The notes under the pieces: generated by a model
The model's input: only the letters and a program-made list of their open reading frames with translations
What the model was told of the DNA's origin: nothing
Databases searched by the model: none
Translations under genes and position numbers: made by a program
Assembly: GCF_018977255.1 (NCBI RefSeq)
Contig: NW_024704742.1
Location: 40,178,001 to 40,242,000, forward strand
DNA from: Callorhinchus milii
Lineage: Eukaryota
Reading direction: 5' to 3'
DNA: 64,000 nt
Shown here: positions 1-64,000 of the stretch, piece after piece
How positions within the stretch are numbered: position 1 is the stretch's first letter
Layout of the letters: each line of letters begins with the position of its first letter

Positions 1-381
1 TCCTCCTTATCTGGAAGGTGCTATATCAATGCAAAATTATTGTTATGTGGTCACTGAGCACAAATAGTACACTTGAAACAAATGAGCATCAATTATCATG
101 TAGACCTACAAAGACATCAGATATATCATTGCGATGTTGTCCTGCTTAGATTAAAGGTTATGCTAAATGTAGTAACTGCTTTTAAGGATAAGTCTTTACT
201 TTTTATGCACTTTTAAGAACCTCCGTTAAATATTAAACACAATTAATAAGTGTTATACTATCTTGCTTGGATGTTGTGCTGCAGCATTAAATCACTATTT
301 GACACTTTTAATACCAAAAAAAAGGTCGAATAAAATATTTTTAAATTTGTCTAAATATCTGTATTATTCCTCACATCCATG

Positions 382-945
382 CCTTGATCCGTTCAGCTTT
401 TCCCCACCTCTGCGACGTAGCCTGCCTCCATCACTACTTCTCCCCTTGTGCTGCTGAAAACCTTATTCATGCTTTTATCACATTCAGGTTTGACTACGCT
501 AACTCCATGAGCCAATTACCCCCATCCTTGCACAGCGCCACTAGTCCCCCTCCACCAGCGAATTGAGTTAAAGTTCCTCATCCTCACTTTTAAATCCCTC
601 CCCAGTCCTGCCCTATCCTCCCTGTGACTTTCTAAAACTTTACCAACCTGCTCGCTCCCTCCGCTTGGCAGGTACTGGCTGATTCCCATACCCAGCCCTG
701 CCTTCCTCCGCCTATCTGCAGTCTGGCCTTCAGCCTTTCTGCCCCACACTCTGGAACTCCTTCTCAGAGTCCCTTTGCCTCACGCCTTCGCTCGCGGCTT
801 CAAGGTCAGTCTCAAGACGTTTCTTTTTGGTCATCTTCCCGTCCCTACGCCCCTTGGCCCCCTGCCTCTCCCGAGTCTAACCCCCAGCTCGAGTTCAAAA
901 CCTTGACTGTCCAGGGACGTCCTTCCGACATAAATGGTGCTATAG
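382..945 (+). mobile_element. L2 LINE 3' fragment
   Basis: LIHAFITFRFDYANS remnant; 3' end gggacgtcc...ggtgctata. Confidence 0.8.
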
Positions 946-1430
946 TTATTTGGGCTAGCAAAAACATGCAGTAATTGTAATTTAAAGTATATCCTGTGAA
1001 GCACTTTGATATGTGCTCCTGATGTTAAAGGTGCTATACCAAATGTAAGGATCATTATTATTTTTACAGTGAAAAACCATGAGACTAATATCAAAGTATA
1101 TTCTGTACAGACGTCATTGTAATATCTCTGCGTTTTTGGAACAAATGGCCCATCTTAAAATTAGTCAACATACTACATTGAAAGATTTAAATATTTGGAA
1201 AGGTAACTGACTGAAGTAATTTGAATTTCTGGTGCCGGAAAGCTGTTCAGATAAACTGAAGGAAGTTTGACACCTAAAACCATTCCACAGTTGATGGACA
1301 AAGGAGGAATGCAGTAAAACATGTACAAAACTATTAATAAATCTGGAAATTCTGAAATTAAAGAAATCTTATCAACAATAGGAATCTGAAGTTTGAGCTT
1401 CAAACATCCCATTTCATTTCATGTGCTAAT

Positions 1431-4400
1431 TACAACAACTTGCACTTATATAGCACCCTCATCAGAGGGCAGCGTCTCAAAGCAGTTAACAGTGATGCAG
1501 CCTGACTCCGAGCCGGGGGGAGGATTGGGGTAAGTGGCCGGAAGCACAGTCAAAGAGGAAGGTTTTCAGGTGGGCCTTGAAAAGGGGAGAGCGGGGGCAA
1601 GATGGAGGGATTGAGGGAGAGTGTTACAGAGGTTTGGGGCGTAGTGGCTGAAAGCACAACCTCCGATGGTGGGCGGAGGGTACGAGGGACAAGGAAGAGG
1701 CCAGTGCCAGTCGAGCGGAAACGCAGGTGGTTGATTGGGGAGTGAGGAGGTCAGAGAGGTAGGGAGGTGCCAGAGAGTGAAGGGATTTGAACACTAGTGT
1801 GAGGATCTTGAAGTTGATCCGTTCGGTGATGGGGAGCCAGTGGAGCCCGGCCAGAACTGGTGAGATGTGGGTACGGAGTTTAGTCTGGGTCAGTATGTGG
1901 GCGGCAGAGTTTTGAATGAGTTGAATCTTGTGAATAGTTGAGCTGGGGAGACCAGCGAGGAGTGTGCTGGAGTAATCCCAGTGGGAGGTGACAAATGCAT
2001 GCACGAGGGTTTGGGCTGCATTTGGGGTAAGGTACAGTCGGGGGTCAGGGACCAGATGTGGGGGAGGAAGGACAGCTGGGGGTCGAACCAAACGCCTAGA
2101 TTGCACACTGGTAGGGTGAGCCTGAGGGAAAGCCCAGAGAGGTTGAGGCGTTTAGATCCACAGGAGCCATGGAGTATGGCTTCCATCTTGTCTATATTCA
2201 GCTGCAGAAAGTTTACATTCATCCAGGCCATGATGTCTGCCAGACAAGCTGATAGAACATGAGTGGACCTGGAGTTGTACTGGAGGAGGCAAAATAGATT
2301 TGTGTGTCATCCGCATACATGTGGAAGTTTACCCCGTGTCTGCGGATGACATTGCCCAGAGGGAGCATATAGATTAGGAAAAGAAGAGGGCCAAGGATGG
2401 AGCCCTGGGGTACCCCACAGGTGACCGGGTGGGGCAGTAGGAGAAACCATTTGCTGAGATGAAATGGAGGCGGTAGGTTAAGTGGGAATCGAACCATGCA
2501 AGTGCCGTCCCACTAAGGTGGATGAGGGAGGAGAGGCGGCGGAGGAGGATGGCGTGGTCGACTGTGTTGAACACGGCAGAGAGATCCAGGAGGACGAGGA
2601 AGCAGAGGGAGCCCCGGTCACAGATAGAGAAAATGTTGTTTGTGACTTTGACAAGCGCTGTCTCTGTGCTGTGGGCAGGGAGAAAACCAGACTGCAGGGC
2701 CTCGAGGAGGGAGAGGTGTGACCGAAGTTGACCTACAACAATGCATTCCAGGACTTTGGCAAGAAAAGGCAGGTTGGAGATGGGATGGTAGTGTGCGAGG
2801 TTAGAGGGATCGAGGGTGTTTTTTTTTTGAGGAGGGGTGTGATGACAGCGTTTTTCAGGGGGAGTGGAACAGAGCCTGAGGAGAGACTGGTTGATCGTGT
2901 CGGCCAGCAACAAGAGAAGGGGCAGTTGAGTGACCAACAGCTGGGTGGGGAGGGTGTCAGGGTAGCAGGTGGTGGACTTCATCTGGGTGATTGTGGTTGA
3001 GAGGGAGGAGGGAGAAATGGGGGTAAAGGAGTGTAAGGAGGCGGGAGTGGTAGGCGTATTGGCAGAGGGAGAAGGCTGTGTGGATGGTCTGGGGGGGTGG
3101 AAGGGGACATGTGGGGGAGGACAATGCAGCCAAGTGGATGTTTTCAATTTTTGAGGTAAAGAAGTCTGGGATCTCTTCACACTTGACATTTGATGTGAGG
3201 ATGGAGGGGGTTTGAGGGGGATGCACAGAGGAGGTGATGGACAGTGGAAAACAGCGTCTTTGGATTGTTGTTTGCCTCCAGGATGACTTTGGAGTAAAAG
3301 TCAGCTTTGGCCTGTGATAGGGAGAGGCGGTAGGTATGGAGGTGCTTGAGCCACAGCTGGCGGTGAATCATGAGGCCATATTTCTGCCATCAGCGCTCGA
3401 GTGTCCGTGTTTGGGTTTTAAATGAGCAGAGATGACTGTTGCACCAGTGGGAGTGGGTGGGTTTGGAAACAACCCTGGATTTCAGGGGAGCCAGGAAAAT
3501 AAAGGTCGTGGAGAGACGGTCATTCAGCAGCTTGACGGCTGCATCAGGATTGCTGCGGGTAGAGGGCCAGAGGGAGAGGAGGTCCGAGGAAGAGAGGGCA
3601 TTTGTGAGGGATTCGGGGAAGGTTTTTCCAGGGGTGGAAAGAAATGGTGGAGGGTTTAGAAGAGGCGAAGGGGAAGTGGGAGGAGAGGGAGATGTGGGAG
3701 GTGAGAGAGATGAGGAAGTGGTCCAAGATGGCCTTGCCCGTGATTGACAGGTCGGAAATGTCAAGGCCATGTGTGATGACGAGTTGATGTGGAGGGTGAG
3801 GTTTAGGGAGGAGAGGAGGGCAGTGAAATCTGAGGAGGTGGTGCAAGGGGAGTTTAGGTGGAGGTTGAAATTCACCCATTATGAGCAGGTGTTCAGTGCA
3901 GAGGGACAGGGATGAGAGGAGAGAGGAGATATCAGTGAGAAAGGAGCCAGATTTGGAGAGGTGGTTAACTATATGAGGGAGAGAGAGGAGAGATGGGAGA
4001 AGGGGAGGTGCTGAAAGGAGGAGAAATAGTCAGAGGAATCGAGGGATAGATCAAGGGAAGCTTGGGAGATGAGGGCCACCCCACCGCCACGTTGTTTGGG
4101 ACAGGGGGTGTGGTGAAAAGTGTAGCCAGGAGGGGAGACTTCAACGAGGGGGACGGGGTCACCGGGGGAGACCCAGGTTTCTGTAAGCCCAAGAATATCA
4201 ATGAGCTCATCCAGGATGAGGTCATGGATAGTAAGGGCTTTGTTGGAGAGAGAGCGGACATTTTGGAGGCAAATTCAGATAGGTTTCCTGGTCGGGGGCA
4301 GTGATGGTACAGAAAGAATTTGGGGTCGTCTGGGAGAAATGACCGTGGTTTGAGGAGCAGGGAAAGTTGGAGAGAGTATGGATGAGGGAGGGGGAAGGGG

Positions 4401-4660
4401 TGTTTGCCTTTCGGAAGCGGTTGCTGCGGAGAGAGTGAGCGATGGGACAGTTGGTGTGGCTACTCTGGGACAACCAATGCCACGATGGGCCTGGTGGAGG
4501 ATGCCCAGGCTGGAGTAGAGGGGAGTCCAGGAGAAAGTGAAGGCGTGGAGAGCAGTGTTAGAGAAGGACAGAGTGGAAGTAGCAGAGTGTGGGGCGTGGG
4601 AGCAGGAACATTTTCAGGTGGAGCGGCTCGGGGCAGAATTAACACTCAAGTCGCAAAACG
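1431..4660 (-). mobile_element. Near-complete ORF2 of an L2-clade LINE, frameshifted
   Basis: APE endonuclease motifs (NVRSL...HDLILDELIDILGLTETW near 4170-4260), RT motifs ([40 protein letters not shown]...MYADDTQIY), C-terminal LHWLPITERINFKIL, and a (GTT)n-type tail. Confidence 0.93.
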
Positions 4661-4761
4661 TCATTTGTTGGTCAGCACATACAATACAAATTATATTTGT
4701 ATAGTGCCTTTCACGTCGGGAGGACGTCCCAAGGCGCTGAAACAGGTTGGGAAAAGTTGCA

Positions 4762-5121
4762 TGGAGTCCTGTAGAGTAGCGGTTAGAGTGCTTGCCTCGC
4801 AAGCGAGAGGACCTGGGTTCAATTCTCAGCCAGGGCAAAACCTTAGGCAAGTTTCCTTACTTTGCACACGCCTGTTTACCCAGCAGTAAGAAGGAACCCG
4901 GTTGTTAGTCAATTGTCAGATCGCTTTTTAGAGGGTAATAAACCCTTCAAAAAAAAAAAAAATGTGGTCACTCAATCCACGACTGTTTGAGGGATACTGC
5001 TGTGTGCAATTCATCCACAAAATATAGTCAGTTCACTTTACAGTATATTCTGTGAAGCGCTTTGTGACGTCTCGAAGATGTGATAAGGCGCTATATCAAA
5101 TGCAAGGATTATTATTATTAT
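4762..5121 (+). mobile_element. tRNA-derived SINE, full length (tRNA-Ala(CGC)-like head, (ATT)n tail)
   Basis: A-box/B-box head GGAGTCCTGTAG...GGTTAGAG...CTCGCAAG...GGGTTCAATTC, shared body, tail atcaaatgcaaggattattatt; at least 7 copies in the window. Confidence 0.9.
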
Positions 5122-8100
5122 CAAATACCCAAAGATAATTATTTGCTCAATTCAATTGTGGATGAGCTGATGAATCATGCAGTGGGCGGACAGAATTGAA
5201 ATAATTTTGCTTCCCTTAACCAAAGGAAAAAGAGCCAGCATCTAATTCAGTGAACTTTGTTCAATAATTAGGACATTGGCTTAGAAAAGAGAACAAGACG
5301 TACAAAGAGAAATGTTATTGAAAGCGACAAACAAAATTCAAAAGTCAGAGAAAGGGAAAAGCCAAGTAAACTGAAGAAAAGTCAGAATATGTTGGAGAAG
5401 ATATTCAATAAGTTGAAGTCACAAGAAGAGAAACTCTATAGCTCTATGAGAAAGAGAATGAGTTGAAGAGTTTATGAGAATAAATATCTAACATTTCAGA
5501 ATTACGTCCTATAATCAATGGATATTATAAGTCTAATTACAATGATATATAATTTGTATACATTATGCACAATATTTAAAATCGTGAACGGTAAGAAACC
5601 TATGCAAAACTATTTGCAATAGGAAGCATAGCGGTAAACTCCATGAAATCAGAAAGGCTTTTCTGATTAGGCTTTTAATCTATTAAAGAATAGGCTTTAC
5701 TTTAAACTAAATTAATATTAAATAGATCTGCTCAGCGATGGTAGCTTCTGATGTTAGTAAATATGGTGCTGAAATAGAAACCAGTAACATACATCGTGCT
5801 GGTATAATTTCTAGTAGTAAAGTACCAGTGAGACTCATATCCAGGTTATTTATAGAGGAACACTTTATATAAAGAGTTACTATATTTGGTTTCCAAAAGC
5901 AGTAGAAACTCGGGGCGTCCAACACACATGCTGTAATATATCCATATAGAGTTAGAGAATAAAACTAGAATAGTAGTAAAATAAAACTCAAAAAGGTCAG
6001 AGAATAAAGAAAATTGAAAGAAAAATGGGAGAGGGTGAATATTAAGTAAAACTTTTAAAAATATTTTTACATTGTCATTTTGTTTATTTATTGTAATAAG
6101 TTAAGGTTAATATTATATGAATTAGGCAATAATAATAATAGCATTTGATGCTTATATTCAACAGCTTTACTTCTAATCTGTACATCTGTAATGTTAGTTT
6201 TACTTCTAAGCTGTACATTTGTAATGTTAGCTCGGGTGAACATGCTTAACTATCCAATGCATGGGACGTTGTTGTTGTTGTAGTTTTGATAACCCAGTAC
6301 ATCAGATAAAAACTTACAGGAAAGCTCAGCTGATGGAGACAAGAAGTTCTGTAGACGTAGCAGGAGTCAAGGGGTTAACATCTGCATATCCATTTATTAT
6401 ATATTAATATCAATTTGCACTGTGTTTTATATTTTTTCTGCAGAAAAAGATGCAACTTTTCATAACTCTTCAGATTCCAATTTCCCACTACTATTTATTT
6501 CTCAGCGAAATAATGCTTTATTTTAACCACTGTTACTGAATATATTTGTAAGATATATTGCTACTTGAGAAGCGTGTTTTTTTTTGGTTAGCTTGCTTTT
6601 GCTCATTCTTTATAATTCTCTCAATGATCCTTCCAAGATTCTTACACTTTTAAACCACTTTTGGTAATGTATGCCGCACAATGGGTCTTGGCCCTTCACC
6701 TAGGTTTCTCAATAAAAAGGGTCCTGAGAGAAACAATGCTGGAACTAAAGGTTGTGGGCAATAGCCCCAGCCAGGATGTTAAAGACATCTGGCTCTTAGC
6801 AGATCGGAGAATCCAGCCATTATAAGTGAAGCCAATACAACTCAGATGGTTGTGGGTTGAATCCCAGGAGTTATTGTTACTAGTTACTCAAAGCTAGGCT
6901 CAGCTGGCACGAGTTTACAACTTCTGTCAAAGCATAAGGTGGAATGTCTCGTGATAATAGAAAGAAAACTATATTGTTCCTCTCATACTGCAAGCTGTTC
7001 GCAACGATGCATTTGGTAGTCAAGAAAAAGCTCTACTTTGGCCCACAGTCTCACAGCTGAATTAGGTAACAGAGCCAGACATTAAGAGGGTGCGGGCCAT
7101 GGGGGAAGAGGGCTTGAATAGGGTAAATAAATAGGGAAAAAATGTTTTAGACAGTTTGAACACTATTACACTACTTTATAATGTAGGCATTGATCTGCTA
7201 CACTTAAGTATACAAATGCACTATTGTGTTGTTGTGCAGGAGATGGGCTGAATGGTCCATGCTGTAATTTCAATCATTCTATGAAAGAAATAACAGGAAT
7301 CTGCTGATGCTATAGGTGAATTCTGAGTATGTTGCTTGTCCCTCACAGCCTCATTTTAACATGGAGACTGAAGCATGAATGGAATCGGGCCATTGTAACT
7401 CACAAGTTCCCAGTGAGAAATTCTAATCCTGATGCTAGTAACTTGTACACAAATGCTCAAGCAATATAAAGGTTAATGGATGCTGCACAAATTATTCTGT
7501 AGAAAAATGACAACTTTTTCTAGCTTACTCTCATAAATAATATATTGCATTTGATATAGCGCCTCATCACGTCTTCTAGACGTCTCAAAGCGCTTCACAG
7601 AATATACTGTAAAGTGAAATAACTGTATATTTTGGGAGCGAACTTCCTGACTGACCCGTTCCATTCTGTGCTGGCAACCTCCACAATTAGTTTGACATTA
7701 ACAACCTCCAACTGGTCAATGGTTTAACGACAATGTCAACTGTACTCGGGCGAGAAATCCACAAATAAATGAGTCAAAACTGCTGCAGTAAATAAGGAAT
7801 GTTCATTGCACCCTCAGGGAATCATTAAAGTACAGATGTTCTGAGTTATGCAACTGTGTAAAACCACAGAACTCAATAGCACTATTAATATTTTAAATTA
7901 ACATAGCAAAAGGTTATTAGACATAGCTTTTCATTTTATGTTAAAATTTGTGGAGAAAAATTGTGGCTTGTCCTCAGTACCAAGGGATTACACTGGGCTC
8001 GATTTTCTGCGTTGATTGAATTTTGGAATAGAGGAAATGTGGAAAATAACATCACTAATGTTGTGTAGCAAATGTGTTTAATGGTTTGAGAAGGCGTTTT

Positions 8101-9672
8101 ACTACATGCAGCTAAAGTGTTTTAATCTAGAGGAATGCAGCCCTCATCAATGCTCAATACCGGTACACAAAAACAAGATTAACCGAATTCCATTAGGAAA
8201 GATGGATTGATAGATGTTTCTATGCTTATTATGAATGCTGAGGAGCCGTTTAAATTGTTTCCTAGGGGCTGTCTGTTTCAGCACAGACCAAAAAGGGACA
8301 AGTAAACGGGGAGCCCCATTTTTAAATTCAAATTTCATACTAAATCAAATGCACCATTAACACTACATAAAAGGTTTTGTTTGCAAAAACTATATTGCAG
8401 AAATACCTTTTACCATAAATAGATTTGAGCATAAGCATATTAATGGTGCATTGAAACAGTTTACATGGTATTACGAAAACAACTTGGATTTATATAGCGC
8501 CCTCTATGCTGGACGGCATCTCAGAGCGCTTCACAGTAATGGATCCCGGAGCCGAGTCAGAGGGAGGGGGAGGAAGGTGACCAAAGTCTTTTCAAAGAAA
8601 GGTTCAGAGTTAGGTGTGATCAATTGTATCTATCGCAATCCTAGCAATGATATAATCTAATATAGTATCTCAAGAAGAAATCTGTGGAAGCACAAGCTTC
8701 TAATCTGTTACAAGCAGTAGTTTTTCCAATTATCCTGTGTCTCCTGAAATTGTAGGTAGTCTATTCAGACTACTGCTCCACCTCTAAATAGCATTTTTTT
8801 TCTTTTTGCTTATGGATATGGGAAAGCAAATGATTTACATTGCACAGACCAGCGCTTTCTTTTGTATGCACTGAGCAATACATTTCTAATCCACTTTCTC
8901 TGAAAATAAAGAACTTGATCTGTAGAGCCTATGTGCACAGTCTTCTTCACGCAATGGCGCACGATTATCCAGTACTTTGAATATTATTCAAGTCCTTTGC
9001 TGTCTGGTTTTGCACAACATAGCAAATCGTTTCAGTACTTCTGAAAGAACCATAAGGGATCTCCAGTTTTACTCATTTTGTACAACATATTTTACAACTC
9101 TCAGCCGTGCACTTCACTTGCCAATGATCCCACTACACCTTCAATAGTGTGGGTTTAATATACATATTAAATACACACAAGACAAAAAATAAACAAGATT
9201 TTCAACAATAAAAATTCTCAACACAAATGGTTTGATTATACTTTTTTTTACTCGTTGAGTACAAAATATTTTGGTCATCCACTCCAAGGTCTTAACAAAT
9301 GGAACATTAACAAGAAGAAACAGATAATAATGTACAGTATTATATTGCTCGTAGTTGCTTTCCTTGGGTGCTCATTATCAGCAAACATAATTTTCTCAAT
9401 TAAATAGGATTTGGTAAAAAATAAAATACATTCATAGAATGAAAACTTTGTCCGTACTTAAAATTGAAAGTTATTACAGGCAAAAGCATGTTAACATTTT
9501 CCTCACCACTTCCCATTTACAACACAAACAACAGATATTTTAAGTACAGTAAAAAGTTGAAGACCATTTTAGTCTATCAATACTGACTTTACATGGTTCC
9601 CTTACATAAGAACTACATCAATGAATATAACTTAATTTATAATATACAATGTACATTATAGCTTATAACAAT

Positions 9673-9678
9673 TTTATT
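9673..9678 (-). terminator. Candidate proximal polyadenylation signal (AATAAA)
   Basis: TTTATT on + strand, about 17 nt after the stop codon. The repeat-poor AT-rich stretch to about 8.7 kb may be a longer 3'UTR that uses a distal site. Confidence 0.3.
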
Positions 9679-9694
9679 GAACCAGAGTAGAAAG

Positions 9695-9812
9695 TTACCG
9701 CTTTGTCCTTTTTGCTGGTACTTCTGATTTCTGCTGCCCCCTTCTGCGTTCCACCGGACTAGTTTCACGTTTGCGACCTTGTTTAGTCACAGGACTTGGC
9801 TGACTCCTTGAT
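9695..9812 (-). CDS. BOD1L1: BOD1L1 last coding exon
   Basis: ttgcacag|A TCA...; encodes SRSQPSPVTKQGRKRETSPVERRRGQQKSEVPAKRTKR*, matching the BOD1L1 C-terminus SKTQLSPSIKRKREVSPPGARTRGQQRVEEAPVKKAKR*. Confidence 0.93.
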
Positions 9813-11286
9813 CTGTGCAATAACAAAAAGAAGCAATTCAAACATGGGATCAAACTTGTCTTTTAGTCACCTTTTCGACCTCTCCAATGACCTGTTCACT
9901 TCCCTCCCCAGCTCCAACCCCCAAGCTTCAGATCATCCAGAACTCCACAGCATATATTCTCTCCTACACTAGATTCCGCAACCCCAATACCCCCAATCTC
10001 TGAACTCCCTTCCGACATCCCTCTGCCTCACAATATCTCTCCGCTTTAAAACCCATCGAAAGACATACTTCTTTGATTGTACCAAGATTTTTATTGTTTT
10101 AATAATGCATCTAGAAAAGAGATTATTATATTTGAGATAACCTCAAGCTTTATCATTTAAAAGACGCAGGAAAAAATGACTTGCATTTTGTAACTGGTGA
10201 TAATGCTATTTATTCCAGGTTATACTGGTACTAGTTGGAAGCAATAGTAAACATTGCCAACATTGTGTGGATCTGTGGAAATAGCATCAACCCCGACTTC
10301 AAAAGAGCACTCTGCTGCACAATGTAGCAATGTTTCTGTTCTTTCCAACTGTAAAGCACATTTCTCAGGCCTGACATAAATGGACTAATGCTAGGGACTA
10401 ACATGTCAAACTTAATTAACTCTTGACACCCGAGTTGTTTTATTAATTAGACTTTATCTTTTTGGTTTAACTTAATTCCAGGGGAAGTACAATAAATGCT
10501 AAGCAGAAAACCACATGCAATGCTTAGGGGGAGATATTTAGGGGGAGATATTTAGGTTTCAATTGCTGTGATTCCTTAATAATGATTTAAGAGTCTCAAA
10601 TGGGGAGTCCTTCCAGCCTGACCAACAGGAACTCTGCTCCATCCCTGGGGCATTTCCACAGATCTGTGTGATGAACTTCCAATTGTTGAAAAGACTTTCT
10701 ATTTGAGAATGAAAGTCATCAAGAAATCCTGTTATGAATCACTACAAATTAGGCTCAAAGGCAACGTTTCCTGCTAATAATCACCATCAAATGACCCCTG
10801 TTAAAAATGTGTGCGTATATTGGCAAGAATAGAGTTAGCTCTCGTGATCAGACATGAAATGCTCAAGTGTCTGGGCTCTTACACAAAGAATAGCCACTTT
10901 TAACTGGAGAGATGCTAACACTCTAGCACCAGACTGAGTACTGCCTTCAAACTGAGAACATTTAATATAACTTAAAATTTAAAAATGTTGTGGATGGTGC
11001 AGTGATAGCAATCAAACAGGTGATATTTACATGTAAACAGACCCCAACTGCTGCCCCAGCTAAAATCAGCTATCGCACAACAAAGATCAAATTGGAAACA
11101 AAATCCTATAAAGTAGCAAAAATAAATTAGTTTTAAGAACGTTTTGGGGGAAACAAAATGCCAACCAGGGCACGTCATTCTTATTTCCTAGGCCTTTGCC
11201 TGCATTAAATGACACCATGTCATGCAACATGAAATTAAAGATGAAATTGAGATGCACAATTATAACCTTTTCCTCTGTCATCTTAC

Positions 11287-11466
11287 CTTGTAACTAAACC
11301 TATTACTGGAGATTTCCCAGGCTTTGAATCAGACGATGGCTTCTCTTTTGCTGAGGTTGCTGAACGTCTTTCTCGTTCAGATACTGCCAAATGCTCAGGG
11401 CTGCTTATTTTTTTGGCTGCTCGCGTAGTTGGTTTATTTTGAGCGTTCAAATCAGATGTCTGGCTT
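11287..11466 (-). CDS. BOD1L1: BOD1L1 penultimate coding exon
   Basis: ccattttgtag|A AGC...ACA AG|gtaaga; open 180-nt frame SQTSDLNAQNKPTTRAAKKISSPE...KSPVIGLVT; phase 2 to 2. Confidence 0.82.
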
Positions 11467-12760
11467 CTACAAAATGGGACAAAATATCAGAACTAAATGT
11501 ACTGAACATGTAAGCATTGCATTCCTTCATAGTTAAGATTCCGAAAGCCAGGTACGACACTAGGTGAATGCACTGTAACTTTTGGTCACAGCACTTTTTT
11601 TTAAACCTTGTACTGTTACTGCCAAAATTCCAGCGGTAATTTGGACAACTATTGCCTTCATTACTGACTGTGATTAGATCTGTTTCTAAGGGATTACTCA
11701 TGAATTTAACTGAAGGTTACTTGTGCATCTGAGCTTGAGATAGATTGGCTGGGTGAGACACACCTAAAGAGTACTTTTTGGAAGAAAAAATTAAAAACTT
11801 GCACAAGGGATATGGAATTGTTTGTAATGCATAGTGGATTCTGCCTGTTTTATTCAATTTTTAAATGTGAGAACTTGATATCCTCTAAATGATCATAATC
11901 AAACTTAGGATATCTTAAATGCAGGAATTAATGAAACAGCTCTTCTATGACTCAAACAAAGTATGATTTAAATTCAGTGTTAATGCATAGGTTTGACTTA
12001 GCTCAGAAGTACATCGTATGTACAATAGTTTATTTTTAGTGCAACTTTGTAAATAAGTATTAATAAATGTACACATGTATTGCTCACATTTTCCTTTATC
12101 CAAAATACATCACTATTGCACAAGTCCATATAATGGTCATAACCTGGGATCCTGTGCATTCTTCAACAGACGTTTTAAAAAAAGTACAAACTCTTTAAAT
12201 TCCATTTGTATGGAATCACTGATATTGCAGGTAAAGAGGAAGGTTTCTAGGCGGGATTTAAAGACAGATCAAGAAGGAGCGAGTAGGAAGGGAATTTTAG
12301 AGATGGATCATAGAGATGGAGAGGTGCAAGCGGGGAAGGGATTTGTAGGTGAAGGTTAGGAAGTCAATCCGTTGGGAGCCTGGGAAGCTTGGAACGACGG
12401 ACATTCAGAGTCAGTTCAGGATGTGAGCCAACATCCTTATGCTCAGCTAATAGCCTAAGATAGCTCAACTTAGGCTACTAGCTGAGTCTAAGGATTCTGA
12501 AACAAGGGACACTGATTGCGAGGAGAGTGTATGACGAATCAAATAGGGAGGTAACAAAGGCGTAAATGAGGCAGCATTTGGTGTGAGAACTTCTCAACTC
12601 ATCCCTCCACAAGGTCTTGTGATGTGAACATAAATGCAGTTGAGCAATAATTGATTGCAAAGTAGGTTGCAGCATTTCAAAGCTTTAAGGCATCTTTAAG
12701 ATACTAATAATAAAAGTTGTCCATTTAAAGTAGTAAGATAGTTTTACATTAGAAATTTAC

Positions 12761-13412
12761 CTTGTTTTCTTTTCCTCTTGTTTTGAATGGGTTTTGCATC
12801 GAAGCTCTCTTGGTCTGAAATCTTCTTCAAGTTCACCTGCTTTTTTAACAGGTTCAGATTTACCTTTGTCCTTGGATGCAGATTTCTCTTCGAGCATCTT
12901 CTCTTCTCGTTTTGAAGAGCTTTTGCATCGAAGCTCTCTTGGTCTGAAATCATCTCGACTGGTGGCTGCTTTTTTAACAGGTTCAGATTTACCTTTGTCC
13001 TCAGATGCAGCTTTCTCCTCTTCAAGCTTCTTCTCTTCTCGTTTTGAAGAGGTTTTGCATCGAAGCTCTCTTGGTCTGAAATTTTCTTCTTGAACCATTA
13101 CTGCTTTTTTAACTGGTTCAGATGTACCTTCGTCCTCTGATGCAGATTTCTCTTCAAGCACCTTTTCTTCTTGTTTTGAAGAGCTTTTGCATCGAAGCTC
13201 TCTTGGTCTGAAATGTTCTTGAATTTCACCTGCTTTTTTAACAGGTTCAAATTTACCTTCGCTCTCTGATACAGATTTCTCTCCAAGCATCTTTTCTTCT
13301 TGTTTTGAAGAGATTTTAGATCGAAGCTCTCTTGGTCTGAAACCTTCCTGATTCTTGACTGCTTTTTGAACAGCTTCAGATTTACCACTGTCCTCGGATT
13401 CAGATTTCTCCT
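12761..13412 (-). CDS. BOD1L1: BOD1L1 internal exon made of five tandem 129-132-bp units
   Basis: Long polypyrimidine tract, then gcttgaag|AG GAG AAA...ACA AG|gtaaat; open frame (ORF 12757..13539) with five FRPRELR(C/S)K motifs; phase 1 to 2. Confidence 0.85.
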
Positions 13413-13674
13413 CTTCAAGCACACACAAAAAAAACAAGCACAAGGAAAAAAATAAATCAATAATCCTTAGATTTGATATACCGCCTTTCATGTCAGGGGG
13501 GAATCTCAAAGAGTTTAATAATAATAATAATCCTTGCATTTGATATAGCGCTTTTCACGTCTTCTAGATGTCTCAAAACGCTTCACAGAATATACTGTAA
13601 AGTGAATTGACTGTATATTTGTGGGCTTCACAGGATGTCAAGTGTAATGACTGTGTACTTGCAGATGAATATGA

Positions 13675-14400
13675 CAAACCAAATTACATTTGTAAAGCGC
13701 TGAACAGTCATGGATTAGGGCCTGAGCGGTGCGGTGAGTGGTTGGGATCAGGGAGGGTGGAGGGCAGAGAGGGTGGTTGAAGGCACAGTCGAAGAGGAGG
13801 GTCTTGAGGCATGCCTTGAAGGAGGTAAGGGTGGGAGTAAGGCAAAAGGAGTGTGGGATGGAGTTCCGAGGATGGGGGCAAAGAGGCTCAAGGCCCGACT
13901 GCCTTTGGTGGGTCGGGCCGGGCAGGGGACATGGAGCAGGCCAGAGCCTGCTGAGCGCAGGGAGCGGACAGGTTGATAAGGGGTTAGCAGGTTGGAGAGG
14001 TAGGACCCGACAAAGCCATGGAGGGCCTTAAAGGTGAGGACGCAAATTTTGAACTCGATCCTCTAGAGGGATGGGGAGCCAGTGGAGCCGGGCGAGGGCC
14101 GTGATGGGGTCACAGAGCCTGGTTCAGGAGGGGACACAAGCTTCAGAGGTCTGGATGATCTGCAGCTTGTGAAGGGAAGAGTTGGGAAGGCCGACAAGCA
14201 GGGCATTGGGATAGTCGAGCCTGGCTATAATGAAGGTTTTGGTGGGCTGAGGGCTGAAGGAGTGGCTGAGTTGGGCAATGTTGCAGAGGTGGGGGAAGGC
14301 ACAGCAGGTCACTACATGGATGTGGGGGAGAAAGGACAGTTAAGGGTCGAACAAGGTGGCTAGGTTCCTCACTGGCTTAGTGAGGTGGAATGTGCATCCG
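13675..14400 (-). mobile_element. L2 LINE 3' fragment
   Basis: RLDYPNALLVGLPNSSLHKLQIIQ remnant and L2 3' tail. Confidence 0.85.
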
Positions 14401-14916
14401 TGAATGACCAACTTTATTTGGGGAATGATGACCAGGATATTCCCTTCACTTTTTTTGGAATAGTGCCATGGGATCTTTAATGTCCACCTGCACAACCAAA
14501 CAGGACCTCAGTTTAACGTCATTTGAAGGATGGCACTTTCCACAATCCAACACACTCTCGGCACTGCATTACAATAATAATCCTGGTATTTGATATAGTG
14601 CCTTAAGATGTCAACTAGAAGTCTCAAAGCACTTCACATTATATACTGTGAAGTGTAGTGACTGTGTATTTTGTGTTCAAACAAAACAGCCATGGAGTTG
14701 ATTCATTTGGGGGATCGTTGTCCAGGAAACTGGGAGAAATTCCCTTTCTTGGTTGGGAGTGTCAGCCTAACACTACGAGTTCAAAGTCCGATGTGGCACT
14801 CACAGCCACACTTTCTGATTCAGATGCAAGAGTGCTCCCAACTGAGGCAGACTTGTATATAAAATGTGCTTCCCTCTCTAGACAGAGCCAATGTGGATTG
14901 AACCCTTTGTACATAC

Positions 14917-15031
14917 CCAAATCAAGGCGCCTCCTTTTGCAAGGGTTTTCAACTGGAGTGTATGGACGCTTAGGTTTTCTTTCTCTTCGAGCAGAACTTT
15001 GTTCTTCAGCATTTTCCACACGGTGTTCTTC
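14917..15031 (-). CDS. BOD1L1: BOD1L1 internal exon
   Basis: ctttcctccccgtgtag|GAA...TTGG|gtatgt; encodes EEHRVENAEEQSSARRERKPKRPYTPVENPCKRRRLDL, cf. BOD1L1 RRRGRKPKRS; phase 0 to 1. Confidence 0.85.
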
Positions 15032-15599
15032 CTACACGGGGAGGAAAGTTGACATCCATCACCTCATTAACAGCATTCTCGTTCTGAGAGGCTAGTCTTA
15101 TGCCACAGTAACTTGCTTTGATTGAGAGAGCATTCTTCAGGATGAAGGGGGTCAATATAGGACCCCCCCCTCGCCCATTTTCTCTGACCACGATCATTAG
15201 CAAAAAAAAAAGGCCAATCATGGTCCATAAAAAAATTTGAACTCTGCGAATGCACAAAGTTTCTCACATGTGTATGGAGTTTCTAGGGACCCAATCAGCA
15301 CATAAAGAACCTATTTCACATGCACAAATTCACAGGTTATTTTTTCTCTTTTATAATTCAAGTCTCCCAAGGTGTTACACGATATGATATTTTCAGACAG
15401 TGAAGGGTTAATGTCAGAAAGCAATAGAAAAAGGCAGTTTGAGAGAGTGTTAGAGGGAGAGAGAGGGTCAGTGAGAGAGTGAGCGGGAAAAGAGAGAGAA
15501 ATTTGCAGAAACACTTCAGTAAAAAAAACTCAGCAATTAATTGCACGTGGGAGATATCTCACAGCAAGCTATGTTAATTCAAGGATATAACGAGAAAAG

Positions 15600-16570
15600 G
15601 TGCCTCACTGATGGGCAGAGTAACAGGAGCTTTTTGAAATTGGTTGAGTGCATGAACTGAGCTAAAGTGAAATGGAACAGATATACTTCTTTCTTGACAG
15701 TTGGTTAGGAGTAGACCAGAGTGAATGGTAAGCTACATACTGGAAGCTCAGCATTCAGCTTCACATCTTATCTCTGTTACTCACTAACAAAATCTCTGGG
15801 AAAACTGGGAAACAGAAAATGAAAATTGATCCATGCCATGATCTGCACAGTAAACTTCATCAGTGCTTATGGATTGAATCACTGCCAATTTACCAGCTTT
15901 CTGGAGGAACTGGATAATCAGTGTGGAGGACCGCTGCACCATTCAGAATCTCACTCAAGGAGCCTGGTGCAGTTTCAAAACTTTTGCACAATTTGAGGGG
16001 AGAGATAGATCAATTTATGCACATTCACAGTTGGATGAACCACATGCATGGATTTGAGATGAAGTTTTCACAAAGAGAACTGCACAAAGCAACATTTCCC
16101 AATTTCCAACATTCTACTTTTGTTAATGCATTTCCTGACTTTCTTGAAAATAAGACATTTTCACAAAATTCTGCAAAAATTGGCCTATTCTCCAGACTCT
16201 TTCAAGCTTTTAAAACTCAGAAAATAGATGTTGATTTGTTTGCATTTCCCGTCTCTGGGGAGGTGGAAAATGTTTTTATTCACTTCCAAATAGTTGATAA
16301 AACTGCAGTGCCACACTAAACTAAAAATAAATTTTCTGAAATTGGTTTGCCAGCATATTTTGAATACCTCCCAGTCAGATTTTTTCCAAACATTTTTCCA
16401 AACAGTTGCACCCACGTTTGGAAACACATACTTGTGTGAGCAACTGTCCTCAGAGATGAAATTCACAAAGTCTTCCTTGCGATTTATACTGACACACATG
16501 CACTTGAAGCCACTCCTAAAGGTGAACAGGCAATCAAACCTAACACTGATACTCTTGTGGTAAAGAGATG
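15600..16570 (+). mobile_element. Fossil hAT transposase (Charlie/SPIN/GTF2IRD2-like), frameshifted
   Basis: Collinear remnants: TDG (about 15607), H*QNL (about 15782), CTVNFISAYGLNHCQFTSFLEELDNQCG (about 15844), FSRLFQAFKTQKIDVDLFAFPVSGEVENV, KLQC, and FGNTYLCEQLSSEMKFTKSSLR..LT..HL of the hATC dimerisation domain. Confidence 0.85.
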
Positions 16571-17569
16571 TCTGGATCTCTGGAGTTTCAACTTCTAAAT
16601 AACAGGTGACACCATTTTATGTGTCTTGCTATTTCGCGAGTCTGCTCATAACACTGAGTTCTGCAGATTTGCGAGAGTGATTGCCACGTTCCTGCACACG
16701 ATGCACAGATGCAGAAAGTAATGCCAGCTGCAGTTTTCTTCTTTACAGGAAACCAGCCTATCCGGCCATAGTCATCTGTTCACCCAGCCTCAAAGATCAA
16801 ATGAAGTAAACATCCCCGCTTCAATGTTTCCTTCATTCACAGAGCAATGCAATAGCTAAAAGCTTTGCTATTGTATGAGCATAAGAAACATTATTTTGAA
16901 AACAAGTGTAAATGAAGATTCGACTCAAAATAATAATCAGCAACTGATTTCTCACCACAATACATGATTTTGAAAAAGATTTCATCTAACTATCACTTCA
17001 AACTATCAATTGCATTTTGTGATTTACTGTGGATCACTACACATTCAGTTTCTACAGTACTGGAGAGGAATTAAACAGAGGAACAAGTGGATTTCAATAC
17101 AGAAGCACAGAAATTTATAGCACAGAAGTAGGCCATTCAGCCCATCATGTTTATGTTGGCTGTTTGAAAGAATGAACCATTTAGGCCGATTTGCTTGCCT
17201 TTCCCACCGTCTGGCAAATTACTCCTTTTTAGATTTCCATCCAATAATCTCTTGAAAGCACAATGCCAGTAACAGGAGAAAGGCGAAGGTTAAAATGGCA
17301 AAAATGAGTGCTTCTGCACTCGAATGGTGTATAGAGTTAAGTAATATGTACCTTGTACATGTGATGTGAGGTTAGCCATGTGCCAAATCTCTCAGGAAAG
17401 CTGGTCCTCACAATTATTCAATTACACCATTTTGCCCAGTTACAAATACTGTGCATTTAACATATTTTCAAATTGTTTTTTTAAAAAAGGTAGTCTTCAC
17501 CTCCTTTTCTTCACACCCAAGCCTTGGTTCTCAACAACCTCAATCTAACACTTTCTGGAATTAGGTAAG

Positions 17570-17955
17570 CAACAACAACAACAACAAAATTACATTTATA
17601 TAGCACTTCTCTCTTCGGGAGGACGTCCCAAGGCCCTGGACAATCAATGTTTCGGACCCGAGCTGGGGGTCAGGATCGGGGAGGGTGGAGAGCGGGATGT
17701 GGGTGGGGGGGAAGGAGGGTGATCGAAGGCACAGTCAAAGAGGAGGGTCTTGAGATAGGTCTTGAAGGAGGCAAGGGATGGGGCAAGGTGGAGGGACAGC
17801 AGGATGGAGTTCCTGAGGGTGGGAGCAGAGTGCCTGACAATAGTGGGAGGTGGGGATGTGAAGCAGGCCAGAGCCCACTGAGGATGGTAGGGAGTTAGGA
17901 GGTCGCAAAGTAGGTGGGGGAAGCAAGGCCATGGAGGGCTTTGAAGGTGAAGCAG
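17570..17955 (-). mobile_element. L2 LINE 3' fragment
   Basis: SLASFKTYLKTLLF remnant; aatgtaattttgttgttg tail. Confidence 0.85.
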
Positions 17956-20141
17956 GGTACCTCTCTCCAGGGAAAGTGTGCATTCAATTCCAGATGTACA
18001 AAATTTCCATCCATAGGTGACGTGCATATGTGGAACTCTCTTAAGTATGGTGATGGGCTTGCACATGTGTCAGCCATTCAGCCAGCTAAAAAAATACATT
18101 TTATATTGCGCCTTTACATTGGGAGGACGTCTAAAAGTGCTTGACACTCCTGGCGGGCACCCGAGCTGAGGATGAGGGGGTTGGGAGGTTAAAGATGACC
18201 ACAAGCACTGTCAAAAAGGTATGTTTTTACCTGAGTCTTGAATGAGGGGAGATAGGGAGGGAGTCAGAAAGACTCCGGGATGGAGTTCCAAAGAGCAGGG
18301 GCAGATTGGCTGAAAGCCCACCAGCCGATGTTGGGGCGGGGAAATATGAAGCAGGCCAGTGTTCTTTGAGTGAGGGGAGTGATCTAATTGAATACATTGA
18401 GTGTGAATCACATTGCTATAAACAAATAAATATCTGATGTGAGGTTATGGTTATAGAGATCAAAAACATAAGGTATGAGTAATTCAATTTATTGATTTGT
18501 TTGGATGACTGGGCTTCATGCAGTGGTGGACTGTACTGTAATAGTTCCAACTTTTTTTTAAAACAACTCTGGTCCATGCCTAGCTAATTCCAGCTGAGCT
18601 AGAGAAGGAACAAGGCTACTTTGTTTCATAGTAAGTGCAGAGTCCCACTCCAAGGTCCTTGGCATAGTCATAGCAATAATGACTTGACACACAATCAATC
18701 ATAATAAAACTGAAATAAATTGATTTTAACTGGGTAATTAATAACTGGAATAGATCACGTGGAAAGAGATTTAGAATTTGTATCGACTTTGGGGACTGGG
18801 TGGCACAATGTGCCAAACACATTACTTTCACCTCTTGAATTGAGTCCATATTAATTGAACGAGAAGTTTCTTATCCCACTGCTGGTTATAACAGGCCTGA
18901 ATGAAAGAAGCAACTGCAACCTGGTTTAAGAGACCATACGCAGTACAATCTCATTTACAGAAGCCACAAGGACGACTAGTTGAGGAACACAGAAAATTTG
19001 CAATTGTAGAAGTTAATGTACTTAGTCCTTTCACGTTGTTTATTTAAATATACATTGGAAAGGTCCACACATTTTTTTTTGTACACATACACAACTCTAC
19101 CCACAACTCCATCTTATTCTGAAATAACAGTATTGTTGGAGGAGTAATAGGTCTCAGAAACACTTTGGATCGATTGCTCGGCATTTTTCAGCACGGATAA
19201 CTCTGAATAAACCATCATTGTTCACCAGCAATAAAATCTCTTTAGATTTGCCTGGCTGTAAAACGGATGTCTTCCAATTTCTGGTACTTCAATGTTTTTT
19301 GAAGACCTTACAACTTAATTACCTTGGATTGGGTCCAAAACCTGATTTGCTCACAAACATAACTGGAAATTGGTGAATAGCTCTTCGTTAATCCAGAATA
19401 TCAGTCCTAAACTTTTTTGTTATCAGCAGGGTGTGTGATAAATGCGGAAAAACATTACCGTGCTTAAGCATATCCAGTTAGGGCTTTGGTTTGCAGGGTT
19501 AACCAAAGCTAAATTGGAAGAATCCGTCCTCTGGTGAGGTGCTTTGGTAAACCTAGTCCTGCCTTGCAACACTGTAGGCTCATCTGGTTCAGGAACTGCC
19601 ACAGAGGTCTGAATCGATTCCGACATTCTGTTGTCAAGTATGTCACCTTGGAGCTAACTCAGCTCCAAGGAGACCTCACTTGCTCCAATTCCCGGTGCCC
19701 CCTCCCAATTCCAGGATAAACATTAATTGGTCAGTTGCCATCATACAAGTGCAGGTTTGAGCCCTCACGAGGAAGATAATAGGTACCAGGAACACCCTTA
19801 GCTTCCTGGTGAGCAGCACAGCTAAGCTCAGCAGATCACGTCCTTGATCAGCAGCTGCTTACCTCTCTGCATACCAATCTAGGTGTATTCCAAGCCCTAG
19901 ATATATGAATAAGCGTTCACAAACCTGGACTGCAGGCAACACCTTCCAGCAGCTATCCTTCCAAGCTTCAGAGTTTCCTCATCAGCCATTTGACAGACAC
20001 CTGCCTTCAGCGTGGTGGGAGGATCGATACAGGTCAACTTATGATGTGCCAGCCACTGTGATGTTCTAGCTTTACCAAAGCACCTCACTAGAGGACCTGG
20101 TTAAACATTTACTGATATACATTTTATACAAATACACTTAC

Positions 20142-20218
20142 CACATCTTCAGGTTTCTTATCAGAACTGCCAATCTTGTTGACTTCAGAAACTGTATTCT
20201 GCTGAACCGGTAAATCAT
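20142..20218 (-). CDS. BOD1L1: BOD1L1 internal exon
   Basis: caaatag|AT...GTG|gtaagt; encodes DDLPVQQNTVSEVNKIGSSDKKPEDV; phase 1 to 0 fits the neighbours; sequence itself is poorly conserved. Confidence 0.72.
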
Positions 20219-21961
20219 CTATTTGAATAGATAAAGAAATTGAGAATGTTTCTTATAAAGCAGCATAGAAGTTTTAAAAAATCATAGCAAATAAGAGTTA
20301 TGAGCCAGTTTTGCCTTAGCATGTTTGAACAAAAATTAAAATCACACAAAACAATTGTCTACAGAATAATGCACACAAAATATTCATCAGTTGCAGAGTT
20401 CTCAAAGACTACTTTGCAAATACAGGGTGACAAAAAGGTCTATTTTTCAGCTATCCTACTATCTAAAAAAAACTCATCATTACTTTAAGACTTATTAGAC
20501 ATTGTAATGGTATCATGTCTTTTTGTTCATCCTGTATATAATGGCACGCAAAGCAAATTATTCCTGGCTAAACATGCTGCAATGGCATTACGGCAGTAAA
20601 CCCATCAATAAGACAGCAGTGAGTATTGACAGTGTCAATGTAATACACTTCATAAATGTTAGAGCACACACTAAATACTATAGCTGGGAATGATTACCTT
20701 ATCAAGAGGGTTAGATGCCACAATATGCAATCTTACAACAGTCACTGAAGACAGATAAAATTACAACTAATCTACGTGGTTATCTGTGCCTCGCATAGAT
20801 AAGATGCCTGATATTAGCTAATTCAATTCCAATGTGCACTTTGGGTTCCCCAATGCCACGGCTTCTGATAATCCACGCACGTGTTCTTGCACACAAACAA
20901 AATAAAGTGTCCCCCATCTCCCTTTCACCCAGAGAAGATTTGGCTTTCCAAAAGCAGCAAATCGAAACTCTTTCAAATTCCTCCATGCCTGTTCCCCTTC
21001 CCCCCATTCTGTCTCTGCAACTTTACAGTTCTAATCACTTCCTCTGCTCAACAAACATTGACCAGCAACCTGTTTTATGCCCAACCCATTCCACCATTGA
21101 CGGGCAAGCTTTTAGCCATTCTACCCCCACTCTCTGAGACCCATCCCTCCATATCTTCAAAACCACAATTAAGACGCATCTTCTTCCGACTATGATTTTG
21201 GCCCAATCCCCCCACCACCCATTCTTGTCACTATGTGCTACAAAATGGATAAGTGACTAATAACTGAATTGTTCCATTATAAGCACACATTCTCACTGTC
21301 ACTACTTCAAACTGAAGATTACACCGATGCACAATATCTAATAATAATAATCTTGTATTTGATATCCCGCCTTTCACATGGGGAGGATGTCCCTAAGTGT
21401 TTCACGGGATATACTGTGAAGAGATTGTGTATTTGTGAGTGATTACGGCAGCCAATTTGTGCACATCACTTTCCCACAAACAGCCATGAAATACAGGACC
21501 AATTTTATTTGGGGTATTGTTGGTCAGGACATTGGGAAACGGATGGAATCCTTAACGTCCACCCATCATGAAAGTAACTATTGTACTTTTCCTCCCAGTT
21601 GATCAAGTGGGAAGTTTGCCAGTCAGTGCTTTCGATAGTAAGCAATGTGGTTTTAGTTAGTTAAACTCCATCAGTAACAGAACACTCTGAGATCACCAAG
21701 CATCGACTCTTGCCAACCTGCATCTAATACTCTCAGAATTAGGTTAGCAATTCCTTCTCTCCAGACATGGGAATTTCTATGTGTAGGTGGCATGCATGGA
21801 CCTCTCAATCTGGTTTGGATACACTTAAACATGGCGTGCGTTTCCACGCGAGTCAGACACCCAGCTGACCAATCAAAAATAAAGCAACATTTTGGTAAAA
21901 GTTCGACTCAAGGCGTTACACTAAATCAAGTATTATTAATAAGCATTTTACAATCTCTTAC

Positions 21962-24900
21962 CTTGAGTCTTTGCATTGGAAAGGTCAGTTTTGGTATCAG
22001 GTTCTTCAGTTTGTTGCTGTTCTTTTGAATGCTCTTTACACTTTTCTGTAGTCTGAAGCTCTTGCTGCTCTGAGGTCTCTACAGTAGGTTCAGTTAGTTT
22101 TTGGACAACAGAGGGTGCCTCATAGTTAAAATCATCATCGAGTGCTGGTGTAGTAGGGTCAAACTGTGCAATTCGCATAACAGGATTTGGAAGACTTGAA
22201 TTATTCATACTGGGAATATCAGAAGAAATAGTCTCACAAGGACGAAGAGATCGAGGTGCACCAGAATCTTGAGGAATATTTAATTTCTTTGGCCTTGGTA
22301 TATCATCGTGAGGTAATTTCTCCACTAGTTCTGGTTTGCCTGACAGGAGTGCTTCACAATCATCTGTTTTGTTTTGTGAAGTTTCAACATCTTGCTTACT
22401 TGCAGGTATTTCCTTTGCAGGGTTTTCTTCATTATCCTGAACTTCAGAGATTTCACCACTCTCTTCTATTAAAGCTTCCATCTTTATATTTTCTGAACCA
22501 TGCTGTGTATTTTCGTTTGTATCTGGCAAACTTGCTTTCGACTCTGCTTCGAGTGAATTGTCTTGCGACTCTGCATCGGGTGAATTGTCTTTCGACTCAG
22601 CTTCGGGTGAATTGTCTTTCGACTCAGCTTCGAGTGAATTGTCTTTCGACTCAGCTTCGGGTGAATTGTCTTTCGACTCTGCATCGGGTGAATTGTCTTT
22701 CGACTCAGCTTCGAGTGAATTGTCTTTCGACTCAGCTTCGAGTGAATTGTCTTTCGACTCAGCTTCGGGTGAATTGTCTTTCGACTCAGCTTCGGGTGAA
22801 TTGTCTTTCGACTCAGCTTCGGGTGAATTGTCTTTCGACTCAGCTTCGGGTGAATTTCCTTTCGACTCAGCTTCGGGTGAATTTCCTTTCGACTCAGCTT
22901 CGGGTGAACTGTCTTTCGACTCAGCTTCGGGTGAACTGTCTTTCGACTCAGCTTCGGGTGAATTGTCTTTCGACTCAGCTTCGGGTGAATTTCCTTTCGA
23001 TTCTGCTTCGGGTGAATTTCCTTTCGATTCTGCTTCGGGTGAATTTCCTTTCGATTCTGCTTCGGGTGAATTTCCTTTCGACTCGGCTTCGGGTGTCTTT
23101 CCTTTCGATTCCGCTTCGGGTGAATTTCCTTTCGACTCAGCTTCGGGTGAATTTCCTTTCGACTCAGCTTCGGGTGAATTTCCTTTCGACTCAGCTTCGG
23201 GTGAATTTCCTTTCGACTCTGCTTCGGGTGAATTTCCTTTCGACTCAGCTTCGGGTGAATTTCCTTTCGACTCAGCTTCGGGTGAATTTCCTTTCGACTC
23301 AGCTTCGGGTGAACTTCCTTTCGACTCAGCTTCGGGTGAATTTCCTTTCGACTCAGCTTCGGGTGAATTGTCTTTCGACTCAGCTTCGGGTGAATTGTCT
23401 TTCGACTCAGCTTCGGGTGAATTGTCTTTCGACTCAGCTTCGGGTGAATTGTCTTTCGACTCAGCTTCGGGTGAATTGTCTTTCGACTCAGCTTCGGGTG
23501 AATTGTCTTTCGACTCAGCTTCGGGTGAATTGTCTTTCGACTCAGCTTCGGGTGAATTGTCTTTCGACTCAGCTTCGGGTGAATTGTTTTTCGACTCAGC
23601 TTCGGGTGAATTGTCTTTCGACTCAGCTTCGGGTGAATTGTCTTTCGACTCAGCTTCGGGTGAATTGTTTTTCGACTCAGCTTCGGGTGAATTGTCTTTC
23701 GACTCAGCTTCGGGTGAATTTTCTTTCGACTCAGCTTCGGGTGAATAGTCTTTCGACTCAGCTTCGGGTGAATTTTCTTTCGACTCAGCTTCGGGTGAAT
23801 CTTCTTTCGACTCAGCTTCGGGTGAATTTTCTTTCGACTCAGCTTCGGGTGAATTTCCTTTCGACTCAGCTTCGGGCGAATTTTCTTTCGACTCAGCTTC
23901 GGGTGAATTTTCTTTCGACTCAGCTTCGGGTGAATTTTCTTTCGACTCAGCTTCGGGTGAATTTTGTTTCGACTCTGCTTCGGGTGAATTTTGTTTCGAC
24001 TCTGCTTCGGGTGAATTTTGTTTCGACTCTGCTTCGGGTGAATTTTGTTTCGACTCGGCTTCGGGTGAATTTTCATTCGATTCTGTTTCAGGTGATTTTT
24101 CTTCCGACTCTGCTTTGGTTGAATTTTCATTCGATTCTGTTTCAGGTGATTTTTCTTCCGATTCTGTAATCGGTGAACTTTCTTTCGATTCTGTTTTAAG
24201 TGAATTTTCTTTAGATTCTGTGTCTGACAAATTTTCTTGAGCTTTGGGATCTGGCAAACTTGCTTTCAATACGGTATCCGGTACATTTTCTTTTGATTGT
24301 GTTTCTGGTAAATTTTCTTTTGAATCTGTATCCGGCAAATTTTCTTTCAATTTTGTTTCTGCCGAATTTTCTTCTGATTTTATATTTTGCAAACTTGCTT
24401 TTGCTTTTGGATCAGCTAAACTTTCTTTTGATTCCACATCTAGCAAATTATCAGTTGATTTTGTTTCTGGTGAATTTTCTTTTGATTTTGAAGCTGCGGA
24501 AGTTTCTTTTGACATTGTACCTGGTGAATTTTCTTCAGCTTCAGTATCTGGCAAACATTCTTTTGATTTTATGTCTGGGCAACCTTCTTTTGACATTGTA
24601 TCTGGCAAATGTTCTTTTGATATTGGACCTGGCAAATTTTCTTCAGATTTTATTTCTAGTGAAATTTCTTTTGAGATTGTATCTGGCAAATGTTCTCTTG
24701 TTTTTTTATCAGATACATTTTCTTTTGATATTAGATCTGAGGAACTTTCTTTTCTTTTTGTATCTGGCAAATTTTCCTTTGACTTTGTATCTGGGGTACC
24801 TTCTTTTGATTTTATATCATGTGATTTTTCTTTAGATTTTGTACCGTGTGAGCTTTCTTTTGATTTTGTATCTTGTGAGTTTTCTTTTGATTTTGCATTT

Positions 24901-27047
24901 TGTGAACTCTTTGACTTTGTATCTTGTACAATTTCTTTTAGTTTGACATCTTGTAAGATTTCTTTCATAAGCTGAGAAGTTTCAGTATCATTTCCCCGTT
25001 TCTCTCCTTTTTCATCATATTGAATGTCTTCCTGTATATTTTTCTTCAATTTTGACTGTGAATGTTCAGAATCATTTTCTTTTTGCTTTTCGTTAACTTT
25101 TATATCTTCTACACTTTCCTTAGATTTTGACTTAGATTCAGATTCTTTTCTGTTACCTTTTGTATCTTGGACATTTTCCTTAAACTTTGATAGAGAGTTT
25201 TCAGGTTTGTTCCCTCTCTCGTTGTTTCGAATATCTTCTTGAACCTTTGTGTTAGATTTTAACCGAACATCTTCGGTTTCATCACGTTTTTCTTTCATTT
25301 TTTCCATGGTACGAGTATCTTCGTGTGCTTTTTCTTTAGATTTTGAACGAGACTTTTCATAATCGCTTCTTTTTTCTATTCCTTTCTCAGTACCCTGCAT
25401 TTTTTCCTTGCATTTTAAGCGCGAGTTCTCCGAATATTCTTTGGGTTTTGAGCGAGAGCTCTCAGAATCGCGTCTCTTTTCTACTCTTTTCTCACTCTTG
25501 TGAACATCTTCCTGTACTTTTTCCTTGCATTTTGCCTGCATGTTTTCTGAGTGTTCCTTGGACTTCGATCGAGAGTTTTCAAAGTTGCGCCTCTTTTCGA
25601 TTCCTTTCTCATTACCCTGAATATCTTCCTGTACCTTTTCCTTGGATCTTGACCGTGAATTTTCAAATTTCTGTCTTTTTTCTATTCCCTTCTCATTGCT
25701 CTTTGTGCCTTCCACACCTTCTTGCAAGTGTTCTTTTGATTTAGACCTAGAATTTTCAAAATTCTTTCTTTTATCTTTGCTTTTCGTACCTTCTTGTATA
25801 GTTTCCTTGGACTTTGAACGTGAATTTTCAGATTCATTTCTCCTTTCCTTGCTTTTCTCATTAACTTTAGTATCTTCCTGTATGATTTCCTTAGACTTCG
25901 ATCGTGAATTTTCAGATCCATGCCTCCTTTCTTTGCTTTTCTCATTTCCTTTAGAATCTTCCTGCAAGTTTTCCTTAGATTTTGATCGTGAGTGTTCATA
26001 TTCATTTCTCTTCTCCTTGTTTTTAGCATTGTCTAGTTTATGCTCCTTGGATTTTGACCGAGTGTATTCAGATTCATTCCTCTTTTCCTTACCTTTTTCA
26101 TGACCTCTAGCATCTTCTTGCAAGTTTTCCTTGGATTTTGACCGACAGCGTTCAGACTCCCTTCTTTTTTCCTTACCTTTTTCATGTCCCTTATCATCTT
26201 GTACATTTTCCTTGGATTTTGACAAAGAATGCTCAGATTCTTTCTTTTTATCTTTGCCTTTTGTATTTTCCTGCATATTTTCTTTTGATTTTGATCTAGA
26301 ATTTTCAGAGTTATTTCTCTTCTCTCCGCCTTTAATATCTTCCTGCGTGTTCTCCTTGGATTTTGAGTGTGAATGTTCAAATTCATGCCTCTTTTCTTTG
26401 CACTTCTCATGGCTTTTGTTATCTTGCTGTGAGTTTTCCTTGGATTTTGATCGCAGGTTTTCAGAATCATGTCTCTTTTCTTTTCCTTTCTCGATGCCTT
26501 TTTCTTCCTTTACTTTTGATAGTTCTCTAGACTTGGCATTTTTGCCATGCTCTGCTACAGGTAAGTCTTCACAAATGGTTGGAGAGACCACAGCTCTATC
26601 ACCCTTCAACAGCATTAAGCGACTGCAATTGGACTTGGCTTTCTCCTCTGGAAAATCTCTCAACTTCTGATCAATGTCTGTGCAAGTATCTGCCTTTGAA
26701 CCATTCTCAGATACCACAAGTTCACTATCATCAGTTTCTCTGACTTGCCTTCCTTCAGCTTTCTGCCTTGATAATTCTTTACTGCTGGCATCTGTATCCA
26801 TTTCATAATCATTTATTTTAACCTTATCAACTTGAGTTGCTTTCAATACTTTCAGATCCGAATCCTGAGCTAAAGAGTTGCTTCTTAAATGTTTTTGGCA
26901 AGGTTCATGATGCACGTCTGGTTCATTTGTGCTGTCCTCATTTGACTGAATGGACTCTGAGCGTCCAACATGCTTTGATGGCAAATCTGTGAACTGTATA
27001 CAGTTGGATTCCTTTGAAGTGGAGGATGGAGAAGCATTTTCCATGTC
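21962..27047 (-). CDS. BOD1L1: BOD1L1 giant central exon (5,086 nt), low-complexity and repeat-rich
   Basis: ttttttttcag|GAC ATG...CAAG|gtaag; uninterrupted 1,695 codons (ORF 21948..27044); phase 0 to 1; same position in the gene as the very large central exon of vertebrate BOD1L1. Confidence 0.92.
22532..24070 (-). repeat. Coding minisatellite, 27-bp unit x about 57 (SPEAESK[Q/E/D/G/N]N)
   Basis: Unit AATTCACCCGAAGCTGAGTCGAAAGAC repeated in tandem; copies counted from the translation. Confidence 0.97.
24071..24950 (-). repeat. Degenerate coding 27-bp (9-aa) repeats, KSKENLPDT-like
   Basis: About 30 diverged 9-aa units (KSKENSQDT, KSKEGTPDT, ISKEHLPDT, ESKENSLKT) continuous with the homogeneous array. 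Confidence 0.85.
24990..26470 (-). repeat. Coding repeats, mostly 24-28 aa (ENSRSKSKENxQEDxKGxEKxKExR)
   Basis: About 20 recurrences of an RSKSKE core in the translation. Confidence 0.85.
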
Positions 27048-27640
27048 CTGAAAAAAAACTTTCGGTTAGGGCGTGTCTAAGTTCTCAGATACACAAGTAA
27101 TTCATCCCTTTACAAATAGGTAGCCCATTTTCTAGATGTTACACAGAGTCCAGTTCTGTGAATATATGATGATATATCCAGGATGTGATATCTACCTTGA
27201 TTTGTATGCAATTTTTTTCTGAAACTTCACATTTTCAACTGGTGGAACTATCACTCAGTGGGTAGGGATATATGTTTGAGTAATAGGTAGAAGGATGGCA
27301 GCAATAATCCCACATGCTTCATTCTGATCTGTGTTGGTCACCAAAAGGCTCCCAAGGAGTTCCTGATCCCTACTACCCACCTAGCCTGCGCTGGTCAGAT
27401 GTTTAATGGCCAACTAGTGACTATCTGGGGTGGGGGGGAAGCAACGAAAGTATGTGATCTCCTTGGGGCCCAGATAGCTCCACAGTAATTACTTGGCTGT
27501 GAATTATTGGAATTGAATTAACATGTGGTCTTGACGGTATGGTTCCCGAACCAGGTGGATGTGCTGTAGACTTGGGGGAACAGACCAGTCAGCCATGGAT
27601 TCTTCCTGCTTGGCTCCTGATAACCCTGCAAACTAAAGTG

Positions 27641-27928
27641 TGGAGTCCTGTAGTTCAGTGGTTACAGCACTCATAAGCGAGAGACCTGGGTTCGAAGTTT
27701 CCTTACTCCACCCGCCTGATAATAATCCCTCAAGAAAAAAAACAATAATAATTTGGTCACTTCAATCCACAACTGTTTGTGGGATACTGCTGTGTGTAAT
27801 TGGCTGCCGCGTTTCACCCACAGAAATGCAGTCAATTCTGCTTTACAGTATATTCTGTGAAGCGCTTTGAGACGTCTAGAAGATGTGGAAAGCGCAATAT
27901 CAAATTCAAGAATTATTATTATTATTAT
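27641..27928 (+). mobile_element. tRNA-derived SINE, internally deleted
   Basis: Same head and tail as the 4762 copy; possible TAAAGT target-site duplication. Confidence 0.85.
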
Positions 27929-27959
27929 AAAGTACTAGCTAAAGCTAACGTTTCATTAC

Positions 27960-28062
27960 CTTTTCTGTGATCAATTTAATAAGCGCCTCCTTCAATTCTT
28001 CAGGATGTTCACGCTTCCTTTTTCGATCTTCATGGTGCAAAGCAAATTCCTCGGATATATTT
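27960..28062 (-). CDS. BOD1L1: BOD1L1 internal exon
   Basis: tttttcag|A...AAG|gtaat; open frame NISEEFALHHEDRKRKREHPEELKEALIKLITEK; phase 2 to 0, which bridges the neighbouring exons exactly. Confidence 0.85.
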
Positions 28063-29275
28063 CTGAAAAACATGGAATTCTCAAATGCAATACATCATAC
28101 ATACACATACATACCACATTCGGTAAGTAAAGCCCACTTTAATTCACAAGTTAAAATAATTTTGATAATTTTCTAAACCAGGAAGAACTGCAGTAACTGA
28201 CCTGGTTTATATGTACACACTGCCCAACCCTCATTAGAACATAAGTTGCTTATAATGTGATTGGGGCGTGGGCCAACATTTGTTACTAAAACAAAATGAA
28301 AATACGGGCAGAAAGCCAGCATGTTTTAAATAACCGGTTGGCATCTCATGCTTAAAAATGATCAACTTCTGGGTCATCAGGTCAGTGCTGATATCATTTT
28401 GGCGGTACTCCGGAAGCTATCCATTTTGATCTTTCCCACGCTGAAAAGAGGCTGACTTCTGGGTCCATCGTTGACAGCACTTCATTCTTGTTGGCAGAGA
28501 TACAATTACCCAGATGTCTACTTTTTTTTTAGTGTAGGGAGCAGGTAGCCTTTTCCTCAAACTGTTTCAGCAAATAACGGTGCCATTGGGGTTGGTGGAA
28601 AAGGAGGCAATGTAAATGGTGCTTTGATGGAAGGAAATGCACCTCAGAACGTAAAGTCCATCTCCCACAGGGACATCATGTACATAACGGAAATTCAAGA
28701 GACTGCGGCTCTAAACTGATTCAGAGCCAAGGTCTTGTAAATTACCATTATGCACGTGGTGTTCTCTGCAACTTAAGCGCTCTGGTACACTTTCCTGTGT
28801 GAGCGGCGCTATATAAATGCAAGTTGTGGTTGTTGTTGTAAGTCCCAAATGCCTTTTCTGACATCAAGGCTCTCTTTCGACTGCTGCTTCACCAACAGGG
28901 ACTGTTACAAGCAGAGTTGGACAACTAATTGATTAGCCGGGCAATATTTCTGTTATGGTTAACAGCTTGTCAGGACATGGAACTTATGTAGTCTATGCTG
29001 ACACTCCAGTGCAGTGCTGGGCATGTTAAACTGAGGTCCGTTTGTCTGTTCAGGTGATCATTAAAGATTTCATAGCTGTATTTGAAAAGAGAAACGAGCT
29101 TCTCTCAGTATCCTCACCAACAATCCCGCAAATAAAGTTGGTTATTCATTTCCCACAAACAGCCAATGTTTGCCCACAAAATAATCAGTCGCCCAGTATA
29201 TCCTGTGAAGCGCTTGAGATGCCCTCCCAATTTGAAAGGTATTATATTAAATATAAGGATTATTATTAACTATAC

Positions 29276-29426
29276 CTTGAATGTCCTTTTTGTTTTTTTC
29301 TCAATGCCACTTTTTTCTCTAAGACTCTTTGTTCTTTCAACGTTGCTTTGCTTACTTTTGAAATTGAGGTTGCGGACTGCTGCATTTTCTTCAAACTGAT
29401 TTCGATATCCAAACTACTTTCATTAC
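29276..29426 (-). CDS. BOD1L1: BOD1L1 internal exon
   Basis: ttccag|GT...AG|gtata; encodes GNESSLDIE...LKEQRVLEKKVALRKKQKGHSR, cf. BOD1L1 LKERKVLEKKVALSKKRKKDSR; phase 1 to 2. Confidence 0.92.
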
Positions 29427-30384
29427 CTGGAATGAAACCAGCAGGGAGGAGAGTTTGAAAATATAATTTAGATTCAACCTTTAGTCACGTTAAAATAATT
29501 ATACCCATCAATAACATTACCAAATGTATTGCAATGGTACAAACCATATTTAGAAAAAATATAAAGTATTTGATGAATTTCAAACCATATATATATATAC
29601 GCACACACACATATACACATGTCTCTAAAACGTAATGTTTTCTTTTTAGTTTGGTGTGCAGATGGGATGCATGGAACTCTAAGTTTGTTTTGGATACTCT
29701 TATGCATGGTGATGGGTTTCCGCATGCGTCTGACACGAAAACATTTTTTAGTTTGGGATATGCAAAACTGTAATCTTTAAAAAAGCCATGTTAGATAATC
29801 TTTCAGAAGCATTAACATGAATTGGGAGTGCACAATGAAGTGTAAAAATTAAAGCATGTCAACATTTGTGTTATTGGTTTTGCCACTTATGAGAATGGGG
29901 ATCGAATTCTCAACCAAGGAAGCAGATAATTTGGTAAATTTGATAGGAGAAAATAACAATTAGAATACTAGGGAGAGGGGAACTGCACTCCAGCATGTAC
30001 CTGTAAACTAGAAGAGGGTTAGTAATTTAACCTCAAGAGGACAAGCAGTTTCAGGGATTTCTGCGCTTCCTAGCTGTGTTTTTCTAAAATAATCAGCAAA
30101 TGATGCTGAAAAATATCATGATGTGTTGAGTAATTGCTGGAACATTAGTTAGCAGGGAGAGCAGGAGCAGTGTGCAAAATGCCTCCTGCACACATGCAAC
30201 ATTAAAATAAAAGCAAATTTGTTTTAAATCAATCGCATTCCCTGTGAAACAGATATTACTATTGCATCTGAGAAACATGCTTGAACCGACTATTTAAAGG
30301 TTTGAGATCATTAAAAACATTTAAAACTTTATGGAAGTTTAAAAATGACCCCTTTTACGCAGCTTTCAGCTAAAGTTTGATTAC

Positions 30385-30523
30385 CTTGTTCCAGTGTTTT
30401 GATACATTCGCTCTCTCTCTTCGTGTCATCTTGCAATCTGTCTTTATCAGTTTCTAGGTGTTTATCCTCCACCCTTTCCCTGTTCCACTGTCTCCTGAGT
30501 AACCGCTCTGCTTTCTCTTTTGC
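30385..30523 (-). CDS. BOD1L1: BOD1L1 internal exon
   Basis: ttcatag|GCA...CAAG|gtaat; encodes AKEKAERLLRRQWNRERVEDK..., cf. BOD1L1 AKEKEERLLRRQINREKLEEK; phase 0 to 1. Not in the ORF track. Confidence 0.92.
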
Positions 30524-31371
30524 CTATGAACAAGAGATAGAAAGATCATAACTTCACCTCTTTAGAATTCAAGTCTAGTATGCTCATACAGTGATCTAAT
30601 TGCACCCTCTACTAGTCAACGGATCAGACCAGTAGCTCTGCTTCACTGCTTTGTTACAAACTTAATCATTGGATTTAATATTCTTCCACAAATCTAACAA
30701 TTTTAAGTAAATTGTTAAGAAATGAACACCAATTCAACCTCAGCCCTTTACCTAGGATTACATGACCTGAATTTAGCATCTATTCACTCCATCTCCAAAT
30801 ATCTGTTAGAAACCAAGAAATGTTAAGAATAACATGGTTGAAGCTTAAACATTTTATAACTGTCAGCAGAACCCAGAGATTAAATTGTAACCACTGACAT
30901 AAAGAGAAATTGGAAGAATTATTAAACCTGGCATTATAAGAGGATTAATATACAATTTATAAATGCAATTAAATTTAACAGCATCTTTACTGATATTAAT
31001 AAATTTCCCTCACACTGTTGGTAACTCCATCAAACCAATTCATTCTACCAATAAATTCAAAATGGCAAAGAATTTTGAAGTTAATTCTTCAGCTGCATTT
31101 CCTCTCAGCTCCCGCTCCTTAAATTCCAGATATCAATCTATTAACTATCAAACTCAAGGAAGTAAGGGTGGTCCAACCTTTTGGCTGCTGAGGGCCAGAT
31201 GCCCTATTTGAACAATGTCTGTGAGCAGCATAAGCAATATTTTTGTGTTTTCCTTCCAGAAACATAACATCATATTTATGGGTTCAGGATGGAGTGGGTA
31301 GGCCAGATGAAATGGAGGGTGGGGGGAGTGGGGAGTAAAATCGGCTCGCAGCTGCCAGTTGGACCACCCTG

Positions 31372-31750
31372 ATAATAATAATCCTTGCATTTGATATAGC
31401 ACCTTATCACGTCTTCTAGACGTCTCAAAGCGCTTCACAGAATATACTGCAAATTTAATTGACTATATTTTTTGGGCAAAATATGGTAGCCAATTGCGCT
31501 CAGCAGTGTCCCACAAACAGTCGTGGATTTTGAGTGACCAAGTTATTATTATTATTTTTTTTTGAAGGGATTATTACCCAGGTAAAGTGATCCGCGAAAC
31601 GACTAACAACTGGGTTCCTAATTCCTGCTAGGTAAACAGAGGCGTGTGGAGTAAGGAAGCTTGCCCAATGTTTCGCCCTGCTCAGGAATCAAACCCAGGT
31701 CCTCTCGCTTGCGAGGCAAGTGCTCTAACCACTAAACTACAGGACTCCAC
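31372..31750 (-). mobile_element. tRNA-derived SINE, full length
   Basis: Reverse complement of the 4762 family. Confidence 0.9.
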
Positions 31751-31825
31751 CATGTAAGTAAATGCAAATCGAAATATCACATATAATACAGGACCATCAA
31801 GTGAATGTTTTGATCTATAACTTAC

Positions 31826-31983
31826 AACTGACTGTCGTCGCTGAACCACAGTTTCTTCATCATCTGAGTCACTGTAGTACTTTGAATATAGGAAAGGTTT
31901 ATGGATATACGGATGGCGTGCAGGTTTTGCTTTATCCTCCTTATGATGTTCATCATTTGTTTTCAATGCCATGCTTTCTTTTC
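31826..31983 (-). CDS. BOD1L1: BOD1L1 internal exon
   Basis: ttttccag|GA...GTT|gtaag; encodes KPARHPYIHKPFLYSKYYSDSDDEETVVQRRQSV, matching the conserved BOD1L1 motif RHAYVHKPYLYSKYYSDSDDELTVEQRRQSI; phase 1 to 0. Confidence 0.93.
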
Positions 31984-32761
31984 CTGGAAAAAGTACATTA
32001 TTATCAACAATAAACTTCTCCTGTCTAATATACTATACCATAAGTTAAGCGTTCTGTCTCAAGCATTTGTTTTGCTCAATATAGTATGCTGCCCATATTA
32101 TATATTCTGCCTCCTCCTCTTCAAAGGAGTAAAACGGAAGACACTTATTATATGTTGTATTATTGTGCTCTAAAGTACTGGTTATTGCAACATAAGAGAC
32201 CTGTCCAAAATCTAGAGGCAGCTTAAAGGACAATATGAATGACATGCCCAGGTTAGAGGGATCAGCAATGAAAGATTAGATATGATGGGGCTCTTCACAC
32301 TAAAAAGATGTGTCTCAGAGGGGATAATATAGTGGTACTGAGAAGTAGGGCGAGTATTCTGGATGGGCCGTAGGGTTATCTTCACCTGAACCTCTTTGGC
32401 GATCTTATGAACACTGGTTCACGCCAGTGTTTATAATCCACTCAATTCTCGACATATTCTTTACTCCCTTTAACACCCTTCTGTTCCCCTCTCCCCCATG
32501 TGAATATCTAGCTTCCTCTTGAATGCATCTATACTAACTGATTTAACCACTGTGTCAGGCAGCTAGTTTCTTACTACCATCTGTATGAAGTAGTTCCTCC
32601 TAAATTCTCTTTTATATCCCCTAGTCACTACACAACTATAGCCCCGAGTTCTGTTTTCTAAGTAGACAATTAAGAGCAGAATGTAAGTTTATGATGAAAG
32701 GTTAACCAATGCACTCTTATGTTTTAACTAAATTGTGCCTTAATCTAACACAAAATAACTG

Positions 32762-33325
32762 CTCCAGGGGGGAATTATTGGCAAGAGGAGCAGGCTCCAA
32801 GATGACATGCTTGGCAACAGAATATCGGAATTGAGTCAACCCTGTGGTGGTTTTAGCAATCTGGTTCCTGAGCCAGGCGGGTCTGTCGTACTCCAAGGCA
32901 TTGCTGACAACACACCAGCAGCCTGGCTGATCAGCACAACTTGGAGGGGCAGACAATAGACTCCTGTTAACCCTGCAAGCCAAGCCCTAACAGGAAGTGC
33001 GGTCCTAGCTCTATAAGTGCAGGAAGATTGCTAAACAGTGCTCTCAATGCCAAGCTATGTGGTATCAGCTGGTTCAACTCCAGCAGCACCCCAATGAACA
33101 CACTGGGGTCCCCAAGCCTTAGCTCTTGCCAACCTGTGGCTAATACTCTCTGCAAATAGGTATGCAGAGCATTGCCCTCCAGGGAGAGGGAGAACATCCC
33201 ATTCCATACTCAGGGAGATTTCATGTATAGGTGACTTGCACATGTGAAACTCAGTCCGGTTTGGATACTCTGACATATGTGGAAACCCATCTCCATGCTT
33301 AAGATACCCGGTTGACCAAAACAAA
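32762..33325. repeat. Unclassified ~600-bp dispersed repeat (family X)
   Basis: Aligns by eye to 53400-54000 (same strand), 58215-58570 and 19440-19690 (opposite strand); terminal pieces at 17955-18095, 21700-21880, 29655-29740 and 57598-57660. Confidence 0.75.
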
Positions 33326-33363
33326 AGTTATAACTGATTTTTGATTCAAACATTCTTGGCAGT

Positions 33364-33388
33364 NNNNNNNNNNNNNNNNNNNNNNNNN
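33364..33388. other. Assembly gap (25 N)
   Basis: Run of 25 N. Confidence 1.
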
Positions 33389-33760
33389 TGGGGGTGGAGG
33401 TGGTTACAGGCCGCTGTGTGTGTGAGGTGTGGGGGTGGAGGTGGTTACAGGCCGCTGTGTGTGGTGTGGGGGTGGAGGTGGTTACAGGCCGCTGTGTGTG
33501 TGTGTGTGGGGGTGGAGGTGGTTACAGGCCGCTGTGTGTGGGGTGTGGGGGTGGAGGTGGTTACAGGCCGCTGTGTGAGGTGTGGGGGTGGAGGTGGTTA
33601 CAGGCCGCTGTGTGTGTGTGTGTGGGGTGGAGGTGGTTACAGGCCGCTGTGTGAGGTGTGGGGGTGGAGGTGGTTACAGGCCGCTGTGTGGTGTGGGGGT
33701 GGAGGTGGTTACAGGCCGCTGTGTGTGAGGTGTGGGGGTGGAGGTGGTTACGGGCCGCTC
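33389..33760. repeat. G-rich minisatellite in intron 1 (GGGGTGGAGGTGGTTACAGGCCGCTGTGTG... about 36-44 bp)
   Basis: About 9 tandem units with a variable (TG)n tract, running into the assembly gap. Confidence 0.95.
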
Positions 33761-33792
33761 TCTCTCTCGGGGTTGCCTGTGTGACTGGTTAC

Positions 33793-33909
33793 CTTGGTGT
33801 CCACATCCGCCAGGCAGTCGCGGCGGAATTGGTCAAACAGGCCCTGGCTCTTGAGGTGGTTGACGATCATAGAGACGAGTTTGGGGTCTCCGGCAGGAAG
33901 AGCCGCCAT
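33793..33909 (-). CDS. BOD1L1: BOD1L1 coding exon 1 (start of BOD1/COMPASS-Shg1 domain)
   Basis: ATG in ggagcgATGG context; encodes [39 protein letters not shown], almost identical to the vertebrate BOD1L1 motif [33 protein letters not shown]; ends at AAG|gtaacc, phase 0; 117 nt = 39 codons. Confidence 0.95.
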
Positions 33910-34012
33910 CGCTCCCGCACCGCCGCCCGGAATCACTGCGGCATGCCGGGAAACAGCACTTCCGGCAACAGCCCGAGCGCCAGACACGTGACCCAACGGC
34001 AGCGTCACCGAC
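33910..34012 (-). promoter_or_regulatory. BOD1L1 CpG-rich proximal promoter / 5'UTR
   Basis: CpG-dense; ETS site CACTTCCGG (33957-33965), E-box CACGTGAC (33985-33992), CRE half-site near 34003; TATA-less housekeeping pattern directly upstream of the ATG. Confidence 0.7.
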
Positions 34013-36075
34013 AGAGGGACAGTGAGAGAGAGAGTGATACAGAGAGTGAGTGATACAGAGAGACAGAGAGAGTGACACAGAGAGACAGAGAGAGTGAGAG
34101 AGTGAGAGAGACAGAGAGAGTGACACAGAGAGACAGAGAGAGTGACACAGAGAGACAGAGAGAGTGACACAGAGAGACAGAGAGAGTGAGAGAGTGAGAG
34201 AGACAGAGAGAGTGATACAGAGAGACAGAGAGAGTGATACAGAGAGACAGAGAGAGTGATACAGAGAGAGTGATACAGAGAGACAGAGAGAGTGATACAG
34301 AGAGACAGAGAGAGTGATACAGAGAGACAGAGAGAGAGACAGAGAGAGTGAGAGAGACAGAGAGAGTGATACAGAGAGACAGAGAGAGTAATACAGAGAG
34401 ACAGAGAGAGTGATACAGAGAGACAGAGAGAGTGATACAGAGAGACAGAGAGAGTGAGAGAGACAGAGAGAGTGAGAGAGACAGAGAGTGAGTGATACAG
34501 AGAGACAGAGAGAGTGAGAGAGACAGAGAGAGTGATACAGAGAGTGAGTGATACAGAGAGACCGAGAGAGTGATACAGAGAGTGAGTGATACAGAGAGAC
34601 AGAGAGAGAGAGTGAGAGAGACCGAGAGAGTGATACAGAGAGTGAGTGATACAGAGAGACAGAGAGAGAGAGTGAGAGAGACCAAGAGAGTGATACAGAG
34701 AGTGTGATACAGAGAGTGAGTGATACAGAGAGACAGAGAGAGTGAGAGAGACCGAGAGAGTGATACAGAGAGTGTGATACAGAGAGTGAGTGATACAGAG
34801 AGACAGAGAGAGTGAGAGAGACAGTGAGAGTGATACAGAGAGTGTGATACAGAGAGTGAGTGATACAGAGAGACAGAGAGAGTGAGAGAGACAGAGAGTG
34901 AGAGGTACAGAGAGAGTGAGAGATACAGAGAGTGATACAGAGAGTGTGATACAGAGAGTGAGTGATACAGAGAGACAGAGAGAGTGAGAGAGACAGAGAG
35001 AGTGATACAGAGAGTGTGATACAGAGAGTGAGTGATACAGAGAGACAGAGAGAGTGATACAGAGAGTGTGATACAGAGAGAGTGAGTGATACAGAGAGAG
35101 TGATACGGAGAGAGTGAGAGAGACAGAGAGTGATACAGAGAGAATGAGAAAGACAGTGAGAGTGAGAGGTACAGAGAGAGTGAGAGGTACAGAGAGAGTG
35201 AGAGGTACAGAGAGAGTGAGAGATACAGAGAGTGAGAGAGACAGACAGAGTGAGAGAGACAGACAGAGTGAGAGAGACAGACAGAGTGATACAGAGAGAG
35301 TGAGAGAGACAGAGAGTGAGAGAGACAGAGAGTGATACAGAGAGAGTGAGGGAGACAGAGAGAGATACAACGAGTGAGAGAGACAGAGAGAGTGAGAGAG
35401 ACAGAGAGTGATACAAAGAGTGAGAGAGACAGAGAGAGTGAGAGACAGAGAAAGTGAGTGATATACAGAGGTATACAGAGAGAGATATACAGAGATATAG
35501 ATACAGAGATAGTGAGAGAGATATACAGAGAGAGAAATACACAGACATATGCAGAGAGAGATACAGAGATACACAGAGAGATATACAGAGAAAGAAGGAG
35601 ATACAGACAGAGAGAGAGTGATACAGACAGAGAGAGGGAGATAATACAGAGAGAGAGAGAGGCATAGAGAGAGATCGGCACAGAGAGAGTCAGAGAGATA
35701 TACAGAGAGAGAGAGATGCAGAGAGAGATATACAAAGAGAGATACAGAGAAAGGCAGAGAGATACAGAGAGGCAGAGAGATAAACAAGAGAGGCAGGGAG
35801 AGTTATACAGAGAGAGAGGTAAGAGAGAAAGATAGCACACAGTGCAAGGTACAGAGAGAACGATACACAGATATAGAGAGATACAGAGAGAGAGAGAGAG
35901 GAACAGAGAAATACACACATGGAGAGACAGAGAAAGATACAGACAGAGACACAGAGGTACAGAGAGAGACCAAAAGTTACAAAGAGGGACACGCAGAGAG
36001 AGACAGGTACAGAAAGAGATGCACACAGAGAGGTACACATAGCCACAGAGAGAGGTGCAGCGAGAGATACACAAC
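34012..36075. repeat. (GA)-rich compound satellite (GAGAGTGATACAGAGAGACA-type units)
   Basis: About 2 kb of purine-rich units of about 10-22 bp, homogeneous near the promoter and decaying distally. Confidence 0.97.
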
Positions 36076-36084
36076 AACAATACA

Positions 36085-37148
36085 CAAACAACAACAACAA
36101 AATTACATTTGTAAAGCACCTTTTACATCAGGAGGACGTCCCAAGGCACTGGACAGACAAGAGTTACGGACCTGAGCTGGGGGTAGATGTGAGGGTGGGT
36201 GGGTGGGTGGGAGGGGGAGGCTGGAGGGCGGGGAGGAAGCGGGAGATCGAAAGCATGGTAGAAAAGGAGGGTCTTGAAGGTGAGGAGGGAGGGGGCAAGG
36301 CGGAGGGAATGCGGGATGGAGTTCCAGAGGGTGGGTGCAGAGTGGCGGAAGGCCCGCCCGCCAATAGTGGGGCGAGCAAGATGGGGGACATGAAGCAGGC
36401 CAGAGCCCGCTGAGCGGAGGGAGCGACAGGATGGTAGGGTTAGGAAGTTGCAGAGCTAGGGAGATCAAGACCGTGGAGGGCTTTGAAGGTGAGGACCAGG
36501 ATCTTGAACTGTATCCTCTGAGTGATGGGAAGCCAGTGGAGTTGAGCAAGCATGGGGGTGATAGGGTCGTGGAGCCTGGTGCGGGAAAGGACATGGGCTG
36601 TAGAGTTCTGGATAATCTGCAGCCTGTGGAGAGAGGAGTTGGGGAGGCCGACAAGCAGTGAGTTTGCATAATCGAGCCTCAATGTAATGAAGGCATGTAT
36701 GAGAGTTTTGGCGGCCTGCGGTGTGAGACATTGGCAGAGCCGCGTGACGTTGCGTAGGTGGGGGAAGGCAGAGCCGGTCATGGTGCAGATGTGGTGTAGA
36801 AAGGATAGTTGAGGGTAAAACAAGACCTCAAGGACAGAACTGGCTTCATAAGGTGGAGTGTGCAACCATGGATGGTGATGCTGTCAGCGCCTGAGGTGAG
36901 GGGCGCTGACGGGAGCCAATCAGGAGAGCCTCGGTCTTGTTGACATTTAGCTGAAGAAAGTTTGCTCTCATCCAGGACGTGATGTTAGACAGACATTCTG
37001 TCAGCACAGCAGTGGTCCTGGAGTCGAGGGTGGAGGCAGAGAGGTACAGTTGTGTGTCATCCACATACATGGGGAAGTTGACCCCATGTCTGCGAATGAT
37101 GTCACCAAGAGGGAGCATATAGATATTGAAGAGGAGGGGACCAAGGAC
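36085..37148 (-). mobile_element. 5'-truncated L2 LINE inserted in the upstream satellite
   Basis: [61 protein letters not shown]; (TTG)n tail. Confidence 0.92.
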
Positions 37149-38030
37149 AGAGAGGTACACACAGACACATAGAGAGAGGTATACATAGTCACATAGACAC
37201 ATGGAGGGAGGGAGGGAGGGAGGGAGGGAGGGAGGGAAAAGTACACACAGTCACAGACACGTGGAGAAAAAGATAGAGACAGGCACACACAGCCACAGAG
37301 ACACATGGAGAGAAAGAGGTACACACTGGCACATGGAGAAAGATACACAGACACGGAGAGAGGTACACACAGCCACAGAGATGATTCGATAACAACTTTT
37401 AAGAGAGAAGTAGATAATTATTTGGGCAGAACAAGTTTGCAGTTCTATGGGGAAAGAGCAGAGGAATGGGATTGATTTGGATAGCTCTTTTCAAAGATCT
37501 GGCACAGACACGATGGGCCGAATGGCCTCCTTCTGTGCTGTATAATTCTATGATTCTAATTCCATGATTCAGCCACAGGGACATGTGGAGAGAGATACAC
37601 AGACCCAGAGAGAGACACAGACACAGATTGAGACAAATACACGAAGAGAAAGAGATATACAGAGATAGAGACACAGGTATAGCGAAAGAGATACACAGAG
37701 ACATAGAGAGACAGATATACACAGAGAGATAGATACACACAGAGTGAGAGAGTTATGCACACATACAGAGGGAGAGAGTTATGCACACATACAGAGGGAG
37801 ACAGAGAGAGTGAGAAACACCTACAAATGGACAGACACACGGATATCAGAGATTTACACAAAGATTGTGAGAGAGAGACTAACAACTTACATTGATATAG
37901 TGCCCTTTATGCAGGGAAGCTTCTTGGACCGGCTAAAGACCGACTCACGGAGGGTGAGAGAGATGCACAGACAGACAGACTGATGAGAAAGACAAACAGT
38001 GGGAGATGCAGATAGACAAAGAGAGAAAAT
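37146..38030. repeat. Older, degenerate continuation of the (GA/CA) satellite
   Basis: Same AGAGAC/ATACAC composition on the far side of the L2 insertion; interrupted by a CR1 3' end. Confidence 0.8.
37381..37568 (+). mobile_element. CR1 3'-terminal fragment
   Basis: gacacgatgggccgaatggcctccttctgtgctgtataattctatgattct terminus; a sister copy lies at about 57970-58110. Confidence 0.8.
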
Positions 38031-38704
38031 GCCAAATGACCCAACTAGTGAGGAAGGTAAGCGAGGTCTCCTTGGAGATGAATTGGCTCCAAGGCAATTT
38101 GTGCACAACATCCCTACAACTGTCTATTGAAGGGAATAATCCAACTTTATAATTATAATAATGTTTGTGTTCACATTGGGAAGACACCTCAGTACTTCAC
38201 AGGATTTACTGTAAAGTATACTTTGTAGGTGAAGGAGTCAGCTAATTTGTATAGTGCAGTGTCTTACAACTACGCATAACCAATTTTATCTGGAGGATTG
38301 TTGGCCAGGACATCGAGAGAAACTACCATTCTCATATAGTACCATAGGATCTTTAACCTGCACCTGAACAGACATAGGGGCATTGCAGCACTCTCCCAGC
38401 CTGTTCAAACTCATAGATCATAAACTCTGCTAGGTAAACAGAGGTGTGTGAAGAAGGAAATTTGCCAAATGTTTTGCACTGCCCGAGAATGAAACCCAGG
38501 GCTCTCGCTTGTGGAGTATAAACTTTGGCACAGACAAGCTGGGCTGAATGGCCTGTTTCCATGCGGTATATTCTATGTAAATCTATGTACAGTATGTTTT
38601 TATTGAAAAAGAAAAATAACTTGTCATTCCCAGATTATACCAACAGATGGCTGTAGTGTATTTCAACGATTTTGCTACAAAACACATGAATAAGTTTAAT
38701 TAAT

Positions 38705-38988
38705 GCAAGTTTCCTTAACCACACGCCCCTGTTTACCTAGCAGTAAGTAGGAACTCGCTTGTTAGATGATTGGCGGATTGCTTTCCGGGGTAATAATCCC
38801 TCCAAAAAATAACAATAATAATTTGGTCATTCAATACACGACTGTTTGTGAGACACTGCTGTGCGCGATTGGCTGCCACGTTTCGCCCACAAAATATACA
38901 ACAAATTCACTTTACAGTATATTCTGTAAAGCACTTTTAGACATCTCGAAGATGTGATAAGGCACTATATCAAATTCATTATTATTAT
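38705..38988 (+). mobile_element. tRNA-derived SINE, 5'-truncated
   Basis: Body and tail match the 4762 family. Confidence 0.85.
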
Positions 38989-39839
38989 ATGAAGCAATAT
39001 GGATCAGTTCAAAGTGATTTACTTGTTAGGTCTTGATGGTGATTTTTATGATAAATGCATTTTGTAAACCTAATGTGAGCTGTAACCACATCCTGTCCAC
39101 ACATTTTAATCATAAACATTAAATAACTTGTATTAATAGTTAATGACGTATTATGTACAAGTTATGTAATGTTGATGGTTAAAATGTGTGGACAGTAGGT
39201 AGTTACAGGGCCAAATATTAAATAAAAGTGTAAACAATAATGCAAAGTATCTGGTATATTTCACTGCCAATACTTTTTTTTAAAGTAAAACATGCACTAT
39301 AATGCCAACACATTAAGACATACAGTTCATGCATGATTCTGGCTAAAATAGAATCATTAGAAGTAAAGCTATTTTACTCCATACAACAATTTACATTTAT
39401 TCAGCGCCTTTCACATAAAAATGTCTCAAAGTGCTTCACAGAATTAGAATACTTAGAAATGAAGTGAAGTGTTATTTTGCAGACAGTGTGACAAGTAAGA
39501 TAAGCAGCCAATTTGTTTGAAGTTTTGGGGGGTGAATTTGAATGAGGAAGGGATATTATCCAGGTTTTTTTTATTGAAGCATTTAAAATCCACTTGAATC
39601 ACAAAGCCTGGCCCTCGGTTTATCTGCAAGTAAAATGGGACGTGCTCATTAAACTCTTATCAGTTGTAGCCGATCTACGTTGGAACAATTAACAGAATCA
39701 CTTTGCGATGGATGGTACGTGACATGGTACTATATCAAATGCAAGGATTATTATATTATAATGGACACGGGGCAAACTTCTGTTTAAAACAATTAAAATA
39801 TAACGTGTGCTATTTATTATACAGTAAGATCTTCCTTGG

Positions 39840-39970
39840 CCACATGACGTTTCTGGCCCCCGGCCTCTCAGGCAGTTTTTCGACGCAACTGTTTGCGGGG
39901 CGGCTCTGGACGCGCATGCGTGGTGTGGTGTGAGCCGGAAATGAGGTTCACTCCACTCTGAGGCCCCGCT
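39840..39970. promoter_or_regulatory. Orphan CpG-rich promoter-like element
   Basis: TGACGT (39845), GGGGCGG (39897), GCGCATGCG NRF1-like (39912) and CCGGAAATG ETS-like (39935) cluster within about 100 bp, with locally retained CpGs in AT-rich DNA. Confidence 0.55.
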
Positions 39971-41287
39971 GTTGAAATTGTCTGTGACTCTAAACTCGGT
40001 GTGTATGTGTTTGTGAATGCCTGTGTGTGAATTTGTCTGCGTGGGTGTCTCTCCGAGAACGTGTGTCTCTGTGAGTGTGTGTATCTCTCTGTGCCTGTGT
40101 GAAGTGGCTGGCCCTGACACGAAGGAGGTGGTGAGCTCCTCGAGCCCTGAGGCCAGGACACTGGCAGGCTTGCCAAGCAATGCTGTTTTTTGGTGGTGTT
40201 TCCCTCCCACTCACCCAGTTTTTATTAAAGAAAAATTAATAATATTTTTCGCAACAATCTAATATGCTTTATTTCTTCATATTTATTTTTATCAATAAAA
40301 TGAAAAAATACGGCTTGGCAATAAAATGTACCTCAAAAGCACCAATCAACTACCCGCAATTTCCCACAAAGTTCCCCACATTGTTTGCCAAATATTTCTG
40401 CAATTTTCTATTGGCCCTGTTCATACCTCCAACACCCTCTTTATATTCCTTCCTGCCATCACTAACTGACTGTATCTGTCACATACCATGGTGTGGAGTG
40501 CACTAAAGGTTGAAGAATTCAATGGGTAAATGACACAAACAAACCCGTGAAATATACAACCTGTCTCATCTGTTGAAATTCCATTCCGAAAGCGTTATAA
40601 AATAGTATGTGGCTGAATAATGTGCCAAGAAAGAACATTACCTATTCTAAAAGCTTTAATTTGTTTACTGAGCAGCTTCCAAAAATTGAAATTGTGAAAT
40701 ATTACAAAATACGTCGGAGCTGTCACATTTACTTGGCAACAGCTACTCCCACACATAGCTTCACCGGTTATTTAGCATATGTGAGTTTATTAGCTTGTAA
40801 ACTCTGCAGTTGCAACATATACTGTTTAATTCTACATATAGTCATATCAGTAAGCCCAGTTCTCATTAGAACTCAAATTGACTGGATAGATTTCAACAGC
40901 AACAGCGTAAAGATGTTTGTTGTTATAAATTCAAGTGCCTTTTTAACCCAAGCTTGACAAATTAGGAGATCTCAATTTCTGCAAACTTTTCAAAAATATA
41001 TCTTGCTATTCATGTAGTTGTATTTGTTCTGTTTCTGGAACTTTCACTGTACAGAGCGTTAGTATTGGCTTTTTATCACAAATCTGAATATAATGTCAGA
41101 GAACTGAACTTCTCTCATCTTGAAGGGATTAATAATAATAATCCTTGCATTTGATATAGTGTCTTTCATATCAAGAAGATGTTTCAAAGTGCTTCACAGG
41201 ATTTTCTGTAGTGTTTTTTGAGGACAGTGGGGCAGCCAATTTGCACATAGCAATGTCCCACAAACAGCCATAAAAACAAATGGATGA

Positions 41288-41950
41288 CAACAACAACAAC
41301 AACAAGATTCCATTTATAAAGCGCCTTTCACGTCAGGAGGACGTCCCAAGGCGTTGCACAGTTGGGTCATGACCCGAGCAGGGGGGAAATGGTCAGGGTG
41401 AGGGGAGGGAAGGGAGGGAGAGAGGAGGGGGAAATGGTCAGGGTGAGGGGAGGGAAGGGAGGGAGAGAGGAGGGGGAAATGGTCAGGGTGAGGGGAGGGA
41501 AGGGAGGGAGCGAGGAGGGGGAAGAGAGTCGAGAGGGGAGCTGAAGGCTCGGTCAAGAGAAAGGTTTTGAGACCGGCCTTGAAGGAGGAAAGGGAGGAAG
41601 CGGCGAAGGCACTAGGGGATGGAGTTCCAGAGCCTGGGGGCTGAGAGGCTGAAGGCCCGACCACCGATGGTAGGGCGGTTGGGGCGGGGGACGTGGAGCA
41701 GACCGGAGCCAGAGGAACGGAGGGTACGGGCAGGTAGGTAGGGGGATAGTAGGTCAGAGAGGTAGGAGGGAGCAAGGCCGTGAATGGCCTTGTAGGTGAG
41801 GATGAGGATCTTGAAATCAATCCGCTGGGGGATGGGGAGCCAGTGGAGGCGAGCGAGGGTGGGAGTGATGTGGTCCCGAAGCCTGGTGCGGGACAGTACA
41901 CGAGCTGCAGAGTTCTGAATGACCTGCAGCTTGTGGAGGGAGGTGGGGGT
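41288..41950 (-). mobile_element. L2 LINE 3' fragment with a 3 x 45-bp tandem repeat in its 3'UTR
   Basis: LQVIQNSAARVL...LHWLPIPQRIDFKIL; GGGGGAAATGGTCAGGGTGAGGGGAGGGAAGGGAGGGAGAGAGGA x3 at about 41382-41520. Confidence 0.9.
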
Positions 41951-42529
41951 TTGTTGGCCAAGGCACAGGTAGAAACTCTTCTCTTTACATTCCACAAAGG
42001 TGTATATACCACAAGGTTACCCTATAGTGAACCACAGCAGCTTTGCATCCTTCGAATTTGTCACTGGCAAAAGAAAAATTCAGCTAGGGCTGTTATTCCC
42101 AATTGCTCTTGTGACTTCCCCTCTCCCCTCCCGTTCTGTTGCTTTGAAGTGCACACATGTAGATGCTCAATGCAGACAAGATTGGCCTTGACAGTGACCC
42201 CCTGTAATTAATTGCCTACTTCACTCATTCATTATGGGGTCTCACACATGAAGAATGATGACTTGGATCTGGTATTGAAGGACATTCAGTGTGAGAAGGG
42301 ACAGACAGAAAACGTTGTCAGTAGTTAACTGCTGCAGAAAATTGCTGTTGGATATTCATTTTATCAACGGCATAGAATTCAAAACCAAAGGTAATGTTTA
42401 ACTTGTAAATAATAATAATACAACTTACATTTGGTATAGTACTTTTCATGTCGGGAGAACATCCCAAAGAGTTTCACTGGATATTCTGTAAATACGGAGA
42501 CTGCGTGTTTTATGGGCGACATTTAATAT

Positions 42530-43025
42530 GTTAGACAACAGTTAGCATAGTGTGTCCTGGTTTGGTCACCCCACTTCAGGAAGCATATCAGGGCCATAGT
42601 GAGGGTGCAGAGGAAATTTACCAGGGATGAGTGGTTTGACCTTTGAGCAAAGACTGGAGGAACAGGGCCTATCTTCAGGAGAGCAGATAATGATGAGTGG
42701 AGATCTGATAGAGGTCTTTAAAATTATGAGGGGGTCTCATAATTGATAGAGTTGAAAGAGATGAATTATTTCCACTGGCCGGTGAGTCAGTGATGAGATA
42801 GCATCGATTTAATGTACTATAATTACCAAATGAGCAAAGGGAAAGATTCCTGAAGCAGTGGTCAAGGAAGAATCCATATTAGCTTTCAAGGTATAGATAG
42901 ATATCTAAACACGAGTAATTTGCAGGGGTATGGGGAAAAGTCAGATAAGCAGGATTGAATGGATTGCTCTTTCCAACAGCCATCACCGACACTGTGGGCT
43001 GAATGACCTTTACATTTCTATGGTT
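42530..43025 (+). mobile_element. CR1-clade LINE 3' fragment
   Basis: Remnant WSPHFRKHI..IVRVQRKFT..., GDLIEVFKIMRG; 3' end gggctgaatgacc...tttctatg. Confidence 0.8.
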
Positions 43026-43216
43026 GTTTCCTTTCACTGGCTCGAGCTCTCGAACCTGCACTGTGGTCATCGGTTGTCATTTGGAATTTGCTCATCTCCA
43101 GAGACCTCTGTAATTATGAGCATCATCCGGTCTTGTTACTCTGGTATTCATTCAAGTTAAAACTGCATGTACCAGATGACATGTTCTGTATTAAGATGGG
43201 TTATCTTCTTATAAAA

Positions 43217-43492
43217 TGGAGTCCCGAGCGTAGTGGTTAGTGTGCTCGCCTTGCAAGCGAGAGGACCCGGGTTCAATTCCTTATTCCACACGACTGTTTA
43301 CCAAGCAGTAAGTAGGAACTCGGTTGTTAGTTGATTAGTGGTTCACTTTCCCGGGATAGTAATCCCTCAAAAAAGAAATTGGTCACTCAATCCACGACTG
43401 TTTGTGGGACACTGCTGTGCGCATTTCACCCACAAAATATACAATCAATTCCCTTTACAATATATTTGGTGAAGCACTTTGAGACGTTATTA
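43217..43492 (+). mobile_element. tRNA-derived SINE
   Basis: Head ggagtcc...gtggttagtgtgctcgccttgcaagcgagaggacccgggttcaattcc plus body. Confidence 0.85.
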
Positions 43493-43970
43493 TAAACCAC
43501 TATAGATTTCAAAAACTAAAGTCCTTTTGCAGAAGTGAACACATGCTTACTTTCTGCTATGATCTGAAGTGTATATTTTCCTTCAAAACACCATAAGACC
43601 TTTAAAGGGAAAGATGATAGGGACAGGAGAGAATTTTAAAAAGGATCTTTAGGAAGATTTAATCTTTATAACTTGAAACGATGTTTGCTGTACTTCAGTG
43701 TTCTATCTCTAGATGGTGCTATTATGTTGCTCGTATGTTTTAGAAATACAACAACAACAAAATTACATTTGTATAGTGACAATGTAAAATGTTGTAATTT
43801 TACATTTTCTTTTTGAATATCTGTAGGGTCGTGAATATATTTAGTATCCACCTGAATAGGCAGACGGGACCTCAGTTTATCGTGTCATCTGAAGAATCCA
43901 CCTCCAATAATGCAGCACTCCTCCATGCTTCACTATATCATAATGACCACAAAATTCATTATAAAAATTT

Positions 43971-44361
43971 AATAATAATATCATAATAATAATCGTTGCA
44001 TTTGATATAGTGCCTTATCACATCTTTGAGACGTCTCAAAGTGCTTCGCAGAATATAAAGTGAATGTAAAGTGAATTGACTATACATTTTGTGGGCGAAA
44101 CACGGCAGCCAAATGTGTACATCAGTGTCCCACAAACAGTCGTGGATTGAGTGACCAAATTTTTAAAATTATTTTATAAAGAAATTATTAACCCCAGAAA
44201 AGCGATCCGCCAGTCGACTAACGACTGCGTTCCTACTTACTGCTAGGTAAACAGGCATTTGGAGTAAGGAAACTTGTCCAACGTTTCGCTCTGCCGTAAA
44301 TTGAACCCAGGTCCTCTCACTTGTAAGGCAAATGCTTTAACCACTGAGCTACAGGACTCCA
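43971..44361 (-). mobile_element. tRNA-derived SINE, full length
   Basis: Reverse complement of the 4762 family. Confidence 0.9.
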
Positions 44362-47300
44362 CATGAGCACTGTGTAATGAGTAGAAAGGCAGCCTCTGAC
44401 TGAATTTTCTTTTTTCCAAACAGCACAAATGTGGAGGTCAATAGTAGGTTCCCTCCATACACTATCATCATTTGACCGAGAGTAGCTAGGTCAGCAGAAA
44501 ATAATAATAATAATCCTTGCATTTGATATAGCACCTTATCACGTCTTTGAAATGAGTGTATTTTGTGGACAAAACATATGCTTTATTGCTCTAAACCACA
44601 TCAGACATGGTGTCTACCACAGGGAGTGTTTTTTCCATTTTTAATATTTCCAATTTATTTTACATTTTTTTACTTTCTTAATCTTAGGCATTTCCAGTAA
44701 TGACACATTAAGTTTCGAAGACTTCGTTTTATAAAATCTGGTGTAAAAAGCAGTTTTTTTTACATTCAATAGCTAACTGTTTCACAGGTGCCAGGTTTTA
44801 CTGTTTGGCACTGGAGCAAACAGCACCAATATTACAAAGTAGAAGTTCAGATGAGAATACAATAAACGGAGGCAGAAATGTAATGGGAGACTGGCTCTGA
44901 AACAGATTCTTGAAAAGGAGAGCATTTACTAGCCAAATACTTGGCAGAGGTCAAAATAATGACTAGACAACAAGCATTGCAGAACTGAAAAAGTCTTTTA
45001 TTTCATTTAACCCATAACAAGCCTGTTGCTGACACCTTAAATACATCTCAATAAATTTTAAATTGGTGACCAGAGCAAATGGGCACTACTCTGAAATCTG
45101 CTTCACGATTCTCACGCAACAGCCACACAGAGCAGTCCTTGTCTGCAATAGCCATAGTAGCAAGGAGCAAAGCATTTTGATTCTTCCCAGGAATTGTTAG
45201 GGAAGCAAGCAATTTTATGCTCATTTGGATACAATCCTATGACAAAATGATTAAAATGGAGAGTAAATTACACTTAACATGCACAGAACAATAGAGACCC
45301 TCATTACAGCCTCATATAACAAATGTCTCAACAACGTGATAATGCGCTATATCAAATGCACGGATTATTATACAACAGCTTAAAAAGCATTTATATATGC
45401 AGTAGTTGTATACATACATCTGTGAATTCACACAGTCTGTTACATTTCTAAGGAAAAACTCATCATAAATCAAGTTTGACCCATTATCTATATGGTTCTA
45501 CACCAGAGCAGTTGTGTGGCCAAGAAAACAGGACCTGTGTAGGATGAGTAAATGCACAGCACAAACCTATCTCACTCTAACAAGGTGTTTCCTGATGTAA
45601 AAAAATGATGGGAGAGGTTAGCAGGAATTTCTTCAGCGAGCAGTTCAGGTTGGATTATTGAGGCTTTAGGCAAACGAAAACTGCATAAGAATCCGAGCAA
45701 TAAAATTATTAAAGGATATGGGAAAATAACCGGAAAGCGAAAATAATAATAAAAGGCAAGATTGCAGAAACAATGGTCTGAATGGCCTCCTTCTGTGCTG
45801 AAAGTTCCTATGCTTCTACTGAACTGAATACTGTCCGGAGGTTGGAGTTGAGGCTTTGAGGTTAGGACAATAATTGTTAATACTGATTGTCCCAGATGCA
45901 AAACAGGACAATTTTGTTTCAACATAGTTGCCGATTTTGCTTCATGAAATCCCGAAGACTCCAGAATTAAAAGCAAATTAAGCAAAAGACAGTTTACGTC
46001 CTTTGGATGCGATGTTAACCCGAGGTTCCATCTTCCAGTTCTGGGGCTTGAAATGAATTCTGTGGCACTATTTCAAGAAGAGTTGTGAGTTTTCCCAGTC
46101 TCCTGATCATTCAGTTCTTGCTATTTGTAAGATGCTGTTGTTGGTGATCAGCTGCTCTGTTTGTCTGCAAAACAACAGTCATTACGTTTCACAGTGACTC
46201 ATTTGTGAAGGCTTTTACGATATCTGGCACAATAGGATACAACAGTATTTCAATACAAGTATTGTTTACTGCTAGAAAAATGCATTTTATTCCCAGAAAT
46301 TAAACAAGGTGATTGATGTTTTCTATTTTCAAATTTTCTCCACCAGTAGTGCCTTTTCCTGGGGTATGGTTTCACAGCAACTAATAGTAATTTACCCAAT
46401 TGGCCATTCCTCATGTGTGAGGCTTCCCAGCATAGGCAGTGGGTGACTAAATCTAGAAAGGGGTCCCCTCCCTCTAAATTTATCTACAGTTCATCTCTTT
46501 AAGCGGGGCTGGGTGGAGAGGACCACAGCCAGTGCTCCAGGCAGCTCCAACCTGCGGTTCCCCTCTTACCCCTCCCCCAATTCTTCGGTGACACTCGCCC
46601 ACTACTAGTCCAGCAGGCTGCTCTTCAGGGCGTCCTCACCTCTGGTTGGCCCTGTCAGTCAAGTCTGTCTTAAAGGAGATCAACCCTTTAACTGAGTTTT
46701 ACTAACTCCCCACTCCAAAGAATATTTTCATCCAACACTTATGCTTACCAGTGAATGCTGATGGTCTATTTGATAACTGAGTTTGATCCTTTCTGACCTA
46801 CAGACCTACAATGTCTGTTAGGGATACTAGTTATCAATGAGGAACGTCTCCCAATTTAGGGTTACTGCAGTACCCGACTACTGGCCCAGCTGAGATCACC
46901 TAATTCAGCGCAAGACAAGAGAATGAATCTGCATCGCTCAAAGCCACACCATTTGAGTACGGTTGTTCTGGCATGGTTAACATTAACATTTACCCACAGT
47001 CACTACACTTTAGAATATCCAATGTCCTGTGAAGCTCTTTGAGGCGTCCTCCTGACTATACCAAATGCAAGAATTATTATTATAACACTACAATGTCATA
47101 CTGATCTAACATTGGCTGTCCCTGATCGCTAAATTTAGCTCGCAACCAGTTTACTGCATGACGAGACTGCAGAAGAATGTTTGCTGTTTATGAACTGCAT
47201 CTGAATTCCAAGATTAGATCTGGTCTTAAAATCACGCTGAGGTTATGTTATTCATTTGAGTGTGTTTGTAAATAGATCATATGAGAAAGCCTTTCAGCCC

Positions 47301-49179
47301 ATTTTTTTTCTTATGAATGTGCTGCAATCCAAAGGTCTGTTTATTTGATGTATGGGCTTTCCACAATTCTTTGAAGATGAAAATAATGAAGTAGGAAGGG
47401 TTGTTACTGATTTTATGGTGCAGGAGCCAAGGTTCTAATGGATTTATCACATAAAAGGCACATTGGATTAGATAACAAGAACTTTACACATTGTACTAAT
47501 TCAGCAAGCAGTTCCCAATATCTAGGTATGTACAATACACTTCAGTGTCAGGTCCCATACATAAATGTCTTTTTGTTTGAATTTTGATGGGGAGAATCTG
47601 GTTTTCTTCAGAAAGTCAAGATTTGTTCCACATAAGAATAAAACCAAGAATGCTTTCTAAAACAAAAAGCCGCTAAGTGCTAATACTTTGGAGACCTGTT
47701 CTTCATCCCAATCTGTTTTCAGACCACCCTGTGAAACGACTAAGAACCGATTGCATCATAGTTTCCAACGTTCTTTCAAGTGAGGAAATCTGTCACGCTC
47801 TTGTCTTTTTTTCTGTTCACGCCTCTTTCTCTGCACAAAAGAAGAATCCCATCAACAGGTGGCAGTGTTCAACTTTCTTTTCCCCCATTTTCAACTGATG
47901 CAGCATTAACCTTTATTTGGTTTCCTCCATCCATTCTGATCAGTAGACCAAAAAGAGCTGGGAAGTGTTTATATTGGCAAGCCCTATATGAATAACTATT
48001 CAATTTAAAGTGATAGCAGATTAATCTTATTTCTTTTAGACTTTTATTTTTTGCTTGTATCCGTATCATGAATATTTGAGGTGGGATGGGGTTGTTGATA
48101 GCGAGAAGGGAAAGAGCCAGTCCTTTATGCTTCACTGCCATCGTGCATGCAAGTGAACCTGAGCAGACGTGTTGATACATTTAAATGATTGGGTCACTCA
48201 TTTTCAAATAATAAAGAGATTTGCAAAGACTTTGTAATGATGACACAATTTACGTAATTAAAGGTCTGATTATTCTGTCCACTTCCTGTGTTTTATTTCA
48301 AGTTAACTAGCAGTGGGTTCGATTTAAAATAATAATCCTTGCATTTGCTACATTTGCATTTGCTGCAGAAATGCTATTGAAATGTCTCAAAGTACTACAT
48401 AGGATAATGTGACAATGTACTGCAAAGTGTAGTGACTGGGTATTTTGTGGGTGAACGTGGCAGCCAATTTACATACAACAATATCCAACAAATAGTCCTG
48501 AAGTGAATGACCAGAATTATTTGGGGGATTGTTGACCAGGACACTAGGAGAAACTCCCTTCTCTTTTGAATAGCGCCATGGGATCTCTAACATCCACCTG
48601 AACAGACAAATGGGAACTCAGTTTAATGTCTTATCCGAAGGACAGACAAATGATAAGGACGAGTATGATGACAAATGTTCATAATCTTACTAGTTGCCCT
48701 AACTGAAACAAAGTCGAACCCTAAAACCTAACCCAAGCAAACATTAATAATGTTCTAATTGTAACCGTTATAAATTAATTAATATGAAATGAATACCAGG
48801 CAAATGTTGCCTAGAATCAGCTTGTAAAGCACCGGAACAGGCTATTTGGCCCAACCAATCCATAATGGAGTTTATGCTCCACACAAACCTCCACCCCTGC
48901 TTTTCACCTATTCCATACCTCTCTATTCTCATCTCTCTTATTTGTGTCAATATATTCATAGTATTTGTGTAAAAATGTTAATATTGCATATGGAGTGACA
49001 GATGGAGCACATCGCTTTGTATTCACAATAAAAGATGCTTAAAAGACCACAAGAGAAGTTTGAATGAAGAAGGCCCTTTGGGGAGGGTGGTTGAGGCCAG
49101 GATGCTGGACTCATTCAAAAANCAGCTTGATGCTTTGACGGTAGGAAGATGGTAGGATTTTTGTAAATGTTTTCTTGTT

Positions 49180-49856
49180 ATGTCCTTTCTCCCCCACATC
49201 CGAGCCATGACCAGCACTGCCTACCACCACCTCCACAGCATTGCCAGACTCCACCGCTGCCTCGCCCCTCAGGCTGCCGAAACCCTCACCCACGCATTCG
49301 TCACCTCAAGGCTTGATTATGGAAACTCCCTCTTCATCGGCCTTCCCAACTCTTCCCTTCACAAGCTGCAGATCATCCAAAACTCTGAGCTTGTGTACTC
49401 TCACGCGCCAGGCTCCGTGACCCGATCACTCCCACCCTCACCCGACTCCACTTTCAAGGCCATCCATGGCCTTGCCCACTCCTACCTCTCTGACCTGCTG
49501 ACTGCCTACCAACCTCCCCACTCCCTGCGTTCAGCGGGCTCCGGTCTGCTCCATGTCTCCCGCCCGACCCGTCCTACCATCGGTGGCCGGACTTTCAGCC
49601 TCTCTGCCCCCACACTCTGGAACTCCATCCCACAGTCCCTTTACCTCGCTTCCTCCCTTGCCTCCTTCAAGGCCAGTCTCAAGACCCTCCTCTTCGATTG
49701 TGCCTTCTTTCGCCCTCCCACCTCTCTGCCTTCCCTCACCTCTTCCCCACCTCTCCCCCATGCTCGGATCCTGATCCCTGGCTGTCCAGTGCCTTGGGAC
49801 GTCCTCCCTCCCGACGTGAAAGGTCCGCTACAAATGTAATTTTGTTGTTGTTGTTG
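49180..49856 (+). mobile_element. L2 LINE 3' fragment
   Basis: HAFVTSRLDYGNSLFIGLPNSSLHKLQIIQNS...SFKASLKTLLF; (TTG)n tail. Confidence 0.92.
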
Positions 49857-51289
49857 TAATCGATAAATAAACTGGCACGTTTTACACTGCTTGAATAGAG
49901 ATATTTATTTTAGCTCCAAGTGTAAAATGCAGCCACACAAAAAAAAGACACGTCTTGACCTCTGTTGAGGTTTTAAGCTTATAATAATCTGAATGAGGGT
50001 ATGAAAATCTCATTCATTTGCCATTCAAGTCATTTGAACATCTTTGTAATGTTTTGAGATGTGCGATTGGGTGTTGCTTTCAAAACCATTGCAAGTTGTC
50101 AATGGAGAAAGGTCAGGAGGGAGATTCGTCAACATGAAGAGTGACACATTGCCCATGCCCACTTAGGCATTGTTCTATTTGTCAGAGGAACATACGTGCA
50201 AAGAGCACTATTTTTGAACCCAAATGAATGCCTGTCACTCCCAATGAGTGATGCTTGGTAAAACTGAGTGCAAAGGTATTTGACGAGGGAAAATGTGCAT
50301 TGCAGAGAGAAGGTGCACATGTGCAGAAAGTGAATTAAAAATCTATTCACATAGATGTATTGCGGCAACATCCTGCCTACCAGCAGTGTCAGGATAAAAG
50401 ATTCAGAGAAGCATAAAGTCAGGCAGCTTGTTTTCATTCATTTTGGATAACATGAGCGATATTGATGGAGTCAGCACACTGTGAATGATTAATACCTTGA
50501 GATTTCAGCAGTGTCTTGCAACAAATATATAGGTGAAATTTGATTTATTCGTAACTGGCTCTTTATCATAAGCAACACATTGTGAAACATCCCAAATTTT
50601 GTCTCAAGAAACTCTAATTTGCTAGTCACTGACTTGTGAAATCCCTGGTTATACTGCTGATGCTCTGCTAAAGTAGCTGTGAACATAGCTGCTTTTTGTC
50701 TTGTGGTTTATTCCTGGCGTCTAGGTGCAGACCAAAAGAATGAGAAAGGAAACCCAGAACAACATTTTAAGATACGCCAAGATGACAGAACAGGAAGGCT
50801 CAAGTTCACTGTAATAAAGGGCAATTTTAGTACAGACACCAGAAAATATTTCTTCACCCAAACTTGTTGGGCTGAATGGCCTGTTTTGGTGCTTAATTGT
50901 TCCTTCTCCTCATGGGTTGTTTGTGTGACTTCTGATGTAAAATGGCCGCAGTGTTTGCACACAAGTCACTACACTTGTCCATAATTATTGTAAAGTACTC
51001 TTAGATGTTTCACCCTAACGTGCTATAAAAGGGAACTTATTTTCCCTTCTTTCTTAAACTCTGTTTTTAACTCGTCTCCACACAATCACAGGCTGACTGA
51101 AATAACAAGCTTAAACTGTAACACTCACCAGTTTGCAGTGCTTAAGATATAATATATAGTCATACAGGGTGTGTGTTAGATGAGATAAAAGTAAAGAATG
51201 CAGAGTTTGTGCTAAATTTAATTGAGGTGAAAGGCCTGCCAGGAATTTGTGGTCTAAAAGGCTCATTATATTTTGTGATTTGATTTTGA

Positions 51290-51672
51290 TAATCCTTGCA
51301 TTTGACATAGCTCCTTCTCATGTTGAAATGTCTCAAAATGCTTCACATTATTTTTCTGTAGAGTGAGGTGACTGTGTATTTGTAGGTGAATATGGCACAA
51401 CTGTGCCCCCCAGACATCCATGAAGTGAATGGCCAATTTTCTCTCTGGGGATTTGTTGGTCAGGCCACCAGGAGAAACTCTTTTCTCTTTGAAATAGTGC
51501 CATGGGATCTTTAATGTCCTGAACAGATAAATGGGATCTTGGTTTAAAAATCCCTCCAGCACTGCATTGGACTGTCAGACTAGACTATAAGCTCAAATTC
51601 CCAATTTGGGGCTTGAACCCACAACTTTCTGACTCAGAGGTAAAAGAGCTACCAACTGAGACAAGGTGGCAC
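51290..51672 (-). mobile_element. Deu-domain SINE (SacSINE1/AmnSINE1-like), near full length
   Basis: tRNA-like head (ctcagttggtagctc...gttgtgggttcaagccc), then core aaagatcccatggcactatttcaaagag...gagtttctcctggtg typical of the Deu domain. Confidence 0.75.
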
Positions 51673-53399
51673 CTCATTCAAAATCCGCAACAGGACATGA
51701 AACATAATCCGGGCTGACACTCCAGTGGAGTATTGGGGAAGTGATACTTTGTCGGTAGTACCTATCGATTTACCTGGCAAACACTCGATGCGATTTTTAT
51801 CAGGATATTTCATGGTTCATTTGGAGTTACAAGAAATAGTGGGTGTGATTTTATAAGCGGAAACTACCAGCAGAAAGAGGAGTCCAGAACTGCTGAATTT
51901 CCTATTTTATTAGTCGTCAGTCAGCACAATTCTGTCACTTAACATATTGATACTTACCCCTACCAGCATGTATATGGTTAGTCAGAAAAGCTACAGCTTC
52001 CTCCCTATGACCTATTCTTATCTACATATTCAAACAAATAGCTTTAAGTGAACATCCAATTCTGAGCATGACTTTATTTAAACAAACATAAATAGCACCA
52101 TACAAACGGCTTTCACAACATACGCAATCCAGAAAGACAATGGAGAGAACAAATATTTTCTGTGCAAAGATAGATTTGTACTCATTTCGCAAGACTACAA
52201 CTTTTTTAAAAAAATATATAATTCGAGGGCCTCAGGCACACTAATCATTGCTCATAACACTGGTGGCTTCTGTACTTGACTTGTCTGTTCAGCATATTAC
52301 TTTGCACATTGTCAGTATTAATCCTCCAGTCAAGGCGTGGCTCAACTCTCTTGAGAAGTAGTCGGTGTTCTTATGTGCCGGTTATTGCTGTCAAACAGGG
52401 TGGAAAAGGTGTTTTGAAAGAGCTCTTTTAAATATTTATTTGGCAGCTTAACAGTACAAGTATATTCAGAATCCTATCTGACATTTTTGCATTCAATCGA
52501 TCGCTTGCATGAAATGTTAAACCGAGGTCCTGCCTGTTTCAGGTGGGGCTAACGTTCCTACGAGACTATTTGAAAAGAGAAGGGAGGTTCTCATGGTCTC
52601 CTGGCCAACAATTCTCCAGACAAAGACATTGGCCATCACCCCAGGGCTGTTTGTGTGGATCTTGCAAATGGCTGCTGTGGTTTGCTTACAAAAAGGGCAC
52701 AATAAAAGTGAAAACTCTTTCTTTCCAACCCGAATCAAGTATATTTTGCTTGCCTGAGAAAAATACAACTTTTTAACTCATTGTATGCTGCATTATTTTG
52801 TGTCTTTCCAGCATTTGGAAGAATGAGATGTTTCTTAAACACAGAAACTCATACATTAACCTCCCAAATATCTCTCAAATCTTGCACCTGGGCTCTTGTT
52901 GATTCTGATTTTCTGATGTGATTTTCACAAAACTACCCCACTGGGCCAGGCTTCAATACTCCAATTTCCTGCTCACCAAACTCTACAGCTCTACAACATG
53001 AGCTGTAGGCGATCCAGAACTCTGCAGTCCATGTCCTCACACCCCAGTCTATGGGAGTTATCACCCCATCTCACCTGGCTCCATTGGCTTCCCATCCCTC
53101 AAGCCCATTGAATTTAAGTTTCTAATCACTACAGTTAAGGGCTTCTATGGCCTCGCCCTACCCTACCTCTTTGAAATCCTGTGACCCCACTGCCCCAGCC
53201 ATTCCCCTGCTTCATGTCCAACATCTGCTCTATCATTGTGGGCAAGCTTTCAGCCATCCTGCCATTGCTCTAAAATTCCATCAAAGTCCCTCCGCCTCGC
53301 CCCCTCCCTCAAAAGCTTCACCCACCTCCCCCCGACCGATCTCTTGGAGTGTACTTTGGGCAACCTTTCCCCTCCCCTCCTTAGCCCCTTATCCTCCTT

Positions 53400-54000
53400 G
53401 GGGGAGAGGTAAGTGGGGTCTCCTTGGAGCTCAACTAACTCCAAGGTGACATGCCTGGCATTGGAATGTTGGAATTGAGCCGCCTTCTGTGCAGCCTCAG
53501 TTCCTGAGCCAGGCGGATACAAGTATTCCAGGACCTGATGGTGTCAGCACAGCCAGCCTGGATCATCAGCAAGACCTGGAAGGGCAGAGCAGTCACAGGA
53601 AATCATCCCACTCAGCTCCTGTTAACCCTGCAAGCCAAAGCCCTAATGGGTAGGGTGGTCCCAGCTGGATAAGCAGCGGGAAATCTTGCCAGACAGCGAT
53701 ATCAATGGCAAGCAATGCGTTTATAGCTGATTAGACTCCAGCAGTACCCCAACGCACACTCTGGGGTCACCAAGCCTTGGATCTTGGCAACCTGAGCCTA
53801 ATACTTTCCGAAATTATGTAAGCAGGATGAGTCCCTCCATAAAGAGAGTACATTCCATTTGAACAATCTATCTCTGGAGGGTGGGATGCATGAAAGTCTC
53901 AGCTTGGTATGGATATTGATGATAGCACAGCTATCTCATCGGTAGCTCATCGGTAGGATGGTGGTGGGTTTCCACATGTGCCAGACACCCTGCTGACTGC
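53400..54000. repeat. Unclassified dispersed repeat (family X), second long copy
   Basis: Shares ctccaaggtgacatg, ttcctgagccaggcgg, ctcctgttaaccctgcaagcc and ctggggtc.ccaagcctt with 32762-33325. Confidence 0.75.
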
Positions 54001-54909
54001 CACCACCCTGCCTCAAAAATTCTTAGCCCCTTAGGGACGTCTTGAAGACATGATAAGGCGCTATATCAAATGCAAGGATTATTATTATTATTATCCCAGC
54101 CAGTTGTGTGAACTGCTTTGAGATGCTCTCTGAACATGAAAGGAACCATATAAATCTAAATTGTTGTTGTTAATCTCATTTTTCCCACTCTATGCATTTT
54201 ATACCCCATTTTTTCAATTACAGGTATCTATTTTCATTTTAAACATCTCAGTTAATTCTACCTCTATGGCCTTCTGGGTCAACTCATTCCGCATTCTCAC
54301 AACCTTTTGTCTCACAAATTCCATTGTTCCACTTTCCTAACTCCTTTTGCTGTTATCTTCCAGTGGGTGGCAATATAACCATCCTATTTGTGAAAGGCTT
54401 CTGCTTGGTGCAATAGCAACCAGCAAGCGATCAATTTCCTGAGAGTGCCCATATGGATAGTGATAGCTTACAGCTTGTGTGGACAGAAAAGGCCAAGGGT
54501 AACCAAGGACACATCAGTGGAATTATCACTTCACGCCTGAAGTACCATCTTTAGATAAGCAACAGGGGAATGTGTAAATAAAAGGAACTCTTGCAAACAA
54601 CACTGTTTTTTTTCTCTGAAAATTAAATGCCCTTCCTTTATGAACAAGTCAGGAGTCTCAGTCTCAGGAGCCTCGTCACTGTCTGTGTGGTTATGGTAAT
54701 AGTTGTAATTAAAAGAAGAATCCAAATGAAAGGTGTGGTAGTTTTGTGAATTAATATTCCGTGCCATTCGTTCACGGACACTGGTTAAAGTCCCCCGATG
54801 CTGATTCTCTGATCCCATCCACTCTGCATATGAGAGCACGGGGCCAGAGATTAGTTATCTCTCATTGGGGAGAGAAAAAATATCAGATGCCTTGTCTCTG
54901 ACATAGCTG

Positions 54910-55020
54910 CTGTCACGTGCATCCTGAGAACAGGTCAAGAGTTCTACTTTCAAGGTCACGGACGCAGACCCAGATAGTTGTATAAATAGGCTAGTGAGGA
55001 TTCGGCAATTCACTGGAAAG
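54910..55020 (+). promoter_or_regulatory. Candidate TATA-Inr core promoter
   Basis: GTCACGTG (54912), TCAAGGTCA (54950), TATAAATA (54981), and initiator-like TTCACT with its A at 55012, 31 nt after the TATA start. Confidence 0.35.
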
Positions 55021-57685
55021 AATCTCACCATTTAGAAAAGAAAATGACCCTAATATGCAGTGTTTCTTAACCCATTCTTTGTTTTAATTAGCACAAGGAA
55101 TGAACATCAAAGAACATGGCAGATCTGTTCCTTAACTCACAATGGTGAGTTCATTCCCCCGCCCCCAATTACTTGTGTTCTTTAATCCCCATTCTACATG
55201 TTAATTAATGAAAGAACAGGATAGGAAACAATGTAAACTTTACCCCTTAAAAATATTACATTGAGGGGAGTGGCTCCGTAAGGAACATGTATATGTCGTA
55301 TTGATCAAAACTGCACTGGGTGTAAACTGGCCTTTGCCGTGTGCACTTTAAGTGTCCAATTTCTGCAGCATAGATATTTTCTAACTTTGGGTAAATCACA
55401 AGTGGTAGAAAATGAATAGAGCACAGCAGTATATTGAAGTCGCTGGTTTTTCTTTCTCTGATTCTGATTCTTGGCTCATTGTGTCTCACTGTGGCTGTCC
55501 CAATAGGCAAGAATTGGAGAACTCACAGCACACACTTGTTTTGTTATTATTGTCTGAGTTTCTATCAAACTCGTCTATTCCCCTCATTGTATAAAAGCCT
55601 GGATAGAGCTATCTAAGTTTATAGCACAGAAGATGGACATTTAACCCATTGTGTCCATGATGCCTCTATGAAAGAACAATCCATTCAGTCCTATTTACTG
55701 GCCTTTTCTCTGGATCTTTGCAGCTCATGTCCCCATGTCCCCATGAGCATGATCCTATAGAATCTTTAACATCCACCTGAACAGGCAGACAGGACCATAG
55801 TTTAACATGTCTCAATGCAAAGTTAAAAGTTCAGCTCAGAATGTTATACCGTAGTATTACCACAGTTAATTAGCATCAATGTGGTTTGACTTAATAATAA
55901 TACCTACATTTGATATAGTGTCTTTCATACGGAAGAATGGCTCAAAGCATTCAACAGGAATTACTGTAAAGTGTAGTGATTGTATACTTTTTGTAGGCAA
56001 ATGCAACAACCACTTTATGTGCTGTGATGTCCCACAAACAGCCAGGCAGGTGAATATTATTTGGAGAATTGTTGGCACCAAGAGAAACTCCTTTCTCTTT
56101 TTGAATAATGTTATGGATTCTTTAACATCCATCTGACCAAATGGAACCTCGGTATAGCATTTTATGTGAGCAACAAGGATATTTCTGAGCTGCAAGTTAT
56201 GAGGAAACTCATGGAGCTGAATTTGTTTTCACTGGAGAAAGGTAGACTGTGTAAGGACACAATCCAGACCTTCAAAATGCTGAGAGGTTTGGATAACATA
56301 AGAAGACTATTTGATTATACTGTGAGCGCAAAACTAGGGAGCATAGGTTTAAAATGAATAGGTCTGAAGTGGGACTGGCGATTAAACCATTTTAGTTATT
56401 TCCCCACATAATAGTGTAGCACACAATCATCAGGATAGTAAAAGGCGAACTAGATGGACCTTGGTCTTTTTTCTAGCAATTTCTATGTTACTATGTTATG
56501 TTACTATATTAGAGATCAAGTAGAAAAAGGTTCTAAGCCTCTAAGGTTTGCAGGAAGAGTACATTTATGATTGACATCTAGCTGTGTTTTGCTCGTAAGA
56601 GTTGTAACTGTCACTGTCTCCCTCACACCCTTCAGTCCCCACTCGCAGCTCGAGTGCCCAGCTGGATGTGTAAAATATTTTATGAGACTCTTGACATGAA
56701 AGGCACTATATAAATACGTATGCTATTCATTTTTCCTGTCCTTGTTATCCGTGTATTGAACTATTCTATGTGCTCTACCCCCCCTCGCTCCCTCCCTTCC
56801 CTCCCCCTGACCATTTTCCCCCTGTTCGGATCCCGACCCAACTGTCCAGCGCCTTGGGACATCCTCCCGACGTGAAAGGCGCTCTATAAATGCAATCTTG
56901 TTGTTGTTGTTGCATGTCAAATTATGAGGCTAACAACAATTTGGTTCCCAAACAAAAAGTAGTTTGAGGAAGTAACAGTGGGAAACCTATTGACAATCTT
57001 GAAATCCTGTGAGAACTTACTTTTATTTCTTCACTTTCAATTCTAGGTGATTATTGAAAGCATGCTTGATCCTTTATGAATTCCAGCCTTCTCTCCCCAC
57101 TCCCATTCATTTATATACCCAAATGACTACAAGGAGAAAGCAATTCTCTCAGGAACAGGTTTCTTTTCAGATTATTGTGTCAAATAATCCAATGCAATCA
57201 TATGACTTTTTGACCTTTTTGTCCGATGAACTCTATATCTGAGGTTTACTGAACCATACTTTGTGTAACGTACAGTGTATTAATTAAGGGGTCCTATTTG
57301 GAAAAACACATGACTTAAATGCACTATTTGACTTACACTTTGAGTCAAAATGTTAACTGAGGTTAAAAGAAAATTAAATTAAGAGATTTTTTAGTTAAAA
57401 AATGTTTTTTTATCCCAACAGGAAAGAATGGTTTAAAGATCAACATTGGCAAATGTATAAGAAAATGTAACAGAATACTGCAAATGATTTTCCAGATTTC
57501 TTAATGGATTTTTAATTACAATAAAATTGACCAAATACTATTTCAAGCACTAGGCCAGAACAACCCAATATAGTTGACCAAGGCTATGTCTATTGCCTTC
57601 TTTTTGGTCAGCCAGGTGTCTGACATAGGTGAAAACTCGTCCCCATGCTTAAGTATGGTGCAAGCCAATTTGATAACAACTTTTA

Positions 57686-57968
57686 ATAATAATAATAATC
57701 CTTTCATTTGATATGTCTCAAAGCGCTTCACAGAATATGCTGTAAAGTGAATCGACTGTATATTTGTGGGCAAAACACGGCAGCCAATTGTGCACAGCAG
57801 CGTCCCACAAACAGTCGTGGATTGAAAATGACCAATTTTTGTTTTGGAGGGATAATTATTAGGGATGTGGAGTAAGGAAACTTGCCCAAGGTTTCACCCT
57901 GCCTGGAATCAAACCCAGGTGTCTCACTTGCAAGGCGAGTGCTCTAACCACTGAGGTGCAGGTCTCTA
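57686..57968 (-). mobile_element. tRNA-derived SINE, internally deleted
   Basis: Reverse complement of the 4762 family. Confidence 0.85.
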
Positions 57969-58749
57969 CATAAAAGAGAGAAGTAGATAATTATTTGGGG
58001 AGGACAGGTTTGCAGGGCTATGGGAGAGCACGGGAGCTCTTTTCAATGAGCTGGCACAGACACGATGGGCCGAATGGCCTCCTTCTGTGCTGTATAATTC
58101 TAGGATTCTATGGAAATTGAATCACCCACAAGGAAATTGTCCTGTGTCTGAAAGGAAGCACCCAAGCAAGATGCACCCTGACTACCTATTTCCAGAAAAT
58201 ACTAAAACTGCATTAGCCATAGGTTGACAATAGTCAAGGCTTGGGAACCCCAGAGTGTGTGTGTCGTTACTGCTGGAGCTTAACCAGCTAAAAACACATA
58301 GCTTGCTACCCTGAAAATTGTCTGACAACCTTCCAGCTGCTTGTCCTACGACAATCACCTTACCTATTGGGGTTTCGGCTTGCAGGGTTAATAGGAGCCA
58401 AGTGGCCCTCCAAGTCTGCAGGTAGGCCAGGCTAGCTGATTTGTCATTCTCAGAGCCTCAAAGTACTATGGACCTGACTGGCTCAGAAATCAGATCTTAG
58501 AGATCACCGCAGAAGGTTGACTTGATTCCAACATGTCACCTTGGAGTCAGCTTAGCCCCACAGAGACAACTGCTTTATCCCAGAAGGAAGATAATGTATT
58601 GAACTGTGACAGAGATCCCTGCGATTCACACACAGCTTTGTTGATTATGGATTACTCTGCTTTCTTCATTCAGAATTAAACATAGTATTGAAGACATTTA
58701 TTTTTTGAATGTTTAATTTAGGATTAGGTGAATATTCGGGAGGACTGTA

Positions 58750-59017
58750 GACTTACAGCACAGAAGTAGGCCACTCAATCTATTGTGCCTGTGCCTGCTC
58801 TCTGAAAGAACTGTTCATTTAATTTCACTCCCTCGTCCTTTCCCCATAGACTTAGCTTTTTATTGTTCAAAGATTTATTTAATTCCCTTTTAAAAGATAT
58901 TATGAATTCTGCTTTAACAACCATTTTTGGTAGAGCATTCCATGTCCCAATAATTCTGTGCATAAAAAATTCTCCTAACTGTCTCCCTAATGATTTTAAA
59001 TTTATGTATTCTTGTTA
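58750..59017 (-). mobile_element. CR1-clade LINE 3' end, inverted partner of 59483-59696
   Basis: WNALPKMVVKAE..ISFKRELNK remnant and tggcctacttctgtgctg terminus. Confidence 0.85.
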
Positions 59018-59279
59018 TGAAGGAACAACTACAGGACAACGTGAGATGAGAAGGAAGAATATGGAGAATGAGGAGATGTACACCAAATGGGAAAAATTTA
59101 AAAGGAATGGGAGAGCAGAGAGATCTAATGGTTCGCAATACACAAATAATAATCCTTGCATTTGATATTGTGCCTTACTATGTCATCAAGACATTTCAAA
59201 GTGCCTCACAGGATATACTGTAAAATATTGTTACTGAGTGTGTTTTGTGGGTGGATGTGGCAGCCAATTTGCGCACAGC

Positions 59280-59697
59280 GGAGGATACAGAGGAGATTCA
59301 CTGGGATAATACCAGGAATAAGAGGCGTTACTTATGTGGAAACATCAGATAAACTGGGGCTATTTTCACAAGAACAGAGAAGTTTGAATGGCGACCTAAC
59401 ACAGCTGTTTAACATTATGAGATGTTTTGATAAGACAAAGAAGGAGAAACTATTCCCACTGGTCAGTGAGTTGGTAACTTGGTAACAAGAAGACATAAAT
59501 TTAAAAGTATTACAAAAAAAAAGGGAGACAGTTAGGAGAATTCTATTATGCACAGGATTATTGGGAGATGGAATGCTCTACCAAAAATGGGTGTTAAACC
59601 AAAATTCATAATAACTTTTAAAAGGGAATTAGATAAATATTTGAACAATAAAAAGCTAAGTCTATGGGGAAAGAACAAAGGAGCGAAATTAAATGAG
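59280..59697 (+). mobile_element. CR1-clade LINE fragment
   Basis: RIQRRFTGIIPGIRG...LGLFSQEQRSLNGDLTQLFNIMR, the CR1 ORF2 C-terminus. Confidence 0.85.
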
Positions 59698-60639
59698 TTT
59701 TATTGATGCATTTTATTTGGTTATTTTTGCTTAGCAATAGTTTTTTCACATTTTCCCGGCTTTCAATGTTGGCTGCAGAAAAACAGGGCCAAAGAGGTGG
59801 AATAAGCTAATAGGAGCAGGTTGTCAGATTGATGATCTGCCGTACAATTTTCGATTTGTGTAACACAGCGGAGATATTCTTATTATAAAGTTCAGCCAAA
59901 GGTTGGTTTCAATTCCACACTTTTTTTAACGTTTAAAGCCAATGCACCAGTTGGACCGAGCTGTCGTCCTCTCCTCAGCAGGCCTCCTCCCTCCAGTCAA
60001 GTCATCAAATGCCTTTTAGACAGTCCAACAACGAGGTTTCAGACCTTTTGATTCCACCAGCAGGCCTGAGTCAGCAGAAACATAATCAAGGGACAATGCT
60101 GGCTGGTCTTTCGATCACCCTGCTTCCCCCGTTTGCCCTCCACTCTCTCCGATCCCGACCCCCAGCTCGGGTCCGAAACTCTGATTGCCCAGCGCCTTGG
60201 GACGTCCTCCCGATGTGAAAGGCGCTATACAAATGTAATTTTGTTGTTGTTGGTGGTGAAGGAGCTTTGTAGTTGAATTCATAGCAGTGAACTGTTTCAC
60301 AGAAAGGTCCTAAGGTAACAAAAAACAGATTTATCACTGTATTGATAGAGATCAGACAAGAAGTATCTATGCAACTGTCTGAAAGTCCACTGGTAAACCA
60401 TTTAACTACATAGACAGGGTCAAAATTGTGGTTTTCCTAGACACATTCCAATCCTTAATTATCATTGGGGATAATTAAAGAACATTTTACTGTCTGGAAA
60501 TCGTCCTTCATGACATGTTTGTGACTAAACATGCTTCTCATTTTAAGAGAATGTTTTCTTCCTTGAGTTTCTCACAGTCAATTTGGCACCATATCTCTAA
60601 ACAATTTTAGCAAGAGAGAAAGTATTTTGTACAGTAAAA

Positions 60640-61035
60640 ATAATAAATTTTGCATTTTATATAACACCCAATCATATCGCCAAAATATCTCAAAGTGCTC
60701 CATGGGACTGTGTACTTATAGGCGGATGCAGCAGAACCGTTTATGCTCAACAATGTCCCACAAATAGCCATAAAGTGAATGACTATTTTTATCTGTGAGA
60801 CAGTTGACCAGGAAGCTGGTAGAAACTCCCTTCTCTATTCGGATAGTGCCACAGAATCTTTAAATTCCACCTGAACAGGCAGACAGGAGTTAACGTCTTA
60901 TTTGAAGGATGGCACCTCTGATAATGGAGCACTCTCCCAGAACTGCATTAAAATGCCAGCCCTGACTGCGAGTTGAAACTACAGCCTTCATGACTTCTGA
61001 GATGGGAATGCTACCAACTGAAGCAGGCTGATACC
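60640..61035 (-). mobile_element. Deu-domain SINE
   Basis: Core ccacctgaacaggcagac...gaaggatggcacctc...gcactc; same family as 51290. Further fragments at about 14400-14575, 21341-21565, 28995-29268, 45995-46262, 48330-48645, 52495-52700 and 55750-56155. Confidence 0.75.
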
Positions 61036-61219
61036 TAATTTTATTCTAGAACATCTTTTTAACATTACTTTTTTACTTTTAAAATTATTTTTAGATCAGT
61101 ATCTGGCAAAGATGTGCAAAATATGCCATCCTCCTGAGCTGATGAAAGAATTCTTAATCTAGGTGTTTTGACATGAAAGGTGTTATAATCTTCTTGACTG
61201 ATCTTGGGGAAAATACAAT

Positions 61220-61590
61220 GCAATTACAATTTACATCTACATATCAACTTTCACATTGGAAGGATGTCTCAAAATGCTTCACAAAGCTGCCTGAGCACTT
61301 GAGCTGGGGAATGGGAGTGGGGCAGGAGTGCTGAGGAGGTTAAGGTGAGAAAGATGAGATAGCTATTAAGGCGGGTTTTGATGTGGGGAGGGAGGGGGTG
61401 AGACTCCAGGATGGAATTCCAGAGAGCCGGGCAAATAGTTAATAGTTCACCCATTGATGGTGAGGTGGATCAGGTGGGGGACATGAACCAGGCTGGTGTT
61501 TGCTGAGTGGAGGGAGCAGCTAGGTAGGTAGGGTTGCTTGAGGTTACAGAGGTAGGGTGGAGTGAGGCTGTGGAGGGATTTGAATATTGC
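61220..61590 (-). mobile_element. Degenerate L2 3' fragment
   Basis: Similar to the other L2 3' ends (PALWNSILES..., aatgtaaattgtaattg tail). Confidence 0.65.
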
Positions 61591-64000
61591 GATGTTTATG
61601 ATACATTAATTAATACCTAATTCTTGTGCTAATTCATTTGTGGCCAATTCACTGACCATATGATATTTAGCATTGACTGATCAGGGTATGCTGACAGCAG
61701 GCCCAAACCCTCTTCCTGAAACACACAGCCTTCTAAATGTTCATGTTGTCTGTGCTGTATATTGGATTTCCAGTTGGGATTATGACAGAAGACTGCTGCT
61801 TAACAGAATACTGACATTTTTTCATTGAGTTAAGCATGTGTCTCATTCTTTCCAATATCAATTGCCACATTAGTATTGATCTTGTCCCCTTCACAACAGC
61901 AGCAATATGAATAGGAACGTCACATGCCGTGCGTGTCCGGAAGCAAAGGCAATTCGATTGAATTCCCTGAAAACGCTGGGATGCAATGGAACAGAGTCAA
62001 GTGCCTTCAGCAGTGAAGGAGTTAACGCTAGCCCTGGCAGCACAGTGTGGAAATTATTCATTTCCTCAATAAAGCTTTGAAAAGCATCGTCACGATTTTG
62101 TCTTTAAATGACAACTGGGCTCAGTGGTGCAGGGACGTAATGGAATGAATAGCCTGCACCAGGGAGATTATCCAAATGTGGTGTCTCCCTCCTTCCTTCA
62201 ATTCTCAATATCTGCACCAAAAGGCTTTATAATGATGAACCTTTATTTTATTCCTAGGTTATCTCGCAGGTTGTTACAGTCCCATAAGAAATGACAAAAT
62301 CCTTATCATATGTGCATTTAAATGTTTAATGAACCTTTAACAGCTGGTGCAGTTGGACCCGATTGATAGTGAATGGGTCCACTGGGTCGCAGCAGTTGCT
62401 GGTTTTAATATCTGTGCAAAGACCTTTGAAGTACCGATGAAGCGCAAAGGACTTTATTAAAATAGATCTGGTGCAGCCCGCCATTTATCCAAGAATCACC
62501 TTCAGAATGGCATCAGGCAACAAATGTTCTGTTGTTCTGTGCATGAAAAGCAGAGCGGTGTGATGATATTGTTTGCCAGCTGGTTGAAGTAATAGATGGA
62601 GACTTTCGATACACTGTTTTTTCATTTTGTACAGCGCTGACAGTTTATTTGAAAGGTAGTTCATCGAGCTATGTTTTTCTGCGTTGTGCACGTTGCAGAT
62701 AAATACGAACACATTCCTTATAAGTATTCTGCGCAGAACCAGTGAAATCCTCAGAATTATTTCCAAGTGTTGAATTTGGTATTTTTCTTGCTGAATTTTA
62801 TTCTCTTATATTTTCTCCTTTTACCGGAAGGTGCTGACTGATACCGGAGTATGTTTTTATAGGCACTGGCTGAAATATCTCACCTAGACATTTCGTATGT
62901 GTGCCTAGCCAGGCAATTGCCACCATGGAAGGCATCTCCCACAAAATACACAGTTACTACACTTGACAGTATATTCTGTCATGTGCTTTGAGACACCTCA
63001 ATGATGGGCAGTGAGTTTACCAACTTAGCCATTGCTAAAAACAAAAGCATTGTTTTCACATCATTCTCTATGAGATGCATCTGACAAGTTGCCAATCTCA
63101 CAAATGTCTGCTTGATAAAATTCTATGCACAAATACTCACACAGCCCTCCCCTGCTGTGTATCAGCAAAGGGGTAATGCAAGCATTTCAAATGCAAATTC
63201 AATAAGTACATACAACAAAAGACAAACAGAAAATGAAATCAGAATACAGGCAGCAAAATGCTCTCCTCCCAAAGATCCAAAGATGCAGTCTTTCCTGGTT
63301 AAAAAGATAAAGAGGAAAATCACAAAGGTTGTCATCTATACACAACCTGGGAAACCTCAGTTTATGGGTCTGATTTCGCTGATAGATCAGTACCTATTGT
63401 ATATTTGCCTTTATATGACACTATTGCGAGATTAATGTATATATTCTACAAAGATGTTTCGTAGGGGTTCTATTTTGGCAGGAGTCCATTACAATAGATG
63501 TGCTTTAAGTGAAGGATGATGGCGTATTAGATTCTCTCCTAACTGTTATTTGCTGCAAAGGGAAAAATGGCTGCAATTGATACCCAGTTCATTTTGCTGA
63601 TTGAAAGACATGGGGAAGGGACTCATGAACCATGCAGCCAAACAGCTCTACAGCTCGGGAAATGAGGCTCATAGCTTCGCTGTACATTTATTTGATTTAT
63701 TACAATTGTGAAATCCGTTTATTATTGTACCACTTTATCTCACAATCCATTTATTGGAAATCTCAAATCACTCCTTCGTCATCTCTGCAATATTTCCTAC
63801 TCTTGGATGGAAAGAAGGGACCTGCATTATGTTATAATATTTTCCAGGTTAGAAGAATGAAATTAAACTTATCCAGTGTTCTCACCTATTCTTAGCCTGA
63901 GAGGCAATAGGTCAATCCCTTCTTCTTCTGTTCACAAATGATGTCTCATAAGATTTCTGAAAATTATCCTTTTTAAATTTTTCTTTTATACCACTTCATT

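Follow-up and report, generated by a model that had tools for sequence, protein, structure and literature searches.

A young 27-bp coding minisatellite in the large central exon of Callorhinchus milii BOD1L1

Main

Coding minisatellites that are specific to one lineage and lie in disordered protein regions are a known kind of repeat. The zinc-finger array of PRDM9 is a coding minisatellite under concerted evolution, with homogenized units and blocks of variants. Accessible S-P sites in disordered regions of nuclear proteins are often phosphorylated.

Described systems that join repetition to proline-directed sites include MDC1 and the neurofilaments, which we cite here from excerpts. In the PST repeats of MDC1, minimal T-P sites are described as CDK1 substrates and repeat number as tuning chromatin binding (PMC13548061); the copy number is given as 13 in human and 7 in mouse (PMC6858307). 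Removal of the KSP sites of the neurofilament protein NF-M is described as leaving axon calibre unchanged (PMC10758125).

Here we analyse a stretch of 64,000 nt of Callorhinchus milii DNA (contig NW_024704742.1), called the window throughout, in which an original prediction made from the letters alone had placed an array of SPEAESKxN units and had seen in it a potential segment of mass phosphorylation. Among the titles and abstract openings listed by our search of the literature on BOD1L1 with sharks or tandem repeats, there was no account of this array.

Gene and exon structure

Judged by its sequence matches, the gene is chondrichthyan BOD1L1, the name it had already been given: exon 1 matches COMPASS-Shg1, and the exons match elasmobranch BOD1L1 in order (Table 1). 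The match of exon 1 to PF05205 covers profile positions 2–26 of 102 and lies above the curated cut-off; the other domain residues fall outside the window sequence, and the assembly gap probably hides the exons for residues ~40–376 with the remainder of the Shg1 domain. Beyond the gap, the exons match Heptranchias (P0001) and Pristiophorus (P0002) at 60–80% and in the same order, and these two proteins have exon order and conserved blocks in common with the window BOD1L1. The long C-terminal extension that separates BOD1L1 from the short BOD1 and BOD1L2 is present. With AG/GT ends throughout, the ten exons after exon 1 join into an open model of 2258 aa that ends at the stop at 9695. On this model the exon of 43-aa repeats (13412–12761) is a second repeat expansion within BOD1L1, five-fold where sharks have ~44 residues.

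In a tree computed without the zebra finch row, which has no anchor, and without a BOD1 paralogue, the window protein falls within the chondrichthyan BOD1L1 clade with support of 100/99, on a long branch and at 68–77% identity to sharks and rays, two features that point to a chimaera even though the tree places it in a polytomy; another tree of the family left out four anchorless rows. An AU test rejected neither a grouping of the elasmobranchs without the window protein (p-AU 0.317) nor one of the sharks with it (p-AU 0.138). Synteny with Nkx3.2 and Rab28 is expected for BOD1L1 (PMC9665848, excerpt); inspection by eye of the window open reading frames of at least 75 aa outside 9600–36000 showed neither gene.

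Both parts of the array lie in the large central exon, whose 5′ half contains degenerate 72–84-bp repeats rich in K/S/R/E. Pfam gave no family in this exon or in the array, and the ESM Atlas gave only matches under 0.9, with low recognition.

Table 1. Features of BOD1L1 in the window, in the reading direction of the gene
Feature	Position	Strand	Evidence or remark
Coding exon 1, 39 aa, COMPASS-Shg1 start	33793–33909	−	92% to P0001; PF05205 E 3.9e-07
25-N assembly gap	33364–33388	.	Window lacks orthologue residues ~40–376
BOD1L1 exon with conserved YSKYYSDSDD block	31826–31983	−	Shark match
BOD1L1 exon	30385–30523	−	Shark match
BOD1L1 exon	29276–29426	−	Shark match
BOD1L1 exon preceding the large exon	27960–28062	−	Shark match
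Large central BOD1L1 exon, 5086 nt, AG/GT ends, both arrays	21962–27047	−	Donor in spliced contigs
Older degenerate part of the 27-bp array	24069–24959	−	33 units in register, 31 recognisable
Young homogeneous coding minisatellite	22530–24068	−	57 × 27 bp, unit SPEAESKxN
BOD1L1 exon downstream of the large exon	20142–20218	−	Spliced joint in X1 and X2
BOD1L1 exon	14917–15031	−	Shark match
Exon of about five 129-bp (43-aa) repeats	12761–13412	−	Required for the frame into the last exons; model-based
Penultimate BOD1L1 exon	11287–11466	−	Shark match
Last coding exon, basic C-terminus, stop	9695–9812	−	Shark match

A young array at one end of an older one

Within a stop-free stretch of the minus strand (21948–27065), 57 consecutive units of 27 nt, nine codons each, follow one another with zero indels, which bears out the in-frame array of ~1.5 kb and about 57 copies that had been predicted. 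TRF scores the array at 2563, with a period of 27 and 94% matches. It contains 19 distinct DNA units that differ on average by 8% from one another, and its variants run in blocks (Q ×4, E-rich, D/N, G-rich, D and L/D). Adjacent units differ by 1.09 nt, compared with 2.21 nt when shuffled, and none of 10000 shuffles was equally low; both observations agree with the local unequal exchange that had been read from the blocks. The units are head-to-tail, in frame and within the 10–100 bp of a minisatellite in a coding exon, and the clustering of variants among neighbours is that of concerted evolution. They begin with S-P in 52 cases, close to the 50 or so estimated earlier, with T-P in one and with S-L in four, and every one of them has at least two CpGs. 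The final young unit and the codons after it look like old units again. Open frames also cross the array on the plus strand and in one further frame; we rejected them as by-products of a stop-free unit.

The longest identical run in the young array measures 216 bp, and no contig reaches from one side of the array to the other; the array exists, but it may not have exactly 57 units.

The array extends beyond the young units, an extension absent from the earlier description. Upstream in the reading direction, the old units have the consensus SPDTKSKEN, differ pairwise by 38% and contain neither a stop nor an indel, although a stretch free of coding constraint should have accumulated 9.1 stops (P(0) = 0.0002). 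The old and young region has clearly been kept coding by selection. Together the two parts make ~90 units, of which the young 57 are one end. An S/T-P is found in 6 of the 31 old units. Glu8 is the most conserved old position (28/31), yet it is the most variable one among the young units. At the CpG-bearing codons, CCA and TCA predominate among the old units. The tripeptide KEN occurs six times in the young array and eight times in the old one.

Sharks, rays and other vertebrates

The array is not general in vertebrate BOD1L1, in keeping with the original prediction. Eleven elasmobranch hits were obtained, and none of the ten that cover the array site has the 9-aa SPEAESK array. A central array is also absent from 110 bony-vertebrate entries among the best 120 of 590 matches; these entries, many of them redundant or partial, come from amniotes, sturgeons, paddlefish and coelacanth, and include none named as a teleost, an amphibian or a jawless fish. 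A C-terminal repeat is present in one of them, P0020, which is marked as a possible contaminant. In BLASTP with SEG on, the chondrichthyan central exon found no match in these 110 entries. Protein searches and a HMMER search of cluster representatives returned no chimaera orthologue, and SPEAESK appears in none of the best 150 of 497 HMMER matches. Among those 150, P0172 has the BOD1L1 anchors and matches the 3′ flank only, and the top 36 are repeats unrelated to this one, most with a period of 9 or a multiple of it.

The shark and ray central exon is likewise rich in K/S/R/E, with 36–51% identity over matched stretches. When arrays are excised, a single short segment of the ten elasmobranchs lines up with the window flanks, and in it only Pristiophorus has a T-P. 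Four of the ten have tandem arrays of their own in the same exon. Basic 11-aa units of Ser, Arg and Lys are repeated 50 times in S. torazame, 39 times in Stegostoma and 8 times in Cetorhinus, and these three arrays may have a single origin; Narcine has nine copies of a 9-aa S-Q unit. All are in-frame tandem arrays of 8–50 copies, as in the window, but with another unit and at another position. The shark arrays are slightly basic and RS-rich and that of Narcine is S-Q-rich, whereas the window array is acidic with 53 S/T-P; the relatives' arrays have none (S. torazame, Cetorhinus and Narcine) or three (Stegostoma). Two annotations of the S. torazame protein differ by exactly nine 11-aa units, so array counts of this sort are not stable from one assembly or individual to the next. 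This repeated independent expansion within one BOD1L1 exon is the most interesting aspect of the locus.

Transcripts and reads

Short-read contigs of four sequencing runs (X1–X4) from one organism were compared over 20050–22610, a stretch that takes in three units at the 3′ edge of the array. X1 and X2 belong to two studies, and in both a single contig crosses the 20218–21962 joint (CT..AC) and runs on to 22605; the 3′ end of the array, about three units, is present in spliced RNA. The X2 contig has a loose end at 20141 that, compared by eye, reads into the exon at 14917–15031. X3 and X4 cover the intron and do not have the joint, and appear unspliced and DNA-like. Contigs of all four runs end at the same array edge, 22605. 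Summed depth in the array bin relative to the flank is 39× and 7× in X1 and X2 and 21× and 37× in the unspliced runs; such summed depth on array words is no measure of copy number and lends weak support. Shares of words found in sequencing runs, at most 0.65, were set aside, because the flank alone supplies 54% of the distinct 31-mers and the shares therefore do not tell flank from array.

Because the edge is the same and the depth raised in all four runs, the array is real in several samples. That it is an artefact of assembly with few real units is scarcely credible, given this agreement and the order of its 19 distinct units in blocks, even with gaps in the window, identical runs as long as 216 bp and the two S. 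torazame annotations nine units apart.

A further possibility is that the array is genomic but omitted from most transcripts through internal splicing or an alternative donor, as could escape contigs that were compared at the 3′ side and of which none spans the array. The X1 and X2 contigs nevertheless run from the exon at 20141–20218 nearly three units into the array, with no further joint or listed loose end within 21962–22605; the diverged old units have stayed stop-free; and array-bin depth exceeds that of the flank in all four runs, a weak indication. Omission from most transcripts is very improbable on this evidence.

Variation, CpG and GC

Over the whole unit, amino-acid change is not depleted: 13 of 57 possible amino-acid-changing variants occur, compared with 5 of 17 synonymous ones (Fisher p = 0.75). 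In codons 1–7 the corresponding figures are 4/42 and 5/15 (Fisher p = 0.044), and amino-acid changes pile up in codons 8–9 (simulated P of ~0.001 or less, scan-corrected too). This looks like purifying selection on SPEAESK and is the chief evidence here for a constrained motif, in tests that draw on 18 events with small and non-independent counts. Units that lost S-P to S-L have spread to four copies.

The CpGs are intact, as had been noted, but youth as the sole reason does not stand. CpG retention exceeds what youth alone would give, because none of the four possible CpG transitions, two of them synonymous, occurred while 18 other substitutions arose (P = 0.0005 at a 5-fold CpG rate; P = 0.18 without an elevated rate). 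Variants run W-to-S in 10 cases and S-to-W in 3, with polarity set by the consensus, an excess that falls short of significance (P = 0.06) if no S-to-W mutation bias is assumed. GC content is 47.5% in the young array and 31.8% in the old part. GC-biased conversion between units, low germline methylation, or both would explain the CpG retention and the rise in GC.

The same pattern might instead reflect a role at the level of DNA, with the array acting as an unmethylated CpG-rich intragenic element or a recombination hotspot and its peptide incidental. In favour of such a role are the CpG observed/expected ratio, which is 1.36 for the array and 0.40 for the window, the missing transitions and the predominance of CCA and TCA at these codons in old units; yet the ratio also exceeds 1 beyond the array, at 25001–25750, and the GC content of the array is just the 47.5% given above. 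Biased conversion explains the CpG pattern without function, so this reading, which we consider improbable, overlaps the explanation favoured below.

Phosphorylation motifs and charge

The young array has a minimal proline-directed S/T-P in 53 of its 57 units, compared with 9–16 such sites in a whole elasmobranch protein and 23 in the human one. CDK1 is described as preferring Pro at +1 and Lys at +3 (PMC12794331, excerpt). None of the 53 sites has the full CDK consensus S/T-P-x-K/R, with a basic residue at +3, or the MAPK consensus P-x-S/T-P. By the CK2 pattern, S/T-x-x-D/E without Pro at +1, 1 of the 114 serines and threonines at positions 1 and 6 fits. Lys precedes the site in one unit of 57, as K-T-P. 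These counts overturn two parts of the original prediction, the acidic CK2-like context and the likeness to neurofilament KSP repeats, and leave many minimal proline-directed sites standing. Position −3 to Ser6 is acidic in every one of the 57 units, and in 52 of them Ser6 lies four residues ahead of the next S-P, which is the primed spacing of GSK3; that spacing is automatic, because the 9-residue period contains two serines. With a net charge of −91 in 513 aa (−0.18 per residue) and no Arg, the array lies on the disordered side of the charge–hydropathy boundary. The PP2A-B56-type motif LxxIxE is matched loosely at two places in the exon, both outside the array and neither in common with sharks.

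The sites could form a selected multisite switch. A proline-directed kinase, for example CDK1, would act on up to 53 S/T-P and prime a GSK3-type Ser in 52 units, the added negative charge would free BOD1L1/SETD1A from chromatin or mask the basic half of the exon, and copy number would tune the effect. We regard such a switch as possible but unlikely. Its attraction lies in the excess of S/T-P over elasmobranch and human proteins, the S-x-x-x-S-P spacing in 52/57 units, the paucity of amino-acid change in the core codons (p = 0.044) and a precedent, the MDC1 PST repeats tuned by CDK1 (PMC13548061, excerpt). The spacing, though, comes automatically with the repeat; the sites fit a basic +3 (0/53), CK2 (1/114) or Lys −1 (1/57) poorly; S/T-P occurs in just 6/31 older units; relatives' arrays in the same exon have 0–3; and this array is acidic and without Arg, in contrast to the basic PST region of MDC1, whose pI is given as 9.85 (PMC6858307, excerpt).

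A bolder version, which we hold doubtful, would make the central exon a repeatedly re-tuned multivalent module: basic and RS-like in sharks, of S-Q ATM/ATR type in the ray, and in the window an acidic, primed S-x-x-x-S-P array of ~105 switchable sites that ejects BOD1L1–SETD1A from mitotic chromatin or masks the basic half. The array would then be an acidic, independent counterpart of the MDC1 PST repeats, with SPEAESK selected.

Origin and role of the array

We think it probable, with some reservation, that recombination drove the growth of a coding minisatellite confined to this lineage, and that the disordered central exon of this cartilaginous-fish BOD1L1 tolerates it. Nine codons of which sharks and rays have a single copy would have grown to ~31 units, which then diverged; that single copy is seen by alignment and is moderately certain in so repetitive a region. 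One S-P-bearing unit close to the 3′ end would later have been copied to 57. Unequal exchange and conversion between units are the likely engine of expansion behind the observed blocks, and the reading frame is preserved because the unit length is divisible by 3. Selection appears to be lax on the length of the array and on much of its sequence. What the protein would gain is an acidic, disordered spacer of ~800 aa, with a K/S/R-rich basic stretch on one side and the C-terminus on the other. Some phosphorylation of S-P by proline-directed kinases is probable and would be incidental, a consequence of the particular unit that happened to be copied. The exon looks more like a hotspot of tolerated repeats than a special phosphorylation switch.

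Results on human BOD1L1, drawn on here as excerpts, bear on a tolerated array in several ways. In leukaemia cells, CRISPR tiling is described as showing dependence on the Shg1 domain and not on the disordered tail, and all constructs but the Shg1 deletion as rescuing, under overexpression (PMC11381347). These data are compatible with a tolerant tail. In pull-downs, residues 500–2001 gave the strongest PP2A binding described (10.1101/2023.08.06.552174), so the human central region is not inert, and several sites and partners are mapped to the tail (PMC12794331). Because no similarity is seen between the fish exon and its human counterpart, the human tail results do not transfer directly. The depletion in codons 1–7, the PP2A binding and the MDC1 precedent count against tolerance.

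A tolerated minisatellite here would illustrate clearly how an exon for a disordered segment of a genome-stability protein grows, with old and young arrays nested and unrelated arrays in relatives. Repeat arrays also account for broken BOD1L1 gene models in cartilaginous fishes, such as the split P0128/P0016 and the truncated P0011. Its relevance would be modest, to repeat evolution and to the poorly understood BOD1L1 tail. Were the array a kinase-tuned switch, it would be a module born anew through repeat expansion, and natural variants would test the function of the tail directly.

Comparison with known repeat systems

The window units resemble the PRDM9 array in being homogenized and blocked, and differ from it in that they encode no folded domain where those of PRDM9 encode zinc fingers. 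Like the KSP tails of neurofilament NF-M and NF-H, the array is a disordered segment, charged and repetitive, with many S-P (PMC10758125, excerpt). We rejected membership of the KSP class: a Lys-Ser-Pro-like motif occurs in 1 of 57 units (K-T-P), and Pfam gives no intermediate-filament rod.

MDC1 likewise is a DNA-damage chromatin protein with tandem proline-directed sites, in PST units that are 41 aa long, basic and bind the nucleosome acidic patch, whereas the window unit is 9 aa long, acidic and without Arg. A PST-type tether was also rejected, at −0.18 charge per residue against the MDC1 pI of 9.85 (PMC6858307, excerpt) and with no homology seen. By analogy, the MDC1 PST repeats seem a better analogue than neurofilament tails, and the window array could work, like them, as a multisite charge switch.

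The BOD1L1 central exon and its arrays

Because the chondrichthyan central exon (21962–27047, minus strand; residues 566–1717 of Heptranchias BOD1L1, P0001) has no BLASTP similarity to any of 110 bony-vertebrate BOD1L1 entries, between cartilaginous fishes and bony vertebrates the exon has undergone turnover. Outside the array, a K/S/R-rich stretch of the same exon (25001–25750) has a CpG observed/expected ratio above 1, though its GC content is just 34–39%.

Arrays also occur in BOD1L1 of sharks and rays. Two annotations of the Scyliorhinus torazame protein (P0013 and P0015) differ by four mismatches and a single 99-aa gap that corresponds to exactly nine 11-aa units, reflecting either length polymorphism or assembly collapse. 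Narcine BOD1L1 (P0010) carries a 9-aa array at residues 1333–1412, upstream of the position that the window's array occupies by roughly 80 residues; its units are 96% identical and it contains eight S/T-Q motifs, which are of the ATM/ATR type.

Contigs from the short-read runs differ from the window at two positions: a silent Arg change at 22253, present in one spliced run (X1) and both unspliced, DNA-like runs (X3 and X4), and a Ser-to-Ala change at 22556, in the last unit of the array, in X1.

The 5′ end and other repeats

Exons encoding residues ~40–376 of the orthologue were not found within the 64-kb window. Intron 1 contains an assembly gap and a tandem repeat (see table). Immediately upstream of exon 1 lies a degenerate GA/CA microsatellite of ~2 kb, with further such repeat up to 37800 (span 34000–37800). 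The LINE-like fragments are presumably of L2/CR1 type.

Repeat features and assembly gap in the window
Feature	Position	Strand	Basis or context
BOD1L1 exon of about five 129-bp (43-aa) repeats, frame kept	12761–13412	−	Tandem-repeat search and comparison with shark BOD1L1
LINE-like element fragments with reverse-transcriptase-like frames	1600–4500, 36100–37250, 41300–42000, 49150–49850		ORF scan
Assembly gap, 25 N	33364–33388		Intron 1, adjoining the 39-bp tandem repeat
39-bp tandem repeat	33389–33759		Intron 1 of BOD1L1

Finally, the exon of 43-aa repeats is a second internal expansion within the BOD1L1 of the window: where this exon holds the unit about five-fold, shark BOD1L1 has only ~44 residues at the same position.
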